A stretch of 64,000 nucleotides of DNA from the NCBI GenBank assembly GCA_964350165.1, contig CAYGJA010000003.1, positions 4,233 through 68,232 of the forward strand, read 5' to 3'. A model generated the notes under the pieces. It had not been told where the DNA came from and ran no database searches. It saw only the letters and a list, made by a program, of their open reading frames with translations. The stretch is from an uncultured Candidatus Saccharibacteria bacterium (GTDB lineage Bacteria; Patescibacteriota; Minisyncoccia; Phycocordibacterales; UBA1006). This document shows positions 1 to 64,000 of this stretch, in pieces; positions within the stretch are counted from its first letter, which is position 1, and each line of letters starts with the position of its first letter. A program made the position numbers and the translations under genes.

Positions 1-358
1 TGCTCCCAACCAATGTCCCGCGATCCGAAGTTGGCCCCTCGAGATTCGCGACCACCAAATCATACGACCTCAGTCGCTCTGCAACATATTGAAAGGGAAA
101 ATCATAATCCGCCTTGGCGTTAGTTATCTTTCCCAGAACTCCTCGGTCCAGCATAATGTCTCCCAAAAAAAGCAGCTTGGTCGTGGTCGGAGCAGTCAAA
201 GAACTTCTCTCTGTTGATGCTTCTTTTTTAAAAAACGAAACCTGGTCCACATCCAAAACATCAATCAGATACTCGACTCGATGAACAAAACCCAAAGCAA
301 AAGCGATGGTTATCAAAAAAACTGCCACTAATGCAAAAATCCGCTGTGGCAAATTCAA
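1..358 (-). CDS. CapA/PGA_cap-family metallophosphatase (poly-gamma-glutamate/capsule biosynthesis-like), N-terminal part only; gene runs off the window start
   Basis: The minus-strand frame translates to ...NLPQRIFALVAVFLITIAFALGFVHR... (signal anchor) then ...TTTKLLFLGDIMLDRGVLGKITNAKADYDFPFQYVAERLRSYDLVVANLEGPTSD. The GD(I/V)MLxR ... D..F.N.E motif pair is characteristic of the CapA family. There is no in-frame ATG; TTG at 358 or 352 is a possible start. Absent from the ORF track because it is truncated. Confidence 0.6.
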   Translation of the reverse strand, partial: MNLPQRIFALVAVFLITIAFALGFVHRVEYLIDVLDVDQVSFFKKEASTERSSLTAPTTTKLLFLGDIMLDRGVLGKITNAKADYDFPFQYVAERLRSYDLVVANLEGPTSDRGTLVGS

Positions 359-377
359 CTCAAATTCTGACCAAAAA

Positions 378-1136
378 TTAGTTTGTGGAGATTTTTTCTT
401 TTTCATTGTCGATAGTGTTATTTTGTCGAATCAAATCAATGCCAGTCACCGCTCGCTCGCTGGTCACACATATACCGGCCAAGGCACCATCCAGAAAAAC
501 AAACCCTCCAGAAAAACAACCCGGAACAACCTGAAGACTTAGTATGGCCCCTGAAACAACAAAAGTATCAGCCTGACTGACATAAGAGCGAACCAATCGT
601 CGCTCTTTGGTTCCGTACACAATTACATCTTGCCCCAAACTTGATTGTGCCGGAAAAGCAAAACCCTCGAAGTCTTTTGCGTGTAAAAAAACCAAATCTT
701 TGTAGGCAATTTCATAGACTCCCCCTTCGCCATATATACTGCCGTAACCCCCTTCTTTTGTGGTGGTGGCAACACGCAAAAGATCAGAGAGCACAAGATA
801 GCCATCTTTGGTAATAGCCAAAATCTGATCATCAAAACCAGCAATTGTTGCGGCTGCTTTTTTTTCTGAGACACCGGCGACTTGCGGAACCGGTATTGCC
901 GCCTGCACCGAAGCCAACAAATCTTCTCTAATAGAATCTAGTTCCGCATCGACAATACGTTCCCGCTGATATTCGTTTACATTATTCACCACCTGAGTAA
1001 TAGATAACGGAGTATCTGCCAGCAAAGCAATCGAAATGATTGTGGTGGCAATAGATACCACAAAAGTCACCAGAATATTAAGCAGCACCAGCTGAGCAGA
1101 ATTGAGCGAAGACATGTTGTCATTATACAGGCTCAT
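378..1136 (-). CDS. Membrane-anchored trypsin-like serine peptidase-like protein (S1/HtrA-like fold, tentative)
   Basis: 252-aa ORF with an N-terminal hydrophobic anchor (LVLLNILVTFVVSIATTIISIALL). Its C-terminal region DLVFLHAKD...VIVYGT...VVPGCFSGGFVFLDGALAGICV resembles the Trypsin_2 pattern (DlAvl ... G..v.viG ... GxSGGpl.n.dG.lvGi). Confidence 0.4.
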   Translation of the reverse strand: MSLYNDNMSSLNSAQLVLLNILVTFVVSIATTIISIALLADTPLSITQVVNNVNEYQRERIVDAELDSIREDLLASVQAAIPVPQVAGVSEKKAAATIAGFDDQILAITKDGYLVLSDLLRVATTTKEGGYGSIYGEGGVYEIAYKDLVFLHAKDFEGFAFPAQSSLGQDVIVYGTKERRLVRSYVSQADTFVVSGAILSLQVVPGCFSGGFVFLDGALAGICVTSERAVTGIDLIRQNNTIDNEKEKISTN

Positions 1137-2398
1137 AGATACTTTGCGGCTACTGCGTGTATTTGTTCCAGGGCATATTCAACATCAGCCAAGGTTGTCA
1201 TTTTTCCCAAAGAAACCCGAACACTGCCAGTGGTTAGAATAAGATTTTTTTGAGGATGATTGTTGTACATGGCCGCCAGAACATGCGAAGCGTCCTCGTC
1301 ATCAGTACTACAAGCCGCTCTGGCAGCCACATATACTCCCCGTTCAGCCAATTCGATTACCAACAGCTCACCATTGATACCCGGAATGGTGAAATTCAAA
1401 ATATGAGGAGATTGTGCCTGGAGTAAGCCTTCATGAACAATCAACTGTTTATTTATTTTTTTTAATCCTTCTAGGAAATAATTTCGCAAATCTAAAAACT
1501 GCGTGCTACACACAGGCCAATTTTCTCGAGCACGAACAAAAGCCTGGCTACCCCCAATAATTGCCGCAACGTTCTCGGTACCAGAACGGTATCCTCGCTC
1601 TTGGCCACCTCCCTCGAACAAAGCAGGCAACTTTGCTCGCCTTGTTTTATACAGAAAACCAACCCCCTTGGGACCGTATATTTTTTGGCTACTTAACGTC
1701 ATCAAATCTAGACCCGAAATAATACCTGCAAAATCAGAACAAATTGTCGCCTGCACCGCGTCACTATGCACAAAAGGAAAATGCGTCTGGTGTTGTTTCC
1801 GGTGATGACGAACCAGCTTGGCTATTTCTCGCAATGGTTGCATCACACCGGTCTCGTTGTTTACATAATGAACACTGACCAAGGCTGTGTTTTCGTGCAA
1901 TTGCTCTCGAATAAACCCCAGATCAACTATCCCAGTTTTATCGACGAGGATTTGAATCAAGTCAATCTCGCCCCTCTTGGCCATACCAAGACAAAGGTTA
2001 CGAACCGATGGATGTTCCGTGGCTGTAATCATTACTGTTGGTCTGTTTATTCCCGAATCCTTAGCAGCCATTACTGTACCAACAATAGCCATTTGATTAG
2101 CTTCGGTTGACCCTCCCGTAAAAAAAATCTCATCTGCAGTCACCCCAAGTGCTTTGGCGACTTGGGTACGAGACTGCTCGATATCATTTTTTATCGACAC
2201 TGCCGGACCATATAACGCTCCTGGGTTAAAAAAACGCTCATTTTGATAGGGTTCCATTAGAGCGACAGTGTCGAGATCAACGGGAGTTGAAGCCGCATAG
2301 TCCAAATACACTACTCGTTGGGTTTTTTGCTTGCGCTGATTGTTTCCAAATAAAAACATATTGAATTTCATTGTATAATGCGCCCAGTGAATGACCAA
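1133..2398 (-). CDS. Cysteine desulfurase (class V aminotransferase, IscS/NifS family)
   Basis: YLDYAASTPVD N-terminal motif; PLP-lysine region SSQKIYGPKGVGFLY; ...GTENVAAIIG...; 421 aa. The real start may be the internal Met MFLFGNNQ. Confidence 0.85.
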   Translation of the reverse strand: MVIHWAHYTMKFNMFLFGNNQRKQKTQRVVYLDYAASTPVDLDTVALMEPYQNERFFNPGALYGPAVSIKNDIEQSRTQVAKALGVTADEIFFTGGSTEANQMAIVGTVMAAKDSGINRPTVMITATEHPSVRNLCLGMAKRGEIDLIQILVDKTGIVDLGFIREQLHENTALVSVHYVNNETGVMQPLREIAKLVRHHRKQHQTHFPFVHSDAVQATICSDFAGIISGLDLMTLSSQKIYGPKGVGFLYKTRRAKLPALFEGGGQERGYRSGTENVAAIIGGSQAFVRARENWPVCSTQFLDLRNYFLEGLKKINKQLIVHEGLLQAQSPHILNFTIPGINGELLVIELAERGVYVAARAACSTDDEDASHVLAAMYNNHPQKNLILTTGSVRVSLGKMTTLADVEYALEQIHAVAAKYL

Positions 2399-2851
2399 CT
2401 ACTTATTGGCATACTTGTTGGCATGGGCATCATCACCCTTGTTTTACTCATTCTCGTACTACACCTTCGGCGTCGACTTGGTTTTTTTATGCGTGGACAA
2501 GACGGCAGTAGCCTCGAGGAACTCCTCCAAGACGCGCTCTACACTATTGAACGCCTCGAACAAGCCCAACTGGCCGCGCTCAAACACCAAAAAACCATGG
2601 AGAAAAAATTGCGTCAATGTATTCGAACTCCCGCTACTCTTCGCTTCAATCCTTTTCGTGATGCGGGTAGCAATCAAAGCTTTGCCACTTCTTTTATTGA
2701 CGAAACCGGTAACGGTGTTGTCTTGTCTAGCCTCTACACCCAAGGCAAAACTAGCGTCTTTGCCAAACCAGTGGCTGAGTTTGTTTCGGAGTATGATTTG
2801 ACCGAAGAAGAGTCACACGTCTTGCAACACAGTAAAAACCAGGTATTGTAG
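2378..2851 (+). CDS. DUF4446-family protein (N-terminal TM helix, coiled-coil, LRFNPFRDAG...SFA core)
   Basis: 157-aa ORF with a TM helix (LLIGILVGMGIITLVLLILVL) followed by ...TLRFNPFRDAGSNQSFATSFIDETGNGVVLSSLY..., matching the conserved core of DUF4446 proteins as I recall it. Confidence 0.5.
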   Translation: MRPVNDQLLIGILVGMGIITLVLLILVLHLRRRLGFFMRGQDGSSLEELLQDALYTIERLEQAQLAALKHQKTMEKKLRQCIRTPATLRFNPFRDAGSNQSFATSFIDETGNGVVLSSLYTQGKTSVFAKPVAEFVSEYDLTEEESHVLQHSKNQVL

Positions 2852-2855
2852 TCCT

Positions 2856-4349
2856 ATGAGTAAGAACTCCCAACAAACGCGGCCACCCGTGGTCGCCATC
2901 ATGGGCCACGTTGATCATGGAAAATCAACGCTTCTTGATTACATCAGAAAAAGCAATGTCGTCGACGGAGAAGCGGGTGGTATTACCCAACATATTGCAG
3001 CTTACGAAGTGGAGCACACGAACGCAGCTGGCGACATCAAAAAAATAACCTTTATCGACACTCCTGGTCACGCTGCTTTTACTGGTATGCGTGAATGCGG
3101 AGCCAGTGCTGCCGACATTGCCATTCTAATTGTGTCAGCCGAAGATAGCGTTAAGGCACAGACAGTCGAAGCCATCCAGACCATAAAAAACAACAAAGTC
3201 CCTTTTTTGGTGGCTATCAACAAAATAGACCGCCCCAACGCCAACGTAGAAAAAGTAAAATCAGACTTACTAGAACACAGTATCTATGTCGAAGGTTTTG
3301 GTGGCGATACTCCCTGGGTAGCTATTTCTGCCAAAACTGGCGAAGGTGTCGAGGACTTACTCGAAACCGTCTTGCTTCTTGCAGAAATGGAAGAATTTAC
3401 AGGTAATCCCGACGCAAATGCCGAGGGCTTTGTCATTGAATCTCACATGGACGCCAAACGCGGAGTATCCGCCACGCTTGTTGTAAAAAATGGCAGTCTC
3501 ACCCCGGGGCAATTTATCGTGGTGGGTGACGCCGTAGCCAAAAGCCGCCTCGTCGAAAACTTTGCTGGCAAACAAGTAAAGAACGCCACTTTTTCTTCTC
3601 CCATTACCGTAATTGGATTTGATTCACTACCAGCTGTTGGAGAAAAATTCCAAACTTATTCCAGCAAAAAAGAATCGGAATCCGCCGTAACCGATCACAA
3701 AGAAATCATTGCCGCCTTGGGTGATGCAGCCGTAGGACTATCTTGCACTGCGGTTATTCCCCTAATCCTCAAAGCCGATACCACTGGTACGCTCGAAGCG
3801 ATTCAGGGAGAGATAGCCAAACTCAATACCGCTGAATTTGGCTACAAAATCATCAAAGCTGGCATTGGGACCATCAACGAATCAGATCTTCAGATTGCAA
3901 CCTCGGACGACAGTTCCATTATTGTTGGTTTTAGCGTTGATATCGATAAAAAAGTAACGGATTCCAACGACGCTCAGAACGTAACCATCGAAACCTTTGA
4001 CATTATCTACAAACTTACCGAGTGGCTCGCCGATGAACACGAAAAAAGACGCCCGCGCAAAATGGTAGAAAAAAACACCGGTAGCGCCAAGGTTCTCAAA
4101 GTATTCAGTGTAAACAAAGACAAACAAGTCGTTGGTTGCAAAATGCAAACAGGCGAATTGTCAGTCAAAGATTCTTTTCAACTCATTCGTCGAGAAAACA
4201 CTCTTGGCCGGGGTGTTATTCATAATATCGAGCAAGCCAAAGCAAAAATAACCACCGTCAAAGATGGCGAATTCGGAATGATGGTCGAATCAAAATACGA
4301 AATAGCTCCGGGCGACACCATAACTGCCACTATTACCGAAGAAGTCTAA
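2856..4349 (+). CDS. infB: Translation initiation factor IF-2, short form (G domain plus C-terminal domains, no long N-terminal region)
   Basis: VVAIMGHVDHGKSTLLDYIRK (G1), DTPGHAAF (G3), NKID (G4), ...EAGGITQHIAAYEV; followed directly by rbfA, the conserved infB-rbfA order. Only 497 aa. Confidence 0.9.
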   Translation: MSKNSQQTRPPVVAIMGHVDHGKSTLLDYIRKSNVVDGEAGGITQHIAAYEVEHTNAAGDIKKITFIDTPGHAAFTGMRECGASAADIAILIVSAEDSVKAQTVEAIQTIKNNKVPFLVAINKIDRPNANVEKVKSDLLEHSIYVEGFGGDTPWVAISAKTGEGVEDLLETVLLLAEMEEFTGNPDANAEGFVIESHMDAKRGVSATLVVKNGSLTPGQFIVVGDAVAKSRLVENFAGKQVKNATFSSPITVIGFDSLPAVGEKFQTYSSKKESESAVTDHKEIIAALGDAAVGLSCTAVIPLILKADTTGTLEAIQGEIAKLNTAEFGYKIIKAGIGTINESDLQIATSDDSSIIVGFSVDIDKKVTDSNDAQNVTIETFDIIYKLTEWLADEHEKRRPRKMVEKNTGSAKVLKVFSVNKDKQVVGCKMQTGELSVKDSFQLIRRENTLGRGVIHNIEQAKAKITTVKDGEFGMMVESKYEIAPGDTITATITEEV

Positions 4350-4354
4350 ATACT

Positions 4355-4708
4355 ATGCACACACCACAGCCGCGCTCCAATAGACAACTTCGCGTCAATC
4401 AATCTTTGCAAATGATTGTAAGTGATTTTTTGAACCAAAATTCTAACCGCCTATCCCTCATTACAGTGACCCGCTGCGATGTTGCCCCCAACCTGAGCAG
4501 CGCCGTTGCTTATATTAGTGTTATTCCCGACGACAAAGAAGCCCAGGCTATCGAATTTCTCAAGCGTCGCCAATACGACCTCCATCAATTCGTCAAAGAA
4601 AAAAGCGAGCTTCGTCGAGCCCCCCGAGTCAGATTTGAAATAGACAAGGGCGAAAAAAACAGACAGCTCATTGATCAGCTGTCCCGCACCATCGAAGAGG
4701 AGGAGTAG
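4355..4708 (+). CDS. rbfA: Ribosome-binding factor A
   Basis: 117 aa; LRVNQSLQMIVSDFL...LITVTRCDVAPNLSSAVAYISV...APRVRFEID matches the RbfA pattern; positioned immediately after infB. Confidence 0.8.
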   Translation: MHTPQPRSNRQLRVNQSLQMIVSDFLNQNSNRLSLITVTRCDVAPNLSSAVAYISVIPDDKEAQAIEFLKRRQYDLHQFVKEKSELRRAPRVRFEIDKGEKNRQLIDQLSRTIEEEE

Positions 4709-4748
4709 TTCCAAAACAGGGGGCGTTTATGGTACGATGCCTCAAGCT

Positions 4749-4820
4749 GGCGTGGTGGTGAAGTGGTAACACTACGGTCTGCAAAACCGTCATGCGCGGG
4801 TTCGATTCCCGCCCACGCCT
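4749..4820 (+). tRNA. tRNA-Cys (anticodon GCA), 72 nt, no encoded CCA
   Basis: Acceptor GGCGTGG/CCACGCC; anticodon stem ACGGT/ACCGT with loop CTGCAAA (U33, GCA, A37); T arm GCGGG-TTCGATT-CCCGC; discriminator T. Confidence 0.85.
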
Positions 4821-4822
4821 CA

Positions 4823-5011
4823 TATGACATTAGGTCGAGGGACAGTAGTCCTTCGGCCTTTTGTTATACATGGTGTTGCGGGAATCGAAAGACGGAGGCC
4901 GCGAAGCCGCCCGCAGGGCGTGGCCGAGTCAGGGTCGTGAGCGTATATTTTCTTAACTGCGTAGCAGTTTTTGAAAATAACGACTCCTGACCGATTCCCG
5001 CCCACGCCTCA
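4823..5011 (+). repeat. tRNA-3'-associated element copy 1: ~169 nt GC-rich insert beginning (T)ATGACATTAGGTC, followed by a 20-nt direct repeat (4992-5011) of the tRNA-Cys 3' end (4803-4822)
   Basis: CGATTCCCGCCCACGCCTCA occurs at 4803-4822 (T-loop to 3' end plus CA) and again at 4992-5011. The intervening sequence is homologous to the insert after tRNA-Leu(TAG) at 6885-7064, sharing ATGACATTAGGTC, GGCCTTTTGT and GCGGGAAT.G.A.GA.GGCCGC blocks. Confidence 0.7.
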
Positions 5012-5013
5012 AG

Positions 5014-5059
5014 AAAACAAATCCCCCGCAAAGCGAAAGCTTTGCGGGGGATTTGTTTA
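5014..5059. terminator. Bidirectional intrinsic terminator between the tRNA-Cys unit (+) and tRNA-Leu(TAA) (-)
   Basis: Perfect inverted repeat AAACAAATCCCCCGCAAAGC-gaaa-GCTTTGCGGGGGATTTGTTT: a 20-bp stem flanked by A/T runs on both sides. Confidence 0.75.
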
Positions 5060-5065
5060 AAAATG

Positions 5066-5150
5066 TGCCGGAGGCGGGACTTGAACCCGCACGCCGTATA
5101 AGGGCAAGGGATTTTAAGTCCCCCGTGTCTACCGATTCCACCACCCCGGC
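5066..5150 (-). tRNA. tRNA-Leu (anticodon TAA), type II with long variable arm, 85 nt
   Basis: Minus-strand sense: GCCGGGG-TGGTGGAATCGGTAGACACG-GGGGA-CTTAAAA-TCCCT-TGCCCTTATACGGCGT-GCGGG-TTCAAGT-CCCGC-CTCCGGC-A. Anticodon loop CTTAAAA gives UAA. Confidence 0.85.
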
Positions 5151-5214
5151 AAGGTTTCGGTACGAGCAGTATGCTAGAAACGTCAGGGATATTCAAGCGG
5201 TATACTTAAGGACA

Positions 5215-6645
5215 ATGAAAAAAACAACCATCTACTACGATGCAGACTGTCCAACCTGCACTGTTTATATGAATTCTAGCCAAGTCACAGGACTAGAATG
5301 GCAACCTAATACAAACTCGGATTCAAAAAATAAAGACAAAGAAATCTTGGCCACCACTGCGGATGGCGAGACCGTCGGTAATATCGAGGTTCTGGCCCTC
5401 ATAGAATCAGCCAAAGGCAACACTCGGCGAGCGACCTTGCTTCGCAATCCCTGGCTACAACCAGTGCTCAGAATAGGCTACCGCCTGGTGGCTCATTATC
5501 GCAAATACCTAACCGGGCCACAGTCGACCTTTTTTTGGATCAAGACTCTGATTGGCATTGGCCTCCTGGGGGCCTCAGTTGCCTCCTGGCGACTCTGGAC
5601 CAGCTGGCATGACTTTCCGGCCGCTCCACTCCTAGGAAGGGCGGGAGAATGGCTCTTTGAATACGGTTCACCAGTGCTCGGACTCGTCTATCTGACTGCT
5701 CTTTTGGGGCTTATTTTCACCAAAAAGAAAACGAGCTTTTTTGTACTTATACTTTTGGGAGTCAGTGCACTGCTGGTAATCGGAGACCTCAATCGCCTGC
5801 GTCCCTGGTTATATGAATTCCTGTTGCTGCTCAGTGCTCTCCTACTGTTCGACACAAAGAAACCGAACGTTATCCCCGCCTCATTCCTGGTTATTCTGGC
5901 CGGGACCTATTTCTGGGGTGGTGTACACAAATTAAATAGCTATTTTGTTCACGAAATCTTTCCTTGGTTTATCTCCCCCATCACCGGCGGAAATCTTGGA
6001 GCAACTCCAGAAACAGCCCTGGCCCTTTTTGTTGTGGCGGTAGAGGTAAGCATAGGGGCTCTTTTGTTAAACAAAAAAACCAGACTTTTTGCGGCTATCC
6101 TTGCCACTCCTACTCATCTTTTTATTGTTACTGTACTTCCTATTGGGCACCACTGGGGATATGTTATTTTCTTTTGGAACTTGGCCCTGCTGGGGATTGT
6201 CTGGCTGAGCACCAAAACAACTTTTGTGCGCGGTCATTCGATTGCCCTGGCGTTAGCAGTCATCCTAGCTTGGTTACTACCGGTCGGGAATTTATTTGGG
6301 ATTTGGGATAATTATCTATCCAGCGCACTCTATGCCCACGAAACCGATCATGGATACATTGTTGTTTCGAATGCCTCACTAGCAGGACTTCCTGAGGGTG
6401 CACAGACGGCTGTTATTACTTGGCCCCACGAACCCAACACCATCGCCATCAGTACGCTCATGTGGTCTTACGATAATTACAATACCGCGCTTTATACCAA
6501 CCCCAGGGTCTACACCGCCGCCCTCTCGGCTGTCTGCCAGATAGATAACACGGCCAAATTATATCTACGGGCACAGACTCGTTTGTTCCGAGAAAAACCA
6601 GGACAAATTGTCACCTGTGACATATTGCAAAAGCGGAGACGTTAG
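5215..6645 (+). CDS. DCC-family thiol-disulfide oxidoreductase (DUF393) fused to a large polytopic membrane domain (HTTM-like, tentative)
   Basis: N-terminus MKKTTIYYDADCPTCTVYMNSS carries the YDGDCPLC-type DUF393/DCC motif; the rest is 10+ predicted TM helices. The track ORF start at 5053 overlaps tRNA-Leu(TAA); ATG at 5215 is in frame and preferred. Confidence 0.55.
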   Translation: MKKTTIYYDADCPTCTVYMNSSQVTGLEWQPNTNSDSKNKDKEILATTADGETVGNIEVLALIESAKGNTRRATLLRNPWLQPVLRIGYRLVAHYRKYLTGPQSTFFWIKTLIGIGLLGASVASWRLWTSWHDFPAAPLLGRAGEWLFEYGSPVLGLVYLTALLGLIFTKKKTSFFVLILLGVSALLVIGDLNRLRPWLYEFLLLLSALLLFDTKKPNVIPASFLVILAGTYFWGGVHKLNSYFVHEIFPWFISPITGGNLGATPETALALFVVAVEVSIGALLLNKKTRLFAAILATPTHLFIVTVLPIGHHWGYVIFFWNLALLGIVWLSTKTTFVRGHSIALALAVILAWLLPVGNLFGIWDNYLSSALYAHETDHGYIVVSNASLAGLPEGAQTAVITWPHEPNTIAISTLMWSYDNYNTALYTNPRVYTAALSAVCQIDNTAKLYLRAQTRLFREKPGQIVTCDILQKRRR

Positions 6646-6663
6646 GATAAACTCGGAACACAT

Positions 6664-6736
6664 CCGCTCGTAGCTCAGTTGGTAGAGCAGCTGGCTCTTA
6701 ACCAGACGGTCGTAGGTTCGAATCCTACCGGGCGGA
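6664..6736 (+). tRNA. tRNA-Lys (anticodon CTT), 73 nt
   Basis: Acceptor CCGCTCG/CGGGCGG (one G.U); D arm GCTC-AGTTGGTA-GAGC; anticodon loop CTCTTAA gives CUU; T arm GTAGG-TTCGAAT-CCTAC; discriminator A. Confidence 0.8.
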
Positions 6737-6799
6737 CACGTCCGCCCGGAGCCAACCAAGCACCGAGCGGAAGTAGTCAATTTTTTGACAATAAAAGAT

Positions 6800-6884
6800 G
6801 CCGGAGTGGTGGAATTGGTAGACACGCTTGCCTTAGGAGCATGTGGGGTAACCCGTGCTGGTTCGAGTCCAGTCTCCGGCACCA
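6800..6884 (+). tRNA. tRNA-Leu (anticodon TAG), type II, 82 nt plus genomically encoded CCA (6882-6884)
   Basis: GCCGGAG-TG-GTGG-AATTGGTAGA-CAC...; anticodon stem CTTGC/GCATG with loop CTTAGGA gives UAG, G37; variable arm TGGGGTAACCCGTG; T arm CTGG-TTCGAGT-CCAG; acceptor 3' TCTCCGGC-A-CCA. Confidence 0.85.
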
Positions 6885-7085
6885 ATGACATTAGGTCTTG
6901 TTCTTTAGAACAGGGCCTTTTGTCATTTTGGCGGGAATGGACGAGAAGGCCGCAGCGGGGCCCCAAGGCGAGACCGAACAGGTCGACCATTGGGGAGCGA
7001 GGCGCGGGCCCGCAGTCCGAGAAATAATGACCGCAGGGAAATATATTTCTCGAGAACATGTGGGCGAGTCCAGTCTCCGGCACCA
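6885..7085 (+). repeat. tRNA-3'-associated element copy 2: ~180 nt GC-rich insert beginning ATGACATTAGGTC directly after the CCA of tRNA-Leu(TAG), followed by a 21-nt direct repeat (7065-7085) of the tRNA 3' end (6864-6884)
   Basis: CGAGTCCAGTCTCCGGCACCA is present at 6864-6884 (T-loop to CCA) and again at 7065-7085. Insert is homologous to copy 1 at 4823-4991. Confidence 0.7.
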
Positions 7086-7118
7086 AAACAAAAACCCTCA
7101 TTTGAGGGTTTTTGTTTT
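7086..7118. terminator. Bidirectional intrinsic terminator (AAAACCCTCA-tt-TGAGGGTTTT flanked by A and T runs)
   Basis: aaaacaaaaaccctcatttgagggtttttgtttt lies between the tRNA/element unit (+) and the 3' end of the minus-strand gene ending at 7142. Confidence 0.7.
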
Positions 7119-7141
7119 GGTTGTTTTATTTATTTCTGGTT

Positions 7142-8494
7142 TTAGGAAGGAAGATTATCTAAGAAATCTTTTTTCTTTTTCTCCAGTTCATCCTCCTCGG
7201 ATTCTCCCCAAGGGTCCTCGGAATCAAAATCATCTCCCTCGTCACCCTCCACCTCCTGACCAATCTGAGGCTCAATATCGTCGATGGACTGCGGAGCGCT
7301 CTCAATAGCTGACTTGGTCATATTATCCAGGTCGGTGTCATTTGGACTCAGCTCTCGGCTGATAACGTCTTGGAGTTCTTTCTCGGCCTGTTCTTGTTCT
7401 TTTTGTTCTTTGTATCGCAAGTAGATTCGTCGTCCAACCAAAACAATAACCAGCAGCAATATCACAATCACCAACCAACCCAAGAACGTCCGTGGCAAGA
7501 ATCCGCCACTTGTGGCACCGGCAGCTGGGCGACCATCACTATCGTATTCGTTGATATCATAATGCACCGCACTAGCTTGGGAGCCAGTGGTTGGATTGGT
7601 ATAGAAAACAATAGCCGCTGCCGCCACTCTAGTTCCCTCTCGCAGGGCCGTTACGACGCGGACGTTTACTTTGACATCGCCGTCTTCGTCTTCTTCTAGG
7701 TCGCCAAGGTCAAACACAGCTGCGTGTTCTTTGCGCAAATACACCCCTTCACCGGCTGATAGGAATTCGGTGTTATCAGGCAGTTCTACTTTAATAAAAA
7801 CGTCATCGATTTGAGTATTAGAAACATTTTGATAATTGATTTCGTAGGTCAAGATATCTCCGACGGTAAAAGTCTCGCGATCATCGGTGATATCAAGCGC
7901 AATATGAGCCGGAACTGGGGGCTCGGCTACTTGGTTATTGGTTTCATTATTAGTTTCGTTATTGGTCGTATTGTTGGTAGTATTATTGGTTTCGTTGTTG
8001 GTGGTATTACTGCCGTTATTGTTTGGAGTCCCGCCTTGATTTACATTTCCATTTGGTTGTTCAATAACCGTAATGTTGGTACCACCATTGTATCCAGCCT
8101 GTTGACCAGGAACCGGCAAGGTAATAAAGCTGATCGTAGGCCCGTACACGATACCGTTACGGTTCTGCCCTACGACGCGCGCGTAGTAATTGGTGTTTGG
8201 TAGCAGGTTGTTCACTTCGACAGAGATATTGTCCGAAAATCGAGAATGACTACGCGATACGGTTGATTGCCCAAAAGAAGTAGTCTGCCCATATTGGAAA
8301 AAAGTCTGTGGTCGGTCCGCCCGATCTCCACCTACGTTGACAGCATAACTACCGTTCAATACAGCGGAAGTTTGAGTAACATTAGAAGCACCACCCGTCA
8401 GCACGGTCAAGTTGGTTGACTGGGCCGAGGCCGGAACTGCCGAAAATATAAAAATGCTAAATAATGATAGCGAAAATGCGAGTATTTTTTTCAT
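7142..8494 (-). CDS. Cell-surface protein: signal peptide, FN3-like domain, Asn/Thr low-complexity linker, DUF11-like repeat domain, C-terminal TM anchor with acidic tail
   Basis: Signal peptide MKKILAFSLSLFSIFIFSAVPASA; ...TSAVLNGSYAVNVGG...YARVVGQNRNGIVYGPTISFIT (FN3-like); TTNNETNNTTNNTTNNETNNETNN tract; TFTVGDILTYEINYQNVSNTQIDDVFIKVELPDNTEFL (DUF11-like); TM GWLVIVILLLVIVLVG followed by an E/D-rich tail. Confidence 0.55.
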   Translation of the reverse strand: MKKILAFSLSLFSIFIFSAVPASAQSTNLTVLTGGASNVTQTSAVLNGSYAVNVGGDRADRPQTFFQYGQTTSFGQSTVSRSHSRFSDNISVEVNNLLPNTNYYARVVGQNRNGIVYGPTISFITLPVPGQQAGYNGGTNITVIEQPNGNVNQGGTPNNNGSNTTNNETNNTTNNTTNNETNNETNNQVAEPPVPAHIALDITDDRETFTVGDILTYEINYQNVSNTQIDDVFIKVELPDNTEFLSAGEGVYLRKEHAAVFDLGDLEEDEDGDVKVNVRVVTALREGTRVAAAAIVFYTNPTTGSQASAVHYDINEYDSDGRPAAGATSGGFLPRTFLGWLVIVILLLVIVLVGRRIYLRYKEQKEQEQAEKELQDVISRELSPNDTDLDNMTKSAIESAPQSIDDIEPQIGQEVEGDEGDDFDSEDPWGESEEDELEKKKKDFLDNLPS

Positions 8495-8680
8495 AACAAA
8501 AGTATACCGAAATAATTAGAAACAACCACATTGTACGTGAAGAACCTTCAAAAGTATAGACATATTGTATTTTTGTGGTGTTATTTTTAAATTTGCCCAG
8601 TGTCTCTCTATATTCAAAAAGGTATAAAAAGTGGACAAAGTACCCAAAAAATGGTATAATGTTAAAAAGAAACTTAAAAA

Positions 8681-9220
8681 ATGAAAAAGAAACTCTTCAC
8701 ACTGGTGCTGGTGGTGATTATCTTGGCAGCCATTATCTATCCCTACGGGGAGAAAAAAGGCTGGTGGGATGATTGGTCGTCAAAACCTACCACCACGAGA
8801 CAACGGGGGTTCTACCCCCGAGAGACCTACCTGCTAGGTCAAGATACGGCAAGCTACGACCGGGACAGCCTCCTGGTCATTTTCCGAGTGCTGTCTTCAG
8901 ACAGCACCTATGTAATCAGCACTGCCGGGGTTCTGAATATGGGGGTGGCGCAAATCACCCCCAGCGACATTACCCACGGCAGCTTCCCAATCATGGCTCG
9001 CTGGGAGGCCCTGGACGGCCGAATAGTGGCCCCCAGAACCAACCTAAACTGGTCCGCGATCCTGATGAACATGCAGGATGGGGGGAATGTTTGGCCTCAA
9101 GAGATGAACTCGGTCAGGCTATCTTTCACAGCGGACCAGACCAACTTTCTGGCAGCCGCCGACACGGTGCCACTAAAAAAAGCCACCCTGTGGCGGGTAA
9201 TGAAGAAGACAAAAAAATAA
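8681..9220 (+). CDS. Hypothetical secreted protein (signal anchor MKKKLFTLVLVVIILAAIIY)
   Basis: 179-aa ORF with an N-terminal hydrophobic signal; no recognisable catalytic motif. Confidence 0.4.
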   Translation: MKKKLFTLVLVVIILAAIIYPYGEKKGWWDDWSSKPTTTRQRGFYPRETYLLGQDTASYDRDSLLVIFRVLSSDSTYVISTAGVLNMGVAQITPSDITHGSFPIMARWEALDGRIVAPRTNLNWSAILMNMQDGGNVWPQEMNSVRLSFTADQTNFLAAADTVPLKKATLWRVMKKTKK

Positions 9221-9266
9221 AAACAAGAGGCGGCAGACAGAGTTGCCGTCTCACAACACCAGTTAA

Positions 9267-10262
9267 ATGAAAAATTTCGCAGTTTCGGTACTAGTTGTTG
9301 CTGCTTATTTTCTTCTCGGCCTTGGTGTCGGGTGGGTAATAGACACAGCAGCAGCCCAGCTACTAGGGGTGGAGCCTACTAGCTGGCTGGTCATCCCGGG
9401 CACGGCAATTCTCGTGGCCTATTTACTGTTCACGGCTAGCACGGTCATAAAGATCGTGCCCGGCCAAGAAGCGGAAGTTCGCTTTCGCAATGCTTTTTTT
9501 GCCACGGTAAAGAGCGGTGGCGACTTACTTTTACCCCCTGGATTTTCGGGGATAACCGTAAAGACAAGTACGAGCCAAAAAACGCTATCAACAACGGTTA
9601 TTGACCGGAACGGGCTCGAGATACCCGTGGAGGTAACAATGGACTACCGTATCCACGGCAGTCGAAAAGCCTTGACGTTGATAGATACGGACAAGAAACA
9701 GACGCTAGAGGGTCTCCTTCAAGAGATTCTAGAGAAAGTGTGCGCCGCATTCCAGGACTATACGGCAAAGCTACCTATAGTCATATTCAACCTGAAGGGA
9801 AAAACCTCAGAAGTGCGAGTGGAAATGAATCGAGATCTGCTCAGAGAAGGACTGAGTATAGAAGAAATTACAAAAGGATTCAGGGCAGCCAAATGGGACA
9901 AATCCATATTCCGGGTCGCACCGGATCCCCCAACAATCGTCTTCTACGATTGTATCCACGTCCTCGCCTTGACGGTAAAGGACGTGGAAGTTCCAAAAAA
10001 AATCCGAGAAGAAATGGAGCGTCTTCTCCAAGAGTTCATCGAAACAGCTGCTGCTGGAGCAGAGATGGATGAAATTTTAAACAGGATGAAGGAACAGGTG
10101 AAGGAGGGAGGAAACCCAGACCTTGTCCTCGGAAATCTCTACAAACGCCTTGGCAAAGTAGAAGGCGGTCCCACGGTCAAAAAATTGATCGTGGATGCGG
10201 GCGAGGGCAATAACCTGATGGCCAAAATCCTCGCGGCCATAAATACGGCCCGCAGCGAATAG
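9267..10262 (+). CDS. SPFH/band-7 (stomatin/prohibitin-like) membrane protein
   Basis: Two N-terminal TM helices then IVPGQEAEVRFRNAFFATVKSGGDLLLPPGF...TVIDRNGLEIPVEVTMDYRI, matching the SPFH pattern (vp.g..av..rfG.....pGl....P......v..r.q.....q...T.D...v.vd.vv.yrv); coiled-coil C-terminus. Confidence 0.55.
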   Translation: MKNFAVSVLVVAAYFLLGLGVGWVIDTAAAQLLGVEPTSWLVIPGTAILVAYLLFTASTVIKIVPGQEAEVRFRNAFFATVKSGGDLLLPPGFSGITVKTSTSQKTLSTTVIDRNGLEIPVEVTMDYRIHGSRKALTLIDTDKKQTLEGLLQEILEKVCAAFQDYTAKLPIVIFNLKGKTSEVRVEMNRDLLREGLSIEEITKGFRAAKWDKSIFRVAPDPPTIVFYDCIHVLALTVKDVEVPKKIREEMERLLQEFIETAAAGAEMDEILNRMKEQVKEGGNPDLVLGNLYKRLGKVEGGPTVKKLIVDAGEGNNLMAKILAAINTARSE

Positions 10263-10332
10263 CAATTAACAAGTTGGCCTGAATCTCTCAGGTCAACTTT
10301 TCTTTTGCAAAATTTTTAAATTTTAATATTGA

Positions 10333-10626
10333 TTATTGGAACGCTGCCTCGTCCACCCGCACGTCTCCCCCGTCGGTTATCTCGATATAATCAGCGTCAA
10401 CCGTGTCTACAATCAGGCGCATGATCCCAAACACTCCGAGCATAATGGTCAGACCAAGCAAACCCCAAACCATGTGTCGCGAGTATTGGTTAGTGTCTTC
10501 ACCGGCTTTTTTTGATAGAAAATACTGGACAATTCCCCAGATAAAATAAGCAGTGGCTGCTGCCAGCATCAGCTGGATCAAGGGGTTGAGAATAAAAATA
10601 GATATTCTTTTTACTAGTTCGATCAT
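10333..10626 (-). CDS. Small two-TM-helix membrane protein, VirB2/TrbC-pilin-like module (paralog 1 of 5)
   Basis: 97 aa: ...IWGIVQYFLSKKAGEDTNQYSRHMVWGLLGLTIMLGVFGIMRLI. It shares the helix-(K/A)G(D/E/N)..K..-WG..G....G.(F/W)G pattern with the next four genes. Confidence 0.5.
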   Translation of the reverse strand: MIELVKRISIFILNPLIQLMLAAATAYFIWGIVQYFLSKKAGEDTNQYSRHMVWGLLGLTIMLGVFGIMRLIVDTVDADYIEITDGGDVRVDEAAFQ

Positions 10627-10696
10627 TCGTGTAGATTTTAAACAAGCTGCTTACCCAAGCAGGGCACCCAGAGGGTGCCCTGCAAATGTAAATAGC

Positions 10697-11137
10697 CTAT
10701 AGGGCGATTCTTTCTCCAGTACCACCAGTACCAATACCGACAGTGGAAGAAACAAACGCGATGATACCCCAAAGTCCAGTAACCACAAGCATCGCGATGA
10801 TGCCTCCAATCATGGCCCCTCGGGCAGCCTCTTTGTCTTCTGGTCCCTTTGCCAAGGCAAAGCGAACTACGTTGTATAGGAAGTAAGCTAGCGCTACACC
10901 AGAAAGAATGGTGAAGATACTGTTTACCCATACGTTTATGTTGGTCAGGTTGTCCCGAACAGCGGTGTCATCGACGATAGGAACGTTAGCTTCGAGTGGG
11001 TCGATCTGGAATCCAGCTTGACCTCCCGGAGTAACCGCCTGTGCCATTGCATCTTGTGCAATCAATGACCATGCCATTACAGAAACACCAGCACCAGCAA
11101 TCAGGTTGCTAAGTTTTGATTTGATGTTTTTTTTCAT
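10697..11137 (-). CDS. Secreted small two-TM-helix protein, VirB2/TrbC-pilin-like (paralog 2)
   Basis: Signal peptide MKKNIKSKLSNLIAGAGVSVMAWSLIAQDAMA; ...LAYFLYNVVRFALAKGPEDKEAARGAMIGGIIAMLVVTGLWGIIAFVSSTVGIGTGG. Confidence 0.5.
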   Translation of the reverse strand: MKKNIKSKLSNLIAGAGVSVMAWSLIAQDAMAQAVTPGGQAGFQIDPLEANVPIVDDTAVRDNLTNINVWVNSIFTILSGVALAYFLYNVVRFALAKGPEDKEAARGAMIGGIIAMLVVTGLWGIIAFVSSTVGIGTGGTGERIAL

Positions 11138-11224
11138 AAATTTGATATTTGTGCGTTGAACACGAAGTTCAATATAAAAACTAATAATGCACTGATGTAA
11201 GTATACAATGCGTCACCCCCACGT

Positions 11225-11611
11225 CTAGTCCTGGATATAGATACCCGGTGGATTAGCCGTTCCTCCTAATCCAATTCCAAACGTAGACGAGATAAATCCA
11301 ACGATGCCCCACAGGCCAACTAGCACAAACATACCAATTATGCCCCAGACCAACCAGCGCTTGGCTTCTTCTCTTTTGTTCTGATCTCCTTGGGCACTAA
11401 TCAATCGGATAAGCCCCCACATGAACGTTGCCAGGGCTGCTCCGGACAATAGGGCGATTACGGATGTTCCGATAATCTCGGCAAAACTATCAATGATTCC
11501 CTTGAGGGTGCTGGTGTCGGCGCTGGCCACACCAGGCACGGCCAACAAGAACGCTACCACCCAAATATACCGTGACCATGATTGTATTTTTGTTTGCATA
11601 ATTTTTTTCAT
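11225..11611 (-). CDS. Secreted small two-TM-helix protein, VirB2/TrbC-pilin-like (paralog 3)
   Basis: Signal peptide MKKIMQTKIQSWSRYIWVVAFLLAVPGVASA; ...LATFMWGLIRLISAQGDQNKREEAKRWLVWGIIGMFVLVGLWGIVGFISSTFGIGLGG. Clearly paralogous to 10697-11137. Confidence 0.5.
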   Translation of the reverse strand: MKKIMQTKIQSWSRYIWVVAFLLAVPGVASADTSTLKGIIDSFAEIIGTSVIALLSGAALATFMWGLIRLISAQGDQNKREEAKRWLVWGIIGMFVLVGLWGIVGFISSTFGIGLGGTANPPGIYIQD

Positions 11612-11626
11612 CTAAATTAATATACC

Positions 11627-12457
11627 CTACACTCCGCGCAATTGGTCAACGGTACCCTGGATAGCTTCGGCAATCACCCAAGCTCCCAACAGTATGGCCC
11701 CACCAATCACCGCTGCCAACAAGGCTTTCTTGCCGTTCTTTATCTTTTCCTGATTACCACCAGCCGTGACCAACAAGAAGCCCGCATAGATAATCGCCAG
11801 AGCAACCAACGGAATACCAATTACGAATACGATAGTAATCAGTTGACGAATAACGGCAGGTATCGAATCATAAGCAATTGGGTTTTCCAGTAAATCAAAA
11901 GAAAGAGGATCGTCGGCCGACGACGGCGCGGCTGGTTCTGCCCAATTAGCAGGACTGGGGGACCCCCACTGTGCACTTTTGTCACAAGACGTATCGCAAA
12001 AATACCCTAGCTGATTACTAAGATTGACATTGCTCAAACCGGTATTAAGCGCAAGGACTCCATCCACAAAAACCTTTACAGAAACCTTACAAGCAGGAGA
12101 ATTGCTTCCGTTACATTTATCGTCTCCCAAAGTAAAAGCATGTGTGATTACGGTATTAAAAGTTCCCCCGGCAGGGGCCTGAGTAGTCAAGGACCCAATC
12201 TCACCATTACGATTCCAAGCCTCCACTCGGACTACGTTGCCCGTACAATTGTTAGCGTTTACGGTAATGGTGGCGTTTGGTGGATTAATATCCAAATACC
12301 AACCAGTAGCTTGTGAACCATTGGGGCTAATGGTTGCAGAAGAAATCGAACAATTAGGCTGTGCCCAGGCTTCAGCTGTTCCCATGGCAACAGTACCAAT
12401 CACCACCAAAGCAATCCCTATAACGGCAACACCTATTTTTTTAAAAAAAGTCATCAT
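11627..12457 (-). CDS. Secreted protein: Cys-containing ~100-aa ectodomain fused to a C-terminal pilin-like two-helix module (paralog 4)
   Basis: Signal peptide MMTFFKKIGVAVIGIALVVIGTVAMGTAEAWA; ectodomain ...NCTGNVVRVEAWNRNGEIGSLTT...CNGSNSPACKVSVKVFV; C-terminal ...IPLVALAIIYAGFLLVTAGGNQEKIKNGKKALLAAVIGGAILLGAWVIAEAI. Confidence 0.5.
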   Translation of the reverse strand: MMTFFKKIGVAVIGIALVVIGTVAMGTAEAWAQPNCSISSATISPNGSQATGWYLDINPPNATITVNANNCTGNVVRVEAWNRNGEIGSLTTQAPAGGTFNTVITHAFTLGDDKCNGSNSPACKVSVKVFVDGVLALNTGLSNVNLSNQLGYFCDTSCDKSAQWGSPSPANWAEPAAPSSADDPLSFDLLENPIAYDSIPAVIRQLITIVFVIGIPLVALAIIYAGFLLVTAGGNQEKIKNGKKALLAAVIGGAILLGAWVIAEAIQGTVDQLRGV

Positions 12458-14574
12458 AGATCTGGAATATTTAGTAGTGAATAAGCCCCATCAGCACCCA
12501 AGAACCTCAATACTGTTGCCACAAGCAACCAAGCGATAACAACAATAATTAATCCTGTGAAGAATTTTCCAAAAGCACCTTTTGCTTGTTGCAAACGACT
12601 TGGATTCCCCCCACTGGTTAGTATCATTATACCAGTAATGACAGACATCAAACCAGCCAAAGGAATCACCATGAGGAAAATAAAATTAATAATATTAGAA
12701 ATTAATTCTACAAAATAATTATAATTACAGTCGTTTTGACAAGGAACAAGTGGTTTTGTTTGACTATCGTCAGGAACAATTCCAATCTCTCTGAATTCTT
12801 CGAATTCTGCTTCCATCTGCACATCGTCATTCAATTGGATAATGATACCGTTCCCCCTTCCCACTATTTCCATAAGGCTGGTGGTGGCGTTGAATTGTCG
12901 CCAAGCGGCCAAACGCCAACCAGTATTCGGCGTGGCCACAACCTCGATCAAAGACCCTACGGGATACGTCCCCGCCCCGGCAACCGTACCTCCACCAGCG
13001 GGAGTGACGTTAACAGACAGTGTCTTGCTTGTATTAGCGGCAAAATTAGCAATCAATTCCCTGTTCCCCAACATAGTCGCAATTGCTCGCTTGGACGTAA
13101 GTGTGGCGCCATTTTCTAACTCCCAATTCAAGAACTGGTATCCAGTATTTGGAAAGGCGTCGATGTTTACGTCGGAATTAATCGGATAGGTCCCCTCTCC
13201 CTGCACGCGACCGCCAGAAGAATCCACATTACCGTCAGTTTTGATGGTGATTTTTAGGGAATATTCTTTGGCTAATGGATTGGCAGACCAGCGACCAACA
13301 GAAGAAGGCATGTCACAAGCCCCAAAACAATGAAAACCAATTGCATTCATGCTCGTAGTACGGAGCCCCGCTCCACGGCTACTATGCAGAATCCCCAGAG
13401 AGTTAACCGGGGAGACGTCTTCTATTTCTATAAAAAACTGACAAGCTGGAAAAAGACCCAAATCACACCCACCATCCCCCAGGTTGGCTGTCGTAGATAG
13501 CTCCATAATATCCAACGATTGATTGTAGGGATTGCTGGTTAGATCAAAACCAAATAGAGCATCATTAAAATCCAACTCTTGGCTGGAAACAGCAATCGCT
13601 CCCGGCAAAGTAGTCTTGAGACCAATGGTTACTTTTAGTTTTTTGCCATAACAATTCGTTGCAAGCCATTTTATCTCGACCGGCAAGGTTCCTCCATCAT
13701 AGGAAAATAAAAGATTTCCTTGGGGGTCAAAATTAACCGGCCCAATTGTACAATCAGATTGTGTTTGGATATTTCCACCCGAGCTATCAGAAGATGGCAG
13801 ATAGGGCGATATCCCCGAAGCAAAGACAGCCGTCAGAGTGCGATCACTATTGGTAAGCTTGACCTTGATTCGAGGATTAGTCGAAACCCTAACGCCACCT
13901 TCGGTCCATTCCAAAAGATAATTTCCCGGATCGGGTAATGCCTGCACATTGACCTCGGTATCGATAGGGAACGTTCCACCACCAATCGCCCGACCGTCGC
14001 CTTGCGCATTCAGAGCAAGTGTATACGAGGACTGAAACGCCTGGGTGGTAATGGGATTGATGGTGGTAGTGGGAGGAGAGTTACCAGTACCCCTATTGAA
14101 TCCAATAACGTCCTTGCTTGTGGAATACAGGGGAGTGGCTTGGCTTGAAAAAATCTCCACCGATGGCCCATCAGAAAAAGTAAGATAATACTGACATTGA
14201 GGAGACGATCCATCATCCCTACAACCTTCCTCACCAATATTAATAGTGGCATTTTGAAGTTTGACGATGGCATTGGTTGGACCAGTGCCAACAGAAATAG
14301 TTCTGTCTGCAACAATCACATTCCCGAGGGAGGTTCTCCCCCATACGCGCAAATACACCGTTGACCCCTGACAATTGCTCAGGGTGGCATCAAGAGCCAC
14401 TGATCGATTAGTGCGAGTATACCAGGCAGACTGATTACCGGCTGGATCAAGCTTTACCTCAGACACCACACAAGTGTTTTGAGCAAAAGCATCATCGCCA
14501 ACAAAAGTTAGCCCGACAAAAAAACCAATAATTCCGACCAAGGCTATTATTTTTTTGATTACTTGTTTTTTCAT
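12454..14574 (-). CDS. Large secreted protein: two copies of the same Cys-containing ectodomain, three List-Bact/InlB-B-type repeats, C-terminal pilin-like two-helix module (paralog 5)
   Basis: Signal peptide MKKQVIKKIIALVGIIGFFVGLTFVGDDAFA; domain copies ...SNCQGSTVYLRVWGRTSLGNVIV...CRDDGSSPQCQYYLTF and ...ATNCYGKKLKVTIGLKT...CDLGLFPACQFFIEI; repeats GGGTFPIDTEVNVQALPDPGNYLLEWT, GEGTYPINSDVNIDAFPNTGYQFLNWE, GAGTYPVGSLIEVVATPNTGWRLAAWR; C-terminal ...MVIPLAGLMSVITGIMILTSGGNPSRLQQAKGAFGKFFTGLIIVVIAWLLV. Confidence 0.5.
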   Translation of the reverse strand: MKKQVIKKIIALVGIIGFFVGLTFVGDDAFAQNTCVVSEVKLDPAGNQSAWYTRTNRSVALDATLSNCQGSTVYLRVWGRTSLGNVIVADRTISVGTGPTNAIVKLQNATINIGEEGCRDDGSSPQCQYYLTFSDGPSVEIFSSQATPLYSTSKDVIGFNRGTGNSPPTTTINPITTQAFQSSYTLALNAQGDGRAIGGGTFPIDTEVNVQALPDPGNYLLEWTEGGVRVSTNPRIKVKLTNSDRTLTAVFASGISPYLPSSDSSGGNIQTQSDCTIGPVNFDPQGNLLFSYDGGTLPVEIKWLATNCYGKKLKVTIGLKTTLPGAIAVSSQELDFNDALFGFDLTSNPYNQSLDIMELSTTANLGDGGCDLGLFPACQFFIEIEDVSPVNSLGILHSSRGAGLRTTSMNAIGFHCFGACDMPSSVGRWSANPLAKEYSLKITIKTDGNVDSSGGRVQGEGTYPINSDVNIDAFPNTGYQFLNWELENGATLTSKRAIATMLGNRELIANFAANTSKTLSVNVTPAGGGTVAGAGTYPVGSLIEVVATPNTGWRLAAWRQFNATTSLMEIVGRGNGIIIQLNDDVQMEAEFEEFREIGIVPDDSQTKPLVPCQNDCNYNYFVELISNIINFIFLMVIPLAGLMSVITGIMILTSGGNPSRLQQAKGAFGKFFTGLIIVVIAWLLVATVLRFLGADGAYSLLNIPDL

Positions 14575-14579
14575 AAGAA

Positions 14580-15929
14580 CTATTCAGAAAAAGCGTTTTC
14601 GGAGCCTAGATTAAGTCCACCCTGTTTTGGAAAAGCCTCGTTAATGGCCTGGTTAGTACGGACCACTGCGCTTTCTGGAGCCAACAACCCGGCGTTAACA
14701 TCACGAATCAGACGTCGAAAAGCGGCTTCGGTTTCGGCTGCATTGGGGTCGTACCAGGCTCTGGCAATAATGGCTGAATTATAGAAAGTCTGAATGTATT
14801 CTTCATCAGAAGGTCGAGATTGCAATAACCCCGAATAAACTGGTGGCAACTGCAAGCCGTACGCCAACCCCACCCCATAACGACTTCCCGTCAATTCTTG
14901 CATCACCTGCAGGGCAACCAAGGGATTCTTGGAAGCCTTGTTGAGCATCATGGATTGCATGGTAGCAAAAGTGGCTTTTGGCATATCACGCATCTGAGGC
15001 AACAAAGCCACACCAACGTTGATATTAGGATTAATGCGCAAGAATGTCCTCACCTCGCTAGCATAACCAAAGTACACCGCCAAGTCTTCTGCCAAAAACG
15101 CGTCGCGAGTGTTAGCCATGCCTGTATTCCAGCTATAGTGGGTCTTGGTAGGGTCTGTAAAAGAAGTATAAAATTCGACGGTTTGAGCACTAAAATCCCT
15201 GATGTTTGTAAAGTCCTGAGACAAAACCGCTAGAAATCTGTCACGACGTGGCTGAACAATCGGATTGCGAGTCTGCAAAAACATGGCAGACAGGATATCT
15301 TTGGCATGGTTTACATTATCAAAAGAACCCAATCCAACCGCGCTGAGATCCACCGACACCGACACCGCATCGGTAACTTGTTCAGAGAAGGCAATAAATT
15401 CGTCCCAATACTCGGGTGGGCGCACGATAAAATCAGAGGACAATAAATTCTTGTTGTAGTACATCACCAGCGGGTCCAAAATAAAAGGCAATCCTAATGC
15501 GCCTTGATCAGACAGGAGCAAATCCGCCATATCTACATAACTGGATTGAAATGTCTGCTTGGGCAATCGAGCATAGCTAATCGGAATGACTTTGTCTTGA
15601 TACTGGACGATTTTGTTATGTGGCAACACAAAAACGTCAGGCCCCTGCCCAACCGCCAGTGCCTCTATGAGCTCTCTGTCAAAAGTGCTTTCATTTTTTT
15701 GAACATATTCGATTTTGAGCGTGTCATTGTTGTCCTCCAAGTCACCAATTGCGCTCTCGAAATAAGTTGGAGACAAAACCCCCCAAATAGTTACATTACC
15801 TGCGATTTGTGGTCCCTGGTTTGATTTTCCAATAGGAATAATCTGAGAAAAAACCAATACCGCAAACACAAAAATAGCTCCAAAGATAACCAGTGATATG
15901 ATTTGGAATTTTTTGGTTTTACTTTTCAT
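14580..15929 (-). CDS. Extracellular solute-binding protein (ABC transporter SBP family 1, sugar/MalE-like), membrane-anchored; no permease or ATPase genes adjacent
   Basis: N-terminal anchor IISLVIFGAIFVFAVLVFS; ...VTIWGVLSPTYFESAIGDLED...GQGPDVFVLPHNKIV (family-1 SBP hinge pattern); 449 aa. Confidence 0.6.
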   Translation of the reverse strand: MKSKTKKFQIISLVIFGAIFVFAVLVFSQIIPIGKSNQGPQIAGNVTIWGVLSPTYFESAIGDLEDNNDTLKIEYVQKNESTFDRELIEALAVGQGPDVFVLPHNKIVQYQDKVIPISYARLPKQTFQSSYVDMADLLLSDQGALGLPFILDPLVMYYNKNLLSSDFIVRPPEYWDEFIAFSEQVTDAVSVSVDLSAVGLGSFDNVNHAKDILSAMFLQTRNPIVQPRRDRFLAVLSQDFTNIRDFSAQTVEFYTSFTDPTKTHYSWNTGMANTRDAFLAEDLAVYFGYASEVRTFLRINPNINVGVALLPQMRDMPKATFATMQSMMLNKASKNPLVALQVMQELTGSRYGVGLAYGLQLPPVYSGLLQSRPSDEEYIQTFYNSAIIARAWYDPNAAETEAAFRRLIRDVNAGLLAPESAVVRTNQAINEAFPKQGGLNLGSENAFSE

Positions 15930-16527
15930 ATGTCAAAACAAACCCATAATGATGCGCTCCGGCCAAAATATCTTTTTCAAAAACAAAACCAGCTCGGTCA
16001 AACAGTTCTTTGGCTTTGGTGACCGTAACCACCTGATCTGGATGTGGTCCCATTTGCCCAAAAGATTCCATCCAGTCAATAACGAGCACTCGGCCACCGG
16101 GCTTTAGGATGCGCTTGGTCTCTTCGACAAGACCCGCCAGGTTCTCGATTTGAAAGAGAACATTACACACCAGGGCGGCATCAATCGAATTCTCTCGTAA
16201 GCGAGTCCCTCCAGGGTGCTCGATATCACCCCAGACCACCTTGACATTATGAACCCCCTTGTCTTTCATGTCTTGGTCGACTCGTCCCAACATGTCTTTT
16301 TGGACCTCTACCGCGTAGACTTGCCCGGAAGTTCCCACCACTGCGCCAGCTGCCGCAGCATAAAAGCCTGAACCAGCTCCTAAATCAGCAACGTGGTCAC
16401 CCTCACGCAAACCAAGCTGCGCTATATTCTTTTCTGGTTCACTAAACACAGTATTGTTTCTATTGTAGTTCAACGGAGCAAGTTTAGGATTCTGATTGTG
16501 GATTAGCAGTGGAGTCTCCTCCCACAT
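15919..16527 (-). CDS. Class I SAM-dependent methyltransferase
   Basis: Motif [17 protein letters not shown]; ...[10 protein letters not shown]...; motif post-[13 protein letters not shown]. The start is ambiguous (Met at 16548 or 16527); both overlap the gyrA 3' end at 16484. Confidence 0.7.
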
Positions 16528-18985
16528 CCAGCAAGGTAACTGATGCAACCTTGTCCCCAGCGCGCAGTTTCATGATACGTACCCCCTGAGTAGAACGACC
16601 CAACTCAGAGATATCTTTTATCTCTAGACGAATGACCTGACTCTTTTCGGAAATCGCTACCAATTCGTGTTCTTGATTTTGAGGCACCACCTGAGCGCTT
16701 ACTAGTTGGCCGGTTTTGGTGGTAAGGTTGGCGGTCTTGATGCCCGACCCACCCCTACTTTGGGTTTTGTATTCATTGATATTGGTCTTTTTTCCATAGC
16801 CATTTTCGGCAACCACCAACAAATCTGCTGCTGGAGCAGCCTGGCTAATAACCCCGACTCCAACCACAATGTCGCCTTTTTTCAGCTTCATGCCCTTGAC
16901 CCCGGCGGCTGTTCGCCCCATGGTGCGTATTTCTTCTGATTCAAACCGAATTGACTGACCTTTCTGGGTAACCAAAATCAATTCGTCATCCTTGGAAACA
17001 AAACGCACTGCGAATAATTCGTCGCCGTCTTTTAGACTGATAGCAATCAAGCCGTTGCGTCGCACTTGTCGGAAACTATCTACGTCTACTTTTTTGACAA
17101 TTCCCTGCCTGGTAATAAAGAACAAATCTCCTTCTTTGTCTTTTTTGTCAGGGCTCATTGGCAAAATAGACGTCACTCGTTCGTGGTCCTCAATTTCCAA
17201 AAAGTTCATAATTGATTTTCCTCGAGTAGCGCGACCGCTTTCTGGAATATCGTACATTTTTATGGCATAGACTTTGCCCAAATCAGTAAAGAAAAGCAGT
17301 TCGCTCTTGGTGCTAGTATTGAGCATGTGCGTAACCACGTCTTCTTCTTTGGTGTTGATGTCCACCACTCCAACCCCGCCTCGTTTTTGTTTACGAAAAT
17401 CAGATGGATCGGTTCGTTTTACATAACCACCCTGGGTATAGACCAAAATTGAATTTTTGTCCTGGACCAAATCTTCGTCAGAAATATTTTTGACCTCGCG
17501 CGCCATTACCTTGGTGCGACGCTCGTCGTTGTGTTTTTCTTTGATTTCGACCAGCTCTTCTTTGATGACCGCCAGCATCTTTTTGGGACTTTTCAAAAGA
17601 TCCTTGAGGAAGGCGATGAATTTTAGGATTTCTTTGAGTTCGTCTTCGATTTTTTTGCGTTCCAATCCAGCTAGTTTTTGCAAACGCATATCAAGAATAG
17701 CCTGCGCCTGCACGTCAGTGAATTTGAATTTCTTGATCAAATTAAGCTGTGCACTTGGAGTGTCTTTGGACTCCTTAATCACTTTGATAACGGCGTCAAT
17801 ATTATCCAAAGCTTTTTTCAATCCTTCGAGAATATGAGCTCTGGCTTCTGCTTTTTTGAGGTCATATTCCGAACGACGCCTGACAACTTCTTTGCGGTGT
17901 TCCAAGAAATAATTGATGATTTCCTTTAGGGAAAGCGTCTGCGGAACACCATCCACCAAAGCCACCATATTGAAGTTAAATTTTGCCTCTAGTTCAGTGT
18001 GCTTGTACAAAAAATTAAGAATACGCTGTGGATTCACTCCAGCTTTGAGTTCAATCACGATTCGCATATCGCGAGTAGATTCATCGCGAAAATCCTTGAT
18101 ACCTTTTAGCTTTTTTTCTTGGACTAATTTTGCAATTTTTTCAATCAGTGAGGTTTTGTTGACACGAAAAGGAATCGAACTAATGATAATCTGATAGTCG
18201 CCTTTTTTGTTTTGGGTTATTTCGGTTTCACCACGAGTAACCACACCTCCGCGACCAGTAGCGTATGCCTGGACAATATCTTTTTTGTTGAAAATAATTC
18301 CTCCAATTGGAAAATCTGGACCTTTGATGTGTTCAAGCAAATCAGTATTGGTTGCTTCTGGATTATCAATAAGCTCTACACAAGCATCGACAACTTCTCC
18401 CAAGTTGTGAGGAGGAATATTGGTAGCCATACCAACGGCGATACCCAGCTCTCCGTTGAGCAACAAGTGTGGCAAAGCCGAAGGAAGTACGGACGGTTCT
18501 TGTTTGGTATCGTCATAGTTAGGGCGAAAATTAACGGTTTCTTTAGCGATATCCTTGAGCAATTCTCCCGAGATTTTAGACATTTTGGCTTCGGTATAAC
18601 GCATGGCCGCCGCCGAGTCGCCGTCGATTGAACCAAAGTTTCCCTGTCCCATCACCAGCGGATATCGATACGAGAACTCTTGAGCCATTTTTACCATCGC
18701 TTCATACACAGAAACGTCACCATGAGGATGATAGTTACCCAATACTTCTCCAACCACAGCCGCGGATTTTCGGAATTTTGCTCCGGCAGTAAGCCCCATA
18801 TTATGCATGGCAAACAGGATGCGTCGATGCACTGGCTTGAGACCGTCACGAACATCGGGCAAAGCACGCGACGTAATAACGGACATAGAATACGCCATAA
18901 AAGATTCCTTGATCTCTGTCGAAATCGACATAGGAATTACTTCATCGTGAATATTGATTGTTTTGTTCTGTTCGTCCTTGGCCAT
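16484..18985 (-). CDS. gyrA: DNA gyrase subunit A
   Basis: [28 protein letters not shown]; active-site Tyr context [12 protein letters not shown]; 833 aa with C-terminal beta-pinwheel repeats. Confidence 0.92.
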
Positions 18986-19066
18986 ACAGAGGAATTACTG
19001 ATTAGTAAAAGCAAGCAAGCGGAAAGCCTGTCATGATTGGCATAGTATACACCATAATTACGTTTT

Positions 19067-19468
19067 TTACTGTTCTGCGTCGGTCTGAGGTTGTGTGCCT
19101 GGATAATTAATCGGAACAACGCTTTCTGGGTTCTCTTCTTTTTTCTGAAAAATATTCCGATCGGGAACAATGTCTTCGCTGACCTCTTCCACATAGCGTA
19201 TCATGTCTCGCCAGGTGTCAGACAGTATGGAAAAAGGGCTTGATTGTTGTATTCCCTGTTGAGCCAAGATTGTGTTCTTGGTAGCCACAGAACGAGCAAC
19301 AGCCTGAATTCCATAAAAGCCCCCCACCAAAACAACTGTTAAAATTACAGCGGCCACAAAAACAAATCGCTGTTTAAAAGCCGGTGACTGGGCTCGTATT
19401 TTTTCTATTTGTTCAGAAAGCCTACTCACGCTATACAGATAATAGAACGATTTCTGCTTCTTTTCCAA
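19067..19468 (-). CDS. Hypothetical single-pass membrane protein
   Basis: 133 aa, one TM helix (FVFVAAVILTVVLVGGFYGI); no motif recognised. Confidence 0.35.
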   Translation of the reverse strand: MEKKQKSFYYLYSVSRLSEQIEKIRAQSPAFKQRFVFVAAVILTVVLVGGFYGIQAVARSVATKNTILAQQGIQQSSPFSILSDTWRDMIRYVEEVSEDIVPDRNIFQKKEENPESVVPINYPGTQPQTDAEQ

Positions 19469-20045
19469 CTAGGTCTTTGGGTTTAATTGTCCATTTGTCC
19501 AGAGCTGGGGTTTTGTCTTGGTTGGCTTCATCCAAGAGAACCTTGGTTACCAATTGATCGGTGGCGGCGTCACCGACGACCAGCACGTAACTAGGCGAGA
19601 ATGACTTGGCTAGATTGTAGACCTTGGAAGGTGGCAAACCTGCCCCGAGGGCAACCACCACAATATCAGCCTCGCCTAGTTTTTCTCGTGCTTCGGACGT
19701 CAAGGCATCCATACTGTCAATGTGTCCTAGCAACACAATCCTCATGCCTTCAAATTCCACCAAATAAGAAGTGTTGATCATTTTTTTCCCTTCGTATTCA
19801 ACCCAAGACATGGCCCCCAGAATGGGTATGTCTTGGATTTCGTAGGCGCCAGCACCGTCAACTACAAAAGGCACTTTGTCTCCATACGTGACGGCTTCTA
19901 AACCATGAAAATCAGGGTGACTCAATGAAGAAATCATGAGATCAGCTCCAAATTTAGTTTTACCGCCTGTTTCTGGATTATAAGCAATCGTAAAATCACC
20001 ATACTGCAACCGCAGGAATTGTTTTCCGTAAAAATTTACTATCAT
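19431..20045 (-). CDS. MBL-fold (beta-lactamase superfamily, Lactamase_B_3-like) hydrolase-like protein, tentative
   Basis: ...GADLMISSLSHPDFHGLEA... resembles the D.ilithsHsDHld motif; ~200 aa, typical size. Confidence 0.35.
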   Translation of the reverse strand: MIVNFYGKQFLRLQYGDFTIAYNPETGGKTKFGADLMISSLSHPDFHGLEAVTYGDKVPFVVDGAGAYEIQDIPILGAMSWVEYEGKKMINTSYLVEFEGMRIVLLGHIDSMDALTSEAREKLGEADIVVVALGAGLPPSKVYNLAKSFSPSYVLVVGDAATDQLVTKVLLDEANQDKTPALDKWTIKPKDLVGKEAEIVLLSV

Positions 20046-20070
20046 AGTGCGCTAATTATAGCATATTGCC

Positions 20071-20098
20071 TTGCCAAAGAACCAATTTTGGCTATACT
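20071..20098 (+). promoter_or_regulatory. Sigma-70-like promoter candidate for rpsA: TTGCCA-N16-TATACT
   Basis: ttgccaaagaaccaattttggctatact in the intergenic region upstream of rpsA. Predicted only. Confidence 0.4.
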
Positions 20099-20234
20099 GA
20101 CAGGGCATTAATTAGCAGCGGTCCGCAAGACCAATCGCCCCTGGAATAAACACCATTTGACTCGTTTCTGGCATACCAGAAACACCATTTGGCACCAGGT
20201 TCGATACCAATTGCCGCTTTTATGCGGTATTTTT

Positions 20235-21307
20235 TTATGAACACAGACATCATGAACAGACTAACCGAAGGGTTAGAAGAAACAAACGAACTAGAACTCG
20301 AGCAAATCATCGAGGGAACTGTTATCAGTCTGGCCAAAAAGGCTGTTTACGTAGACTTGGCTCCACATGGAACCGGAATCATCTACGGACGAGAATTCCT
20401 CAATGCGCGAGACATTTTGCGCAACACCAGTATCGGTGATTCTGTAAAAGGAAAAGTCGTAGACATCGAGAACGAAGACGGATACATCGAGCTTTCACTC
20501 AAAGAAGCTCGCCAGGCACTAATCTGGAGCGAAGCCGAAAAACTAATGAAAGCCAAAACCCCGATGAAGCTCATCATCAAGGACGCCAACAAAGGAGGAA
20601 TTATCCTAGACTGGAACGGCATCCAAGGATTCCTACCGGCTTCTCAGCTTTCTGCTGACCACTACCCACGTGTAGAGGATGGCGACAAAGACGAAATCCT
20701 AACTGAACTACGAAAATTAGTAGGTACCACCATCGAAGTTTCTATTATCAACACCAACCGCAAAGACGGCAAGCTTATCTTTTCTGAAAAGGGTCACACC
20801 GAAGAAGACAAAGCCAAGCTTATCACCCACTATGGTGTTGGCGACGAAATGGAATGCGAGGTTACTGGTGTCGTAGACTTTGGTATCTTCTTGAAACTAG
20901 AAGACGGCCTCGAGGGGCTGGTTCACATTTCCGAAATCGACTGGTCACTAGTTGACGATCCTCGCAAACTATACAAGGTTGGCGACAAAACCAAGGCTCG
21001 CATTATTGAAATAAAAGACGGCAAAGTATCACTATCCATCAAAGCTCTCAAGTCTAATCCTTGGAGCCGAGTGGAAGGCAAATACAACGTTGGAGATATC
21101 GTGTCTGGTGTAGTTATCAAGCACAACAAGCATGGTGCCCTCGTAGCCATCGAAGAAGGCGTAGCCGGCTTGGTGCATGTTTCGGACTTCGAAGGAGAAG
21201 ACAAGCTCCGCCAAGGCCTAGAACTATCCAAGACCTACTCATTCAAAATCACCCTATTTAATCCAGGCGAACAACGCATGACGTTGTCATTCCAGGGAGA
21301 TAAATAA
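20235..21307 (+). CDS. rpsA: 30S ribosomal protein S1, short four-S1-domain form
   Basis: Repeated S1 domains (EGTVISLAKKAVYVDLAPHGTGIIYGREF...; ...GDSVKGKVVDIENEDGYIELSLKE...; ...EVTGVVDFGIFLKLEDGLEGLVHISEI...; ...IVSGVVIKHNKHGALVAIEEGVAGLVHVSDF). The track ORF start at 20189 is probably too early. Confidence 0.85.
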
Positions 21308-21328
21308 ACCCTAATCAATTAGGTTCTT

Positions 21329-21361
21329 AAAAAACAGCCACACTCTTGTGGCTGTTTTTTA
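21329..21361. terminator. Bidirectional intrinsic terminator between rpsA (+) and pth (-)
   Basis: aaaaaaCAGCCACActctTGTGGCTGtttttt. Confidence 0.8.
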
Positions 21362-21367
21362 TTTGAC

Positions 21368-21886
21368 CTAAAACGAGACTAGCGCTTTTTGAATTGGATT
21401 CAAGAGGGTTTTTAGGGTGGTGGTATCTTTGTCCTCCATATTCCGCAAGACATAATCACGGAAGTCTCCGGAGATGCTCTGTCGGCCCCCCTCGGGAGCA
21501 ATACCGATTCGGATCCGAGTGAAGTCCTGTGAGCCAAAATGGTCGACAATGGACTTGATGCCATTATGACCCGCATCACCGTGGTTACGGCCTGTTTTGA
21601 GGCTTCCTAGGGGGATATCCAGGTCATCGTGCACTACCACCAGGTTATTCTCGTCCAATCCGTACTGCTTGCGCAAATAATCCACCACTACGCCGGAGTT
21701 GTTCATAAATGTCTGTGGTTTTACCCATAGCACACCATCCACCTCAGCCAAATCAGCCTGGGCGTATTTGTTGAATTTCCAAGCATCAGCGGGGACAATT
21801 TGATCCGCAATAATCCACCCGGCATTGTGCCAGGTCTTCGCGTATTGTTCTCCTGGATTTCCAAGACAGATAATAATTAACATGCG
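21368..21886 (-). CDS. pth: Peptidyl-tRNA hydrolase
   Basis: MLIIICLGNPGEQYAKTWHNAGW...VVHDDLDIPLGSLKTGRNHGDAGHNGIKSI. The track extends to 21922 through a palindrome; Met at 21886 preferred. Confidence 0.85.
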   Translation of the reverse strand, partial: RMLIIICLGNPGEQYAKTWHNAGWIIADQIVPADAWKFNKYAQADLAEVDGVLWVKPQTFMNNSGVVVDYLRKQYGLDENNLVVVHDDLDIPLGSLKTGRNHGDAGHNGIKSIVDHFGSQDFTRIRIGIAPEGGRQSISGDFRDYVLRNMEDKDTTTLKTLLNPIQKALVSF

Positions 21887-21896
21887 AGTACTATAC

Positions 21897-21965
21897 CAAA
21901 AATAAAAACCTTTGAGGTTCATACAACAGAGACCGGAGTCTTTTAGTCATATGAACCTCAAAGGC
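21897..21965 (-). terminator. Intrinsic terminator of the 16S rRNA transcription unit: perfect 15-bp inverted repeat followed (minus sense) by TTTTTATTTTT
   Basis: Minus sense: CCTTTGAGGTTCATA-25 nt-TATGAACCTCAAAGG-TTTTTATTTTTGG. This palindrome also generates the mirror-image pseudo-ORFs MNLKGFY on both strands. Confidence 0.65.
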
Positions 21966-22187
21966 TTCTATGGGTCGAATTCAACATCACCTGATCACAT
22001 CCTTTGTTCGCCTTCTTACCATACACCATGTATGCACTTGTACACTATGCACACATGGATTTTTGCTTTTTTAACGATAAAAGCATCGGGCTGACGTTTC
22101 GCGTCATAACAGCCATCACGCTATTGCAACAGTGCAATAATCGACCGATTCGGCCTCAGTGAGCAAGCTCATCTGGGCTTTATATCG

Positions 22188-23637
<1,450 letters not shown>

Positions 23638-23867
23638 ACTGGAAGATGAACCATAAATGGTTCATCGTATAGTAAGAAGACGAACAAAAAATGTCATTCG
23701 CCAACTTAATCAAAATTAAACTGGATTGTTTAGACTCTCTCCGGCGAGAGAGTCTGTGATGCTGAATTGTCAAAGTCCTTCGCGACCCATTCGTATGGGG
23801 CAATTCAAAAGAAAAGACCCACTGCAATCAGTCGTGTGGCCAGTATATAGAGTTACAGAAATGTGTC

Positions 23868-23905
23868 AAGAAAAAACACCTCAAACCGAATAAACGGCCT
23901 GAGGT
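23868..23905. terminator. Hairpin terminator downstream of nhaA (minus strand), flanked by A/T runs
   Basis: aaaaaACACCTCAaaccgaataaacggccTGAGGTGTtttaatt. Confidence 0.6.
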
Positions 23906-23931
23906 GTTTTAATTATTCTGATTTATTTATA

Positions 23932-25110
23932 TTATACGTTATCCATTTCTTCATAGGCACTCCATCGCACGTACCTACGGATGCGCATAATTTGACTGAC
24001 AAGCAATGCCACCAAGAGGGTGGCCAAGAAACCAAGCGTCGCCTGCACTCCGAGGGATGGTGGAACCTGAGCAGACTGGACAAATATCAACGCCACTGTG
24101 GCATTAACTCCAGCAAACACAGACATGAGTAACGGCTCACGCACCGAGGCATCTTGGTACTTCGGATCGATCTCTATATTGCGTCGTCGAGCAATGTATC
24201 GAGTCAACAAAAAACCGCCCGTAATTCCAATAACCTTACCACCAAAACCACCAAGCATTGTGGTTAAAAACACAGACCCGATCTGGATATCCTCTACCGA
24301 AAACAAAGTGGCCTGCACCCCAAAATAGAATAAAAGAATATTGACAACCCCTTTGATCCAAGAATCCAGCTTATGCTTGATTTCTTCGGGGGCAAACAAA
24401 ATCACCAAACACCCGCCCACCTCTGCATGAAGGCCAGCTGCATACATGGAGGCGATGCCGCCAATAGCCAGAATCATCCAAGCGATAGTGCTTTTCCTGA
24501 GTCCTGTCAAGACAGGTAAAACATTAACCGCAACAACAGTAAAAGCAACCGCCAAACAAGCGATTAGCCCTAGAATATTGACATGTGCAGCGTGGAGCAG
24601 GGCAAGTACTAATACACTTCCCAAGTCGTCGCCAATCGCGAGCATTGTAAGCATTGTTACAACCAAGTAGAGCTGCTTACTCAGATGTTCCTTGTTGCTC
24701 GATGAGGCAATAAAGGCTCGGTAGACACTAATTGACAAAGCCACATCAGTGGCAGCCCCCCCAAGACTGATTCCTAGTTGCTGACTCACCGTCATGCCAA
24801 TATTTAGACTATGGAGCACCGCATAGATAACAAGCGGCGGTACAACAACCCCACCCAAAATAGCACCTCCCATGACTAGACCACCTTCTTTTATCTCCGA
24901 GAGCTTGACATGAGTCCCCAGATGGGTAAAAAAAGACGATAAAATCAGAAACAAAAGCACGGTGTTTAGTTCCGAGGAACGATAAACAAACGCCGCGTCA
25001 GGTTTTTTAGTAAAAAAAACCAGGTAGGTTATTATTAAACCTACTACTAGCCCAGCCAGGGCGAGAGGAGCGTCTGCCACTTTGGTATGGAGCTCATTCT
25101 TTTTTCCCAT
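23932..25110 (-). CDS. nhaA: Na+/H+ antiporter NhaA
   Basis: 392-aa polytopic membrane protein; ...LAIGDDLGSVLVLALLHAAHVN... matches the NhaA IADDLGAIxxIAxFYT region. Confidence 0.75.
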   Translation of the reverse strand: MGKKNELHTKVADAPLALAGLVVGLIITYLVFFTKKPDAAFVYRSSELNTVLLFLILSSFFTHLGTHVKLSEIKEGGLVMGGAILGGVVVPPLVIYAVLHSLNIGMTVSQQLGISLGGAATDVALSISVYRAFIASSSNKEHLSKQLYLVVTMLTMLAIGDDLGSVLVLALLHAAHVNILGLIACLAVAFTVVAVNVLPVLTGLRKSTIAWMILAIGGIASMYAAGLHAEVGGCLVILFAPEEIKHKLDSWIKGVVNILLFYFGVQATLFSVEDIQIGSVFLTTMLGGFGGKVIGITGGFLLTRYIARRRNIEIDPKYQDASVREPLLMSVFAGVNATVALIFVQSAQVPPSLGVQATLGFLATLLVALLVSQIMRIRRYVRWSAYEEMDNV

Positions 25111-25230
25111 GATTCAATTGTTAGAGTGAAACTTGCAGCGAAAAATACGCCCTGATGGCGTATTTGTCAAAAATTTTTTTCTACAACACAAAACCGCGCT
25201 CGAAATGAACGCGGTTTTTTATAAAAAAAT

Positions 25231-26793
25231 TTATACCTTCACCCAAAACCCTTCGTCGGGAAAGGGTCCGGGTATTTTTTTGAACCCAAAGTCGCCCAGA
25301 TCATAGGTGACCCCACCCATCTGGGCCTCGAGGTCTGGCCAACACAGGACCACCCCCCCAGAGGGGACCACTCGGGCTATGTTCGCGAGCAGACTGAGTC
25401 GGTAGAGCTCATTAGGACCCTTTTCTGGGACACTAATGTCATCCATGCCGCCAAGGATGACTATCGGCAAAGACTCGTCTGCAGCCTCTACTAGATGGGT
25501 GAGCATGTCCCCATTTTGAACACTGATCTTGGGAGTAATCATCTTGCTCTCTGCATTGATATCAACCCCCACAAATTCTGCCTGCGGGGCATATTTTTGA
25601 AGGGTTTCGGCGAAACTTTTGAACTCCTCCTCTTTAGACCCACAAGCCAGAGTAGTGATTACTCGAGCTCCAGAGAGGGTTTTTTTCAATATTTGGGCAC
25701 CCTCTTTTTGTTCAACGAGGATTCTATCAAAATACCCTTTGTCGTACCCTTGCCCCGAATAAGACAAGAGAGGAGGTACCAGGTTCGAACGCGCCTCGCT
25801 CAAAGACGGGATTTGAACTTCATCCAATTCTCCCAAAAAAGCCCGCAAGGTGCTTCCTAGTTTTACCCAGGACTCCTCCCCGCTTCGTCTCAGCCAGCGA
25901 GAGACTTCCATAACTTGTGACCAGCTGCCTTTAACCCCCTCCATAATTTGTTCGCCTTTGTAGTAGGCGGTGCCTATCACAAGAAACCCGATGATGGCCT
26001 CGACCTGATCGGGACTAAGCTTGGGGCCCCTGGGTTCTCTCTCTTGAGAATACTCCTCTAGACCCCTCATCAGGTCGTTATCTAGAGCGTGGTTCCAGAT
26101 ATCATCTAGCTCCTGACGCTCCTTTTCGTCAAGTTCTTGGGCCAACAACGTTCCAGCCGTTATCCCAACTGCGGCTGTCGTCGCGGTCCCGTATCCTTCC
26201 ACCACCCCCCTCACATACTCTCGCAAACCCAAACCCATCACGGTGAGGGTAAAAGCTCCGGCGGCTGCGAGGGCAGGTCTAGAGTCCCGCATAATCAGGG
26301 TGGTGGCCAAAGCCTCTTCTGTGGCCATCTTTCCAACGCCATCCATAAAATCAGTTGGAGTTAGAGGAAGAGCCTCGGCCACTTCCCAAACGGTAGTGTC
26401 TTGCAAGAACTGCAGGTCCACCATAACCACTGGCTGGTGGTTTTTGGGTGGATTCGTGGCCGTCTTGTACAGACAAACCCATTGTGGTTCGCCTGCTTCA
26501 TTGATCCCGCTCATCCAGAGCGTATCAATGGTTACGGGCCCCACCGACCTGGTGGTACCCCCCAGAATATGGTCCAAGTGGGCTGTCACCCCACTTTGGG
26601 CAATTTGCCGAGTGGTCTGGGCCGAAGCCGCTAGAGGGACATAGACCCTGCTGGCAGCCCCGGGACACTTTGCACACCTGTTTCCCGCGGTCCCAAAGGG
26701 GACCTGGGCTAGGGTGGTCGTAGATAGAAAGAAAAGCAAGGTGGCCACGAGGGTGGCCGAGCGGAGGAAATTTTTTTTTTCCATTTTTTCCAT
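25231..26793 (-). CDS. Secreted multi-domain protein A: signal peptide plus ~190-aa N-terminal domain shared at near-100% DNA identity with 29951-31861; C-terminal domain unknown
   Basis: MEKMEKKNFLRSATLVATLLFFLSTTTLAQVPFGTAGNRCAKCPGAASRVYVPLAASAQTTRQIAQSGVTAHLDH... The same 190 aa occur in the 636-aa protein. The C-terminal part (...FVGVDINAESKM...VVPSGGVVLCWPD) is vaguely Rossmann/methyltransferase-like and is not called. Confidence 0.45.
   Translation of the reverse strand: MEKMEKKNFLRSATLVATLLFFLSTTTLAQVPFGTAGNRCAKCPGAASRVYVPLAASAQTTRQIAQSGVTAHLDHILGGTTRSVGPVTIDTLWMSGINEAGEPQWVCLYKTATNPPKNHQPVVMVDLQFLQDTTVWEVAEALPLTPTDFMDGVGKMATEEALATTLIMRDSRPALAAAGAFTLTVMGLGLREYVRGVVEGYGTATTAAVGITAGTLLAQELDEKERQELDDIWNHALDNDLMRGLEEYSQEREPRGPKLSPDQVEAIIGFLVIGTAYYKGEQIMEGVKGSWSQVMEVSRWLRRSGEESWVKLGSTLRAFLGELDEVQIPSLSEARSNLVPPLLSYSGQGYDKGYFDRILVEQKEGAQILKKTLSGARVITTLACGSKEEEFKSFAETLQKYAPQAEFVGVDINAESKMITPKISVQNGDMLTHLVEAADESLPIVILGGMDDISVPEKGPNELYRLSLLANIARVVPSGGVVLCWPDLEAQMGGVTYDLGDFGFKKIPGPFPDEGFWVKV
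26197..26775. repeat. Copy 1 of a ~580-bp near-identical direct repeat (N-terminal domain coding region of protein A); partner at 31274-31852
   Basis: Antisense six-frame ORFs 26243-26644 and 31320-31721 are identical (MRVKAPAAARAGLESRIIRVV...AEAARGT), as are 26401-26634 and 31478-31711. Identity begins at ...ccaccacccccctcacatactctcgcaaaccc and runs to the start-codon region. Confidence 0.85.
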
Positions 26794-26939
26794 AAGTACA
26801 GATATATCGGAATTTTACCCTTCCGATGGGGTTTTTGATTTAGAATGAGGTGTACGTTACATTTGCTTGTTTGTCAATATAAAAAACACCCTGCACAGTA
26901 TTATTTTGCAGGGTGCTGGCTTGTTTTCACAAGCATATT

Positions 26940-29816
26940 TTAGGGCCAAAACAAGTAGCCCTTTCTTTGCATGGGAGGAAGCGGGCTACCCCGATCTTCG
27001 AGATCTTCCATATCCAATACGTAGACAAATTTTTTGCCTTTTGGATATCGAAAACTGAAGACAAGGTCTCCATGTTCCGTCCCCTCTAGAGCGCTCAGGC
27101 CCCTCTTATCAAAGACTCCGAATAGACTAACCTTCATCTGCCAAGTAGCTGGCAAATGAATACAGCTTTTCTTCTTGAGAATCTGTTTGGAGATCTTTCG
27201 AACATCTTCTAGATACTCGCCATCTTCGGCGACAGTGTAATCCCAAAAGAGCTCATCTCGAACAGAGCCTAGACCCCAATCCAGGATCTTTAGCTCGCCG
27301 GTGGACACAGAAACAAGGATGTTCCACAGTCTGATATCGCCGTGTGCCACCCCAATTTTCTTCATTTTGTCTTGGAGATCATTGGCAAATTCTATTGCCT
27401 TTTGACCATCCAGTAACCCCTCTTCGACGGCTCGATTGAAAGGAAGATATCCACTCATTCGTTCCATAAAAAGATAGGACTCTCCGGTTGAAAGCCGAAC
27501 CAAACCAAAAGGCTTTGGAGTGGCTATTTTTCCCTCATAGGCCAAGCTTTGGCGTTGATACTCCGCCACGGGCCCTCCTTTGACCAAACGATGGCCAAAT
27601 TTGAACCTTTTGGCCACTACGCCCATATCTTCAAAACCGTACATGACGGAGGAGACTCCCCCGTTGGCGGTGTCGGCCAGTTGATAAGCCGTTCCTCCCG
27701 GCTGAATCTGCTTGAAAAAATCAAGCAAATCTTCCTTATCGTACCCATGATCAAAACCAGAGACATCAACATATGTCTCCACTGGGCCAAATCCAGACAA
27801 AGCAAGTCTGGTTACGGTGTTCCCATGACCACGCAGATAAAACATCTCCATGGTAACTCGGTTGACCAGGAAGCCAGCCTCTTCTACTCCCTCGAGGAAG
27901 AAGAAGACAAATTGGCCCGCCTTCTTGGCTCGGAGCTCATTACCGGCGTCGACACTTAAACCAAACCTGCTAAGGATACTTGCTTTTATAAACGAAGCAG
28001 TAACCTCTGTTTGGCCTTTCTTTCGGGGCAAATCCTCGACGTAGAATGCCTCGGATTTTCCGAAATTAACGGGTAGAAGGAACCGACTTCGCTCCAGGTC
28101 TTTTCCTAGGGCCTGTCTAAGAAGGGCTACGCCCCCGTCGGCAAGGGCCTTTTTTTCTGCTGGAAACGACTGCAGTTTCCACTGCCGGGAAAGTTCCAGC
28201 AGGTTTTGATAAAAAACCTGGTCAATTCCTGCAACATCACCCCTTCTTCTGTCTAACTCATTGACAAGAAGGCGGAGATTATGCCCGCGAACACCCTCTC
28301 CCAACACATGCGACCAAGCATACAGATACCGGGTCGTCTTGCTGTCGAAAGACACGTCCTCATAAAAGAACTCTTGAAACCACATCTCCCAAATGTAGTT
28401 CCCGTTACGAAAACGCCAGTGAAAAGATTCGGCATTCCCTGACTCCAAAATCAACCCAGCCATGTATTGGCTGATCTCGCTTTCTTCCCAGGTCCTGACA
28501 CCTTGAGAAGTGAGACTGACCGAGTAATCAACCTCTATCACTCTGTGGCTGACATACTCTCCAAAGAGACTAATTCGCTCTAACAGTCCTTGATATCGGG
28601 GATCGTAGAGCGAGTAAAGCTCTTCGGCCAGAAAGAGGTTCGCCAGAGCTTTAACCGCTCCCCAAGAAGAAATTCCTGGCTTTTCCGGGTCTGGATCATT
28701 TTGGCGATTCCCTTTGTGTCTAAGTACACGCCGGTAGGCATCCAGGGCCCTTTGGATCGCCTCTCTGTTCTTCTGATTGGTAATTTCTTGCCGCAGAAGC
28801 TCCTCTAGCGCCTGACTGATGTCGGGAAGATCTTCTCCTATTCGCCTAGACACTTCTTCGTCCCCCATGCCACGGAGACGCTCGATGGTAAGGCGAGCTG
28901 CTTCTGTGCCTCCAGACAAGAGGGCTGCATTGCGTGCTGCCCACTCTCCGAAACGGAAAATGTTATGCCATAGAATCTGGGCATCGACTTCGTCGTACAT
29001 TCTCCAGGCAACGTAGGTAACCGGTGCGGCCACCACACAAAAAGCCGCTGTGGTCATAGTAGTTGCTCCAGTCGTCGCCACAATATCCTTAAGGACCATT
29101 TTTCCAGCCTGGAAAGCTAGAATTCTTACAACCACACGCTGTGCTAAAGCTTCTTCTAGCCCGAACTGCAGGTATGTTCCAAGGATAGGCGCATTAGCAA
29201 AAGCCATTGAAGCCGGATAAGGGCTTCTTTTTTGCTCGAACTCCCACTCTGTTGAGTTTATTCTTACATAAACCCCCCTTGATCCTTCTTGGCCAAAATC
29301 TCTTGGCCGAAAAGGCTCTCCCGAAAGAGTAAAGACTAGACGATTTTGTCCGTCAATGACCGGCCGAGGTGATTCTCCGGAGAACTCCTCCATAATGAGC
29401 TCTGGGAAATAAAAAGTCGCCCCAGCGGAGGAATTTTCGTTTTTCGTTCTGATGAACGAAAAACTCGTGTCTGGCCCAGTATTCTGAGCAAAAACTATCC
29501 CACCCATCTGCATTACCCAAGTAGGGTGTAGTTCAGACAAGGGCACCCCAACTAAGGTGGTGTCACCCCCCTCCTTCTCTTTCATTTGACCCACAATCCA
29601 GTCTCCTGGAAAGAGCTGGATTTGTTTGTCTTCTTCCAGAAAGGTCATACGGCCTGAGTCATGCGCGAACGCATAACCGCCAACCAAAAAAAGTCCTACG
29701 AGCAGAATCCCTCCTGCGAGGACAAAAGAGAATTTGTTCTTATGTAACATTACGTTAACTGGTCCCGATTTTTCCCTCGTGACTAAGGGTTTTGTTTTTA
29801 AAAGAAAAACCGACAA
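26940..29816 (-). CDS. Large membrane-anchored secreted protein B with a C-terminal protein-kinase-like (Kdo/WaaP/APH-like) domain
   Basis: TM anchor FSFVLAGGILLVGLFLVGGYAFA (likely real start Met at 29750); C-terminal ...AEYQRQSLAYEGKIATPKPFGLV...KKIGVAHGDIRLWNILVSVSTGELKILDWGLGSV has the H.D...N.lv...iDxG catalytic/Mg-binding arrangement. Confidence 0.45.
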   Translation of the reverse strand: MSVFLLKTKPLVTREKSGPVNVMLHKNKFSFVLAGGILLVGLFLVGGYAFAHDSGRMTFLEEDKQIQLFPGDWIVGQMKEKEGGDTTLVGVPLSELHPTWVMQMGGIVFAQNTGPDTSFSFIRTKNENSSAGATFYFPELIMEEFSGESPRPVIDGQNRLVFTLSGEPFRPRDFGQEGSRGVYVRINSTEWEFEQKRSPYPASMAFANAPILGTYLQFGLEEALAQRVVVRILAFQAGKMVLKDIVATTGATTMTTAAFCVVAAPVTYVAWRMYDEVDAQILWHNIFRFGEWAARNAALLSGGTEAARLTIERLRGMGDEEVSRRIGEDLPDISQALEELLRQEITNQKNREAIQRALDAYRRVLRHKGNRQNDPDPEKPGISSWGAVKALANLFLAEELYSLYDPRYQGLLERISLFGEYVSHRVIEVDYSVSLTSQGVRTWEESEISQYMAGLILESGNAESFHWRFRNGNYIWEMWFQEFFYEDVSFDSKTTRYLYAWSHVLGEGVRGHNLRLLVNELDRRRGDVAGIDQVFYQNLLELSRQWKLQSFPAEKKALADGGVALLRQALGKDLERSRFLLPVNFGKSEAFYVEDLPRKKGQTEVTASFIKASILSRFGLSVDAGNELRAKKAGQFVFFFLEGVEEAGFLVNRVTMEMFYLRGHGNTVTRLALSGFGPVETYVDVSGFDHGYDKEDLLDFFKQIQPGGTAYQLADTANGGVSSVMYGFEDMGVVAKRFKFGHRLVKGGPVAEYQRQSLAYEGKIATPKPFGLVRLSTGESYLFMERMSGYLPFNRAVEEGLLDGQKAIEFANDLQDKMKKIGVAHGDIRLWNILVSVSTGELKILDWGLGSVRDELFWDYTVAEDGEYLEDVRKISKQILKKKSCIHLPATWQMKVSLFGVFDKRGLSALEGTEHGDLVFSFRYPKGKKFVYVLDMEDLEDRGSPLPPMQRKGYLFWP

Positions 29817-29950
29817 CAGTCGGCATGTTTAAAAAATAAAACCTTATTTAGGTCTGTATGTCAAATATCCCTAAACAAAAACCCGCTCATAATAAAAAAT
29901 ACCAAAAAAGCCATGCACGATGAGCGCACGGCTTTTTAAAACTCAGCCCA

Positions 29951-31861
29951 TCACTTATTTTTTGGTGGTTCGTGGTGGTAGCCGTAGACAGCTACCGAGA
30001 TGGTGCTGCTCTCTATAGCTACGTGAAACCCACTCGACCAATTGGGTTTCCCATAAACAGGAACCGCATCTAGGTACCGATTGGACAACACAATCCAGGA
30101 CTTCTTCACTTCATCCCAGAAAGGCTCCGAAGACCATTGCCCTCCTTCTTCTAACTGCCGTACTCCAACCTTGTCCACATACCGCTTCTTGTCTGAGTGG
30201 TCTATCCACAGGAGCTGTGGTTGATTGAAAGAATTTCGCATCATTCGCTGATACCTTATCAGCTGAGCCATCGACTCGCTGGCAATCGGGCTTGGAAACG
30301 ATACCACCCTGCCTAGATCAACCATCCACACCTTTCCTTGATAGTCCACCATAAAATTGTACGGATGACCGTCTCCGTTCCCATATCCGGCCTCGTGAAG
30401 GTTGTGGAAAATAACCATGGTTTGGCTCAAGAGGCCAGCCCTGGTGATTTGCCCACCCCACTCCTTTTCAATGTCGACATCTGACCAGGACAAGACATCT
30501 CCTAGGCGGTATCCCTGAATTCTGTCAAAAAGAATTCCTTCTCCATACTTAGAAGCAACATATCCAATGGCCCGCGGGGTAGGTATCCCTTTTCTTGCCA
30601 AAAGGTTGGCCAAATGCCCCTCGACATAGGGACGATTTCCGTCCGGGTCTGTGATGAGGACGACCTTGAGAATATAATTTTTCCTCGGGTCCTCTTTGTA
30701 GCCTTGGGCGTACCCAACAACCCTACTATAAAAGCCAGCACCTATCTGTGCGCCATCTTTTGCATAAAGCGCTAGGTACTCTTCAAGGAGTAAATGTCTC
30801 TCTTCCATGGATATTTCTCCTGGATAACCAATGTACTGGCGAAAGACCACTTTTCGATCTCCCGAAGATTCTGCCCCCACTGTGGTGGCGGCTACATCCA
30901 TATCCATGCACTCCCTGACACAATCAGGAGTTCCTGGGATGACATATTCTCCTCCCGTAACCAGAAGAGAATCTTGTGTAATCCACCAAGAACTCTTGGC
31001 TTGCAAATGCTGGCAATCCCAGCATTTTTTGTGCTGTTCCAGCACTCTTGCCACATCTGCGTCCAGCTCGTCCTGGACCAAGTCATCCAGCCACTCATAC
31101 GCGCTGTACGCATTGAGCAGATCCTTTAGCCAAGCTGGTAAAAAAGGGCCTTGTGGTGGCTCTGGCGCGAAGCTGGGCGATGATGGCTCCGGTAATGCAA
31201 TCGGCGGGGCTGGTGTCAAGGGCACAGTAATTCTTCCAGGAAAACTTGGCCCATTTCGAAAAGAAACGCGATCTTCCACCACCCCCCTCACATACTCTCG
31301 CAAACCCAAACCCATCACGGTGAGGGTAAAAGCTCCGGCGGCTGCGAGGGCAGGTCTAGAGTCCCGCATAATCAGGGTGGTGGCCAAAGCCTCTTCTGTG
31401 GCCATCTTTCCAACGCCATCCATAAAATCAGTTGGAGTTAGAGGAAGAGCCTCGGCCACTTCCCAAACGGTAGTGTCTTGCAAGAACTGCAGGTCCACCA
31501 TAACCACTGGCTGGTGGTTTTTGGGTGGATTCGTGGCCGTCTTGTACAGACAAACCCATTGTGGTTCGCCTGCTTCATTGATCCCGCTCATCCAGAGCGT
31601 ATCAATGGTTACGGGCCCCACCGACCTGGTGGTACCCCCCAGAATATGGTCCAAGTGGGCTGTCACCCCACTTTGGGCAATTTGCCGAGTGGTCTGGGCC
31701 GAAGCCGCTAGAGGGACATAGACCCTGCTGGCAGCCCCGGGACACTTTGCACACCTGTTTCCCGCGGTCCCAAAGGGGACCTGGGCTAGGGTGGTCGTAG
31801 ATAGAAAGAAAAGCAAGGTGGCCACGAGGGTGGCCGGGCGGAGGGAATATTTTTTTTTCAT
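29951..31861 (-). CDS. Secreted multi-domain protein C: same N-terminal domain as protein A, followed by a protein-kinase-like (Kdo/WaaP lipopolysaccharide-kinase-like) domain
   Basis: MKKKYSLRPATLVATLLFFLSTTTLAQVPFG... (shared domain); C-terminal ...PYVEGHLANLLARKGIPTPRAIGYVASKYGEGILFDRIQGYRLGDVL...IFHNLHEAGYGNGDGHPYNFMVDYQGKVWMVDLGRV matches the Kdo/WaaP family (GvptP.pva...llte.i.g..l ... H..G..HgD.h..N.lv....iDfg). Confidence 0.5.
   Translation of the reverse strand: MKKKYSLRPATLVATLLFFLSTTTLAQVPFGTAGNRCAKCPGAASRVYVPLAASAQTTRQIAQSGVTAHLDHILGGTTRSVGPVTIDTLWMSGINEAGEPQWVCLYKTATNPPKNHQPVVMVDLQFLQDTTVWEVAEALPLTPTDFMDGVGKMATEEALATTLIMRDSRPALAAAGAFTLTVMGLGLREYVRGVVEDRVSFRNGPSFPGRITVPLTPAPPIALPEPSSPSFAPEPPQGPFLPAWLKDLLNAYSAYEWLDDLVQDELDADVARVLEQHKKCWDCQHLQAKSSWWITQDSLLVTGGEYVIPGTPDCVRECMDMDVAATTVGAESSGDRKVVFRQYIGYPGEISMEERHLLLEEYLALYAKDGAQIGAGFYSRVVGYAQGYKEDPRKNYILKVVLITDPDGNRPYVEGHLANLLARKGIPTPRAIGYVASKYGEGILFDRIQGYRLGDVLSWSDVDIEKEWGGQITRAGLLSQTMVIFHNLHEAGYGNGDGHPYNFMVDYQGKVWMVDLGRVVSFPSPIASESMAQLIRYQRMMRNSFNQPQLLWIDHSDKKRYVDKVGVRQLEEGGQWSSEPFWDEVKKSWIVLSNRYLDAVPVYGKPNWSSGFHVAIESSTISVAVYGYHHEPPKNK
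31274..31852. repeat. Copy 2 of the ~580-bp near-identical direct repeat (partner 26197-26775)
   Basis: Identical antisense six-frame ORFs. The conserved 5'UTR motif atatcggaattttacccttccgatggggttttt is present at ~26801-26840 and ~31870-31905. Confidence 0.85.
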
Positions 31862-31976
31862 AATCCAAACATATCGGAATTTTACCCTTCCGATGGGGTT
31901 TTTTGTGGAAATTTAAAATGAAAATAAGCCCAAAAGGCTTATTTGTCAAAATTTGTATTTTGTTTTGTAATTTTAT

Positions 31977-32468
31977 CTAGCCTTGCTCGAGCACTTTGAT
32001 CATGGCGCGGTAGGTGTTGGGTCCGGTTTGGCCATCGGCAGTGAGGCCTTCGGCTTTTTGGAAATCACGAATCCGAGCCGCAGTACCAGGACCATAGGCA
32101 TTGTCTACCTTGTCACTACGATCAAGGTATTCGTTGAGGAATCTCTGGACTGTGCCCACCCGGGTACCGGTGCTGCCTTCGCGCATGATCACCTTGTCGG
32201 TGGCTAGTTTTTCTAGTTCGCCAATCAGGGTCTTGACCGCAGCCGAAAGCTCGGTGGCTGGTTCGGTGATTGTTGGTTCTGATTCGGTGACTTCGGGTTC
32301 GGTAGTGACGACCTCGACTGGTTCTGGCTCAGGTTCTGGGAGCTGTTCACCCTGCTCTAACACCACGTACTCGGTACCTCGCTCGAGCTGCTGCAGACCA
32401 AACCAGCCCAGGGTGGCCAGAGCGGCTACAAAGAGAACTACTAGAAAATTTATAGAAAATGAATTCAT
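31977..32468 (-). CDS. Membrane-anchored peptidoglycan-binding (PG_binding_1) domain protein
   Basis: Start MNSFSINFLVVLFVAALATLGWFGLQ (the track ORF extends upstream through a terminator hairpin); EPEPEPVEVVTTEPEVTESEPTITEP linker; C-terminal ...GSTGTRVGTVQRFLNEYL...NAYGPGTAARIRDFQKAEGLTADGQTGPNTYRAM matches G..V..LQ..L...DG.fG..T..AV..FQ...GL..DG..G..T. Confidence 0.65.
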   Translation of the reverse strand: MNSFSINFLVVLFVAALATLGWFGLQQLERGTEYVVLEQGEQLPEPEPEPVEVVTTEPEVTESEPTITEPATELSAAVKTLIGELEKLATDKVIMREGSTGTRVGTVQRFLNEYLDRSDKVDNAYGPGTAARIRDFQKAEGLTADGQTGPNTYRAMIKVLEQG

Positions 32469-32526
32469 GAGACTAGTATACCAGCCAAAGGTAAAACTGT
32501 TCAACTGCAAAATTGGGTAAAGAAAA

Positions 32527-32550
32527 AACCGAGCCCCCTTGGGTAGACTC
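32527..32550. terminator. Hairpin terminator downstream of the LysM-like gene (minus strand)
   Basis: aaaaaaCCGAGCCCCCttgggtagaCTCGGcttt. Confidence 0.5.
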
Positions 32551-32574
32551 GGCTTTAGAAAATATAATTTATGG

Positions 32575-33387
32575 CTAATCTTGCCACCAGCCATACTTTT
32601 GGAAACGATACTTGGTTCGAGAGCTGTAATACATAAGAGTCTCTCTATCAAGATAAATAGTGATTATTTGCCTAGTGGTCATGTCCGTGAACTCAAACTC
32701 ATTTCTGTTGTTCACATAAACTTGCGGAGAAGCGAGCAGGCTCTTTTCCGCAAAACTACCGTACTTAACCAGAACCCATCTCTGCAAAGACCACAACGTC
32801 ATAGACCTGTTAATTGGTATCTTGATGACACCAGGTGCAGGACTATAAACCCCAAGAGGTGGCACGAATAAATGCTGACCCTCCTTAATGGACCCATCAC
32901 TCGGAAGCCCGTTCTCGAATACAATGGCGGAATCACAGACGGTCTCCCAACCATTAGGGCAACCGTATTGCCCGCGAATACTTGTGAGTGTCTCGCCCTT
33001 TTGGACCTCATGCCATCGACCTTGCTCCCAGGCCCAATAGTGGTCCACCTGGAGGACTCGTAATGATGCCACTGGCCGTAGTTCTTGTGTCTGAAAAACA
33101 GAAAGACTACTGACTGGCTCAATTGGTGGACGACTGAGATCAATGCTAGTACTAAGACAATTTTCCGGCGCTGCATACGACTCGCCCAGAATCGGGTTGG
33201 GCCATTTTTGCCTCAGGCACTGAGCAGCCGCAGATATTTGTGCTTCAGATAAATGTGGCTGAGCATTTCTTATGGCATCCTCCCACAAGGTCGACGAAGG
33301 ATACTGAGAAATCCGCACTACGATAGACTGCGCCTGAGTAATCAGGCTAATAAACAAGAACAAACTTAGAGAAAGAATACGTGCCAT
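32575..33387 (-). CDS. Secreted LysM-like domain protein
   Basis: Signal peptide MARILSLSLFLFISLITQAQS; ...HEVQKGETLTSIRGQYGCPNGWETVCDSAIVFENGLPSDGSIKEGQHLFVP resembles LysM (V.kGDTL..IA..y......l...N.l.....i..GQ.L.iP). Confidence 0.5.
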   Translation of the reverse strand: MARILSLSLFLFISLITQAQSIVVRISQYPSSTLWEDAIRNAQPHLSEAQISAAAQCLRQKWPNPILGESYAAPENCLSTSIDLSRPPIEPVSSLSVFQTQELRPVASLRVLQVDHYWAWEQGRWHEVQKGETLTSIRGQYGCPNGWETVCDSAIVFENGLPSDGSIKEGQHLFVPPLGVYSPAPGVIKIPINRSMTLWSLQRWVLVKYGSFAEKSLLASPQVYVNNRNEFEFTDMTTRQIITIYLDRETLMYYSSRTKYRFQKYGWWQD

Positions 33388-33477
33388 GATATTTTTTATT
33401 GTAAAAACAAAAGCCCCAGAGTGGGACCTTTGTCTTTGGTTGATTTGCAGCATTAAACTACAAATTTCAAATCTTGG

Positions 33478-33894
33478 CTATTTTTTAAGCAAGTCGCGGA
33501 TCTCGACCAGCAGGTCGGTTTCGGATAGGCCAGCTGGAGCTTTCTCGGCTGGTTCTTCTTTTTTGAGCTTGTTAATCATTTTTATCACCACAAACAAAGC
33601 AAAAGCCACAATCAGGAAAGCAATGACTGCATTGATAAAGGCACCGTAGCCGAGTACCGCTGCCCCAGCCTCGCGAGCTGCATCAATCGAGGTAAAAGCC
33701 TCCCCGGTTGGGTTGCGCAATATCACGAACAAGTTGCCAAAGTCTGGCGCCTTGAAAATACCAGACACAATCGGCATCAGGATATCATTGACCAACGACG
33801 TGACCACGGTACCAAAAGCCGCACCAATAATAATACCGACCGCCATATCAATCATATTGCCCTTAATGGCAAAATCTTTGAACTCTTTAAGCAT
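33478..33894 (-). CDS. mscL: Large-conductance mechanosensitive channel
   Basis: MLKEFKDFAIKGNMIDMAVGIIIGAAFGTVVTSLVNDILMPIV... is the canonical MscL N-terminus; ~139 aa from Met at 33894. Confidence 0.85.
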   Translation of the reverse strand: MLKEFKDFAIKGNMIDMAVGIIIGAAFGTVVTSLVNDILMPIVSGIFKAPDFGNLFVILRNPTGEAFTSIDAAREAGAAVLGYGAFINAVIAFLIVAFALFVVIKMINKLKKEEPAEKAPAGLSETDLLVEIRDLLKK

Positions 33895-34001
33895 AGAAAA
33901 ATAAAAGTTAATTACAGACAAGTTAAGTATAGATTTTTGACCCAAAAAGAAAAGCATTCGACCGTTTAGTACAAATGCTTTTTTATTTAAAACATGCCAA
34001 G

Positions 34002-34586
34002 TCAGCGCATCATCCTGGCATGTTTTCTATTGAGGCGCCGGCAGGTAGTATCCGGCCAGATCAGCTTGAGCCGAGCACGAAATGAGCGAGACGGCCAGAG
34101 TGCGGGGAAGGTGTATTTTTCCCATCTGTGTCCTTTCTCTTCTTCGAGCCAAAGAGATCTGGACCACTCGCTCATTGGCAGCGAAATCTGCCAATCCCTG
34201 AAGCATCCACCCCTAATATGGATCGTGATGATTGTTTTTCCATAAGTGGCATGAGAAAAAACCATCACTATCTGGGCGCTGTTCCCGTTCAGCTGAGAAG
34301 TTTCTTGGACCTCCCAAAACCGAGCAGACTTGGAGCGGGTACCCCAAACCTGGGTTTCCTCATCAGGAATGGCAAACTTGCCCCAGCGGCTAGTCCTCAT
34401 CCGAACTCTCCCGCCATGAGCCTGGTACAAACGCAAATCCAGATCTAGCTTGTCCCCCGCATCCAGAAAATAATGGTGTCGGCCGGACTCGTCCAGGGAC
34501 ACCTGGTCTCGAATGGTTTTCCCCCAGCACATCGCCGGCAAGAAAACCAAAACCACTAATAAGGTTAATAAGGTTTTCGTTTTCAT
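34002..34586 (-). CDS. Hypothetical secreted protein
   Basis: Signal peptide MKTKTLLTLLVVLVFLPAMCWG; no motif recognised. Confidence 0.35.
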   Translation of the reverse strand: MKTKTLLTLLVVLVFLPAMCWGKTIRDQVSLDESGRHHYFLDAGDKLDLDLRLYQAHGGRVRMRTSRWGKFAIPDEETQVWGTRSKSARFWEVQETSQLNGNSAQIVMVFSHATYGKTIITIHIRGGCFRDWQISLPMSEWSRSLWLEEEKGHRWEKYTFPALWPSRSFRARLKLIWPDTTCRRLNRKHARMMR

Positions 34587-34687
34587 AGGCAATGATATTT
34601 TCGTGACTATACCTTCTTTTTTAAAATAACCAAACAAAAACCCGCCATGATGGCGAGTTTTTGTGGGTATAAATTAGGAGTTTTGGA

Positions 34688-36367
34688 TTACATCATACCT
34701 CCCATACCGCCCATGCCCGGCATGCCGCCCCCCATGGTTGGACCGTTGTCCTTGCCTGGTTCGTCGGCAATAGCCACTTCGGTCGTGAGGAAAATAGCCG
34801 CTGCACTAGCTGCGTTCTGCAGAGCATTGCGGGTTACTTTGACGGGGTCAATAATTCCGGCTTTGATCATGTCTTCGACATACTCGCCCTTCCGAGCGTC
34901 ATATCCAAGACCAGCATGGGTATGCTTGTCACCCTTGGCATCAACGTAATAACCACTCGCTACATTCTGCACAATTACTTTGGCTTCGTCTTCTTGGCCC
35001 GCATTGATCAGAATCTGCTCCATCGGCATCAACAGTGATTTAGCCACCAACTGATAACCAGCTTTCATTTCGTCCTTTGCTTTTTCTACTTTTGCACCCA
35101 AAGCTTTGGCTGTTTTGGCTAGAGCCGAACCTCCTCCAGGAACAATTCCCTCTTCAATAGCTGCTTTGGTTGCCTGGACCGCATCCTCAATCTTGTGCTT
35201 GAGGTACTTCATCTCGGTTTCGGTTGCTGCTCCGACGCGAATCACCGCCACGCCACCAGACAGTTTGGCGATACGTTCTTGGAGCTTTTCGCTGTCGTAT
35301 TTCGAAGTTGTATTTTCCAGTTGGGTCTTGAGCTGGGCCACCCGAGCCGCGATAGCTTTTTTGTCGCCCTTGCCGCCCACGATAATAGTCTCGTCTTTTT
35401 TGGACCGAACGACATCAGCGCGACCAATTACCTCGAGGCCAGCTTCTTCGAGCTTCATGCCTTTTTCTTCCGAGATAACCGTTGCTCCTACGGTAACGGC
35501 GATATCTTCGAGCATTTCTTTGCGCTTGTCTCCAAAACCAGGAGCCTTGATGGCCAGCACATTGATAGCGCCACGGATTTTGTTCACCACAAAAGTAGCC
35601 AAAGCTTCCCCGTCTACGTCTTCGGCAATCAACACAATGTCTTTCTTGCCAGACTGAGCGATTTGCTCAATCAAGGGAATAATTTCTTTTACGGTCGAAA
35701 CTTTCTTGTCTACGAGAATAATGGCTGGGTCTTTGAAATCAGCCTCCATACGTTCGGTATTCGTCACCATATATGGAGAAATATAACCACGATCAAAGGC
35801 CATTCCTTCGACCACATCCGAACTAATTCCCATGGTCTGACCTTCTTCAACGGTCACCACACCGTCATTACCAACCTTGTCGATGGTATCAGCAATGATG
35901 GCTCCAATTTCGTCTGATTCCGCAGAAATAGCTGCAACGTGTTTGATCTCATCGCCTTTTACTGGTTGGGCCATTTTCTTCAGAATATCAACCGCATCCT
36001 CGGCAGCTTTTTCGATACCGATTTTCATCAGGGTTCCGTTCACGCCCATGGCGGTCTTCTTTAGTCCTTCGGTAATCATGGCATGGGCCAAAGTAGTGGC
36101 TGTAGTAGTCCCATCACCCGCGGCTTCGTTTGTTTTTTCGGCAGCTTCGCGAATAATCTGAGCTCCCATGTTTTCGAATTTGTCAGACAGTTCGATGTCT
36201 TTGGCAATCGAGACTCCATCATTGGTAATGGTTGGTCCACCAAAACCGTCCAGTGCCACGTTGCGACCTCGCGGCCCAAGGGTAACTTTTACGGCCTCGG
36301 CCACAATGTCGATTCCTTTTTTAAGTGCCTCGCGGGCCTCGTTGTGCAGTAGTACTTTCTTTCCCAT
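34688..36367 (-). CDS. groL: Chaperonin GroEL (60 kDa)
   Basis: [39 protein letters not shown]...; ...[14 protein letters not shown]...; C-terminal [13 protein letters not shown] repeat. Confidence 0.95.
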
Positions 36368-36375
36368 ATATCTAT

Positions 36376-36690
36376 TTATTTAATTACAGCTAATAAATTT
36401 TCTTCGCGAACGACCAAATATTTTTCTCCATCAATCTCAATTTCATCAGGAGAATATTTACTAAAAACAACCGTGTCTCCAACCTTGACAGACATAGACA
36501 CTCGCTTGCCCGCTTCGTCCAATTTGCCAGGACCAACCGCAATCACTTCACCTTGTTCTGGTTTTTCTTGCGTGGCCGTATCCGGAATATAAATACCAGA
36601 AGCAGTCTTCTCTTCCATGACAGCCGGTTTTACGACCACTCGATCTCCTAAGGGTTCTAGTTTTTTCATATATACAAGCAAATGGTTCAC
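36376..36690 (-). CDS. groS: Co-chaperonin GroES (10 kDa)
   Basis: [32 protein letters not shown]...[18 protein letters not shown]...[10 protein letters not shown]; immediately upstream of groEL. Confidence 0.92.
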
Positions 36691-36826
36691 AATTAAAATG
36701 AACCATGATTATTACTGATAAGTAACTACATTTTATTTTTAGTTATCATCTTTGTCAAACTTTTCGCTGTCGTGAAAAATATGTAGAACAAAGTACGCTT
36801 ACCCAAAAAAGAAACTTGCTTTTTTA

Positions 36827-37084
36827 GTGAAATTAATGATAATTACTGTTATGGAATTTATTCAATCAATTTTGCCGTGGATTCAGATAGCTCTCGCTAT
36901 TCTCATCACCGTGACCGTGCTAATGCAACAATCAGAAGCAGGTCTTGGCGGCGCTTTCGGTGGAGACGATGCCACCAGCTCTATAAAGCGAACCCGTCGC
37001 GGTTTCGAAAAAACACTCTTCAATAGCACCATTGTGTTCGGTGTTCTTTTCGTAGCGACAGCATTGGTTGCAGCACTCTTGTAG
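36827..37084 (+). CDS. secG: Preprotein translocase subunit SecG
   Basis: ...IQIALAILITVTVLMQQSEAGLGGAFGGDDATSSIKRTRRGFEKTLFNSTIVFGVLFVATALV matches SecG (LLQ....GlGgafGg.....rrg.e..L...T...a.lF). The start may be the internal MEFIQSI at 36851. Confidence 0.7.
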   Translation: MKLMIITVMEFIQSILPWIQIALAILITVTVLMQQSEAGLGGAFGGDDATSSIKRTRRGFEKTLFNSTIVFGVLFVATALVAALL

Positions 37085-38828
37085 TTTTGTTTGCACAAAC
37101 AAAACTGCCCAAGAGTTCAACAACGTGAACACTTCTATTTCTACAAAAAAAACGCTTCTTCAGCGCATACAGAGAAAAATCAGGTCTTTTTCGCAAACAC
37201 AGCGAATAATTTTTAGCGTCGCTTTCATCGGGGCCACCATTGGTGCCGCTGGTTTGGTGCGTACCGTTTTTCTGGCAGAATCAACAGTGATACCGACGCG
37301 TGGCGGAACCGTAACCGAAGGCATGGTGGGAACTCCGCGTTTTATTAATCCCGTCTTAGCCGAAACAAGCGTAGACCTGGACATGACACAGCTGATCTAC
37401 GCAGGCCTACTGCGTCGTAACGCAAGCGGTGAACTCGTTCCCGACTTGGCCACTCAATATTCTGTTTCAGAAGACGGAAAGACTTATCTTTTTACTCTTC
37501 GAGAAGATGTTTTTTTTCATAACGGACAACCGGTCTTGGCCGAGGACGTAGTCTTTACCATTGCTCAAACCCAGGTATCAAACTACCAAAGTCCTCACCG
37601 AAAAAGCTGGCAAGGCATCAAGGCTACAGCTCTCGACAACAAAACAGTTCAGTTTGAACTCCCCCAAGCTTTTGCTGGTTTCTTATCTCAGACAACCCTT
37701 GGAATACTCCCAAGTCATCTTTGGCAAACGATACCAAAAGAACAATTTGTTTTTAGCGATCTCAACACCAATCCAATAGGCAGTGGAACCTATGAAATAA
37801 GCAAAATCCAACGAGACCGCAATCGCACCCCCGAAACCTACATCTTGAAGGCAAACAAAAAATACTGGTCTGGGGAGCCGTTTGTTCAAAAGATAAAAAC
37901 CAGGTTTTTTGACTCCGAAGCAAACTTGGTGCGAGCTTTTTCACGAGGAGACGTTGATACCATGGCTGCCATTAGCCCCAAATTATTAACCGAGGTTGAC
38001 TACGAACTGCTTGTCACCACCACCCTGCCTCGAATTTTTGGTGTTTTTTTTAATACAACCAGACAGCCACTTTTTGTAGACAAAGATCTCGTAGAAATTA
38101 TAGACCTAGCCATTGACAAACAAGCAATAATCAATAATGTACTAGGCACGTATGGGTCGCCACTGGTTGGTCCCCTACCACCAACATTGACGACCATAAC
38201 CAACAGTCGCTCCAATCGTCCCAGCCAAGAAGAACTACAATCACGACTAGAGGCATTAGGCTGGTCTCTTAACGGAACAAACAATGTACGACAAAAAGAC
38301 GGCGTAATCTTGCAATTCAGCATCGCCACCAGCGACATCCCGGAACTGGTAGACACCGCGAATGTTATCAAGCGCTCACTTGCAGATATTGGAATTTTGG
38401 TTACCATCAATGTATTCGAAATACGAAACCTCGAGCTTGACATTATTCAGCCACGCAATTTTGAATCACTCCTGTTTGGACAAGTGGTCCGACACGACAC
38501 TGATCTTTACGCGTTCTGGCACTCATCACAATCAAGCAGCGAGGGGCTCAATATTACAAATTACAATAATTCAAACGTAGACGAAGCCCTAGAGACCGCT
38601 CTGTCGACCCTAGACACCGGCCTTCGTCGCAATCTATATCGCACAGTAGAAGAAGAAATCATAGCTGACAAACCAGCCATTTTCTTATATTCACCGCGAT
38701 TAGTATACGCAACGAACAAACCAATCGGGAACTTTGATATCGGCACCGTAAACCGCCCATCAGACAGGCTCAATCAAGCCCACACTTGGTATGTAAACAC
38801 GGAACGAATCTGGAATTTTTTCAAATAA
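37068..38828 (+). CDS. ABC transporter substrate-binding protein, family 5 (peptide/nickel, DppA/OppA-like), membrane-anchored
   Basis: TM anchor IIFSVAFIGATIGAAGLV; ...LATQYSVSEDGKTYLFTLREDVFFHNGQPVLAEDVVFTI... (SBP_bac_5 signature); 586 aa. Confidence 0.7.
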   Translation: MQHSCSFVCTNKTAQEFNNVNTSISTKKTLLQRIQRKIRSFSQTQRIIFSVAFIGATIGAAGLVRTVFLAESTVIPTRGGTVTEGMVGTPRFINPVLAETSVDLDMTQLIYAGLLRRNASGELVPDLATQYSVSEDGKTYLFTLREDVFFHNGQPVLAEDVVFTIAQTQVSNYQSPHRKSWQGIKATALDNKTVQFELPQAFAGFLSQTTLGILPSHLWQTIPKEQFVFSDLNTNPIGSGTYEISKIQRDRNRTPETYILKANKKYWSGEPFVQKIKTRFFDSEANLVRAFSRGDVDTMAAISPKLLTEVDYELLVTTTLPRIFGVFFNTTRQPLFVDKDLVEIIDLAIDKQAIINNVLGTYGSPLVGPLPPTLTTITNSRSNRPSQEELQSRLEALGWSLNGTNNVRQKDGVILQFSIATSDIPELVDTANVIKRSLADIGILVTINVFEIRNLELDIIQPRNFESLLFGQVVRHDTDLYAFWHSSQSSSEGLNITNYNNSNVDEALETALSTLDTGLRRNLYRTVEEEIIADKPAIFLYSPRLVYATNKPIGNFDIGTVNRPSDRLNQAHTWYVNTERIWNFFK

Positions 38829-38854
38829 AACAACTAACCAATTAATTTAATCTT

Positions 38855-40894
38855 ATGAACACAAACCCATCACCACGGCCAAGCCGAAATAATAGCCCCA
38901 GCAACCAAACCAGAGTCTATCGCTCTGGAACAGGTTCCAGCACAAAACCCAAAACGCACTCAGGCGGAAACCGACTTACCCCAAGGCGGACAGAAACGTC
39001 GGGACAATCAAGTCACACAGGCGACAATCAGGCCCAAAGAACGGCTGGTTCAGCAAATCATCCCCGAGGAGGTCGAAATAATAAACGACCAGGTGGCTCT
39101 TCAAGTGCACCTCGCCGAAGACTGTCTTCGAACCGAAGGCCCCGAAGACAAAAAAGCACCAAGCCAACCTCATTGCGCGCGCCAGAAAACGCGAGCAGTC
39201 TTATCGCCAATATTCCTCCACTTGCCAACGGTGACATTCGTATAATTCCAATTTGTGGAGTCGAATGGATCGGCACCAACATGACCGCCGTTGAATACAA
39301 GGACGAAATTATTGTTATTGATGCCGGTTTTGGTTTTGGAAATCCGGACACTCCTGGTATCAATTACACCGTTCCTGATATTGCCTATTTGGAAGCGAAC
39401 AAACACAAAATCAAAGCTTTGGTAATTACCCATGGCCATCTTGACCACGTAGGCTCTATCCCTTTTATCATTGAAAAAATTGGAAATCCACCAATCTACA
39501 CCCGTGAATTTGGAGCAATTTTTATTAAAAAAAGAATGGAAGAATTTCCACACATAAAAGAGCTGGACATTGTCACAGTACAGGCAGACGATGGATTCTT
39601 GCCTCTTTCCGAAAACCTCAAGGTTCGCTTCTTTGGTTTGACTCATAGTATCCCCGACTCCAGCGGAGTGATCATCAAAACCCCCATTGGAAGTATCGTC
39701 AACACCGGTGACGTACGTGTCGAAAACGACAACGGCGTTGTACCTCAGGCAGAATATGATCAATATGCATTTTTCAAAGACGAAAATGTTCTTCTTTTGG
39801 CAATGGACTCAACCGGTGTTATCAAGCCAGGTTGGTCGCTTAGTGAAGAAGTAGTCAAAGATAATATCGACAAAATCATTCGTGACGCTCAGGGGCGATT
39901 GTTTATTGCAGCCTTCTCGTCTCATGTGGACCGCATGATTTCTTTTATGGAAAGTGCAAAAAAATACGGCAAATACGTAGCCATTGAAGGTCGATCCATG
40001 AAAAGCAATCTTTCTATTGTTGACCATCTGGGACTGACTAATTTTGACCACGTTATTTCAACAAAAGAAATAGATAACTACCCGCCCAACAAAATCCTAG
40101 TTCTTATGACCGGGGCTCAGGGTGAACAATATTCTGCCCTCAACCGCATGGCCAACGAAACTCACAATGATCTCAGACTAACCCCAACCGACACGGTCGT
40201 ATTGTCCGCTTCGGTTGTTCCAGGAAATGATTTTGCCGTCTCCAAACTAAAAGACAACCTATATCGCGGTAGCTATCACGTGGTTACTTATCAGGACAAC
40301 CAGGTTCACGCCTCTGGACACGGAAAAAGAGAAGAGCTTACTTGGATTCATAATCAAATTCCATACAAATTCTTTATGCCTGTTCATGGTGAACACAACA
40401 TGCTCAAAATTCATGCCACCTTGGCCAAAGAGCTCGGTACCCCTGAAGAAAACATTATTGTTCCAGACAACGGAAGTGTTATCGAAATTCGCGACAACGG
40501 TAATAGCTTTGTAAAACTCAAAGAAAAAGCACCAGCCCGAATGATTGTTGTTGATGGAAAAATGCTAGGTGAAATCCCTGATGTTGTCATGCGTGATCGA
40601 AAAATGCTAGGTGAATCTGGAATCTTTGTGGTGGTGGTAAGCGTAAACACCAGAACCGGAAAACTCAAAAAATCACCAGATCTTATTTCTCGAGGCTTTA
40701 TTTATCTTCGCGAAAACCAAGAACTGCTACATAAAGCCAGAAATCTTGTTAAGAAAACAGCCGAAAAAACAGCCAAGCCAGGTATGGTTGATTTTGACAA
40801 TGTCAAAAACCAAGTCGCCGAAGCCGTTGAACGCTTTTTGTTCCAAGAAACAGGCAAAGAACCCATTGTTATCCCCGTTGTGCTCGCAGTATAG
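38855..40894 (+). CDS. rnj: Ribonuclease J (beta-CASP metallo-beta-lactamase RNase) with a ~125-aa basic, low-complexity N-terminal extension
   Basis: ...ALVITHGHLDHVGSIPFI... (HxHxDH); ...NTGDVRVEND...; beta-CASP and C-terminal domains. N-terminus MNTNPSPRPSRNNSPSNQTRVYRSGTGSSTKPKTHSGGNRLTPRRTETSGQ...RRRLSSNRRPRRQKSTKP is disordered and Arg/Ser/Pro-rich. Confidence 0.85.
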   Translation: MNTNPSPRPSRNNSPSNQTRVYRSGTGSSTKPKTHSGGNRLTPRRTETSGQSSHTGDNQAQRTAGSANHPRGGRNNKRPGGSSSAPRRRLSSNRRPRRQKSTKPTSLRAPENASSLIANIPPLANGDIRIIPICGVEWIGTNMTAVEYKDEIIVIDAGFGFGNPDTPGINYTVPDIAYLEANKHKIKALVITHGHLDHVGSIPFIIEKIGNPPIYTREFGAIFIKKRMEEFPHIKELDIVTVQADDGFLPLSENLKVRFFGLTHSIPDSSGVIIKTPIGSIVNTGDVRVENDNGVVPQAEYDQYAFFKDENVLLLAMDSTGVIKPGWSLSEEVVKDNIDKIIRDAQGRLFIAAFSSHVDRMISFMESAKKYGKYVAIEGRSMKSNLSIVDHLGLTNFDHVISTKEIDNYPPNKILVLMTGAQGEQYSALNRMANETHNDLRLTPTDTVVLSASVVPGNDFAVSKLKDNLYRGSYHVVTYQDNQVHASGHGKREELTWIHNQIPYKFFMPVHGEHNMLKIHATLAKELGTPEENIIVPDNGSVIEIRDNGNSFVKLKEKAPARMIVVDGKMLGEIPDVVMRDRKMLGESGIFVVVVSVNTRTGKLKKSPDLISRGFIYLRENQELLHKARNLVKKTAEKTAKPGMVDFDNVKNQVAEAVERFLFQETGKEPIVIPVVLAV

Positions 40895-40908
40895 GTTATA
40901 CTAGCCTC

Positions 40909-42096
40909 ATGCAAAAAAAATCAGCAAAACGACTGCTCTGGGTCGTGTATTCAGTATTTTTTCTCTATAATCTCCACCTCTCTCTTGGTCTTTACCTCAA
41001 CTCTAGCTTCCTCAGCGAAGGCTGTGCTTGTGGCATACCAGAGAGAATGGTTGGAGTGCTCTTTGCTCTAGGTTCTCTTGGCGGAATCATTGTCACCCTC
41101 ATGGTGAGACGCCTGGCCCTGGCAGCGTCATCATCAAAAAAACTATTCTTGATAGCGGGTGCAACGTCGCTAGCAACACTGCTTGGTTTTATCTTTTCTC
41201 ATTCAGCCGCCATTGTTGCTGTCCTGTTTATCTTGTATTGGATGTCGAGCTATCTTGTTATCTTTTTGGCAGACATTTTTGTCGAGAGCTATTCTGACGA
41301 CCAAACCACTGGTGACACCCGAGGAGTGTTCCTGACAATCGCCGGCCTTGGCACCATGCTTGCCCCTCTGGCAGCCGGAAATCTTGCCGATGCACCTGGT
41401 GGTTTTTTTGTGGTTTACATTATCGGAGGAATCCTCGGCGCGCTCAGCATGCTTGTTTTTGCAATCTTTGCAAAAAAAATAAAAGAACCTCAGTACCAAA
41501 AAGTCAGTATTCTCAAAGGTGTTCGCGTCTTTCTTCAGAATAAAAATTTTCGAGGTGTGTTTGTTGCCAATTTCTTACTCCAATTCTTTTTTTCTTGGAT
41601 GATTATTTATACACCAATCTATCTCATCCAACATGTCGGTCTGTCTTGGTCTAATCTCGGTATTATTTTTACTGTTATGTTACTTCCTTTTGTTCTCATT
41701 CAAATCCCGCTAGGTAAAATAGCCGATCGCCTGTTAGGCGAAAAAGAAATCATGATCGCAGGTGTTGTTATTATCGCCCTCAGCACCACTGCGGTTGCTT
41801 TTCTTAATACACAATCAATCTGGCACTGGATTATTATCCTCATGCTAACCAGAATTGGTGCTAGCGCTCTACAGGTAGCCAGTGAATCTTATTTTTTCAA
41901 GCAAGTGAACGAATCCAATATCAATGTGATTTCGATATTTCGATTAACATCTCCAGCCGCTTTCTTAATTGGCCCACTGGTTGGAACAATTCTATTAGGC
42001 TTACCTGACTTTGCTTTCAAAAACCTCTATCTTGTCTTGGCCGTTATTGTTCTTTTGGCACTTCCTGGTATTGCACAAATACAAGACTCTCGATAA
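40909..42096 (+). CDS. MFS-family transporter
   Basis: 395 aa, ~12 TM helices, ...RIGASALQVASESYFFK... Generic MFS; substrate unknown. Confidence 0.55.
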   Translation: MQKKSAKRLLWVVYSVFFLYNLHLSLGLYLNSSFLSEGCACGIPERMVGVLFALGSLGGIIVTLMVRRLALAASSSKKLFLIAGATSLATLLGFIFSHSAAIVAVLFILYWMSSYLVIFLADIFVESYSDDQTTGDTRGVFLTIAGLGTMLAPLAAGNLADAPGGFFVVYIIGGILGALSMLVFAIFAKKIKEPQYQKVSILKGVRVFLQNKNFRGVFVANFLLQFFFSWMIIYTPIYLIQHVGLSWSNLGIIFTVMLLPFVLIQIPLGKIADRLLGEKEIMIAGVVIIALSTTAVAFLNTQSIWHWIIILMLTRIGASALQVASESYFFKQVNESNINVISIFRLTSPAAFLIGPLVGTILLGLPDFAFKNLYLVLAVIVLLALPGIAQIQDSR

Positions 42097-42108
42097 ATAA
42101 ATCCATCC

Positions 42109-43281
42109 TTAATCCAAATACTGGAGCTCTTTGGTGTCTGTCTTGGCTATCAAGAGTGGCCCAATAAGCGTAGTAATGGCGCTCAGTACAACCAGAGCGG
42201 TTACCAATTCTTGGCTCAACAATCCCCTCTCTAGGCCCAAAAACGCCACCGCCAGGGTCGTAGATAGTTGTGGAACCGAGGCCACCCCCACCAAATGAGA
42301 AGCTGATTTTGATAATTTTGCCAATCTCCCACCCAAATAACCGCTAAGGTATTTTGAAGACAGCGACGCTAGCAAAATAATAACCACCAGTAAGGCCGCC
42401 CCCTTGGCCTGGACGAGAATACTTAAATTTGTTTGAGCCCCAACGAGTACAAAAAAAATAGGAATAAAGAGGCCGTAGCTTACGGTACGCAACTGAGCAT
42501 ACAATTTGTCACTAGATATAGAATCAGACAGAATTAAACCAGCCAAAAACGCTCCCACGATTGGATGTAGCCCCAATATCTCGAACAAGATAACCACACC
42601 TATTAATACAGCAAAAACCCAACGTACTTCTTTTTGAAAAATATCTTCGACAACCTTGTCTTGGCTGTGCGAAATAAAAGTCTTGTTTACTTTTGGCACA
42701 ATCCATCGCAAAAAAACAAACGTAAGCACCACGAGTCCGTAGAGTGGCACCAGTGGGATACCCACCCCAAACCCTTGAGTCTGCATAAGCACAGACAACA
42801 ACACGAGACTCATGACGTCTTGAATTAATGTAGAAGAAACAATAAAACGCCCCAATCGATTATGGAGGATTCCCTTTGCCTCCATGGCTGGAACAACTAC
42901 TGCCACCGAAGAAGACATAAAAATTATTCCAATAAGTAGTGCGGGGACCTTGTCGAGTCCCAACAAGATGCCAACGACAAATCCCAACACAAAAGGCAAG
43001 ACACTGTTGATTACAGCTACAAGACCAATTCCAGCTAATTCTTTGCGAGCATGATTAAGCTTGGTTTCTAGGCCTGCCATAAACATCAAAAATATCAATC
43101 CTATTTCTGCAATAAAAAGCAACGTGCTATCTAAAGAGAAAAAACCAAAGCCCTCTGGGCCGAACACCATGCCTCCAATAATAAGAGCCACCACCCAGGG
43201 CAAATGTAGCCTTCTAAAAAATTCAGATGAAGCAACTGCAACAAGTAACACTATAAAAAAAGGTATAAGCGGTGTTCCCAT
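42109..43281 (-). CDS. Cation:proton antiporter (Na+/H+ exchanger, CPA1/CPA2 family)
   Basis: MGTPLIPFFIVLLVAVASSEFFRRLHLPWVVALIIGGMVFGPEGFGFF is a typical Na_H_Exchanger N-terminus; 390-aa polytopic protein. Confidence 0.65.
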   Translation of the reverse strand: MGTPLIPFFIVLLVAVASSEFFRRLHLPWVVALIIGGMVFGPEGFGFFSLDSTLLFIAEIGLIFLMFMAGLETKLNHARKELAGIGLVAVINSVLPFVLGFVVGILLGLDKVPALLIGIIFMSSSVAVVVPAMEAKGILHNRLGRFIVSSTLIQDVMSLVLLSVLMQTQGFGVGIPLVPLYGLVVLTFVFLRWIVPKVNKTFISHSQDKVVEDIFQKEVRWVFAVLIGVVILFEILGLHPIVGAFLAGLILSDSISSDKLYAQLRTVSYGLFIPIFFVLVGAQTNLSILVQAKGAALLVVIILLASLSSKYLSGYLGGRLAKLSKSASHLVGVASVPQLSTTLAVAFLGLERGLLSQELVTALVVLSAITTLIGPLLIAKTDTKELQYLD

Positions 43282-43284
43282 ATG

Positions 43285-43539
43285 TTATCTGCGTCTAATA
43301 TAGACAAGCCAAGCTAGTAAGACTGACCCCAGCTGTAACCCAGCCACCAAACCAAATCCAGAAACCACCCAGCGGCTTATCACCAGGGCCACTAGTCCTA
43401 GCAAAATAAAGAACAAGGCTCGCTTGCTAATTCGCGTGCTTCTTTTGGCATAGGCCAAATACATCTGAGACACCCACCCAAACAACATCAAGAGCCATCC
43501 CAGGGCTTCGATACTCATGAGTTCAGAAAAATCCATCAC
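43285..43539 (-). CDS. Small three-helix membrane protein (lipid-A-disaccharide-synthase N-terminal LAB_N-like, tentative)
   Basis: 84 aa: ...LGWLLMLFGWVSQMYLAYAKRSTRISKRALFFILLGLVALVISRWVVSG..., loosely matching the LAB_N pattern (W..G..gQ..F..Rf..QW..S....S..P..FW..S..G..lLL.Y). Confidence 0.3.
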   Translation of the reverse strand: MMDFSELMSIEALGWLLMLFGWVSQMYLAYAKRSTRISKRALFFILLGLVALVISRWVVSGFGLVAGLQLGSVLLAWLVYIRRR

Positions 43540-43591
43540 TTTTAGTATACAACGGCTTGTTATTATTGCTTGGCTCTCGTAGAATCAGGGC

Positions 43592-44311
43592 GTGAATAGA
43601 GAAAACTTGATCCGCATAGAAAAACATTTGGCAAATATTGGCTTGGCTTCTCGCCGTGAAGCCAAGGAGCTTATTCTGTCTGGACAAATAAAACTCAACG
43701 GCAATACTGTGCGAGAAACAGGAATAAAGATTAATCCCAGTACAGACAAAGTAGAACTAGCTGTCAGTGCTCAGAAGAAAATAGCGCAAAAGGTAACCGT
43801 AGCGGTATACAAACCACGCAATGTTATCTGTGGAGACAGCGACGGCAAACACAAAACTGTTTTTGATGTGTTTCCAAATTTCAAAAACCTCAACACAGTT
43901 GGTCGTCTAGACAAAGACAGCGAAGGTCTCTTGCTACTTTCTAACGATGGCCTCATCACCAAAGCCATTACCGATCGTACCCACCCCTCAGAAAAAGAGT
44001 ACGTAGTCACAGTACGCGAAGACGTCGTCCCTTGGATGATTAAAAAATTCGAACAAGGAATAAAAATTGAAGGCGGCTATATCACTTTACCGGCCGAGGC
44101 AGTCAAAGTAGACAAGCACACCTTTGCTATTACGCTTCGTGAAGGAAAAAAACATCAAATACGAAGAATGGCTAATGCCGTTGGCTTGACCATTTCTTCA
44201 CTCAAAAGAGTGCGTATCAATTCTATTTTTCTAGACAACCTACGGCCCGGACAATCTCGCCGGCTCACCAGTGAAGAAGTCGCTTCTTTTAAGAAAAAAG
44301 TAACGCGCTAG
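43592..44311 (+). CDS. Pseudouridine synthase, RsuA/RluB family (S4 plus catalytic domain)
   Basis: S4-like RIEKHLANIGLASRREAKELILSGQIKLNG; catalytic ...VGRLDKDSEGLLLLSNDG...HQIRRM. Confidence 0.8.
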   Translation: MNRENLIRIEKHLANIGLASRREAKELILSGQIKLNGNTVRETGIKINPSTDKVELAVSAQKKIAQKVTVAVYKPRNVICGDSDGKHKTVFDVFPNFKNLNTVGRLDKDSEGLLLLSNDGLITKAITDRTHPSEKEYVVTVREDVVPWMIKKFEQGIKIEGGYITLPAEAVKVDKHTFAITLREGKKHQIRRMANAVGLTISSLKRVRINSIFLDNLRPGQSRRLTSEEVASFKKKVTR

Positions 44312-44772
44312 CTGGCAAGACCCTTGTCGCTCTCAAAATCAACCTGATTGTCTTGATCCAAGGTAAACAAAGCCTGTGCACCGTTTACATCAACCACGTA
44401 ATCACCAGCAGGTAATCCAAGAATATCTAGGGATATGTTTTTTTGGTAAGGAGCTAGCGCCATGGTGCAAGCCTCGTCAGTGGGACGATTTGTGTTTACG
44501 GTGACTCGAAGCACATTGCCCTCGATACTTTGGTCAACTTCTCCCAAAGTAGTGCATCCATCAGGCAGATTCCCACGAATAGTAGCGATTGCCTGTAACG
44601 GAAAAGACTCCAGCATGGTTACTTCGACTTCGTCGACAACTGCCAGCCCAACGGTTACCTCTCCAGAAACCTGTCCTTCTGGCTCGTCTTTTCCTAGCCG
44701 AGTCAGCAAAAGCCCTCCAACGACAGCACCAATAATAATAATTCCCATAATCCAAAATTGTTTGTTGTTCAT
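44308..44772 (-). CDS. Hypothetical signal-anchored secreted protein
   Basis: Start likely MNNKQFWIMGIIIIGAVVGGLLLTRLG at 44772; the track ORF extends further upstream into the neighbouring gene. Confidence 0.35.
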   Translation of the reverse strand: MNNKQFWIMGIIIIGAVVGGLLLTRLGKDEPEGQVSGEVTVGLAVVDEVEVTMLESFPLQAIATIRGNLPDGCTTLGEVDQSIEGNVLRVTVNTNRPTDEACTMALAPYQKNISLDILGLPAGDYVVDVNGAQALFTLDQDNQVDFESDKGLAS

Positions 44773-44833
44773 ATCTCTATTGTTAACTCTCTTTAGCATA
44801 CTCCCCCAAGGCAGTAGATGCAATTCATTTTGC

Positions 44834-46135
44834 CTAGACAAACAAAGAATACTGCACCAGCCAAATTCCCACCGCAGCCAAAAAACCAAGCAAGGCTGGA
44901 ACAAATGCTATTTTGAAATATTCTGCAAAAGTAAGTTTTTTTACCATTCCAGCCGCAATAACTCCAGACGCAGAACCAACCAAGAATAACGATCCTCCCG
45001 TACCGACGACAATAGCCAAGAGAACCCACAGTGAACTTGCTTGTGTCTGAAGAACCTCGAGTGCAACAGCCGTCAAGGGAATGTTATCAAACAGGCCCGA
45101 AACTGCACCCAAAAATACATTTCCAAAAATAACCGCCGTCACCGATTGGGTTCCGTAAAATAAATGTGAAATCTTGTCCAGAATCCCCAATGACCCCATA
45201 GCTGACACGGCTAGCAAAATTCCAATAAAAAACTGAATCGAAGCCATGTCTGTTTTTTGAATCATGTCTTCGATAGAGGCATTGAGATGGGTACGCTCTC
45301 GAGTCAAATGCCGAAAGGCGTCAACCACAAGCCAGGTAATACCAACACCTAACAAAATCCCAATTACAGGGGGGATATTCACGACTCGAGCCACCACTGG
45401 TAACATAAAGCCAAGCGCAACACTGGCCACGACCGCCTGATCGGTTTTTGAAATTTTAGGACAGACCCGTGGAGCCGTGTCTTTTATCCCCGGAGACTCT
45501 ATTTCTATTTTTCTATACAACAGACCGCAGGATACCAAGAACAGGGCCACAGAAGGCAACAATCCCCCGACTAGCACTTCGGTAGCAGTGAATTTGTCTG
45601 CAAACCACAGCATAATAGTAGTAACATCTCCAATTGGAGAAAAAGCTCCCCCAGCATTCGAGGCAATAACCACTCCAGCTGCCACAACGAGCAGGTTTCT
45701 CCCCCAAAAAAACTTACGAGAAATCTGAATCATTACAATCACCACCGTCAAATTATTGATAACGGCTGATAGCAAAAAAGCAAGAATAGCGATAACCCAG
45801 AATTGCTTTTTTGCTCCGATTCCCTGGTTGGCCAATTTTACTTGTAAATAATCAAAAACCCGATAATGCACCAAAACCTCCACCAACACCATTGAGGCCA
45901 ACAAGAAAATAACAATGCTGAAAATCTCGGCACTACTTTCGGACAAAGTGGTGGTAACAATAGCTGGATCAGACAAGCCCACCACAATCCAAAGTAATCC
46001 ACCCATCACCAAAGCGACCGCGGCTTTGTTTACATGCGCGCGGTGCTCTAGGATAATTCCAATATAACCAAGGCCAAATATGGCACTGGCAACAATTTGA
46101 GCCAAATTCATAAAACTATGCAGAGTAGTAAACAC
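44834..46135 (-). CDS. ArsB/NhaD-superfamily ion transporter (Na+/H+ antiporter NhaD-like)
   Basis: 433-aa polytopic protein; ...IFGLGYIGIILEHRAHVNKAAVALVMGGLLW... is typical of the NhaD/ArsB permease N-terminus. Confidence 0.55.
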   Translation of the reverse strand: MFTTLHSFMNLAQIVASAIFGLGYIGIILEHRAHVNKAAVALVMGGLLWIVVGLSDPAIVTTTLSESSAEIFSIVIFLLASMVLVEVLVHYRVFDYLQVKLANQGIGAKKQFWVIAILAFLLSAVINNLTVVIVMIQISRKFFWGRNLLVVAAGVVIASNAGGAFSPIGDVTTIMLWFADKFTATEVLVGGLLPSVALFLVSCGLLYRKIEIESPGIKDTAPRVCPKISKTDQAVVASVALGFMLPVVARVVNIPPVIGILLGVGITWLVVDAFRHLTRERTHLNASIEDMIQKTDMASIQFFIGILLAVSAMGSLGILDKISHLFYGTQSVTAVIFGNVFLGAVSGLFDNIPLTAVALEVLQTQASSLWVLLAIVVGTGGSLFLVGSASGVIAAGMVKKLTFAEYFKIAFVPALLGFLAAVGIWLVQYSLFV

Positions 46136-46179
46136 CCACCAGGAAAAGATTGCAAGGGTTTACCCTGCTTAAAGGTCTT

Positions 46180-47016
46180 TTATCCAATCAGCTCTTGTGC
46201 TTCGGTCATTATTTTTTCGGCAATCTGAGGGGGTATTCCCAAAGTATTGATAAGCTCTTTTGCTCCATAGGGCAACAGATCGCGGACCAAAATCATCTTG
46301 TGTCGAGCAAACTGTTCTCGTTCGAATCGAGAAACAGAAGGCAATACGGTGATGGGGTAAAGTTTTTTATCCACAATCATTTGGGCCAGATTATCTTTTC
46401 CGGGATAATTCCAGCCAATAATCTTCATTCGGCGACAACGACCATAAGTAATGGCTTTTTCTGTGAATTTGGTATTGGTCATCACCCACATCTGATAATG
46501 GTCTTCGTCAAACTGCTTGTCTGAATTACGAGAAGCAATATCTATTAATCGCGCGTCAGCATACATTACATCATCGATATGAGTTTTACCGCCAGCTTCG
46601 TTGCGATATTTTGCCTCAATCAAACAAACCTCCGTGCCTTTTCTGGCGATTATATCTATTTCGTGGTCAACACACCTTCCCGGCATCATGACATTGGTTT
46701 CGGTTTCATAACCATGAGCCTGCATAACCGCCGACAAAAATTGTTCAAATAGAAACCCAGCCGGCCCCAGATCACTAAGCGCTCGACGCAAACTATACCG
46801 AGCGGTAATCTCGATGTCTTCTTTGATGAGATAGCCCAAAGCCTGACGAAAAATCTGAGTAGTGGTAACCTCGGGAGTTACCTTTTGGGCAATTGCCTCA
46901 CAAACATTGCGAGCCAGGTCTTTAGGGGCGCCAGACTGTTCGAGCGAGTAGCACAATTTGTCCGCCTCGAAGGGCTCTTTTTCACCGTCTTCTTTGATGA
47001 TCTGGGGCTTTGACAT
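46180..47016 (-). CDS. ATP-cone domain fused to Mrr-type (PD-(D/E)xK) restriction-endonuclease-like domain
   Basis: N-terminus IIKEDGEKEPFEADKLCYSLEQSGAPKDLARNVCEAIAQKV (ATP-cone, V.KRDG..E.Fd..Ki); middle ...FEQFLSAVMQAHGYETETNVMMPGRCVDHEIDIIARKGTEVCLIEAKYRN (Mrr_cat: D...E.K). Confidence 0.55.
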   Translation of the reverse strand: MSKPQIIKEDGEKEPFEADKLCYSLEQSGAPKDLARNVCEAIAQKVTPEVTTTQIFRQALGYLIKEDIEITARYSLRRALSDLGPAGFLFEQFLSAVMQAHGYETETNVMMPGRCVDHEIDIIARKGTEVCLIEAKYRNEAGGKTHIDDVMYADARLIDIASRNSDKQFDEDHYQMWVMTNTKFTEKAITYGRCRRMKIIGWNYPGKDNLAQMIVDKKLYPITVLPSVSRFEREQFARHKMILVRDLLPYGAKELINTLGIPPQIAEKIMTEAQELIG

Positions 47017-47211
47017 GCAGATATTCTATCATGCCAAAGAAAAAAGCCAGCAACCATGACGGTTGTAGCTTTTATGAAAAATAATGCGTGCGAGATTTAC
47101 ATTTTTGTTACGTTAGGGAATTTCCTTTGACCTAACGCATCACAAACAAAAATCAATGTGCACAACAAAATATGTCATAATACCGAGACTACTATTAATC
47201 AGATTTCATTC

Positions 47212-47919
47212 ATGCCCGACAAAGACAACCCCAAAATACTTACTCCAGCCGAGATTCGCGAAGGCTGTATCACTCTCAACCACGGCGAAAACAACGAATC
47301 CCGCCTGTGTGTTATCAACGAAGAATTTCGCCAGGCATTTGACTTTGTGTCTCAATTTCCAAAATCAGTCTCTGTTTTTGGCTCAGCCAGATTTACAGAA
47401 GGCAACGAATACTACGAAGCAGCTCGGTCGCTTGCAGCGCGAATCGTCAACGAAACAAACTACGCCATTGTGACCGGTGGTGGCCCGGGCATTATGGAGG
47501 GTGCCAATCGTGGAGCCAAAGAAGCCGGTGGTGTATCGGTGGGCCTGAGTATCCAACTTCCCATGGAACAAGTAACCAACCCCTACCTTACTCACGAGCT
47601 TAACTTCTATTATTTCTTCTCACGCAAAGTAACCTTGTCCTACGCAGCCGAGGCTTATGTATTTATGCCTGGTGGTTTTGGCACCATGGACGAACTCTTT
47701 GAAATCCTGACCCTCGTACAGACCCACAAAATAGAACGGGCACCGATTATCCTCTACGGCACCGAATTCTGGAAACCAATGATGGAATTTGTTATCGAAA
47801 AAATGCGCGACGACTGGAAAACCATCGACCCTAACGACCTAGACCTCATGACAATCACTGACAAACCAGATTTGATTATTGATATCATCAAAAGCGCACC
47901 AATTCGAAAACGCGCCTAG
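47212..47919 (+). CDS. LOG-family protein (TIGR00730 Rossmann-fold nucleotide-binding, cytokinin-riboside-5'-phosphate phosphoribohydrolase-like)
   Basis: ...SVFGSARF...IVTGGGPGIMEGANRGA...YVFMPGGFGTMDELFEILTLVQ. The PGGxGTxxE motif is diagnostic. Confidence 0.8.
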   Translation: MPDKDNPKILTPAEIREGCITLNHGENNESRLCVINEEFRQAFDFVSQFPKSVSVFGSARFTEGNEYYEAARSLAARIVNETNYAIVTGGGPGIMEGANRGAKEAGGVSVGLSIQLPMEQVTNPYLTHELNFYYFFSRKVTLSYAAEAYVFMPGGFGTMDELFEILTLVQTHKIERAPIILYGTEFWKPMMEFVIEKMRDDWKTIDPNDLDLMTITDKPDLIIDIIKSAPIRKRA

Positions 47920-47922
47920 AGC

Positions 47923-48486
47923 CTAGAATATCTTGTCCCAGAGTGATGTTCCCCCAAGTGCAACGGTGGCAATAGACCAAACCAACAACATATTCCCAAG
48001 CAATAGCGGCGCAACCATTCGCCGAAACGGATATCCTAAAAAAGCCAATATAAACATCAAAACATCTCCCGGAAACGGAGTAAATCCGGTATAGATAATT
48101 ATGACGCCCTGAACCAGGATTTCTTTTTGCTTGTTCATTATTTTTCTAAATTTTTCGAGCCATGCTTGGATTTTTTCCGGTATAACCTGATGGCTACTTT
48201 GTCCAAAAGCATAAAAAACAAGATCGCCAATCAAAAGTGCTGGCCCACAGACCAACATCATAATCCCTATCGGCACCCCACCAATAGCAAGACCGCCAAT
48301 AACCGCAAAAAAAGAAGCAGATGTCACCGTGGAGACACCACCCAAGAGAGATACTAAAAAAGCCACCACCAAGCTATTCCGAACGCCCAAACGCCCTACA
48401 ACTTCGCTTGGTGATACAAATGAAAACAAAACCGTGATAGTAACAATCACGAGCAAAAACATCAGGAATTTTTTCTTAGAACTCAT
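47923..48486 (-). CDS. DedA/VTT-domain-like small membrane protein, tentative
   Basis: 187 aa, four or five TM helices; ...VIIIYTGFTPFPGDVLMFILAFLGYP... Weak resemblance only. Confidence 0.3.
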   Translation of the reverse strand: MSSKKKFLMFLLVIVTITVLFSFVSPSEVVGRLGVRNSLVVAFLVSLLGGVSTVTSASFFAVIGGLAIGGVPIGIMMLVCGPALLIGDLVFYAFGQSSHQVIPEKIQAWLEKFRKIMNKQKEILVQGVIIIYTGFTPFPGDVLMFILAFLGYPFRRMVAPLLLGNMLLVWSIATVALGGTSLWDKIF

Positions 48487-48517
48487 TACCTGATAAGTAT
48501 ATCAGGAACAGAATTTT

Positions 48518-50434
48518 CTATATTTTATTTTTATACAAATCAACCGCATAATCACGCCACCAGGTACCAGCATTGGGTCCCCCATTACAGTACCCATCGG
48601 ATTCACCAGGGGTTTTGATCCAGAGATTAGCGTCGTGAGAACCAGCAAAAACAAATCCTGGCACTTCACCCAGACCTCTACCCCACGGGTTACACCACTC
48701 ATATACAGGGCTTTGCCCTTGACCGTTACGACTAGTGTCAACAACATACCCTTTTCCACCTAGCAACGCACTTAAATTGTCCCCGTATTTCTTTGTATCG
48801 ACAGTTCGAACATAGTTAGAAACGTTAAGAGCAAAGCCCCGAGCCATTTTAATGTTAACCAATTGCAATCTCTTTGACATCTCCTTGGCATCTACCCAAA
48901 ACGCATGTCCAGCATCAATATACACATAAGAATTATCAACCGTAGACAATGTCGTTACGGCATAATTAATTGCGTCAATTCTTCTTTGCTGAGAATCAGA
49001 ATCCAAACAATTAAGCATTGCGAGCGCGTCAGGTTCTACAATAAAAACGGCGTTTTCTGTTGTTGCCTGTTTTATCTGATCAATCCAAGAACGATACGCC
49101 TCATAAGAATTTGCCCCACCAGAGGAATACAGACCACAATCACGCTGAGGAATATTATAAAGAACAAACACCGGTATCACATTGTCTAATCGAGCAGCCA
49201 ACATTGCTCGCTCAATTAGCTTAAAATCATAAGAATTCCCGTTTAGCCAAGTTGATTGCGGTTGACTACTAATATAATTTAACGCACTCAGAACTTCGGA
49301 AGGAGCACCAGCCATGCGTGCTTGTCTCAAATCAGACTCTATGGCTGGTTTTTCAGCAAAATACAGACCAGAGACATTTCCCCAGTCCTCCAATTTTTTA
49401 GCGCTAGAAGCAAGAGGGGCGCTTTTTTTTACAGTATCAGACACGACAACCTCATCTTGATTCTGAGGGATGTCTGGTTGCAATATTCCACCTTGAGCCA
49501 AAATTCCCCCACTTTCTTGAACAGGATTTGTATTTTCACCAATATCAACCTGCCCATCAAGACCTTCAAGGATTACATCGTTGCCATTTTGACGACGAAA
49601 AGTTAGTTCAATCTGTGATAGGCGTTCTCCGGAAATATTTTCAAATATGAGAGTAATAGGATAGGGCCCTTCTCCCTTCCACCACCAGCCAGAAAAATTA
49701 ATTGACAAAATAGGGTTGCCAAATTCATCACGCTTGTTCACGATGTTTTCGTGTCCACCCTCAACACTCCAATACACATTAAAATCACGAGCATCTAGAT
49801 CGGCAATATCGACAAGCACGTCTTGTGTTATCCAGTCTTTTTTTTCTTGTGTTAGCCAGACAAGCCGTGCTTTCCCCTCCTTTGCACTACTAACACCGGC
49901 GACGATTGGCTTGGGTTTGTCTCCCTCCTCTCCTGTCAAGATATTTTTTGAGCGAGGCAGTTGAGCATTCGGTTCGGCTTGAACTTTTTTGGTTTCTGTA
50001 CTGATACTCACCAAATCTTGCTCAATGGTATAGACGACTCGGCGAGAACTGGCAACTTCGACGCCGTCTTGGTAAGCATGAAAAATAACTTCATACCGAT
50101 TGTCTTTTCTCCAATTCCAATCATCAACAACAACACTGTCCGTGTAGTTAATGCCGTCAAAACCAAGAACTCCGCTACGAACACCCCCATCCACAGACCA
50201 ACGAAATTCATCAGCGCCACTTTTTAATAGGGGTCGAACACGAAAGGTTTGAGTCCCTGACACATAGACATTATCCAAGGGCAAAACAATCCCGAGATCT
50301 TCTGATAAAAAATTACCACCAAGATCCGTCTCCACAGAGCCAAAGCGATAAATCGCCATAGTCAGCAGAAACAACAAAGAAAGCACTAGCACACTTTCCT
50401 TTACTAATTTTTTTGTAATTCTACCTATCTTCAT
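48518..50434 (-). CDS. Secreted glycoside hydrolase family 6 (cellulase/cellobiohydrolase-type) with ~300-aa N-terminal accessory region
   Basis: C-terminal half: ...VFVLYNIPQRDCG..., ...FIVEPDALAMLNC..., ...YIDAGHAFWV..., ...NVSNYV..., ...VDTSRNGQG..., ...LWIKTPGESDGYCNGGPNAGTWW... These match the GH6 blocks (YxIPxRDC, EPDSLAN, YxDAGHAGW, NVSNY, IDTSRNG, WIKxPGESDG). N-terminal signal anchor present. Confidence 0.8.
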   Translation of the reverse strand: MKIGRITKKLVKESVLVLSLLFLLTMAIYRFGSVETDLGGNFLSEDLGIVLPLDNVYVSGTQTFRVRPLLKSGADEFRWSVDGGVRSGVLGFDGINYTDSVVVDDWNWRKDNRYEVIFHAYQDGVEVASSRRVVYTIEQDLVSISTETKKVQAEPNAQLPRSKNILTGEEGDKPKPIVAGVSSAKEGKARLVWLTQEKKDWITQDVLVDIADLDARDFNVYWSVEGGHENIVNKRDEFGNPILSINFSGWWWKGEGPYPITLIFENISGERLSQIELTFRRQNGNDVILEGLDGQVDIGENTNPVQESGGILAQGGILQPDIPQNQDEVVVSDTVKKSAPLASSAKKLEDWGNVSGLYFAEKPAIESDLRQARMAGAPSEVLSALNYISSQPQSTWLNGNSYDFKLIERAMLAARLDNVIPVFVLYNIPQRDCGLYSSGGANSYEAYRSWIDQIKQATTENAVFIVEPDALAMLNCLDSDSQQRRIDAINYAVTTLSTVDNSYVYIDAGHAFWVDAKEMSKRLQLVNIKMARGFALNVSNYVRTVDTKKYGDNLSALLGGKGYVVDTSRNGQGQSPVYEWCNPWGRGLGEVPGFVFAGSHDANLWIKTPGESDGYCNGGPNAGTWWRDYAVDLYKNKI

Positions 50435-50474
50435 GAATATTACAGGATATCACATCAAAAACTAAATCTCGCCA

Positions 50475-51521
50475 CTACAAAAGTTCTGGGTTTTTAAGTT
50501 TTAACAAACCCCGCAAATCTTTTACCTTGTGAACAGAGTCCCGATGAACAATCAAAAGAGCATCTGGGGTTTCTACCACATAGATATCCTGAACACCAAC
50601 CACCGCAATATGTTTTGTGGCACCATGAGTCAACGTTCCCAAAGCATCAACATAAGTCACGTTAGCATTTTCACATACAAAATCTTTCTCTTTTGATGGA
50701 TTCTGCAATTCAAGTAACGAGCGCCAGTTGCCAACATCACTCCATCTCATTTCTGTTTTCACAACACTCTGCTCTTTTTTGTGAACGGTATACAAATCTT
50801 CAATCGAACCGCTAGGCATAGTTGAGAAAATCTTATCTATATCTGTTGTATCAACAGAATACAAACTCTCGACTTCTTCTAAAAAGTTTCGAGCCTTCAT
50901 TACCTTGTAACCAGTATTCCACAAATAGCGACCTGATTTTACAAATTTTTTAGCCTTACTGTATTTTGGTTTTTCTAAAAATTTTTTCACTCCGTACACA
51001 TCACCCAATCCTTTTCTCGTTATTTTTATGTATCCAAAACCTATCTCAGGATAATACGGTTTAGTTCCTACAGAAACAAGCTCTTCTGGGTTACGTTCAA
51101 CGCGGGAAAAAGCATTAATCAGGGCGTTTTCAAATAAGTCTTCATCAAAAATATAGTGGTCTGACCAGACAACAGCGACCTGCGCGTCAGGATTACGACG
51201 ATAAATATCTGATATTCCCAAAACAATCGCAGGAAAATTATCCTTACGCTCTGGCTCGATAATAATCCGGTCATTAGATACTAAGGGTAGCTGCTCGCGA
51301 ACATGTTCAGAAAAATCTTGATTGCAAACGGTAATCACTTTTTCACTTCCAACAAGACGAGAACAGCGACCCTCCATCAGCTGAAATAAGCTCTTGCTGT
51401 TATCAAAAATCTGATGAAACTGCTTAGGAAAGCACTCGCGAGACAAAGGCCAAAGCCGACTGCCTACACCACCCGCAACCAAGAGAATATACCGATCTTT
51501 GCTTTTATCTTTTGCGTCCAT
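50475..51521 (-). CDS. Sugar-1-phosphate nucleotidyltransferase (mannose-1-phosphate guanylyltransferase-like, ManC/CpsB family)
   Basis: ...YILLVAGGVGSRLWPLSRECFPKQF... N-terminal NTP_transferase motif; 348 aa. Confidence 0.7.
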   Translation of the reverse strand: MDAKDKSKDRYILLVAGGVGSRLWPLSRECFPKQFHQIFDNSKSLFQLMEGRCSRLVGSEKVITVCNQDFSEHVREQLPLVSNDRIIIEPERKDNFPAIVLGISDIYRRNPDAQVAVVWSDHYIFDEDLFENALINAFSRVERNPEELVSVGTKPYYPEIGFGYIKITRKGLGDVYGVKKFLEKPKYSKAKKFVKSGRYLWNTGYKVMKARNFLEEVESLYSVDTTDIDKIFSTMPSGSIEDLYTVHKKEQSVVKTEMRWSDVGNWRSLLELQNPSKEKDFVCENANVTYVDALGTLTHGATKHIAVVGVQDIYVVETPDALLIVHRDSVHKVKDLRGLLKLKNPELL

Positions 51522-51522
51522 A

Positions 51523-54198
51523 CTACTTCAGTGCCCCTTCTTTCCACAGATTAGGTAAATTACCATTAAAAAGAGCGAGGCCCAACCAAGACCAATTGTT
51601 GGTGTAATAGTTAGCGTCTCCATCTCCCCAGTAAGCTATTTCCAATTCGTCGTCGACAGTGAATTGTTGAGTAAACCGAGTATCATACATCTCAGAAACC
51701 AGCTCCGGATCACCAGAAAACTTTAAGCCAGATATTATTCCAGCCTCCACGGCAGAAGAAGAATAACTAACCTGAGATATCCCGCTCAAGCCATAAATAG
51801 CTGAAAAACGACCACGACGAGACCATTCTCTTTCCCAAAAAGCAGTGTATCTATCCAAATAAGTAATGGCAGCGTCACTGCCGAACCACTCTGCGTCCAA
51901 GCCAACTCTCCAGAACACCCGAAAAGCGTCAAAACCAAAAGCGTCTGCTCCACCGCCGCTTGAAGCATATCGGCTAGCGCTCTCCAACACGCCATTGTTT
52001 GCGTTTACCATAATCCAATTTGGAGGCAAACCAGGATTCGCACCCCCCTGTATTCGCAAACGGTTAAGCACTGAGTAAGTATCTTCAGCTAACGCCAACC
52101 ACTTATGATCAGTTTTTTTGTCAAACTCAGCAAAAATGCGGTAGTGCCCCGGAGAAAAGTATGAAGGGTTAACTAAATACCAGTCACCTCTTGTTGCGGA
52201 CTTTTTCTCTGTAGCTAACAAATAATAATTACCTCGCACAGACACCACAGACTGCTCCCAAATGGCATCCAAAAGATCTTGTGCGTCTTCGTAATAAGCA
52301 GGATTATCAAATATCTTTCCGGCAAAAATAAGAGCCAGTGCTGCATCTAGATCGGCGTCTATAGCAGGATTAGAGTCGACCTGCTTACCGTCTCGCCATT
52401 GCCAAGAAAGCAAATTGTCTTGAACACGGTGTTGCAAATGGTCCTGTGTCCATAACCAAATACCATCAAAAGCATCTTCGTCCGCCATGACCACCGCCCG
52501 AAGCATTGCATACGCCTGCCCTTCAGATGTAGTATTTCTCGTGTCAGGGTCAATAACTTGGCCATAATCAAAAATAAAATTTTGCTTATAATAATTCCAA
52601 GCAAATTGAAGCTGGGTCTCTGTGGTTCCGTTTATTTTATAAATAGCGGCCCAGTCTCCATTCGTACTACGAAAATCTTGAATATCAAGATAGGCAGTAC
52701 TTCCTTCCGTCCATTTTATAAGCGGTCTTGAGTTTCTAATAGCATCTCGCACCACAGGCAAATCATTCACTTCGGATTGATAAATCATTTCGTGAGACAA
52801 AAACACATAATCAAGGTTCCTCCAGTCATTTTTATATTTTTCAAACCGAATCTCTGGGTCAAGGGCAATCTTGAAATACCAGTCGGCATTATCAAAAACC
52901 TTATCATTTACATAATCTGGATTATGTAATTCGGTGAGTGCATAAACATCAGTCATAATAGCGGCATTTTTCGGCAAATTCTCTTTTACCCACCGAATGG
53001 CTGCAACCTGATTTCTGGTTTCGTTCTTTGTAAGGTATTTAGGTATGTGTTTTGGGTAATACCCAACCAAAACCACCAAAAGAGGAAGTCCTACGAACAA
53101 AACCTTTACCCAATGAGGCCAGCGAATAATCAAACTATTCTCCTCTAACCATTTAATAAGTGAGACTGCGGTTATCACGGCAAAGGGAACTAGTGGCAAA
53201 ATATAAAAGCCGATTACCACCCCTCCCCGAATTAAGAAGTAAAAATAAAACAGAGTCGAAAGAGCTATAAAACGATATTTTCTTGAGGCGCACGCCAAGA
53301 ATATTGCCGAAAGCACACAAATCCCCAAAAAATAGACATATAATTTATCGAGCAACATCCACGAACCCAAATTATCAACAAAAGAACTGGCCGGGTGCCA
53401 AAAAGGCACCTCGGTACCTCGAGAGGCCTGATATTGAGTGGAGCCAATAAGACTCACTCTTCCTGAATTTGGAAAAAATTCTGTTTTTATCAGTGCGTAG
53501 ATAAACCACAGACTAAGAACAGAGCCCGAGATAGCTAGCCAACCAAATATTCTAAAGTTCTTTTTTATCGGCCAATGAGATGTTACTACTTTCCACAAAA
53601 GAGGTGGGCCAAACATTACAGAAGTGACTTTGGTTACAACCGCAAATCCAAAAACGAGACCACTTGAGAGCACGCTACTTAGGTTCATTTTGGGCCGATG
53701 AAGTAGTGCCGTGGAAATCAAGAGCCAAGTCACCATAATATTGTCGAGAAGGATACGTCTTTGAAAATAAACTGTCACTGGTGAAATAGTGAAGAGTAAG
53801 CCAGCCAAAAGCGCTAGCCAGCGAGATCCGGTTATTTTTTTGGCTAGATACACCACCAACCAAAGTTGCACCAAATGCAACACCAACATAAAAGCTCGAC
53901 CCGTGTTCAGAGAATTACCAAAAGTATTCCAATCTCCTCCAATCAAATCAACCCAGGCTCCCAGCACATACCAACCAAAGGGAGGGTGGTCGTACCAATA
54001 CGTATAAGGCGTCAATTCTCCAGTGCTTTCTACTGACCAAGCCTGTGACATATAAGTACCCTCGTCACTTTCATAGTAAGGATACGCAAACATGTTGTAA
54101 CCATGAAGAAACAAGGCCAATCCAAACAAAAACACAGTTGCCACCTGATAACCGTTTTTGTTAAAAAAATTCTTTATTTTTAAAAAAATATGTTTCAT
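51523..54198 (-). CDS. Fusion protein: N-terminal GT39/PMT-type (polyprenol-phosphate-sugar dependent) membrane glycosyltransferase domain plus C-terminal GH8-like (BcsZ-type endoglucanase) domain
   Basis: N-terminal ~450 aa are polytopic with ...AYPYYESDEGTYMSQAW... (DE motif in first loop) and ...YTYWYDHPPFGWY... (PMT/ArnT-like HPP). C-terminal ~450 aa have ...DPDTRNTTSEGQAYAMLRAV... and ...IDADLDAALALIFAG..., matching GH8 SEGQxYGM and ASDADLxxAxAL blocks. Confidence 0.6.
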   Translation of the reverse strand: MKHIFLKIKNFFNKNGYQVATVFLFGLALFLHGYNMFAYPYYESDEGTYMSQAWSVESTGELTPYTYWYDHPPFGWYVLGAWVDLIGGDWNTFGNSLNTGRAFMLVLHLVQLWLVVYLAKKITGSRWLALLAGLLFTISPVTVYFQRRILLDNIMVTWLLISTALLHRPKMNLSSVLSSGLVFGFAVVTKVTSVMFGPPLLWKVVTSHWPIKKNFRIFGWLAISGSVLSLWFIYALIKTEFFPNSGRVSLIGSTQYQASRGTEVPFWHPASSFVDNLGSWMLLDKLYVYFLGICVLSAIFLACASRKYRFIALSTLFYFYFLIRGGVVIGFYILPLVPFAVITAVSLIKWLEENSLIIRWPHWVKVLFVGLPLLVVLVGYYPKHIPKYLTKNETRNQVAAIRWVKENLPKNAAIMTDVYALTELHNPDYVNDKVFDNADWYFKIALDPEIRFEKYKNDWRNLDYVFLSHEMIYQSEVNDLPVVRDAIRNSRPLIKWTEGSTAYLDIQDFRSTNGDWAAIYKINGTTETQLQFAWNYYKQNFIFDYGQVIDPDTRNTTSEGQAYAMLRAVVMADEDAFDGIWLWTQDHLQHRVQDNLLSWQWRDGKQVDSNPAIDADLDAALALIFAGKIFDNPAYYEDAQDLLDAIWEQSVVSVRGNYYLLATEKKSATRGDWYLVNPSYFSPGHYRIFAEFDKKTDHKWLALAEDTYSVLNRLRIQGGANPGLPPNWIMVNANNGVLESASRYASSGGGADAFGFDAFRVFWRVGLDAEWFGSDAAITYLDRYTAFWEREWSRRGRFSAIYGLSGISQVSYSSSAVEAGIISGLKFSGDPELVSEMYDTRFTQQFTVDDELEIAYWGDGDANYYTNNWSWLGLALFNGNLPNLWKEGALK

Positions 54199-54202
54199 GA
54201 TC

Positions 54203-56401
54203 TTATTGTGCGGTTTGTGTTTCTCTTGCCAAAACATCTACACCGCTACCAGCATCAACCCTGTGATTATTTAAGTGCTCAGTCTTCTCCCAAGAAGTAT
54301 TATTTTTTAGGTTGCGGTACATGGCCCTGATACCTGCAAAAGCCAAGAGTATGGTGTAGGGATAAAAAGAAAGAACAATAAAAGGTATTCTTAGCCAAGG
54401 AAAAGGTTTATTGTATTCCTGCGTAAACTCATATAACCCCAAAAGCTGAACCACCACAAAGATTAAAAACAATATCAAAGGAATGTTTGATAGCACTGCG
54501 ACAGTGGGAGGCAGGTCAACCATAAACATGGTTGCAATACCAAAAGGAAGCACCATAAAAAGAACCAGCAAGGTGAATGGCCAGCTTAGCACATAGAGAG
54601 CCAAAAGCTTTTGGCGCAAAGTAGGAAAACGAAGCCAAACGCCTCGACTAATAATTTGAAGAAATCCTTGTGCCCACCTTGTTCGTTGCTTCACGAAACT
54701 CCACAACGAAGGAGGTGTCTCTTCCTGAGTTGCATGTTCTGCGTCGTAAACAACACCAATCCTTGCCCCAGCCTGAGACAAACGAATTCCGACATCTGCA
54801 TCTTCGGTAAGACAAGAGTTGTCCCAGCCACCAACATGGTTCAGCCAGCTTCTCTTGAAAAAAACCGTAACCCCTCCAAGCGTAGTCACTCCCTGGTTTG
54901 CAAAATAATGCAGAGAGGACTTAAACCAAAAATAATATTCCAGTACATTAAACAATGAATACCAACGATAATCATAATTCATCAACTGAACACCAGACTG
55001 CACCACATCCAGATTTCTTTGAATCATTTCCGTATTTATAATATGGAATAATTCAGTATGAGGCTCATCTTCAGCATCAAAAATCACGACCACATCGCCT
55101 CGTGATTCTTTGAGTGCGTGATTAAGCCCATGAGGCTTGTTAACGGGAGCGACATCATACGTAACCAATCGCAGATTTGACTTCCCAATAGTGTCAATCG
55201 TTTCGCGAACAATACCGATTGTTCCATCATCAGTACCCTCATGGATTACCACAATTACCTCGAACATATGCTCAGGGTAACTCATGGAGCTTAGTGTTTT
55301 TAGCGTATCGGCAATTGCATATCGCTCATGTTTACAAGGAACAATTGCGGTAAATGAAAATTCAGGAGTAACGTATTGCTTCGGAGAAGTGTGCACGGCC
55401 CCGTCTTCTCCCTCGGCATCCATCCAAGAGAAGATCATGAGATACAGAGCAAAAAGGCCTTGCAAGATAATAAAGGAGTACGCCAGTACAAGAATAAAAT
55501 AACCAGTGTCCTTGACTGAGACAAAATCAGTCACTACCGCCAAAGAAACAAATATCCCTAATAATACCAAAAAATACCTGTTCGCATTTCGAAATCCAGA
55601 TACAACAAATGGTCTTACCAACAAAAAAGAAACTAGCCCTCCCACGAACACAGACACGATATATTGCATCATTGTCCCTTGAAAGAAATGTTGCTGCATC
55701 CAAAATATAGAAAAAGCCACCAAAACAGACCAGACTATTGACAAGGATAGTGGGGTCATATTTTTTTTCTTCTGACTATTGGAGAAAATCCAATCAGAAG
55801 CAGTTATGGAGAGAATAAATGTCAAAAACAACACTAGCAATATACCTTCAAAAGCAAAGAAACCAGAGTTCTTTGCACCAAAAAAAACCTCTAAATAATG
55901 AGCGGCGGCGGTCAAAGCAGTAAGAAAGAGGACCAAAAAAAAGTGCTTGAGTAAAGGGTTCCCAAAAGAGGTTTTTCTAAAAATTGTGGCTATATCAGAA
56001 ATGAAACGTAGCCCCTGGCCAGCACTAGCCTTGCTTTCTTCATTTTCGCGCGACATAAAAGTAAAAGGAATATCCTGAACTCTTAAGCCCTCCTCTCTAA
56101 CCAACAACTCCACAAGAATTTTAAAACCATAAGACCCAAAAGTTATTTTCTCCAAAATATTTGCCCGAAAAGCAAAGAAACCAGTCATAGGATCAGTTGT
56201 TTTTTGGGTTCCAGGCAACACAGCCCATACGAACCAAGTAGCAACTCTAGAAACAATCCTGCGATACCGACTAGACAGACCATCGGCACTACCCCCCTTT
56301 GTATAGCGACTAGCTATCACAAGGTCTCGCTCCCCTCTTCTTAATACATTCAGAAGATCTACTATTTTTCCGGAGGATGTTGAAGATCCGTATCCATGCA
56401 A
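54203..56401 (-). CDS. Dual-domain GT2 membrane glycosyltransferase, main frame: C-terminal part of a DPM1-like GT2, TM region, then a processive QxxRW-type GT2 (cellulose/chitin/hyaluronan-synthase-like)
   Basis: ...IVDLLNVLRRGERDLVIASRY...GFFAFRANIL... (DPM1-like C-terminal half); second domain FTAIVPCKHERYAIADTL...VVIFDAEDEP (DxD)...LTEDADVG (TED)...VKQRTRWAQGFLQI (QxxRW). The N-terminal half of the first GT2 lies in a different frame at 56362-56697. Confidence 0.65.
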   Translation of the reverse strand: MHGYGSSTSSGKIVDLLNVLRRGERDLVIASRYTKGGSADGLSSRYRRIVSRVATWFVWAVLPGTQKTTDPMTGFFAFRANILEKITFGSYGFKILVELLVREEGLRVQDIPFTFMSRENEESKASAGQGLRFISDIATIFRKTSFGNPLLKHFFLVLFLTALTAAAHYLEVFFGAKNSGFFAFEGILLVLFLTFILSITASDWIFSNSQKKKNMTPLSLSIVWSVLVAFSIFWMQQHFFQGTMMQYIVSVFVGGLVSFLLVRPFVVSGFRNANRYFLVLLGIFVSLAVVTDFVSVKDTGYFILVLAYSFIILQGLFALYLMIFSWMDAEGEDGAVHTSPKQYVTPEFSFTAIVPCKHERYAIADTLKTLSSMSYPEHMFEVIVVIHEGTDDGTIGIVRETIDTIGKSNLRLVTYDVAPVNKPHGLNHALKESRGDVVVIFDAEDEPHTELFHIINTEMIQRNLDVVQSGVQLMNYDYRWYSLFNVLEYYFWFKSSLHYFANQGVTTLGGVTVFFKRSWLNHVGGWDNSCLTEDADVGIRLSQAGARIGVVYDAEHATQEETPPSLWSFVKQRTRWAQGFLQIISRGVWLRFPTLRQKLLALYVLSWPFTLLVLFMVLPFGIATMFMVDLPPTVAVLSNIPLILFLIFVVVQLLGLYEFTQEYNKPFPWLRIPFIVLSFYPYTILLAFAGIRAMYRNLKNNTSWEKTEHLNNHRVDAGSGVDVLARETQTAQ

Positions 56402-56697
56402 ACGATAAATTCGCCCTTTGCTTGTGCGAAGCCTGCCTGAAAAGCCCTAGTAAGACCAGTTTTTGCTTCTTTTCCTTCTCGTTTTAGCAAACTAATATTG
56501 GGACATAGTCGTTGTTGCTCTCGAATAATATCGGCGGTATCATCAAAACTATCGTCAACAAAAAGATATTCTGCTTCTAAATTATTTTGAGCAACAACAG
56601 TCTGTAACCGTTGCACCAAAGGCCGTATGTTTGCCGACTCGTTAAAAGTAGGCAAAACAATCGATATTTCTGGCCTTGAACGCAAAAATTTTGACAT
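56362..56697 (-). pseudogene. N-terminal half of the DPM1-like GT2 domain, separated from 54203-56401 by a -1/+2 frameshift at an A5 homopolymer (~56375)
   Basis: MSKFLRSRPEISIVLPTFNESANIRPLVQRL...EYLFVDDSFDDTADIIRE...GEFIVCMDTDLQHPPEK* ; the next frame continues ...KIVDLLNVL... Inserting one A restores ...HPPEKIVDLLNVL..., the expected GT2 sequence. Confidence 0.6.
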
Positions 56698-56702
56698 GAA
56701 CC

Positions 56703-58532
56703 TTAAGCTTTAGCTTTTAAGTCCTGATCAACAAGAGCCGCCATTTTTTTTCCTTCTTCAACCGCGTAATTAGTTCCCCTATCATCGGGAAATATTTGAG
56801 AGAAATTAGCAAGATATACGCCCGGGATAACACTTCGATAAGGTGGAATCTTTTTTTCATAATCAACATCAACGATATGCTGAGCGTTTCTTAATCTAAA
56901 TATTTTTTGAGCAGTAATATCATTCTTGGTGAAATCGGGAAAGAGTGCTTGAGCACCCTCTACCCACAAATCAGTAAGCTCCTCATCCGTCATAGAGAAA
57001 TACTTATGATCATGAGGAACATACGCACCAATATAATAAACATGTTTACCGTCTAAGTTTTCTGGACCAATCAACGCTGACAAACTAAGTAAAACAAGGA
57101 AAGGATGGTTGATGTCATTTATATTGTGCCAATAGTATTTTGTTAGAGGTCGGTCTGTCATAAAAACCATGGTAACGGCGCCTATGTAGTCAATACTGTT
57201 GTATTTTGCTTTCTGCAAACCACTGATTCTGGAATCACCTTCGAGTAATTTTGAAAAAATATGAGTAGGCACCGTGGCGACACAAGCATCATAAACAGAT
57301 TCCCCTGATCCCACTTCTTGCAAATAAATCTTTCCATTGTGTTCTTTTATTCCTTCTAGAGTCACCTCTGTGCGGATCTGAACGCCCATTGCCCTGCACT
57401 GATCAGCCAGAGCGTCAGTAAAGTTGTGCCAACCGCCAAGAAAATAACCGAGTTTTTCCGTTACGTCTCCCTTGTCTTTAGAGTTTGCCCGGACATGAAC
57501 GCGAGACCAGACATAGGACATTGCGATTTTGTCAAAATAATTGAAAAATTTACCCTTCAGGATTGGTTCCCAGATAACACGAGTCACTTTTTCGCCACCC
57601 CATCTCATCATCCATTTGTAGGCAGAAATTTTTGCAAATCCTCTCCATTTTTTTACCTTACCCAAATACAATGCAATTACACCAGCGCGAATGCGGTCAA
57701 AAAGAGAAAGGGGCTTGAATCGAAGCAGATCCATTGGAGTCATGAAAGGATACAAAACACCATCGTAATACAAAGACAGTGAGCTTTGAAAGAATTTTAG
57801 GCGATCAGCAACCCCTAGTTCTTTTGCTAAATCAATAATATGGTGGTCTGTTTTGTAAATAAAGTGATACGCCTTCTCCAGAGCAACGCCCTCAAGCTCA
57901 AAATCAGCAACTAAGCCGCCCACATCAGACGATCGTTCAATGATATCTACTCTGTAGCCTTTTTTTGCTAACTGATAAGCAGTAACCAGACCAGTGAAGC
58001 CGGCACCAACCACGGCAATTTTTTGCGCTGATTCGCCTGACGCCAAACCATCAGAGAAAGAATCTATTGGTGGGGCCGTCTTGATTGGCACAGCTGATTC
58101 GGAGGGCTTTTTTTTGTTAAATTTTTTAAATGTAATGTTTGCGTTCAGCAGATATTGAATAAGAACGATTGGTGGCAAAGATATGATTTTAGCAATGTTT
58201 CCATTCATATCATGACCAGAGGTAAGCTGGTGAATAATTAAAGCACTCAATGCCAACCCCAAGAAGCTAACCCCCAAAAAAAGCCCCATCCTAGCCGCAA
58301 GCATGTCTTTTACACGAAAATTATGGAAAGCATTAAGAATAAAACTATAGATAGTCGCCATACCTACAGACACCACCGTGGCTAGTGTGGGATCAAAATT
58401 CAAATGGGTATACAAAACATAAAAAGCAACCACATCAAGCAGGGCGGCACTCCCACCAATAACACCGTACATGAGTACCTGTCGATATTTTTTAATCATT
58501 TTTTTGGCAAATATAAACAACATATAAAACAA
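56703..58532 (-). CDS. GtrA-like membrane domain fused to FAD/NAD(P)-binding oxidoreductase (amine-oxidase/protoporphyrinogen-oxidase-like fold)
   Basis: N-terminal ...YRQVLMYGVIGGSAALLDVVAFYVLYTHLNFDPTLATVVSVGMATIYSFILNAFHNF (GtrA family); then ...KIAVVGAGFTGLVTAYQLAKKGYRVDIIERSSDVGGL (dinucleotide-binding GxGxxG...E...GG). Confidence 0.55.
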   Translation of the reverse strand: MFYMLFIFAKKMIKKYRQVLMYGVIGGSAALLDVVAFYVLYTHLNFDPTLATVVSVGMATIYSFILNAFHNFRVKDMLAARMGLFLGVSFLGLALSALIIHQLTSGHDMNGNIAKIISLPPIVLIQYLLNANITFKKFNKKKPSESAVPIKTAPPIDSFSDGLASGESAQKIAVVGAGFTGLVTAYQLAKKGYRVDIIERSSDVGGLVADFELEGVALEKAYHFIYKTDHHIIDLAKELGVADRLKFFQSSLSLYYDGVLYPFMTPMDLLRFKPLSLFDRIRAGVIALYLGKVKKWRGFAKISAYKWMMRWGGEKVTRVIWEPILKGKFFNYFDKIAMSYVWSRVHVRANSKDKGDVTEKLGYFLGGWHNFTDALADQCRAMGVQIRTEVTLEGIKEHNGKIYLQEVGSGESVYDACVATVPTHIFSKLLEGDSRISGLQKAKYNSIDYIGAVTMVFMTDRPLTKYYWHNINDINHPFLVLLSLSALIGPENLDGKHVYYIGAYVPHDHKYFSMTDEELTDLWVEGAQALFPDFTKNDITAQKIFRLRNAQHIVDVDYEKKIPPYRSVIPGVYLANFSQIFPDDRGTNYAVEEGKKMAALVDQDLKAKA

Positions 58533-58619
58533 ACAACCGCTCCTTTCGCGGACACAAAAAGCTAATCTAACGAGAGAGGTCTTATGTCGGCTGGATTATG
58601 TAAGAAAAAAGAACCAAAG

Positions 58620-59375
58620 TCAACGTTTCTTGTTTTTCTTGCCAAAAAATTCTTTCGCTTCTTCTAGATGCTCGTGCGTACCGATATCAAACCATGCGCC
58701 TTTGATAGGATAAGCATAGATACTTGCGCCGGCATTAACTAAATAACTAATAGACTCCCCCGCATTCATTTCCTTCTCTGATTCCCAGGCTACATAGGCA
58801 TTATGTAAATGAGGAAGATGATCGGAATGAATGAGGTACGTCATAATCCCCACCAAATCAGAAGGAGGGACCTCTGGCTTCTCAACAAAATGAGTCACTT
58901 TCCCGAACTCATCTACACCAGCGACTCCACATCGACGACAAATCTCAATCGGGCTTTTTTTAGTTGCGATAACTGATTGCTGTTTTTCCTGGAATAAGGC
59001 CAACATGTCAGCAAAAGAATCTTCAAAAATACCATCTCCGGCAGAAATAAGCACATGATCCTCATCTCCCGCCTCACGAAGCCCCAAAATGAAATCACCC
59101 ACGGCGCCCAAGCGATTTTCGTTGCTTGTCGTCTTGTCATTAAGAACTACAATTTCAAAAGTGTATTTTTGATTCTCGGCCCATTGAACAAAATCGAGAT
59201 AAAATCGATCATTAGACACAAGGACCACCTTGTCAAAAACACCTAGGACTTCGAGTTTGTCCAAAAAATGAGCAAGGATTTCTTTGTCTCCCACCTCAAG
59301 CAAAGCCTTAGCTTTGTTCTCTGTCAAAGGATGTAGTCTCGTAGCGTATCCTGCAACTGGAATTATGGCTTTCAT
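58620..59375 (-). CDS. Sugar-1-phosphate nucleotidyltransferase (glucose-1-phosphate thymidylyl/uridylyl-transferase-like)
   Basis: MKAIIPVAGYATRLHPLTENKAKALLEVGDKEIL... canonical NTP_transferase N-terminus. Confidence 0.7.
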   Translation of the reverse strand: MKAIIPVAGYATRLHPLTENKAKALLEVGDKEILAHFLDKLEVLGVFDKVVLVSNDRFYLDFVQWAENQKYTFEIVVLNDKTTSNENRLGAVGDFILGLREAGDEDHVLISAGDGIFEDSFADMLALFQEKQQSVIATKKSPIEICRRCGVAGVDEFGKVTHFVEKPEVPPSDLVGIMTYLIHSDHLPHLHNAYVAWESEKEMNAGESISYLVNAGASIYAYPIKGAWFDIGTHEHLEEAKEFFGKKNKKR

Positions 59376-60106
59376 AATTCATTTTGATTAGTGAATATTC
59401 CTTTCATTTTTTCCAGAGTGTCTTCTGGATCTAGAACGGATACGGTATCAATAACGCCCACAACCGCCTCATCATTTCCTCCAGGAAACAACGCGTCTCC
59501 AAAATAAATACATTCTCTGCGATCCCAGCCCTTATGATTAATATAATCAGAAATATTACTACCCTTATTGCGACCCTTTATGGTGTAATCAAAACCAGTT
59601 GTGCCAGCAATTCTAATCTCAACCAAATCACTTTCAAAAGGAACGACTTTCAGTGCTTGTATTCTTTTTGAAAAATCAGGATCAAAAGAAAGCTTTAATT
59701 CCTGATGGTTATTAGAACCAATAACACTGTAGTTAACCTGACAGCCACGATTGTCGTAGTAAATCAAATCCGAGACTTCTTGATGCCCAAAGTAAGTACG
59801 CAAACGATTCACATGCTCGATAATGTCTCGTTCTGCCTCGCTAGAAAGTTCATGTTGCCACAAAGAACACTCATTTCCACATTGCGCCATTAACTCACAA
59901 TCCAAATCTTGCAACTGATATTTCATCTGCTCACGTTTTGCACCAGAAATAACCACCAATTTTCTGTCTTTCAGAAAGTCCACCATGGGTTTCAGTACTC
60001 TGGTTTTTGATTCAGCTAGTGTGCCATCCATGTCTGCAAATATGTATTTCTTAGAAAATGACCCGGTTTCACTGACCATATGCCCGAGATTATACACACG
60101 GGACAA
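59372..60106 (-). CDS. HAD-IIB hydrolase, eukaryotic-type phosphomannomutase (PMM)-like
   Basis: ...KKYIFADMDGTLAESK... (DxDGT motif I), ...VVISGAKREQM..., ...GDALFPGGNDE... (motif IV). Confidence 0.55.
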   Translation of the reverse strand: MSRVYNLGHMVSETGSFSKKYIFADMDGTLAESKTRVLKPMVDFLKDRKLVVISGAKREQMKYQLQDLDCELMAQCGNECSLWQHELSSEAERDIIEHVNRLRTYFGHQEVSDLIYYDNRGCQVNYSVIGSNNHQELKLSFDPDFSKRIQALKVVPFESDLVEIRIAGTTGFDYTIKGRNKGSNISDYINHKGWDRRECIYFGDALFPGGNDEAVVGVIDTVSVLDPEDTLEKMKGIFTNQNEL

Positions 60107-60120
60107 TCCGAGGCAAGGTC

Positions 60121-61437
60121 TTATCTATTTCTTTCTTTGTAAAAAAGCAACAAAAAAAAGACAGCTCCTAGGGGTAACAACAGCCGCCAAAAAACACACC
60201 ACAACCCCAACAGGGCGATTGTAGCCAGAGCAACCAAAGACAAAATTACAAAGCTTTTTAGAAACACACTTTTTTTCCTTGTCTCTGCGACAGGACTCTG
60301 ACGATACCAAATCAAATGATTAACAAGAGATAGGAACAACGTCAGAACAAATACAAACCAAACCGTGGGCCAACAAGATGGCTTTTTGCTTTTTACTAAT
60401 GACAAAACTTCTGAATTTTGCTGAGAATTGGCACCCACACCTTGTTCCCCACTCGTGCTGGTTCCAGCAACTTCTCCAGGCGGAAGACTTTCGCTAAAAA
60501 ACAAATCCTGCACGGCTTTTTTTATAAAACCTGTACCGCTTGGTGTTTGACCGCGAAAATCACTTGCCCCCAACACCAATCCATCAGAAATCTGACCGGT
60601 CTCGTTTAAAACAAAAACATATTCTGGACTTGTGGTGAGCTGGCCATTAGACGAGGCCACTCGGTAACGATACTCCCCAGGAGAAAGATTAGCCAAAATC
60701 AATTCATGCGCAGTAACCAAAGCATCCTGATTGAGACCAAGAGGATACCCCAAAAGAGGTTGTCCGATATCTAGGACAAACGGACCATCTTCCACAGGGC
60801 CATACACAATTCCGGAATTCGAAGGAAGATTCGTTGTCCAGCCAATAGTGACATCAAAACCAGTCGAAGTAGCGGTAATATTCCGGACTCCTTCTCCAGA
60901 AATTTGAAGCGTCTGCGCCAAAAAACCACTAGCACCACCACTACCCACCGAGCCAGTTGGCGTAGTAATAATTGTTTCCCCTTCGGAGTTCTCTGTCACA
61001 AAACCAATCCACAAATCAAACTGCACTCTTCCACCCTGAGCATCATTGGCCAAATCAGTTTTCATTTCTGCGGCAAAATCATACCTCGTGGTGTCTCCCG
61101 CCCCCAAAACAAGCAAGGGGGCAAAATCTATTCGTTGCAAATCATCGAGACTTCCCGACCAAACAAGACTTGAATTTTGATAGACCAAAATATTAAGACC
61201 AACCAGCATATCCTTCGAATCAGAAATAACGTTCTGCACCCCTAGAACAACCTGTTGCGGTTCGTTTGTGTAATTGGCAACCTCGGCAAACCTATCTTCG
61301 ACTTTGTTCCCTGGACGATAATTTGTCTCATTAAAAAGTGGATCGGGAGAAAAAAGCACCCCAATATTGGCCGCTCCAACAACGCTTGGCAACAGAAGCA
61401 AAAGCAAAACTATTCCAATATTCCTAAATTTCCTCAT
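60121..61437 (-). CDS. Hypothetical secreted protein with C-terminal TM helices
   Basis: Signal peptide MRKFRNIGIVLLLLLLPSVVGAAN (Met at 61437; the track ORF extends upstream across the neighbour's stop); C-terminal hydrophobic segments; no motif recognised. Confidence 0.4.
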   Translation of the reverse strand: MRKFRNIGIVLLLLLLPSVVGAANIGVLFSPDPLFNETNYRPGNKVEDRFAEVANYTNEPQQVVLGVQNVISDSKDMLVGLNILVYQNSSLVWSGSLDDLQRIDFAPLLVLGAGDTTRYDFAAEMKTDLANDAQGGRVQFDLWIGFVTENSEGETIITTPTGSVGSGGASGFLAQTLQISGEGVRNITATSTGFDVTIGWTTNLPSNSGIVYGPVEDGPFVLDIGQPLLGYPLGLNQDALVTAHELILANLSPGEYRYRVASSNGQLTTSPEYVFVLNETGQISDGLVLGASDFRGQTPSGTGFIKKAVQDLFFSESLPPGEVAGTSTSGEQGVGANSQQNSEVLSLVKSKKPSCWPTVWFVFVLTLFLSLVNHLIWYRQSPVAETRKKSVFLKSFVILSLVALATIALLGLWCVFWRLLLPLGAVFFLLLFYKERNR

Positions 61438-62605
61438 TAGTTTGTTCTGGTTCTGGCAATTGATTTGGTTGTCCTGGGGTTCTGGCCGTAGGCACCCATT
61501 GCGACGACCCATCAGGGAATCTACCTTCGCTGGTTTCGTCAGTGGCTTCGGCATAAGTCCATTGGTCAACGACCGTCAATCCATCAGGAAGATACAAAGT
61601 CACCGTATCGCCGTTATTATTATTCAAGCGGTCCCCGACCACAAAGACTAGAACCACAAATTCGCCTGGTCCAACTTCGGTCCCCTGATTCAGAGTATAC
61701 AGTTCGGCGTTATCTTCAGAAAAATCTCTAATAGTGTAATAAGCGGTGGAAGACCCTCTGATTTCAGATAATTGCCAACCGTCAATATCGACAATCTCGG
61801 AGCCCGTATTATAGACCTCTACCCACTCTTTTCCTTGCAGGGGTACGATGTTGCCAATAATCGCGTCGGCAGCTATTTCGTTCAAAATAATATCAGCATA
61901 CGAAGATTGACTGGCCTCGGTATCATCTCCCTCGTCATTTTGATCTTGATCTTCTTGGTCTTGGTCTTGGTCTTGGTCTTGGTCTTGGTCTTCATTTTGA
62001 TTATCGTCCTCTTCTTGTTCTTCTGGGTCAACATCCTCTTCTTCATCACCAAAGCCATTCGTTGCCAAAGAAAACGGAGCAATCTCTTTATCAAAAAAAC
62101 CAGCTCCATAGCCCTCAGCCACAGCAAAGGCTTTGACTACAATTTTGGCATCACAGACACCTGAATTTAACGAGATATTATCACCAACAAGGTATTCAAA
62201 ATCCCAAATCGCTTCGCCACCATCGACATAAGAAACGGCAGAAAAAGTGTTCATGTCAGAACTGACAACCTCATTGCCGTTCTGATAAGCAGTTATCAAT
62301 ATCTGGCCGCACAAATCACTGGCCTCTATTGGGACTATTTCTATCTGGTAAGCAAAAGTAGCCCGACCAACCACCAAACTAGTGTCGATAATTAATTGAT
62401 GACTGGTATTAAATCCTGGTTGTATATTCGAGGCAATCCCAGCGTCTGACCAAGCAGACAAAGCGACGTTTATGTCTATTGCCCCAGCTGTCCAAAGATT
62501 AATTTGACCTTGTTCGTTATCTTGGAATGAGGCCAGAGCAGTGCCCGAAAATGCCAGAAAGCCAGCCACCAGAATCATTATTCGTATCAAAAATGCCTTC
62601 ATCAT
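61424..62605 (-). CDS. Secreted protein with acidic (DQ)n/E-rich linker and C-terminal lamin-tail domain (LTD)
   Basis: Signal peptide MMKAFLIRIMILVAGFLAFSGTALA; linker EEEDVDPEEQEEDDNQNEDQDQDQDQDQDQEDQDQNDEGDD; C-terminal ...GKEWVEVYNTGSEIVDIDGWQLSEIRGSSTAYYTI...GPGEFVVLV...NNNGDTVTLYLPDGLTVVDQWTY matches LTD (EwIELyN.g...vdLsGW.L.d...). Confidence 0.6.
   Translation of the reverse strand: MMKAFLIRIMILVAGFLAFSGTALASFQDNEQGQINLWTAGAIDINVALSAWSDAGIASNIQPGFNTSHQLIIDTSLVVGRATFAYQIEIVPIEASDLCGQILITAYQNGNEVVSSDMNTFSAVSYVDGGEAIWDFEYLVGDNISLNSGVCDAKIVVKAFAVAEGYGAGFFDKEIAPFSLATNGFGDEEEDVDPEEQEEDDNQNEDQDQDQDQDQDQEDQDQNDEGDDTEASQSSYADIILNEIAADAIIGNIVPLQGKEWVEVYNTGSEIVDIDGWQLSEIRGSSTAYYTIRDFSEDNAELYTLNQGTEVGPGEFVVLVFVVGDRLNNNNGDTVTLYLPDGLTVVDQWTYAEATDETSEGRFPDGSSQWVPTARTPGQPNQLPEPEQTNEEI
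61954..61992. repeat. Hexanucleotide microsatellite (CTTGGT)x6 on the plus strand, encoding the (DQ)n tract of the LTD protein
   Basis: cttggtcttggtcttggtcttggtcttggtcttggtctt; in-frame tandem repeat. Confidence 0.9.
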
Positions 62606-63108
62606 GTCTTTTTTTGTTTTTTAACAGCATTGCGTATTTTTCTGAATTCTTCGGCAACCACCAACACAAAAGGAATCCCCACCAATACCACAAAACCCCA
62701 GCGAGTTTTGGCCATGGATAACAAATATCCTACACCAGGAGCAACAGCTACGACCTTACCAAGCACATCTGTTCTTAAAATAGGCTGTTCGTCTGGGCTT
62801 TTATTTGCATCACCCTGAGTAACATAGGCGATTTGTCCAGCCACAATTTGATCACCAACAATACGGTGAGTAGTAGGCAGGGCTTCTTTTCCCCGTTCAT
62901 AAAAAGTAATAATGTCACCGATTTGATACTGTTCGGCGGCGTGAACAATCACCGCACTTCCGGTCTGAATCGCTGGCTCCATGGAACCCGAAGTCACCAC
63001 CATCGTCTGGTAGCCCAAAACAGGAAAAAGATTGGCCAACACCATCAGTAACAGGCCCGCAAAAACAAGCCCAAACACTCCGTAAAAAATTTTAAATAAA
63101 ATCTTCAT
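62602..63108 (-). CDS. Signal peptidase I, SipW/archaeal-type (S26)
   Basis: ...MVVTSGSMEPAIQTGSAVIV... (catalytic Ser box), ...YVTQGDANKSPD...; 168 aa with N-terminal anchor. Confidence 0.75.
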   Translation of the reverse strand: MKILFKIFYGVFGLVFAGLLLMVLANLFPVLGYQTMVVTSGSMEPAIQTGSAVIVHAAEQYQIGDIITFYERGKEALPTTHRIVGDQIVAGQIAYVTQGDANKSPDEQPILRTDVLGKVVAVAPGVGYLLSMAKTRWGFVVLVGIPFVLVVAEEFRKIRNAVKKQKKT

Positions 63109-63186
63109 AATTTTTCACTCGAACAAATCCGAGCAAGCCCCACCGGGCGACAATGTCACGCCGGTGTTCGCTTGCCAAGATTCTAG

Positions 63187-64000
63187 CTATACACTACAAC
63201 CCATCAAGAACTCAACCTTGCTCAACTCTTGACTGCTACCAAAGGTACCATCCAATTCAAGCTCGGCCGTCATGGTAAAGTCTGACGTGAAGTCAAAACC
63301 GGTAATGGTCCAGTTCTGCCAGTCATCAACGCTGTCTCCACCGGTTCCTCCACTAAAGCTTCCCAGGGCAAATCCACCAAGGTTAACATTATTGAGGTTA
63401 ACGGTTGTACCGGCATCTCGGTTCACAACTGCCAATTGAGCAGTATCCCAAGTGGTACATGCTGCTCCAGCCAAAGACTTGCTTATGGTTGGATTAGTAC
63501 CAACAGTTGTAAAGAGGGTATCAGTATCGGCATCATATTCAACCGTCACATTATGAGTACCCGGCTTGGTCCAACTGAGATTTTGTGCCACTCTTCCAGC
63601 CGCAGACCCCAAATCATGCAACCCAGCATAGACCTCTTCACCACCTGTGTTATTGAAGGATCGGAATCGTGCTCCAGCGGCAGAGGTCATATCAGCTACA
63701 CCCAACACTACCTGTGGTGGGGTTACGGGATTAAGCGATCCACAAGAAAAACTAGGATTGTTTGCAAACTGCATTCCAATAAATTTCATGGTCATTTCTA
63801 CTCCATCGGTCTGGGCTTGGTTGGTGTCTGGAGCTGAGCCATCACAACCAGCCGCTGGGTCTAGAGGATCTACAAAAGTTCCAAAACAATACTGGAATCC
63901 AACCTCGCCTCGGACATTGTCGTCCAAGTTCAGACCATTGGTGCTATCCATCAAAGTCATCCAACTGCCATCAAAATCGGTGACATTGGCAATCTGAAGT
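63187..64000 (-). CDS. Secreted Thr/Gly/Asn-rich protein, C-terminal part (gene continues beyond the window end); possibly a SipW-cognate substrate
   Basis: The open frame continues to the window edge; composition is typical of surface proteins; adjacent to the SipW-type peptidase. Function not recognised. Confidence 0.35.
   Translation of the reverse strand, partial: LQIANVTDFDGSWMTLMDSTNGLNLDDNVRGEVGFQYCFGTFVDPLDPAAGCDGSAPDTNQAQTDGVEMTMKFIGMQFANNPSFSCGSLNPVTPPQVVLGVADMTSAAGARFRSFNNTGGEEVYAGLHDLGSAAGRVAQNLSWTKPGTHNVTVEYDADTDTLFTTVGTNPTISKSLAGAACTTWDTAQLAVVNRDAGTTVNLNNVNLGGFALGSFSGGTGGDSVDDWQNWTITGFDFTSDFTMTAELELDGTFGSSQELSKVEFLMGCSV

Follow-up and report, generated by a model that had tools for sequence, protein, structure and literature searches.

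In Helicobacter pylori, intragenomic gene conversion takes place between outer-membrane-protein paralogues, namely babA/babB and related hop genes. The locus described here lies in a 64-kb window (the whole stretch of DNA analysed) from an uncultured, Shine-Dalgarno-less, Parcubacteria-like CPR (Patescibacteria) bacterium. As in H. pylori, two putative envelope-protein paralogues, here called A and C, stand apart in one chromosome, with a near-identical and apparently homogenised 5′ part that includes the signal peptide, and with a different remainder; in both cases, simple-sequence DNA is found close to the 5′ end. Unlike in H. pylori, where one adhesin fold varies, A and C differ by enzyme-like domains that are unrelated to each other; there are just two copies, switching was not observed, the proteins are orphans, and the host belongs to the CPR.

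A second likeness is to the sharing of sensor modules in bacteria: the A/C junction lies directly after a putative transmembrane helix, and an outer module would be joined to different cytoplasmic enzymes. In contrast to known cases, the A/C sensor domain belongs to no known family, and the outputs would be a Bud32/RIO/Kdo-like kinase core in C and possibly a methyltransferase in A, instead of histidine kinase, GGDEF, or MCP outputs. Moreover, only two genes, both in one genome, share the module, and conversion apparently maintains the sharing.

Further comparisons concern the enzyme domains. PknB has its kinase at the N-terminus and its PASTA repeats outside the cell. The proteins studied here resemble PknB/PASTA and eukaryotic type I receptor kinases in their predicted single-pass topology, with an extracellular domain and an intracellular kinase-like domain; the order of signal peptide, ectodomain, transmembrane helix, and C-terminal kinase is that of the eukaryotic receptor kinases, unlike PknB. 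The kinase core appears closer to small atypical kinases (Bud32, RIO, Kdo, ABC1) than to Hanks-type ones, with scores below the family cut-offs. WbdD of Escherichia coli O9a is a bifunctional methyltransferase-kinase. The present locus likewise unites putative kinase-like and methyltransferase-like activities, and the kinase region of C gives a weak PDB match to WbdD; unlike in WbdD, the domains lie in separate proteins and no polysaccharide-export context adjoins them. We take this resemblance as a lead only.

Extent of the repeat

A BLASTN comparison of the window with itself recovered a single long A/C alignment of 642 columns (26196-26836 vs 31273-31903, 97.5% identity, six gap openings) and no other long repeat in the 64 kb. 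Within it, 564 bp match in register at an offset of 5,077 bp with 0 mismatches, an identity read from one short-read-based assembly in which a few true differences may be collapsed; at the protein level, A residues 13-199 equal C residues 10-196 (Table 1). Coherently, the first-pass annotation had described near-identical DNA regions encoding a common N-terminal segment of proteins A (520 aa) and C (636 aa), and had proposed a self-comparison of the locus. Its ranges, 26197-26775 and 31274-31852, capture the core, but their ends run about 16 nt past the perfect tract, where there are three substitutions; the twin antisense ORFs it listed are present, but they are merely the opposite strand of the repeat and not evidence for genes. 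The repeat has a GC3 of 0.61; ten further gene segments gave values of 0.40-0.55, a contrast that would fit GC-biased conversion.

Table 1. Features of the A-B-C locus (positions in the window)
Feature	Position	Strand	Remarks
Gene A, 520 aa (517 aa from second ATG, 26784)	25231..26793	-	ORF; P0003
Gene B, 936 aa from ATG (TTG-extended ORF to 29816)	26940..29750	-	P0001, 100% identical, starts MLHKNKF
Gene C, 636 aa	29951..31861	-	ORF; identical protein P0002 in NCBI genome
Perfect repeat, gene A copy	26196..26759	-	Codons 13-199 plus one base past reading-frame boundary
Perfect repeat, gene C copy	31273..31836	-	Codons 10-196
Hydrophobic helix RPALAAAGAFTLTVMGLGL, A residues 172-190	26224..26280	-	Candidate transmembrane, closes module; C equivalent 31301-31357
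Diverged homologous stretch of A	26760..26803	-	First codons, 4 substitutions/27 nt vs C; 10 nt of leader
9-bp tandem duplication, ATGGAAAAA followed by ATGGAAAAA	within 26760..26803	-	In diverged stretch of A
A10 run	26771-26780		In first codons of A
Diverged homologous stretch of C	31837..31870	-	First codons, A9 run (31850-31858), 9 nt of leader
33-nt leader motif of A	26804..26836	-	mRNA strand AAAAACCCCAUCGGAAGGGUAAAAUUCCGAUAU; 7-bp stem AUCGGAA/UUCCGAU, 8-nt loop
33-nt leader motif of C	31871..31903	-	Conserved copy upstream of C
Promoter-like site of A, TTGACA-17-TACACC	26849..26877	-	Weak -10; read from sequence, not in scanner's list
Promoter-like site of C, TTGACA-17-TATTTT	31921..31949	-	Hairpin embedded
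Near-copy of C's promoter-like site	25142-25170		Precedes NhaA gene
Terminator-like hairpin after A, AAAAAACCGCG...CGCGGTTTT	25187..25220	-	
Terminator-like hairpin after B, CACCCTGCA...TGCAGGGTG TTTTTT	26881..26915	-	With T-run
Terminator-like hairpin after C	29905..29937	-	14-bp stem and T-run
Protein-kinase-like core of C, ~residues 395-545	30227..30679	-	YILKV, E..L..KGIPTP, NGDGHPYN, VDLG
Kinase-like catalytic segment of B, residues 749-855 of 958-aa ORF	27252..27572	-	HGDIRLWN, LDWG

Assembly support and origin of the identity

Logan contigs of other sequencing runs were 100% identical to the window and ended exactly 30 nt (k-1) inside the repeat or the motif. Contig L001 (ERR3534981, 2 samples) spans window positions 31302..26807, and contigs L002 (ERR3535002) and L003 (ERR3534997) both begin at 26225, cross the unique part of A, and reach NhaA. 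Thus, the Logan assemblies of several runs contain two different downstream exits from the repeat, and contig breaks of this kind argue against a mis-join.

Moving 5′ from the tract, homology between A and C persists in diverged form: four substitutions come first, then a 9-bp tandem duplication, a leader in which about half the bases differ, a perfect 33-nt motif, and possibly the promoter. Between tract and motif, the flank (44 vs 34 nt) aligns over 34 bases, 6 of them mismatched, with 10 gap columns besides. The absence of differences in 564 bp departs from these 6/34 bases (p = 2e-8) and from the 4/27 in the first codons (p = 3e-6).

Two explanations would remove the need for conversion. 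One is an assembly artefact, of which the first-pass annotation had warned: the repeat could be collapsed or mis-joined, or the contig could be a chimera of two strains with one gene each, as the assembly is of the metagenome type and short reads do not extend over 564 bp. However, several independently assembled runs show both exits at 100% identity and reproduce the continuity from the body of C through B to the leader of A, and from the body of A to NhaA. The 5′ flanks differ and are specific to each copy, and the assembled order (leader C-repeat-unique C-B-leader A-repeat-unique A) is the only linear path using each unique segment once; the chance of an artefact is, in our judgement, extremely slim. 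The other is a single very recent duplication without conversion, in which the 564-bp identity would reflect youth; the perfect match and the sharp 3′ junction speak for it. Against it, the 5′ homology is diverged (4 substitutions in 27 coding nt, the 9-bp duplication, an altered leader, then a perfect 33-mer and ~61% identity into the promoter), and divergences of 0% and ~18% in adjoining segments are not obtainable from one event, so we consider it quite improbable. Indeed, the diverged leader and promoter homology makes the A/C pair older than the perfect tract, and a very recent duplication does not suffice as the sole explanation.

The duplication itself is real, and the perfect identity is best explained by gene conversion, one of the two alternatives of the first-pass annotation: the sequence pattern points to a recent conversion superimposed on an older, partial duplication. 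Purifying selection on the protein does not reach synonymous differences over 187 codons, which supports conversion. The older event would have joined the promoter region, leader, signal peptide, ~145-aa ectodomain, and hydrophobic helix copied from one gene to the body of a second one. Its fusion junction probably survives as the abrupt 3′ edge of the repeat, which follows ...REYVRGVVE. Divergence would then have affected the promoter, the leader, and the first 12 codons, and a recent intrachromosomal conversion between the direct repeats would have wiped out the differences over 564 bp, up to the end of the homology.

The leader motif and transcription units

The window contains exactly two copies of the 33-nt motif ATATCGGAATTTTACCCTTCCGATGGGGTTTTT; chance alone would give 0 matches even if up to 3 mismatches were allowed. 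The flanks on its two sides are ~82% and ~61% identical, whereas the motif is unchanged; at a per-site identity of 80%, 33 identical nt would arise with a probability of 6e-4. No Rfam family was matched by the motif. Its hairpin does not exceed shuffled sequence in stability (z = -1.0 to -1.2), and thus it is conservation that gives the motif its significance. Of the co-regulating hairpin proposed earlier, the perfect conservation stands and would fit a cis-regulatory element common to A and C, while the hairpin stability is unremarkable. Most simply, the motif would have stayed unchanged as a functional cis element (mRNA stem-loop or operator) exerting the same control on both genes; alternatively, it could be a second, separate conversion patch.

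The promoter-like site of A can be aligned by eye with the promoter region of C at low identity. A, B, and C each have their own TTGACA box and their own terminator, and they would form three separately transcribed genes.

Architecture of the three proteins

The module shared by A and C comprises a signal peptide (in C, MKKKYSLRPA-TLVATLLFFLSTTTLA/QV, the slash marking the predicted cleavage site), an orphan domain of ~145 aa, and a marginal hydrophobic helix, and the back ends differ, as the earlier annotation had proposed. Among 1.84 billion cluster representatives, only the A and C proteins carry the domain; the further N-terminal cassettes that had been envisaged were found neither there nor elsewhere in the 64-kb window. 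Structure prediction, also suggested earlier, gave no usable model: two AlphaFold models had pLDDT values of 32 and 38, and established no fold for the shared domain or the C-terminus of A. The helix is Ala/Gly/Thr-rich, and its Kyte-Doolittle 19-residue mean of 1.28 lies below the classic transmembrane threshold of 1.6. Hydropathy shows a second hydrophobic segment at a comparable position in A, B, and C.

In C, the module is followed by a Pro-rich linker, a CxxC-N33-CxxxC motif, a kinase-like core, and a ~100-aa tail; in A, a helical region leads to a Rossmann region with weak methyltransferase likeness. Gene B, which sits between the two repeat copies, encodes its own signal peptide/anchor (...GGYAFA/HD), an unrelated ~200-aa ectodomain, a hydrophobic segment, a long helical region, and a kinase-like core.

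Judged by sequence, C and B end in protein-kinase-like cores, in which the GD....N and D.G catalytic residues are invariant between the two. The family matches of A, B, and C are all below curated cut-offs: in Pfam, B matches Pkinase (E = 1.2e-5) and APH (E = 6e-4), and C weakly matches APH, RIO1, and ABC1; C also matches Kdo kinase (E = 0.007) and, in the PDB, weakly ABC1 and WbdD (WbdD E-values 0.2-0.3). A two-sequence B+C profile retrieved 416 PDB sequences at E<=1, the best 60 of 416 being all protein kinases, with 8k20_B, a 226-aa Ser/Thr kinase chain, at the top (6.5e-4). The C-terminus of A weakly suggests a methyltransferase-like Rossmann domain: it matches Pfam Ubie_methyltran over motifs I to post-III (E = 0.065, below cut-off), and a low-confidence model has a beta-alpha-beta pattern at residues 377-484. 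Against this, a PDB sequence search with A found no methyltransferase, and comparison with a methyltransferase encoded in the same window gave E = 0.31.

The proteins had been described as secreted, and good signal peptides on both agree with this, but the terminal hydrophobic helix and the ATP-/SAM-type enzyme folds make it likelier that the proteins are anchored in the membrane and have their C-termini in the cytoplasm. Both ATP and SAM serve as cofactors in the cytoplasm, and the CxxC...CxxxC pattern of C, typical of intracellular zinc sites, also counts for a cytoplasmic C-terminus. On the best reading, A and C would be type I receptor-like membrane proteins, and B would be one by analogy.

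Alternative functions and biological meaning

The earlier analogy was to polymorphic toxin/effector or surface-variation systems. Like polymorphic toxins (CDI/CdiA-CT, Rhs, LXG), A and C combine a conserved N-terminus, a sharp junction, and different C-terminal domains in one genome; unlike them, they lack a trafficking domain, a toxin fold, a downstream immunity gene, and orphan cassettes, and the family is not present outside its genome. Indeed, the proteins matched no known trafficking domain and no known toxin domain, no small immunity-like ORF follows A or C (a terminator comes next, then NhaA or the 936-aa B), and neither silent cassettes nor a recombinase were found; we therefore rejected a system of this type. 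The proposed reading as modular secreted effectors, in which the shared N-terminus is an export, targeting, or host-binding module and the kinase-like and methyltransferase-like C-termini are released or delivered to act on the episymbiont's host bacterium, seems unlikely to us. It would suit the clear Sec-type signal peptides on both proteins, the marginal helix, the T4SS-pilin-domain surface proteins encoded in the window, the attachment of CPR bacteria to hosts, and the existence of secreted bacterial kinases such as YopO, found among the PDB matches of the B+C profile. Besides the missing domains, immunity genes, and cassettes, it has against it that kinases and methyltransferases need ATP and SAM, which extracellular proteins would lack unless they were injected, and that B repeats the layout of signal peptide, ectodomain, hydrophobic segment, and kinase with a different ectodomain. 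We hold it very improbable that the repeats form a recombination switch, deleting or amplifying the 4.5 kb of C body, B, and A leader, with slipped-strand on/off control at A9/A10 leading to surface variation. RecA acts efficiently on direct repeats of 564 bp, and the only homopolymers of at least 9 nt in the 64 kb are A9 and A10, in codons 2-5 of C and A; however, the A-runs are accounted for by KKK in the signal peptide n-region, every recovered Logan contig is identical to the window, with no variant junctions or length variants seen, and invertase, reverse transcriptase, and silent cassette are all missing nearby.

We thus lean, by a modest degree of confidence, towards an old duplication followed by conversion, with a shared outer module and different cytoplasmic outputs. 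The signal peptide would be cleaved, the orphan domain would lie outside the cell, and one transmembrane helix would connect it to the enzyme domain inside. A and C are real but fairly ordinary mosaic paralogues, and A, B, and C are best read as lineage-specific genes of their host. In this bacterium, one external recognition module would feed two different cytoplasmic outputs, kinase-like in C and methyltransferase-like in A, and conversion would keep both copies of the module recognising the same thing.

Repeat shared by genes A and C

Genes A and C, two of three neighbouring minus-strand genes with gene B between them, share a tract of 564 bp that shows no mismatch in the assembled sequence, at a constant offset of 5077 bp. 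At the protein level, residues 10-196 of C are identical to residues 13-199 of A. When the window was compared with itself by BLASTN, a single gapped alignment was obtained (26196-26836 against 31273-31903, 642 columns, 97.5% identity), and neither a second long repeat nor a third copy of the shared N-terminus was found in the 64 kb. A 33-nt motif (33-mer) lies 5' of both genes and occurs exactly twice in the window, where chance would give none. The repeat and the recurring motif had already been described by the first-pass annotation, and this account proved to be correct; the only revision concerns the ends of the repeat, as the perfect tract stops at 26759/31836, about 16 nt short of where it had been placed. 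A TTGACA box and a terminator-like hairpin are present for every one of the three genes, and A, B, and C are therefore separate transcription units.

An assembly artefact had been named as the condition under which the repeat would be dismissed. Proteins identical to A, B, and C are recorded in one NCBI genome, where their contig measures 111,559 bp, and independent Logan assemblies of other sequencing runs contain the same DNA at 100% identity. The three Logan contigs (L001, L002, and L003) all terminate precisely 30 nt into the 564-bp repeat or into the 33-mer. This is the forced branch of a k = 31 de Bruijn graph with two continuations, and thus both repeat-to-unique junctions exist in the reads. 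The continuity from the body of C through B to the leader of A is also present in the reads of these short-read assemblies, in which no read spans a whole copy, and no linear path other than the assembled order passes a single time through every unique segment. The repeat is real and statistically unambiguous.

Table. Coordinates of the features discussed in the text (window positions)
Feature	Position	Strand	Description
Gene C	29951-31861	-	636 aa
Gene B	26940-29750	-	936 aa when counted from the ATG of P0001, a database protein identical to B; mechanical ORF reaches a TTG at 29816
Gene A	25231-26793	-	520 aa; second possible ATG at 26784
Identical tract, copy in A	26196-26759		564 bp
Identical tract, copy in C	31273-31836		564 bp
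33-mer 5' of A	26804-26836		33 nt
33-mer 5' of C	31871-31903		33 nt
Tandem duplication at the start of A	26776-26793		2 × 9 bp
-10 box of C	31921-31926		
Promoter-like site of the NhaA gene	25142-25180		39-nt element
Promoter-like site of C	31921-31959		39-nt element
TTGACA box of B	29859-29864		
Hairpin in the leader of B	29809-29824		Terminator-like, with T-run
A10 homopolymer in A	26771-26780		Coding strand
A9 homopolymer in C	31850-31858		Coding strand
CxxC-N33-CxxxC segment of C	30970-31108		Residues 252-297
Logan contig L001	31302 down to 26807		ERR3534981, two samples
Logan contigs L002, L003	From 26225		ERR3535002, ERR3534997; across the part specific to A and on into the NhaA gene
16S rRNA gene	22187-23644	-	1458 nt
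16S rRNA 3' end	22187-22230	-	...GGAAGCUGGUCGUAGAACAACUCAAAC
T4SS-pilin-domain genes	11627-14574		Two adjacent genes
Polysaccharide cluster	48518-56401		
tRNA-Leu	5065-5150		
tRNA-Lys and tRNA-Leu	6664-6884		
Palindromes	5015-5058, 7082-7121		40-44 nt
530-aa ORF	5053-6645		
211-aa ORF	34002-34637		

Probable gene conversion on an older partial duplication

The homology between A and C possibly begins at the promoter, which reads TTGACA-N17-TACACC in A and TTGACA-N17-TATTTT in C, and the region 5' of the 33-mer is about 61% identical. The 33-mer itself (AAAAACCCCAUCGGAAGGGUAAAAUUCCGAUAU) is perfectly conserved. It ends 10-13 nt 5' of the first start codon of each gene, and the 9-10 nt of leader that follow it have approximately half of their bases changed. 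The start of A carries a perfect 9-bp tandem duplication, ATGGAAAAA ATGGAAAAA (MEK-MEK), with two in-frame start codons; the 10-nt shift in register of one leader relative to the other is largely due to this duplication, and translation of A may begin at the second ATG. The first 27 coding nucleotides from that ATG present four differences from C, all of them non-synonymous (MEKKNFLRS vs MKKKYSLRP). At the 3' edge of the repeat, similarity falls to the random level right after ...REYVRGVVE.

We then compared the tract with the sequence next to it. Against 0 differences in 564 bp, the adjacent segment has 6 differences over 34 aligned nucleotides, plus 10 gap columns (Fisher p = 2e-8), and the adjoining codons have 4 over 27 (p = 3e-6). 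The tract is significantly more alike than the adjacent homologous sequence at the same two loci, which is the pattern by which gene conversion is recognized. Because synonymous changes over 187 codons could not be removed by selection on the protein, the tract must be more recent than the flanking sequence. Its GC3 is 0.61, versus 0.40-0.55 in the ten other gene segments measured, an excess that is compatible with, and weakly suggestive of, GC-biased conversion. The 33-mer is perfect between flanks of about 82% and 61% identity (probability of about 6e-4 at a per-site identity of 80%), which points to constraint on its function or else to a second, distinct patch of conversion.

Overall, the most satisfactory explanation of the repeat is an older partial duplication, from which a mosaic pair of orphan envelope proteins arose, with gene conversion superimposed on it. 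In the simplest history, the older partial duplication would first have joined the promoter, the leader, and the first 196-199 codons to a different gene body, and the sharp 3' edge of the repeat would be the illegitimate junction left by this event. In a second and recent step, gene conversion between the direct repeats would have run to where the homology ends. The first-pass annotation had proposed ongoing gene conversion or a very recent duplication: the former is supported by the absence of differences in the tract next to diverged flanks, while the duplication itself is older.

The 33-nt leader element and the promoters

On the mRNA strand, the 33-mer is predicted to form a 7-bp stem (AUCGGAA/UUCCGAU) with an 8-nt loop (-8.5 kcal/mol), which is the centroid structure in 4/4 folds; the stability of this hairpin is not greater than that of shuffled sequences (z = -1.0 to -1.2). 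A second possible pairing, CCC/GGG, overlaps the same bases, and the opposite strand is weak-terminator-like. Given the position of the -10 box of C, the 33-mer would lie a few nucleotides into the transcript. No match was found at the gathering score among the Rfam 15 covariance models, and at E<=5 the only match was a chance-level potC on the opposite strand (22.6 bits, with a gathering score of 44). The 33-mer is also absent from the JGI metagenome contigs searched. We treat it as a putative shared cis-regulatory element, which could work either at the RNA level, as a stem-loop, or at the DNA level, where an inverted repeat 3' of the promoter would serve as operator.

Other features of the promoters and leaders were observed in the same region. 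A 39-nt element with 79% identity, composed of TTGACAAATA, a GC-rich hairpin, and TATTTT, is common to the promoter-like sites of C and the NhaA gene; in both sites, the sequence separating the -35 box from the -10 box folds as a stem-loop that looks like a terminator for the gene upstream. The leader of B contains a terminator-like hairpin followed by a T-run (GCCGACTGTTGTCGGT TTTTCTTTT), located between the TTGACA box and the ATG and overlapping the TTG start of the mechanical ORF. This hairpin may be an attenuator.

The shared module and the C-terminal domains

The module shared by A and C opens with a signal peptide of classical type: its n-region is basic, its h-region is TLVATLLFFLSTTTL, and its site lies between TLA and QV. 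The middle part, of about 145 residues, has three cysteines including CAKC, and the module ends with a hydrophobic segment, RPALAAAGAFTLTVMGLGL, and then REYVRGVVE. When 1.84 billion cluster representatives were searched exhaustively with HMMER, A and C alone proved to carry the module, besides two spurious matches. These two (P0004 and P0005) are giant repeat proteins in which a stretch of 36-40 residues matched many times, and they were discarded as compositional or repeat artefacts; at most, the stretch hints at a beta-hairpin of the type '..TLWxxAxDxxGxxxxWxxxxxT'. Residues 1-199 remained unmatched in Pfam and NCBIfam even at E<=10, PADLOC and PHROGs returned nothing meaningful (chance-level kinase-loop matches only), and the genome-contig and viral-contig scans gave no further member with the shared N-terminus. 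Similarly, the search of JGI metagenome contigs with the C-terminus of C found no homologue beyond the query's own protein, and the searches with B and with the C-terminus of A returned the query's own protein or nothing. As there are no homologues for the alignment, the AlphaFold models of full-length C and A have low confidence (mean pLDDT of 32 and 38, respectively). We also considered whether A, B, and C are full-length paralogues; the Smith-Waterman scores against shuffled sequences (z = 1.3 to 2.9) were unconvincing. Past the junction, A and C show a short similarity of the form LDD(I/L)....LD.D..R.LE, and 3/200 shuffles score equally.

B has a different N-terminal part: after its own signal peptide (…GGYAFA, then HD after the site) come about 200 aa without relation to the module and a hydrophobic segment, rich in Ala and Thr, that is comparable to the one in A and C. 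Its C-terminus matches Pkinase (E = 1.2e-5, 25.3 bits with a cut-off of 31.7) and APH (E = 6e-4), and that of C weakly matches APH, RIO1, and ABC1, the best being APH with 14.9 bits and a cut-off of 23.2. In NCBIfam, C matches Kdo kinase, while B matches Bud32 and, very weakly, Kdo kinase; in the PDB, C matches the ABC1 and WbdD kinases. A profile built from the two sequences B and C retrieved 416 PDB sequences at E<=1, and the best 60 of these are all protein kinases, aligned over the catalytic loop and the DFG segment (best match: the Ser/Thr kinase chain 8k20_B, 226 aa, E = 6.5e-4). The catalytic-loop residues are found in the correct order and spacing in both proteins (HGDIRLWN...LDWG in B, NGDGHPYN...VDLG in C), with GD....N and D.G invariant in the B/C alignment. 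The candidate beta3 lysines, in YILKV of C and VVAKRF of B, are not confidently aligned. All the kinase scores are under the curated thresholds, and so we describe the C-termini of B and C as having a predicted protein-kinase-like core rather than as members of a named family. In C, a CxxC-N33-CxxxC segment (KKCWDC ... DCVREC) without any family match lies between a Pro-rich linker and the kinase-like core, and may be a zinc-binding module.

The C-terminus of A appears weakly methyltransferase-like. It matches Ubie_methyltran (E = 0.065, 13 bits with a cut-off of 20.1) over profile positions 46-151, from motif I to post-III, with a motif I (TLACGSKE) that is degenerate with respect to GxGxG, and its low-confidence AlphaFold model has a beta-alpha-beta pattern. 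PDB sequence searches with A found no methyltransferase, and the alignment with the window's own methyltransferase covers the PGG motif only (E = 0.31).

Genomic surroundings

The 16S rRNA gene stands alone and is short relative to the 1533-position model; neither 23S nor 5S rRNA genes were detected within the 64-kb window. Its 3' end is without the CCUCC anti-Shine-Dalgarno motif, and none of the 28 genes inspected has a Shine-Dalgarno-like motif (GGAGG, GAGG, AGGA) in the 30 nt 5' of the start codon. Several of these genes present a TATAAT-like box about 10-20 nt from the ATG, and their sequences suggest that leaders are short or absent in several genes. The anti-Shine-Dalgarno motif is reported to have been lost in a subgroup of Parcubacteria (PMC9297842), and the missing anti-Shine-Dalgarno and Shine-Dalgarno motifs observed here fit this pattern. 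A GroEL fragment (153 aa) compared with 185,579 species-representative genomes matched Paceibacterota MAGs (69%) and Saccharibacteria MAGs (65%) best. The GroEL-anchored loci of these nearest genomes (<=69% identity) show no synteny with the present one. None of A, B, C, and NhaA has a homologue there, and neither do the PG-binding protein, whose gene lies upstream of C, the LysM-like protein, MscL, and the 211-aa ORF.

The products of two adjacent genes both end in a T4SS-pilin domain (PF18895), and one of them additionally has three InlB B-repeat (Flg_new_2) domains of divergent sequence; both products probably belong to a kind of surface-filament protein that is common in CPR genomes. Both the unlinked 16S rRNA gene and the T4SS-pilin-domain proteins are usual features of CPR genomes. 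The polysaccharide cluster includes a GH6 protein, a nucleotidyl-transferase, a 904-aa fusion of a PMT-type glycosyltransferase and GH8, and a 732-aa GT2 (cellulose-synthase-like). Lastly, two self-complementary palindromes (91-95% complementarity) adjoin tRNA genes, and a 530-aa ORF without family match overlaps the tRNA-Leu gene on the opposite strand.

Possible topology and mode of action

We favour the reading of A, B, and C as type I membrane proteins, which would have an ectodomain outside the cell, one helix, and an enzyme domain inside. We infer this from the end of the module nine residues past the hydrophobic helix, the ATP/SAM folds, the zinc-type cysteines of C, and the same order of elements in B. 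Cysteine arrangements of the CxxC-N33-CxxxC type are typical of intracellular zinc sites; the candidate transmembrane helix of the shared module is marginal (Kyte-Doolittle 1.28). Under this topology, A and C would couple the same external module to different intracellular outputs, and conversion would keep the external modules identical. In the known PknB/PASTA receptor kinases, the Hanks kinase is N-terminal and cytoplasmic, and a transmembrane helix separates it from PASTA repeats at the C-terminus, whereas in A, B, and C the order would be reversed, and no PASTA match was found in the three proteins.

The main rival of the type I membrane topology, which we rate lower, is that the proteins are fully secreted effectors. 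Kinases and methyltransferases would be without cofactors outside the cell, and none of the features that define polymorphic toxins or effectors is present. The first-pass annotation had likened the locus to such systems, or to surface variation. Residues 1-199, however, contain no known secretion or trafficking domain (LXG, WXG100, PAAR, Rhs/YD, TPS, MuF, etc.); in place of a toxin with its immunity gene, there is a kinase-like (C) or weakly methyltransferase-like (A) C-terminus, with a terminator next to the gene and, beyond it, B (936 aa) or NhaA; and in place of many cassettes with the same N-terminus, only A and C were retrieved among the 1.84e9 representatives, with no third copy in the window. 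The framing as antigen variation is not supported either.

The only homopolymers of at least 9 nt in the 64 kb are the A10 of A and the A9 of C, both on the coding strand at codons 2-5, and the remaining 20 long A/T runs in the window each measure exactly 8 nt. Both genes therefore carry a simple-sequence tract in the 5' coding region, as phase-variable genes do. These tracts could serve for slipped-strand phase variation, or could simply encode the KKK of the signal-peptide n-region.

Going beyond the topology itself, the three proteins might be the founders of an unrecognised class of type I receptor-like proteins of Patescibacteria. Members of this class would have a signal peptide that is cleaved off, an ectodomain of orphan type, a single transmembrane helix, and, at the C-terminus, either an atypical kinase or a methyltransferase. 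One host- or ligand-recognition module would be deliberately wired to two enzymes, kept identical by conversion, co-controlled by a private 33-nt leader, and possibly switched by A9/A10. We consider this extended proposal unlikely. As it stands, the locus is mainly a clean and well-supported case of a familiar evolutionary process acting on genes without assigned function, comparable to the conversion between surface-protein paralogues of other bacteria; only the possible receptor-like architecture and the private leader element are potentially worth experiments.

CPR bacteria need contact with host cells and, to our knowledge, almost nothing is known about how they sense and signal across the envelope. 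If the proposed topology is true, the locus would be a compact and testable example of one extracellular module feeding two cytoplasmic enzymes, and direct evidence for an active role of homologous recombination, in the form of gene conversion, in shaping the surface-protein genes of a CPR bacterium with a reduced genome.

What the first reader, a model, noticed from the sequence alone, without database searches (positions are those of the whole stretch)
26940..31861. Secreted or membrane-anchored proteins carrying Kdo/WaaP-like protein-kinase-like domains
Protein C (29951-31861) has ...PYVEGHLANLLARKGIPTPRAIGYV...GEGILFDRIQG... and ...IFHNLHEAGYGNGDGHPYNFMVD...VWMVDLGRV. Protein B (26940-29816, 958 aa) has ...AEYQRQSLAYEG...PKPFGLV... 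and ...IGVAHGDIRLWNILVS...LKILDWGLG. Both match the hallmark layout of the lipopolysaccharide-kinase (Kdo/WaaP) branch of the PKL fold: catalytic HxD/HGD, a downstream N, and a DxG metal site. Yet both proteins are exported (signal peptide or N-terminal TM with the bulk outside). Extracytoplasmic atypical kinases are rare in bacteria; CotH- and Fam20-like kinases are the known cases. Together with the shared N-terminal domain this looks like a family of secreted kinase-like effectors or surface-modifying enzymes.
Basis: partly seen in the sequence, partly recalled or inferred. Interest (0 to 1): 0.55.

Follow-up and report, generated by a model that had tools for sequence, protein, structure and literature searches.

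The report
Orphan membrane-anchored kinase-like proteins in CPR
Two neighbouring genes of a candidate-phyla-radiation bacterium encode one-of-a-kind envelope proteins that really do carry intact protein-kinase-like domains, but it is unresolved (and I think less likely than not) that those domains sit outside the cell.

Summary
B (26940-29816, minus strand) and C (29951-31861, minus strand) are real genes. Each has an N-terminal export signal and a complete protein-kinase-like (PKL) core.

- **C motifs:** G374xG, K399, E414, N495-G-D497, N502, D515-L-G.
- **B motifs:** K736, E752, H825-G-D827, N832, D846-W-G.

C is closest to Kdo/InaA-type small kinases. It scores 96.8% by hhalign against an independent family profile, its AlphaFold core has pLDDT above 90, and its top Foldseek hits are WbdD, Rio2 and Bud32. 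B is a more divergent PKL, with only sub-threshold Pkinase, Pim-1 and Bud32 hits. Neither reaches any curated family cut-off. Outside the kinase core, both are orphans among about 15 billion proteins.

The "secreted kinase" reading is not established. Each protein has a second, borderline hydrophobic helix between the exported N-terminal domain and the kinase region (C 170-187, B 244-270). If that helix spans the membrane, the kinase is cytoplasmic and the protein has a receptor-like topology. Three hydrophobicity scales disagree. My estimate is about 55-60% cytoplasmic and about 30% exported.

The "shared N-terminal domain" links C with gene A (25231-26793), not with B. It includes a 564-nt perfect repeat that ends just after that helix.

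Interest is moderate. This is a new architectural variant of a known enzyme superfamily.

The parts
29951..31861 (-). Gene C, 636 aa: signal peptide, exported domain, borderline hydrophobic helix, Pro-rich linker, 4-Cys region, PKL domain, tail
   Evidence: ORF. Annotated identically in NCBI. Followed by a strong terminator.
31784..31861 (-). C signal peptide (aa 1-26: MKKKYSLRPATLVATLLFFLSTTTLA|QV)
   Evidence: Basic n-region, hydrophobic core, and T-L-A before the likely cleavage site. dGapp -1.0, Wimley-White (WW) -8.9. No dedicated signal-peptide predictor was available.
31358..31783 (-). C N-terminal exported domain (aa 27-168). Orphan, identical in A, contains a CxxC motif (C37, C40).
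   Evidence: No relative in 1.84 billion representatives other than A. 98% identical to A.
31301..31357 (-). C second hydrophobic segment (aa 169-187, R-PALAAAGAFTLTVMGLGL-R). Candidate transmembrane helix that decides the topology.
   Evidence: Kyte-Doolittle (KD) 17-aa window 1.79. dGapp +0.4. WW does not register it. Flank K+R count is 2 on the N side and 4 on the C side. Predicted helical in the low-confidence model of A.
31142..31264 (-). C Pro-rich linker (aa 200-240)
   Evidence: Read directly from the sequence.
30887..31054 (-). C region with C280-x2-C283 ... C314-x3-C318 (possible zinc or disulfide motif)
   Evidence: Motif positions. No family hit.
30227..30769 (-). C protein-kinase-like domain (aa 365-545): G374xG376, K399, E414, N495-G-D497, N502, D515-L-G
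   Evidence: hhalign against Kdo-family profiles 96.8% and 95.8%. AF2 pLDDT above 90 for aa 409-534. Foldseek PDB top hits are WbdD, Rio2 and Bud32. P0006 hit. The N-lobe (aa 365-405) rests on motifs only, with pLDDT below 55.
26940..29816 (-). Gene B (958 aa from the TTG; probably 936 aa from the ATG at 29750)
   Evidence: ORF. NCBI and Logan product is 936 aa.
29664..29732 (-). B N-terminal signal anchor or signal peptide (aa 29-51 in 958-aa numbering; FSFVLAGGILLVGLFLVGGYAFA|HD)
   Evidence: KD 2.6, dGapp -2.3.
29088..29663 (-). B N-terminal exported domain (aa 52-243). Orphan, unrelated to that of A and C.
29007..29087 (-). B second hydrophobic segment (aa 244-270, IVATTGATTMTTAAFCVVAAPVTYVAW). 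Candidate transmembrane helix.
   Evidence: KD 1.65, dGapp about -0.1, WW -3.4. Flank K+R count is 3 on the N side and 1 on the C side, which argues against membrane insertion.
27702..29006 (-). B middle region (aa 271-705). Orphan, charged, probably helical.
   Evidence: No hits.
27207..27701 (-). B protein-kinase-like domain (aa 706-870): K736 (VVAKRF), E752, H825-G-D827, N832, D846-W-G
   Evidence: Pkinase 1e-4, APH 1.6e-3, Bud32 9e-4. PDB kinases led by Pim-1 at 2.7e-4. In-register hhalign alignments. No structure model was made.
25231..26793 (-). Gene A (520 aa). Same signal peptide, exported domain and hydrophobic segment as C, followed by an unrelated C-terminal part (aa 340-520) that is possibly Rossmann/methyltransferase-like.
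   Evidence: For the C-terminal part there are only weak hints and no significant sequence hit.
26196..26759 (.). 564-nt perfect direct repeat, copy 1 (copy 2 is 31273-31836). It encodes aa about 9-196 of C and about 12-199 of A.
   Evidence: An independent Logan contig breaks 30 nt inside identical sequence at both of its ends: at one end inside this 564-nt repeat (copy 2, 31302) and at the other inside the 33-nt identical upstream stretch (26807).
31273..31836 (.). 564-nt perfect direct repeat, copy 2
29905..29937 (-). Intrinsic-terminator-like hairpin after C (14-bp stem plus T run). B and C are separate transcription units.
31872..31895 (.). Conserved hairpin in the leader of C. The same element lies upstream of A at 26805-26828.

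Best explanation
B and C are lineage-specific, membrane-anchored kinases of a divergent Paceibacteria-like CPR bacterium.

Proposed topology. Each protein starts with a Sec signal or signal anchor that places an orphan domain of about 140-190 aa outside the cell. A weakly hydrophobic Ala/Gly/Thr-rich helix then crosses back through the membrane. The rest of the protein, including a catalytically complete minimal PKL domain of the Kdo/InaA-Rio-Bud32-WbdD type, lies in the cytoplasm where ATP is available.

Proposed function. They would work as receptor-like or membrane-tethered kinases. The outer domain senses or localises. The inner PKL domain phosphorylates a cytoplasmic-face substrate, either a protein or, as for KdkA, WaaP and WbdD, a sugar or lipid-linked envelope precursor.

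Role of gene A. A reuses exactly the same outer module and helix as C, with a different and possibly methyltransferase-like inner domain. A and C would therefore be two enzymes addressed by one external module.

What is shown:
- the genes
- the export signals
- the PKL core and its catalytic residues
- the orphan status of the proteins
- the A/C module sharing

What is inferred:
- the membrane crossing of the second helix
- kinase activity
- the substrate class
- any sensing function
For: PKL identity:
- Searches return only PKL families, aligned in register on the catalytic motifs.
- The Lys, Glu, Asp, Asn and Asp residues are conserved in both proteins although the two are barely alignable with each other. 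That argues for selection on catalysis.

Topology:
- In each protein the only segments with dGapp below 3 are the N-terminal signal and one segment placed between the N-terminal domain and the rest (plus one at exactly 3.0 in B). The values are C +0.4 and B about 0.
- Those values equal genuine NhaA and MscL helices (0.3-0.7). Soluble controls (GroEL, GyrA, S1, RNase J and others) have nothing below 2.6.
- The same architecture recurs in B and C even though their N-terminal domains are unrelated.
- The positive-inside rule fits for C (K+R count 2 versus 4).
- The A/C perfect repeat ends 9 residues after the helix, which is a natural 'ectodomain + TM + juxtamembrane' module boundary.

Prior from established knowledge: all characterised Kdo, WaaP, Rio, Bud32 and WbdD-type kinases act in the cytoplasm or at its membrane face, using ATP. 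WbdD is described in PMC3482155.
Against: - The second helices are weak. On the Wimley-White octanol scale C's segment does not register, and B's (-3.4) is no better than non-TM segments.
- Kyte-Doolittle values (1.79 and 1.65) are at the low edge of this genome's TM range. Single-pass anchors here score 2.1-3.5.
- The positive-inside rule is reversed for B (K+R count 3 versus 1).
- A has a further Ala/Gly/Thr-rich stretch (aa 201-218, dGapp 1.6). This suggests such segments may be a compositional habit of these proteins rather than TM helices.
- The dG predictor was re-implemented from remembered parameters. Its sanity checks were passed, but it is not the reference code.
- No dedicated topology predictor was available and there is no informative structure of the N-terminal half (pLDDT 37).
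- The Pro-rich linker after C's helix would also suit a wall-spanning extracellular spacer.
- No partner phosphatase, FHA protein or glycan-assembly genes lie nearby.
Confidence: 0.55

Rival explanations
1. The second hydrophobic segments are not membrane-spanning. C is a Sec-secreted protein with a cleaved signal peptide, and B is an N-terminally anchored protein. Their kinase-like domains are extracytoplasmic. They would act on the cell's own surface, on the host surface, or inside a host cell after transfer from this presumed episymbiont, using host or extracellular ATP.
For: - There are strong N-terminal export signals.
- The second segments fail or are marginal on the Wimley-White scale and are low on Kyte-Doolittle.
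- The positive-inside rule is reversed for B.
- Thr/Ala/Gly-rich and Pro-rich linkers are typical of surface proteins.
- The neighbours are envelope proteins: PG-binding, LysM-like and signal-peptide orphans.
- From general knowledge, CPR genomes are rich in N-terminally anchored surface proteins of unknown function.
Against: - There is no ATP source outside a monoderm cell.
- No member of the Kdo, Rio, Bud32 or WbdD branch is known to be exported.
- There is no similarity to the known exported kinases CotH and Fam20.
- On the dGapp scale both segments sit at the insertion threshold and stand out from soluble controls.
- There are no wall-sorting or secretion-system signals at the C-termini.
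Confidence: 0.3
2. The domains have the PKL fold but are not phosphotransferases in vivo. They could be pseudokinase-like binding or scaffold modules, or they could catalyse different nucleotide chemistry such as AMPylation, as in SelO-type pseudokinases. In that case location is less constrained by ATP logic.
For: - C has N-G-D instead of H/Y-x-D.
- The N-lobes are poorly supported (pLDDT below 55 for C 365-405).
- All family scores are sub-threshold.
- The sequences are orphans, so conservation cannot be checked.
Against: - The full set of G-loop, Lys, Glu, catalytic Asp, Asn and DxG is present in both proteins.
- From general knowledge, the His of HRD is not catalytic.
- Degenerate pseudokinases usually lose at least one of these residues.
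Confidence: 0.1
3. This is an artefact: chance motifs in spurious ORFs, or a chimeric assembly that created the A/C shared module.
For: - The proteins are singletons among about 15 billion proteins.
- A 564-nt perfect repeat in a MAG contig could be a mis-join.
Against: - The ORFs are long (636 and 936 aa), with proper signals, terminators and a confidently foldable kinase core.
- An independent Logan assembly of run ERR3534981 reproduces 26807-31302 at 100% identity and breaks exactly k-1 = 30 nt into identical sequence at each end, as expected for genuine repeats.
- The 5' flanks of the two copies differ at 8 positions, so two distinct copies exist.
Confidence: 0.03

Closest known systems
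Kdo kinase KdkA / WaaP / InaA (Pfam PF06293, lipopolysaccharide kinase family)
   Same: The closest sequence relatives of C's kinase core belong to this family (P0006 at E 7.8e-5; hhalign 96.8% and 95.8%). It is a minimal PKL domain with a short C-lobe and no APE/GHI subdomain. The alphaC Glu, the catalytic Asp...Asn and D-L-G align. B shares the VVxKRF beta3 motif.
   Different: Neither protein reaches the Pfam or NCBIfam cut-off. The known enzymes are about 240-aa soluble or peripheral cytoplasmic proteins of LPS-making diderms. Here the domain is embedded in 636- and 936-aa proteins with export signals, in a CPR bacterium that, from general knowledge of CPR, is not expected to make LPS. The substrate must therefore differ.
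WbdD, the bifunctional kinase-methyltransferase that caps the E. coli O9a O-antigen (PDB 4azt/4azs; PMC3482155)
   Same: It is the top Foldseek hit for C's model (E 6.7e-6) and also a weak sequence hit (E about 0.08-0.1). The idea of a kinase and a methyltransferase working on one target is echoed by C and A sharing one N-terminal module.
   Different: In WbdD the two activities are in one cytoplasmic polypeptide with a coiled-coil ruler, encoded in an ABC-transporter glycan cluster. Here they would be two proteins. A's methyltransferase nature is only hinted at, and no glycan-assembly cluster is adjacent.
Rio and Bud32/PRPK atypical kinases
   Same: They are high-ranking fold matches for C (Rio2 7.6e-6, Bud32 4.7e-5) and the best NCBIfam hit for B (TIGR03724, 9e-4). 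They have the same minimal PKL architecture.
   Different: Rio and Bud32 are soluble ribosome-biogenesis and KEOPS factors with conserved partners and flanking domains. None of those partners or domains is present here.
Hanks-type bacterial receptor kinases (PknB/PrkC)
   Same: They are membrane-anchored kinases that couple an extracellular domain to a cytoplasmic PKL domain. B hits S. aureus PknB (4eqm) and Pkinase weakly.
   Different: The order is reversed. PknB has an N-terminal cytoplasmic kinase, a TM helix, and C-terminal PASTA domains outside. Here the outside domain is N-terminal and the kinase C-terminal, resembling histidine-kinase or eukaryotic receptor-kinase topology. There are no PASTA domains and the Pkinase score is below threshold.
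Exported atypical kinases CotH and Fam20
   Same: Only the concept matches: a PKL-fold protein carrying a signal peptide.
   Different: There is no detectable sequence relationship (no PF08757 or PF06702 hit at E<=10). The fold matches are to the Kdo, Rio, Bud32 and WbdD branch instead.

Membership tests
Protein-kinase-like (PKL) superfamily | Catalytic loop Asp with downstream Asn, plus the DxG/DFG metal-binding Asp | tested here: met
   C has N495-G-D497...N502 and D515-L-G. B has H825-G-D827...N832 and D846-W-G. These are invariant columns in alignments with Kdo-family proteins and in register in the HMMER and hhalign alignments.
Protein-kinase-like (PKL) superfamily | Beta3 Lys and alphaC Glu pair, and a Gly-rich loop | tested here: met
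   B: K736 (VVAKRF) and E752 align to VVVKRF and the family Glu in hhalign. C: E414 is invariant, and K399 (YILK) aligns with the beta3 strand of the family in alignment A5, preceded by G374-A-G376. Caveat: C's N-lobe is modelled with pLDDT below 55, so K399 rests on the alignment and motif only.
Protein-kinase-like (PKL) superfamily | Bilobal kinase fold | tested here: met
   C only. The AF2 core has pLDDT above 90 for aa 409-534. There are 159 PDB matches at E<=0.001, and the 50 best listed are all PKL proteins, led by WbdD, Rio2 and Bud32. Caveat: the MSA consisted of Kdo kinases, so this is partly circular. B was not modelled.
Pfam PF06293 Kdo/WaaP family (and NCBIfam KdkA NF002475) | Score at or above the curated gathering cut-off | tested here: not met
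   There is no PF06293 hit for B or C at E<=10. NF002475 scores 15.4 bits for C and 11.7 bits for B against a cut-off of 142. Profile-profile similarity is nevertheless strong for C (96.8%) and weak for B (57% and 5%).
Pfam PF06293 Kdo/WaaP family | Acts on the LPS inner core (Kdo or heptose) in an LPS-producing organism | not testable with these tools
   Only a 64-kb window is available, and no LPS genes were seen among the ORFs scanned against Pfam in it. The nearest GroEL relatives are Paceibacterota/Parcubacteria MAGs.
Pfam PF00069 Pkinase (Hanks-type) | Score at or above the gathering cut-off, and a full C-lobe with APE and GHI subdomains | tested here: not met
   B scores 22.2 bits against 31.7. 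Only about 110 aa follow DWG and there is no APE motif. C has no Pkinase hit.
CotH (PF08757) / Fam20 (PF06702) exported kinases | Profile match to the family | tested here: not met
   No hit at E<=10 for A, B or C.
Sec-exported / N-terminally anchored proteins | N-terminal basic n-region, hydrophobic core and small-x-small cleavage motif | tested here: met
   C and A have KKK/R, then LVATLLFFLSTTTLA|QV (dGapp -1.0 and -1.5). B has HKNK, then a 23-aa core and AFA|HD (dGapp -2.3). No SignalP-type tool was available, so cleavage is unverified.
Extracytoplasmic (secreted) kinase | No membrane-spanning segment between the export signal and the kinase domain | tested here: inconclusive
   One borderline segment is present in each protein. 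C 170-187: KD 1.79, WW fails, dGapp +0.4. B 244-270: KD 1.65, WW -3.4, dGapp about 0. The positive-inside rule supports insertion for C and argues against it for B.
WbdD-like kinase + methyltransferase chain terminator | Kinase paired with a SAM methyltransferase, a coiled-coil ruler, and location in an ABC-transporter glycan cluster | tested here: inconclusive
   The kinase similarity is met. A's methyltransferase nature is only hinted at: a beta-alpha-beta pattern, non-significant Foldseek hits enriched in methyltransferases (best E 0.24), and no sequence support. No glycan-cluster genes are adjacent.

The most novel reading that the evidence does not exclude
B and C are genuinely extracytoplasmic, catalytically active kinases of the Kdo/Rio/Bud32 branch. 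They would be exported by the Sec pathway of a CPR episymbiont and would phosphorylate host-surface or host-cytoplasmic targets, or the symbiont's own wall polymers using host-derived ATP. That would be a new class of secreted bacterial kinase unrelated to CotH and Fam20. A swappable export module (the A/C perfect repeat) would deliver alternative enzymatic 'warheads'.
Probability: 0.25. Interest if true: 0.75.

Novelty: new variant of a known kind. Interest (0 to 1): 0.4.

Why it matters
Under the receptor-like reading, these would be bacterial kinases of the minimal Kdo/Rio type wired like eukaryotic receptor kinases, with the sensor outside at the N-terminus and the kinase inside at the C-terminus. 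That architecture is not described for this branch, and it occurs in a CPR lineage whose signalling and envelope biology are almost unknown.

Under the exported reading, they would extend the very short list of bacterial extracellular kinases and point to a host-manipulation mechanism for episymbionts.

Either way, the A/C pair shows a single export and anchor module being kept 100% identical on two different enzymes. That is a tidy natural example of domain shuffling with concerted evolution.

The limit on importance is that all three proteins are singletons among about 15 billion sequences. Any lesson may be restricted to one lineage, and nothing can be checked by conservation.

Tried and rejected
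1. **Word-index homolog searches with full C and B.** They returned only self hits and A.
2. **Exhaustive HMMER with C.** Three of the four distant hits are NHL-repeat proteins. I rejected them as spurious. The NHL unit 'P.G..VD..GN.WV.D' mimics the catalytic-loop-to-DxG stretch, and the score comes from summing 6-8 repeats.
3. **Synteny via GroEL in 80 genomes.** The source genome is absent (best identity 63%, Paceibacterota). No relative of A, B, C, MscL or NhaA lies in those flanks.
4. **phmmer --max of every non-kinase region against 8,246 ORFs from the fetched loci.** Nothing was found.
5. **Full-length C alignment for AlphaFold.** MAFFT smeared the homologs' N-lobes over C's unrelated N-terminal domain. 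I discarded it and used only aa 335-636.
6. **AlphaFold of full-length A to see the shared module and the C-terminal domain.** Mean pLDDT was 37, which is unusable for 3D. Its Foldseek search gave no significant hit.
7. **A as a methyltransferase.** Pfam, NCBIfam and PDB phmmer gave nothing. BLASTP against the window's own Methyltransf_11 protein gave E 0.32. I keep this only as a weak hint.
8. **Amino-acid-composition classifier, exported versus cytoplasmic.** CV AUC was 0.79, but it mis-scored the certainly exported A/C N-terminal domain (0.07). I rejected it as uninformative.
9. **PADLOC defence models.** Only weak kinase-to-kinase resemblance appeared for B.
11. **The look-up of encoding contigs for C and cluster look-up.** Neither gave a record or a name.
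12. **Literature searches on CPR secreted kinases and CotH.** Nothing directly relevant turned up.


Full report
**What is there**

Three consecutive genes lie on the minus strand:
- A: 25231-26793, 520 aa
- B: 26940-29816, 958 aa from a TTG
- C: 29951-31861, 636 aa

NCBI annotates C at 636 aa and B at 936 aa, so B most likely starts at the ATG at 29750. A 14-bp terminator hairpin follows C, so the genes are separate transcription units.

The neighbours are:
- an NhaA antiporter
- a PG_binding_1 protein
- a LysM-like protein
- MscL
- an orphan signal-peptide protein
- GroEL/ES
- Pth
- an S1 protein
- GyrA

Further out, the content is typical of CPR genomes: T4SS-pilin-like proteins, an InlB-repeat protein, solute-binding proteins, GH6 and GH8 hydrolases, a PMT-like glycosyltransferase and a mannose-1-P guanylyltransferase. 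The best GroEL matches in one-genome-per-species GTDB are Paceibacterota/Parcubacteria MAGs at only 63% identity. The organism is therefore a divergent CPR bacterium that is not itself in that collection.

**Are the domains kinase-like?**

Pfam and NCBIfam give only sub-threshold hits, but every one of them is a PKL family.
- For B: Pkinase 1e-4, APH 1.6e-3, Bud32 9e-4 and KdkA 0.09.
- For C: KdkA 0.007, MABP-1/ABC1, UbiB, LanKC and APH.

An exhaustive HMMER scan of 1.84 billion cluster representatives with full-length C returned six proteins: C itself, A, three NHL-repeat proteins and P0006. I reject the NHL hits as repeat-amplified mimicry of the catalytic segment. P0006 passes the Pfam Kdo threshold (1.3e-13) and aligns to C 419-542 at E 7.8e-5.

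I then built a 45-member Kdo-kinase alignment that contains none of B, C or P0006. It matches C with 96.8% probability and E 2.4e-10 over 113 columns, from the alphaC Glu through the catalytic loop to DxG. A separate InaA-like sub-profile gives 95.8% and 8e-9.

B is weaker against these profiles: 57% with E 1e-4, and 5% with E 0.008. The alignments are in register, however, and include VVAKRF against VVVKRF. B also hits about 60 PDB protein kinases (Pim-1 at 2.7e-4, CaMKI, S. aureus PknB) on the hinge, catalytic loop and DFG stretch. C's PDB sequence hits are the ABC1/MABP-1 and WbdD kinase domains.

Motif positions:
- C: G374-A-G376, K399, E414, N495-G-D497, N502, D515-L-G
- B: K736, E752, H825-G-D827, N832, D846-W-G

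AlphaFold2 of C 335-636 with an 81-row alignment gave pLDDT above 90 for residues 409-534. The N-lobe strands scored below 55 and the last 90 residues below 45. Foldseek against PDB returned 159 matches at E<=0.001, and the 50 best listed are all PKL. The leaders are:
- the WbdD kinase domain (6.7e-6)
- Rio2 (7.6e-6)
- Bud32/PRPK
- ABC1

Because the MSA consisted of Kdo kinases, the model is not fully independent evidence. Overall, the PKL assignment is secure for C and well supported for B. Formal membership of PF06293 or PF00069 is not met.

**Orphan status and modularity**

Outside the kinase cores nothing has a detectable relative. This holds in 5.8 billion clusters, in the exhaustive scan and in a small local ORF database. 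All three proteins are singletons.

B and C are barely alignable with each other (best E 0.03, within the kinase core). The 'shared N-terminal domain' belongs to C and A, which are 98% identical over 196 aa.

At the DNA level, 564 nt are perfectly identical (26196-26759 = 31273-31836). The first ~10 codons and the leader carry 8 mismatches in ~70 nt. That pattern suggests gene conversion of an older duplication.

An independent Logan contig from run ERR3534981 matches 26807-31302 at 100%. It ends exactly 30 nt into identical sequence on each side, as a k=31 graph does at true repeats. The duplication is therefore real and not a MAG mis-join.

The identity stops 9 residues after a hydrophobic segment. 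After that point C continues into a Pro-rich linker, a C-x2-C...C-x3-C region and the PKL domain, while A continues into unrelated sequence.

**Topology, the crux**

The N-termini are convincing export signals:
- C and A: KKK/R, then LVATLLFFLSTTTLA|QV
- B: HKNK, then a 23-residue core, then AFA|HD

Each protein also has one further hydrophobic stretch, placed between the N-terminal domain and the rest:
- C 170-187: PALAAAGAFTLTVMGLGL, flanked by Arg on both sides
- B 244-270: IVATTGATTMTTAAFCVVAAPVTYVAW

I calibrated three hydrophobicity scales against the other proteins of the window.

*Kyte-Doolittle, 17-residue windows in uncharged runs.*
- The disputed segments score 1.79 (C) and 1.65 (B).
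- Soluble controls have none at or above 1.4, except a Rossmann beta1 strand at 1.5.
- Weak but genuine NhaA helices score 1.7-1.8, and single-pass anchors score 2.1-3.5.

*Wimley-White octanol, 19-residue windows.*
- C's segment does not register.
- B's scores -3.4, no better than several non-TM segments.
- Genuine helices mostly score -5 to -17.

*Hessa/von Heijne dG-apparent.*
- I re-implemented this from remembered parameters. The sanity checks gave L19 -7.5, A19 +1.5 and 4Leu/15Ala -0.6.
- C scores +0.4 and B about 0. NhaA helices score 0.3-0.7 and MscL TM1 scores 0.4.
- GroEL's minimum is 2.6, and GyrA, S1, RNase J and others have nothing below 3.

The positive-inside rule supports an out-to-in crossing for C (K+R count 2 versus 4) and argues against one for B (3 versus 1).

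The AlphaFold model of A was too poor to help (pLDDT 37), although it does predict this segment as a helix. A composition classifier failed its positive control.

The sequence evidence is therefore genuinely borderline. I weight it with three considerations:
1. Two unrelated N-terminal domains are each followed by such a segment.
2. The A/C module boundary falls just after it.
3. From established knowledge, every characterised member of this kinase branch uses cytoplasmic ATP.

That gives about 55-60% for a 'signal/anchor, outside domain, TM helix, cytoplasmic kinase' topology and about 30% for a truly exported kinase.

**Mechanism**

The most likely picture is membrane-tethered, receptor-like minimal kinases. 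Their outer orphan domain senses or localises, and their inner PKL domain phosphorylates a cytoplasmic-face substrate.

Both kinase domains lack the APE/GHI substrate-binding subdomain of Hanks kinases. Only about 110-120 poorly predicted residues follow DxG. The substrate could therefore be a protein or, as for KdkA, WaaP and WbdD, a sugar on a lipid-linked envelope precursor.

The WbdD resemblance (PMC3482155) prompted the idea that C and A form a split kinase/methyltransferase pair on a common anchor. A's residues 377-519 show a beta-alpha-beta alternation and a motif order resembling class I methyltransferases. The non-significant Foldseek hits are enriched in SAM methyltransferases (3iht prob 0.87, MycE, PrmA). 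No sequence method supports this and there is no glycan cluster nearby. It remains a lead and is not a finding.

**Comparison and verdict**

The proteins work like, and C is distantly related to, Kdo/InaA-type small kinases. They are not demonstrable members of any curated family, and they are unrelated to CotH and Fam20.

The N-out/C-in order is the reverse of PknB-type receptor kinases. The architecture, together with the complete lack of homologs, makes this a new variant of a known kind.

Its interpretation is only partly supported, because extracytoplasmic placement of the kinase is unproven and, in my judgement, the less likely option. Interest is moderate (0.4). It would rise substantially if topology reporters or proteomics showed the kinase domains outside the cell.

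Noticed in passing
26196-26759 and 31273-31836 (flanks 26760-26836 / 31837-31903): There is a 564-nt perfectly identical direct repeat inside genes A and C, while the adjacent ~70 nt (first codons plus leader) carry 8 mismatches. This looks like gene conversion (concerted evolution) of an export/anchor module shared by two different enzymes. Recombination between the copies would delete B and C's unique part, so cassette-like switching is conceivable.
   Followed up: partly
L081 (Logan ERR3534981 contig, 4,496 bp) = window 26807-31302: An independent assembly reproduces B plus C's unique part at 100% identity. It terminates exactly 30 nt into identical sequence at each end, one end inside the 564-nt repeat and the other inside the 33-nt identical upstream stretch, as expected at real repeats. 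This supports the duplication and the sequence of B and C.
   Followed up: yes
26805-26828 and 31872-31895: A conserved hairpin (ATCGGAA-GGGTAAAA-TTCCGAT on the coding strand) lies in the leaders of both A and C, just upstream of the start codons. It could be a shared operator or a 5'-UTR regulatory element.
   Followed up: no
25142-25180 and 31921-31959: A repeated intergenic module combines a terminator-like hairpin with a TTGACA-17-TATTTT promoter-like site. One copy lies downstream of A and upstream of nhaA. The other lies downstream of the PG-binding gene and upstream of C.
   Followed up: no
25234-25776 (A residues 340-520): By eye the motif order resembles a class I SAM methyltransferase (VITTLACGS / EFVGVDIN / NGD / IVILGG / ARVVPSGGVV), with beta-alpha-beta alternation in a low-confidence model. 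Weak Foldseek hits are enriched in methyltransferases. No sequence method confirms it.
   Followed up: partly
30887-31054 (C residues 270-325); also 31742-31753 (C37-x2-C40): A C280-x2-C283 ... C314-x3-C318 four-cysteine pattern sits between the Pro-rich linker and the kinase domain. It could be a zinc knuckle or disulfides. There is also a CxxC in the exported N-terminal domain.
   Followed up: no
C residues 494-546 vs P0004/P0005/P0007: The NHL-repeat consensus (P.G..VD..GN.WV.D..NNR) closely mimics the Kdo-type catalytic-loop-to-DxG segment (HP.N..VD..G..W..DLGR). As a result, multi-repeat NHL proteins score E about 1e-5 against a kinase query. This is a trap for automated annotation.
   Followed up: yes
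22000-36000 vs rest of window: G+C is highest around A, B and C (0.48-0.51), against 0.40-0.46 in the 38-60 kb part of the window. This may reflect different origin or expression level of this block.
   Followed up: no
11627-12457, 12454-14574, 7142-8494: Two adjacent genes encode T4SS-pilin-like C-terminal domains, one of them with InlB B-repeats. There is also a DUF11/fn3 surface protein with an N-terminal signal and a C-terminal TM anchor. This is a typical CPR surface/attachment repertoire.
   Followed up: no
51523-54237 and 48518-50434: A 904-aa protein fuses a polytopic PMT-like glycosyltransferase (about 12 TM helices) to a GH8 glycoside hydrolase domain. Next to it lie an N-terminally anchored GH6 cellulase-family protein and a mannose-1-P guanylyltransferase. 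This is an unusual synthase-hydrolase fusion.
   Followed up: no
31977-34637: Directly upstream of C lies a run of envelope genes: a PG_binding_1 protein with a TM anchor, a LysM-like signal-peptide protein, MscL and an orphan 211-aa signal-peptide protein. A, B and C therefore sit in an envelope-protein neighbourhood.
   Followed up: partly

Follow-up and report, generated by a model that had tools for sequence, protein, structure and literature searches.

A gene cluster on the minus strand of the window (the whole 64,000-nucleotide stretch analysed here, from an uncultured Candidatus Saccharibacteria bacterium) may encode one integrated machine for an envelope glycan. Our best reading, held tentatively, is that a synthase-dependent, cellulose-like polymer is modified or otherwise handled outside the cell by a GT-C transferase that uses a polyprenyl-phosphate sugar. 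The cluster runs from 60106 to 48518 in the order HAD, nucleotidyltransferase, GtrA-flavoenzyme, DPMS-synthase, GT-C/GH8, ManC and GH6 (Table 1). Its eight ORFs represent only seven genes because the DPMS-synthase gene is broken in two by a −1 frameshift; a sequence-only reading of this DNA had counted nine consecutive genes. Every domain named in that reading was found in its place by Pfam, with scores far beyond chance. The complete seven-gene order also occurs in the closest relative, L092, at 61–71% amino-acid identity.

Table 1. Features of the glycan gene cluster and its downstream neighbor, in order of transcription.
Coordinates	Strand	Feature	Basis or remark
59372..60106	−	HAD-IIB phosphohexomutase (alpha-phosphoglucomutase / eukaryotic-PMM type)	Pfam, NCBIfam, solved relatives
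58620..59375	−	Sugar-1-phosphate nucleotidyltransferase (Glc-1-P thymidylyl/uridylyl-transferase-like)	Pfam NTP_transferase 1.2e-31
56703..58532	−	GtrA-family 4-TM domain (aa 22-135) and FAD-dependent oxidoreductase (aa ~170-605)	Pfam, NCBIfam
56362..56697	−	N-terminal 111 aa of DPMS-like GT2 domain	Pfam Glycos_transf_2 4.9e-18, profile positions 1-94 of 168
56365..56369	−	A5 run, site of −1 frameshift	ccg gaa aaa TAG; −1 frame continues ...K IVDLL
54203..56401	−	DPMS C-terminal half, ~six TM helices, BcsA/HAS-type membrane-integrated GT2 synthase	Pfam, PDB match, AF2/Foldseek of homologue
51523..54237	−	GT-C (aa 1-~420, ArnT/PMT_2 type), small alpha/beta domain, GH8 endoglucanase domain (aa ~540-904)	Pfam, PDB, AF2, hhalign
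50475..51521	−	Mannose-1-phosphate guanylyltransferase ManC, GMP domain only, no PMI cupin	Pfam, NCBIfam
48518..50434	−	Membrane-anchored GH6 glucanase: N-terminal TM helix, ~350 aa extracellular and unassigned, GH6 domain aa 383-636	Pfam GH6 7.6e-54
47923..48486	−	Polytopic membrane protein, no family, 187 aa	31 nt downstream of GH6

The polytopic membrane protein beyond GH6 matched no Pfam or NCBIfam model. Among related loci its only counterpart is in L002, a second assembly of the same organism, and a VIT1 gene occupies its position in L092; its membership of the system is doubtful. Just upstream of the cluster are genes for secreted proteins and for a SipW-type signal peptidase.

The first of the two ORFs of the DPMS-synthase gene stops at the TAG created by the frameshift and aligns with the N-terminus of intact orthologues. 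The read-through product (PPEK joined to IVDLL) aligns end to end with intact orthologues of 820-855 aa. The independent Logan assembly (L002) and the NCBI gene call P0241 both show the same frameshift, and L092 is intact at this site. The DPMS-like and synthase domains form one intact ORF in L007 (855 aa), L008 (705 aa) and L092 (820 aa), and in more than 100 single-ORF clusters of 680-890 aa. The two domains proposed earlier, DPM1-like and processive, are both present, but not as one unbroken ORF here.

The synthase matches Pfam Glyco_tranf_2_3 (1e-32) and Glyco_trans_2_3 (5e-27) and carries the motifs FDAEDE441, TED532, QRTRW572 (QRTRWAQG at aa 572) and a C-terminal WEKTEH, with DAE where DxD is expected. 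Its top PDB match by sequence is BcsA (3e-9), with the DxD, TED and QxxRW motifs aligned. For the intact homologue P0242 (AF2 pLDDT 86), Foldseek matches the N-terminal half to Pyrococcus furiosus DPMS (1e-17, 28-30% identity, TM domain included) and the C-terminal half to BcsA and hyaluronan synthases. From its motifs and modelled fold, this GT2 looks like a processive synthase, although it falls far under every NCBIfam equivalog cut-off (PgaC 77 bits, CelA 44 against 699). It has no PilZ domain, FFCGS motif or BcsB partner, and the PilZ- or BcsB-like partners raised earlier were absent from the ten proteins scanned with Pfam. The resemblance to the proteobacterial BcsA-BcsB-BcsZ-BcsC system lies in the GT2 motifs, in BcsA as top solved relative, and in a GH8 domain nearest to BcsZ and CMCax. 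The locus differs in lacking BcsC as well as PilZ and BcsB, in the fusion of GH8 to a GT-C, and in a small synthase with a HAS/NodC-sized core of ~400 aa.

The next gene encodes the GT-C/GH8 fusion and likely starts at the ATG at 54198, giving 891 aa. Its structure is predicted with high confidence (AF2 pLDDT 92.8, pTM 0.86). The GH8 domain (Pfam 2.7e-38, aa 546-789) matches CMCax (1.6e-23) and BcsZ in the PDB, with Foldseek TM-scores of 0.80-0.85 to both; its NCBIfam BcsZ score is 119 bits, under the cut-off of 299. The N-terminal 12-13-TM transferase matches Pfam PMT_2 (3e-9) and PMT (2.7e-5), and hhalign aligns it with E. coli ArnT at 86% probability, placing its DE motif on the DE of ArnT. 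All 63 sequences compared share D58, E59, R160, D165, K203 and E253, D58-E59 forming the loop motif, and from this pattern the GT-C looks catalytically active. The GH8 acid E572 is kept in 56 of the 63 and the base D770 in 51; this less strict conservation than that of the GT-C motif fits binding as well as cutting. No PMT_4TMC or MIR domain was found in the GT-C, and its profile retrieved neither Pmt nor ArnT among solved structures at E<=1. The earlier GT39 label is, from these sequence comparisons, too specific for a generic ArnT/PMT_2-type GT-C, since ArnT fits about as well as the PMT model and PMT_4TMC is missing, while the fusion itself and the GH8 and GH6 assignments hold firmly.

The sequence-only reading had drawn two coherent pathways from these parts. 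It was right about the parts and their individual biochemistry: GDP-mannose supply, a DPM1/DPMS-like polyprenyl-phosphate-sugar synthase, a GT-C, a processive BcsA-like GT2, GH8 and GH6 glucanases and GtrA. The two routes would be protein O-mannosylation (PMM, ManC, DPM1-like, GtrA and a Pmt-like GT-C) and a separate cellulose-like exopolysaccharide (the GT2 synthase, trimmed by GH8 and GH6), independent of each other in one operon. Every part needed for each is present, the GT-C narrowly passes the Pfam PMT cut-off (24.3 bits, with 22.7 required), and the upstream secreted proteins and signal peptidase could be targets, but those secreted-protein genes are not kept in L092. The reading fails because each fusion joins one "mannosylation" part to one "cellulose" part: DPMS to the synthase, and GT-C to GH8. 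Unrelated pathways would not stay fused like this, with synthase and GT-C genes adjacent across four phyla, so we consider this explanation improbable. The likeness to actinobacterial and eukaryotic O-mannosylation (Ppm1/DPM1 and Pmt, GT39) extends to GDP-mannose supply, the DPMS-like enzyme and the loop-1 DE motif; the analogy with Pmt is weak, since the GT-C shows no detectably greater similarity to PMT than to ArnT, has no match to Pmt1/2 structures and is partnered in the genome by a polymer synthase.

Across genomes the linkage of synthase and GT-C is nearly constant. Of the 75 loci with enough upstream sequence, 73 have the synthase gene immediately 5' of the GT-C gene and in the same orientation (CPR (Patescibacteria) 43/43, Chloroflexota 7/9, Actinomycetota 22/22, Dormibacterota 1/1), and in 67/82 loci the GT-C adjoins an ORF with K-QRTRW-NQG. 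More than 80 full-length clusters at 90% identity, most of them CPR, encode GT-C and GH8 in a single ORF, and a relative is encoded in no fewer than 581 GTDB species genomes. Far from being unusual in CPR genomes, as either pathway had been judged, the module is common there. Roughly one locus in two has a DPM1-like gene within 10 kb, and the others have none at that distance; GtrA and the flavoenzyme are absent from most.

The accessories are swappable. GH8 is a separate gene in Actinomycetota (in L063 the order is GT2, GT-C, DUF4397, GH8, DPM1-like); in L056 the GT-C carries a fused GH3, and in L047 GH3 comes after the GT-C at fusion distance; L003 and L055 have a GH5; seven loci have GH6 along with the module (L007, L011, L019, L026, L036, L040, L092); and in L083, L079, L069 and L066 the GT2-GT-C pair has a GlxA-like copper oxidase next to it. 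All of these act on beta-glycans, and their interchange points to a beta-1,4-glucan. The GH6 protein in the window bears out the earlier call of a cellulase-type hydrolase: its Pfam match spans aa 383-619, its top solved relative is M. tuberculosis Cel6/CelA1 (1UOZ, 1.8e-65), and the motifs RDCG430 and EPDALAM467 are present. The GH8 and GH6 families also cover other glycans, and glucan as the polymer is a prediction from the genes; GH8 takes in chitosanases, xylanases and licheninases, and its Listeria member PssZ cleaves a polymer of ManNAc. Within GH6, xylan or chitin is the substrate of some enzymes (PMC9040799).

GH6 and GlxA are partners of the Streptomyces cellulose synthase CslA (PMC11022532, PMC9040799), where CslZ is a membrane-tethered GH6 glucanase (PMC9040799). 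By gene content and description, the CslA-GlxA-CslZ system and the present one are alike in having a cellulose-synthase-like GT2 in monoderms without BcsB, BcsC or (here) PilZ, a tethered GH6 and, in the four related loci above, a GlxA-like radical copper oxidase. They differ in that the window has no GlxA and a GT-C/GH8 fusion takes the partner position, and the published CslA accounts that we found mention neither a GT-C partner nor a DPMS fusion, a GtrA or a flavoenzyme.

A further possibility, that the hydrolases (GH6, GH8, GH3) degrade environmental or host cellulose or beta-glycans beside unrelated envelope transferases, is very unlikely. GH6 and GH8 are classical cellulase families, and CPR genomes often encode glycoside hydrolases, but here GH8 is covalently joined to a membrane transferase, and GH6 has a membrane anchor instead of being secreted with CBMs. 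The locus contains no sugar transporter and no downstream catabolic gene, the hydrolase genes are flanked by sugar-nucleotide synthesis genes, and the nearest GH8 relatives, BcsZ and CMCax, are biosynthesis-associated.

Three genes would supply the sugar nucleotides. The first product is a HAD protein, as claimed earlier (Pfam Hydrolase_3 3e-7; NCBIfam HAD-SF-IIB 47.9 bits, over the cut-off), but is less PMM-like than supposed: the PMM model scores 21.4 bits, under its cut-off, and the top solved relative is Lactococcus lactis alpha-phosphoglucomutase (4BND, 1.7e-17; PMM2 ~1e-5). It probably supplies hexose-1-phosphate; at its position L092 has a 229-aa ORF without a Pfam match, a counterpart by position only. 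The second NTP-transferase, whose gene overlaps the HAD gene by 4 nt, is confirmed as such, with Glc-1-P thymidylyltransferases as top PDB matches and NCBIfam AglF, RmlA-long and GalU scores all under cut-off; it would give NDP-glucose to the synthase. ManC also stands (Pfam NTP_transferase 3.6e-34, ManC_GMP_beta-helix 4.6e-11; TIGR01479 229 bits over profile positions 5-348 of 467), keeps its position in L092 and, by these family matches, represents the GDP-mannose supply.

The GtrA domain fused to an FAD oxidoreductase was likewise recovered (Pfam GtrA_DPMS_TM 5e-15, Amino_oxidase 1e-28). The oxidoreductase belongs to the amine-oxidase/PPOX/CrtI superfamily, exceeds the NCBIfam PRK07233 "hypothetical protein" cut-off (444 against 252 bits) and had no close solved structure in the PDB comparison; its presumed reaction would be on the lipid-linked sugar. 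GtrA and flavoenzyme are fused in ~25 clusters and stand alone in many, and in L087 a GtrA, flavoenzyme and DPM1-like trio adjoins a GT87 GT-C. As a functional analogy only, mycobacterial DprE1/DprE2-Rv3789 also places a GtrA-family protein and an FAD enzyme in a polyprenyl-phosphate-sugar donor pathway for GT-Cs. DprE1, however, belongs to the vanillyl-alcohol-oxidase-type flavoenzyme superfamily, and no reductase partner was identified here.

The three-component systems (GtrA/GtrB/GtrC; CsbB/GtcA/YfhO; GacI/GacL; ArnC/ArnT) offer another parallel. A DPMS/GtrB/ArnC-fold synthase, a GtrA-family protein and an ArnT/PMT_2-type GT-C with a DE motif are all here, but fused respectively to a processive polymer synthase, a flavoenzyme and a glycoside hydrolase. 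Such systems are known to target O-antigen, teichoic acids, rhamnan and lipid A; we know of no synthase-dependent exopolysaccharide modified by one.

In the single-machine reading that we prefer, the BcsA/hyaluronan-synthase-type GT2 would polymerise and extrude a cellulose-like beta-1,4-glucan from NDP-glucose made by the adjacent mutase and nucleotidyltransferase. The N-terminal DPMS-like domain would load a sugar, most likely mannose from ManC-made GDP-mannose, onto polyprenyl phosphate on the cytoplasmic side of the membrane; the GtrA-flavoenzyme protein would flip the lipid-linked sugar and probably modify it chemically; and the GT-C, encoded just downstream of the synthase, would transfer it outside the membrane. 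The GH8 domain would hold and trim the emerging glucan. Since GH8 is fused to the GT-C, the nascent polymer is the most likely acceptor, as gene adjacency also suggests, though both are indirect evidence; the product would be a glycosylated cellulose-like polymer. The anchored GH6 would process the chain further, as CslZ and BcsZ are thought to. ManC could instead feed the synthase directly, yielding a mannan or glucomannan. With the DPMS half broken by the frameshift, the decoration branch may be inactive in the source genome.

The same enzymes could be ordered differently, which we regard as unlikely: DPMS would make a polyprenyl-phosphate-hexose primer, the GT2 would elongate and extrude a polyprenyl-phosphate-linked beta-glucan, and the GT-C would move the chain to an envelope acceptor or GH8 would free it. 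Fusion of a polyprenyl-phosphate-sugar synthase with a lipid-binding TM domain to a processive synthase suits primer hand-off, as do the invariant motif of the adjoining GT-C and the minimal loci (L005), in which there are only synthase and GT-C/GH8. Yet ArnT/PMT-type GT-Cs take monosaccharide donors, many synthase homologues are stand-alone ~420 aa proteins without a DPMS domain, and the GtrA flippases alongside DPMS in several loci fit a scheme in which a lipid-linked monosaccharide is flipped, like that of classical three-component systems. Matthysse 1995 and Peng 2002 proposed lipid-linked primers for cellulose synthases, according to the summary in PMC8892547, but solved BcsA and HAS-type synthases work without one (PMC8892547). 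If true, such a scheme would resemble synthase-dependent O-antigen assembly (WbbF, then a ligase) and revive the old idea of lipid-linked intermediates in cellulose synthesis. Whichever order applies, the same module, for which we found no published description, recurs in hundreds of other bacteria.

The glycan locus consists of closely spaced ORFs on the minus strand, running from 60106 to 48518 with intergenic gaps of −4 to 87 nt. Profile searches bore out all of the domains named in the sequence-only reading, which had counted nine consecutive genes; we find eight ORFs that represent seven genes, the two-domain GT2 being split by a −1 frameshift. There are no paralogues of the locus genes elsewhere within the window, and a promoter/terminator scan was uninformative (33 promoter-like sites vs 30.7 expected).

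Genes of the glycan locus, with window coordinates and the basis of each assignment
Feature	Coordinates	Strand	Basis
HAD-IIB phosphohexomutase	59372-60106	-	profile search
Glc-1-P-type nucleotidyltransferase	58620-59375	-	profile search
GtrA + amine-oxidase/PPOX/CrtI-type flavoenzyme fusion	56703-58532	-	NCBIfam PRK07233 'hypothetical protein', 444 bits
DPM1-like GT2 then QRTRW GT2	56697-54203	-	profile search
GT-C fused to GH8	54237-51523	-	profile search
ManC without PMI domain	51521-50475	-	profile search
TM-anchored GH6	50434-48518	-	profile search

The HAD enzyme had been labelled eukaryotic-type and PMM-like; its match to PMM2 (∼1e-5) is weaker than that to the alpha-phosphoglucomutase of Lactococcus (1.7e-17). 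Together with the adjoining nucleotidyltransferase, this makes NDP-glucose supply by the two enzymes the simplest reading. ManC is predicted to supply GDP-mannose.

The best solved relative of the synthase half of the two-domain GT2 is BcsA (3e-9), with the DxD (here DAE), TED and QxxRW motifs aligned. LTEDAD (aa 531-536) and QRTRW (aa 572-576) fall on the TED and QRGRW motifs of BcsA, and 67 neighbouring orthologues share the QRTRW. FDAEDEPH aligns to BcsA FDADHVP, so that DAE replaces DAD and the His is shifted, and TTLGGVTVFF stands at the place of BcsA FFCGS. An invariant W-E-K-T-x-H after the last TM helix looks, by sequence alone, like the gating-loop motif (FxVTxK) listed in PMC11022532. 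The curated equivalogs were not reached (NCBIfam TIGR03030 CelA, 44 bits, cut-off 699; PgaC_IcaA, 77 bits, cut-off 422). A C-terminal PilZ domain, the site of c-di-GMP control in BcsA, and a BcsB partner gave no Pfam match in any locus protein. The synthase is remote from all curated equivalogs. Its substrate could come directly from ManC.

The AF2 model of an intact homologue of the DPMS-synthase protein (P0242, pLDDT 86) is divided in the same way: its C-terminal half matches BcsA and hyaluronan synthases, and its N-terminal half with the first four TM helices matches the Pyrococcus DPMS structures 5MLZ and 9EP0 (Foldseek 1e-17, 28-30% identity), with further Foldseek matches to GtrB and ArnC. 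The GtrB/DPMS-type synthase of a three-component system is present in this intact homologue; the window's own gene is frameshifted. The −1 frameshift lies in an A5 run at 56365-56369 (−) and splits the gene into ORFs of 111 and 732 aa. Read as PPEK|IVDLL, both pieces align gap-free to the intact single-ORF orthologues of two related loci, L007 (855 aa) and L008 (705 aa). In the closest relative (L092), which has an identical seven-gene order and 61-71% amino-acid identity over the three proteins compared, the gene is also intact (820 aa) and reads gaa-tca-att-cca at this site. The same break occurs in an independent Logan assembly of the same organism (L002) and in the NCBI gene call (P0241). 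Since the site is not conserved and the genes of L092, L007 and L008 are intact, this is not a conserved recoding site, and programmed frameshifting was rejected. Loss of one base in the A homopolymer explains the break, as either a real change or an error common to both assemblies. If it is real, the DPMS half would be dead in this organism, and translation of the synthase half would still be possible; relatives have stand-alone synthases of ∼420 aa.

The GtrA domain lies at aa 22-135 of the fusion protein (PF04138, 56 bits, cut-off 26), and the PRK07233 family to which the flavoenzyme part belongs is large and unnamed. On an unrelated 1.6-Mb contig (L087, 5603-11465), GtrA, a flavoenzyme of the PRK07233 family and a DPM1-like GT2, the last carrying a GtrA/DPMS TM domain, form a trio two genes upstream of a GT87-type GT-C, which argues that the flavoenzyme is part of a portable polyprenyl-phosphate-sugar module. 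In a related locus (L090) the same trio is unfused and precedes the synthase-GT-C/GH8 pair. From the usual four-TM topology of GtrA, the fused flavoenzyme should be cytoplasmic, and we infer that it acts on the polyprenyl-phosphate sugar or its lipid before flipping; polyprenyl-phosphate sugars are the probable substrates of this GtrA-linked PRK07233 flavoenzyme. A carotenoid-glycoside role for this CrtI-like enzyme was set aside, because it travels with GtrA and DPM1-like genes beside GT-Cs.

The GT-C/GH8 fusion was modelled with very high confidence (pLDDT 92.8, pTM 0.86). A profile of 27 GT-C domains had no PDB match at E≤1, the solved Pmt1 and Pmt2 included; it aligns to E. coli ArnT (GT83) with 86% probability, and the invariant ESDEGTY falls on ArnT PDETRY. 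Pfam PMT (PF02366) scores 24.3 bits, barely over its cut-off of 22.7, and PMT_2 scores 37.7 bits; the C-terminal PMT_4TMC domain gave no Pfam match in the GT-C protein. The loop-1 DE motif of the PMT N-terminal domain is present as D58-E59, is kept in 63/63 sequences and aligns with the DE of ArnT. Based on these matches we assign the GT-C to a distinct ArnT/PMT_2-type, not demonstrably GT39. In six relatives of the GT-C domain (P0086, P0091, P0097, P0103, P0108 and P0111) there is a match to DUF4388 (PF14332), which in P0091, the one of the six scanned, lies at the N-terminus (aa 11-156). L008 carries two tandem GT-C/GH8 paralogues (8467-11103 and 11112-13778; 878 and 888 aa) after one DPMS-synthase gene.

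The GH8 domain (PF01270, 132 bits, cut-off 24) has the (alpha/alpha)6 fold and superposes on CMCax and BcsZ (1WZZ and 3QXF, Foldseek TM 0.80-0.85), and by sequence too it is nearest to these biosynthesis-associated enzymes; the BcsZ equivalog NF008305 scores 119 bits, under its cut-off of 299. The catalytic acid E572 (TSEGQ) and base D770 (YDAIRV region) are both present in the window. Across the family E572 is kept in 56/63 sequences and D770 in 51/63, the acid being lost in 7 and the base in 12. While these residues are sometimes lost, D58, E59, R160, D165, K203 and E253 of the GT-C are invariant among 63 homologues, indicating that transferase chemistry is the obligatory part; the GH8 may be partly a glycan-binding module. 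The GH6 protein (PF01341, 184 bits) has M. tuberculosis Cel6/CelA1 as its best solved relative (1.8e-65), and its catalytic motifs RDCG and EPDALAM are intact. A catabolic reading of the locus, in which these hydrolases would serve breakdown of a glycan, seems very unlikely to us next to the biosynthetic kinship of the GH8. No family matches the extracellular N-terminal stretch of this protein (aa 35-370, window 48518-49540 region; ∼340 aa); by eye it appears to hold a pair of similar segments, FRWSVDGG and VYWSVEGG, which may be a repeated binding domain.

The GT-C/GH8 fusion forms more than 80 full-length clusters at 90% identity, whose annotation goes no further than 'glycosyl hydrolase family 8', and at least 581 relatives came out of a pattern scan over the species genomes of GTDB. 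The best 80 of these come from Patescibacteria, Chloroflexota, Dormibacterota and cultured Actinomycetota, the closest among the best 80 loci being from Kaiserbacteria (56%). Such machinery had been expected to be unusual in a CPR-type genome; the module is instead common in CPR. Of the 75 loci that extend far enough upstream, 73 have a QRTRW-synthase homologue directly upstream of the GT-C on the same strand, and 67/82 loci have an ORF with K-QRTRW-NQG whose end is no more than 400 nt from the GT-C, the remainder being mostly incomplete contigs. The GH8 is fused to the GT-C in 41/49 CPR loci and is a separate downstream gene in 16/22 actinobacterial loci, as in Frigoribacterium (L063), where the order is GT2, GT-C, DUF4397, GH8, DPM1-like. 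About half of the loci have a DPM1-like gene within 10 kb. Its fusion to the synthase is seen in more than 100 protein clusters, and in some of these a GtrA/DPMS TM domain can be recognised. All-against-all clustering of the ORFs of 82 loci gave no widely conserved partner other than the GT2 and the GT-C; most remaining clusters are antisense shadow ORFs of high-GC genomes.

A conserved DUF4397 protein lies between the GT-C and GH8 genes in L063 (11869-12822) and in 12 other actinobacterial loci (Microbacteriaceae, Arthrobacter and Nocardioides clusters). The CPR-type fused module also occurs, at 31-42% identity to the window protein, in MAG contigs labelled 'uncultured Gammaproteobacteria', 'Bdellovibrionales' and 'Pseudomonadales' (L015, L016-L018, L021, L022, L031-L033, L044, L046 and L047), and likewise in a Sulfurimonas-labelled contig (P0166, L089). 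These taxonomic labels look unreliable.

Accessories vary around the invariant synthase-GT-C pair. In one related locus (L056, 9983-12409) the GT-C carries the N-terminal domain of a GH3 (Pfam) as its fusion partner in place of GH8, and in another (L047, ∼11501-12184) a GH3-like stretch found by tblastn only follows the GT-C at fusion distance; both look like a swap of the hydrolase domain on a constant transferase. GH5 is found in Nitrolancea (L003) and L055, and GH6 beside the module in seven loci. The GH8-less loci of Saccharibacteria, Frankia and Nakamurella have a galactose-oxidase-like protein (Kelch / GO-like E-set). This GlxA-like galactose-oxidase/glyoxal-oxidase protein, which has a CBM4_9, stands beside the module only in L083 (12126-14705, −), L079, L069 and L066, which links the module to the CslA-GlxA system of Streptomyces. 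There, the CslA synthase is partnered by a GH6 (CslZ) and by GlxA, a radical copper oxidase, and the CslA-GlxA complex makes cellulose in vitro (PMC11022532, PMC9040799), as was shown only in 2024 (PMC11022532). The GH6 accessory is common to the window and the Streptomyces system (PMC9040799), whereas the GlxA partner is absent from the window.

Elsewhere in the window there is a complete 16S rRNA gene (22187-23644, −), which scores 1375 bits with Rfam. Neither 23S nor 5S was matched when the window was scanned with Rfam, so the rRNA genes seem not to be linked here. There are four tRNA genes at 4749-6884. Next to the glycan locus, 60121-63960 (−) encodes a SipW/archaeal-type signal peptidase I (62602-63108; TIGR02228, 99 bits) flanked by three secreted or anchored proteins without a family, one of which has a long acidic D/Q/E repeat (61424-62605). 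This could be a SipW-dependent surface-fibre locus; the signal-peptidase region is not conserved beside the glycan locus in L092.

The sequence-only reading had set out two pathways, a protein O-mannosylation route and a separate cellulose-like glucan synthase. Its parts were right, and its division was not: each fusion combines one part from 'mannosylation' with one from 'cellulose', and four phyla retain the pair, so the two are not separable, and we regard independent pathways as unlikely. The most economical interpretation would be a single synthase-dependent system for a beta-1,4-glucan, into which the DPMS-like synthase, GtrA and the GT-C are built as a three-component branch. The GT-C would act at the synthase exit, and the GH8 fused to it would bind and trim the chain. 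By analogy with the GT-C decoration systems GtrABC, CsbB/YfhO and GacI/GacL (PMC11194591), we tentatively propose, at somewhat short of even chances, that the product is a glucan bearing alpha-linked side sugars. From fusion and gene order, the acceptor of the GT-C would be the nascent glucan, and we infer the polymer from the enzyme families, of which GH8, GH6, GH5 and GH3 all have non-glucanase members.

The fusion of the DPMS domain to the synthase can also be read as lipid priming: a polyprenyl-phosphate-hexose primer would come from the DPMS domain, the synthase would elongate it processively to a lipid-linked beta-glucan, and the GT-C/GH8 would ligate this to an envelope acceptor or release it. 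Such a route resembles synthase-dependent O-antigen assembly and recalls the decades-old, largely abandoned lipid-intermediate proposals for cellulose (PMC8892547); we consider it improbable. If true, it would be a natural lipid-primed cellulose-type synthase, and CPR, Chloroflexota and Actinomycetota would have a new way of attaching envelope polymers.

If instead the GT-C decorates the nascent glucan, natural cellulose modification would gain a third kind beside phosphoethanolamine and acetyl groups, and this would be the first synthase-dependent exopolysaccharide with a three-component lipid-sugar system. What is new is putative synthase-dependent beta-glucan machinery that couples a processive synthase to a lipid-sugar/GT-C branch, a coupling with no known precedent. 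We found no description of the module in the published literature, where papers on M. marinum epsH and on a DJR capsid had no bearing on it; it is apparently undescribed and widespread, comprising a QRTRW synthase and a GT-C, to which GH8, GH3, GH5, GH6 or GlxA may be added, as may DPMS and the GtrA-flavoenzyme. Cellulose biosynthesis in monoderms is poorly understood, and for mycobacterial cellulose no synthase is known (PMC8892547). Hundreds of genomes from CPR, Chloroflexota and Actinomycetota have the module, and Frigoribacterium, Microbacterium, Curtobacterium, Plantibacter, Arthrobacter and Mycolicibacterium hodleri are culturable carriers in which it is genetically testable. CPR bacteria live attached to host cells, and the module nominates a major surface glycan for them.
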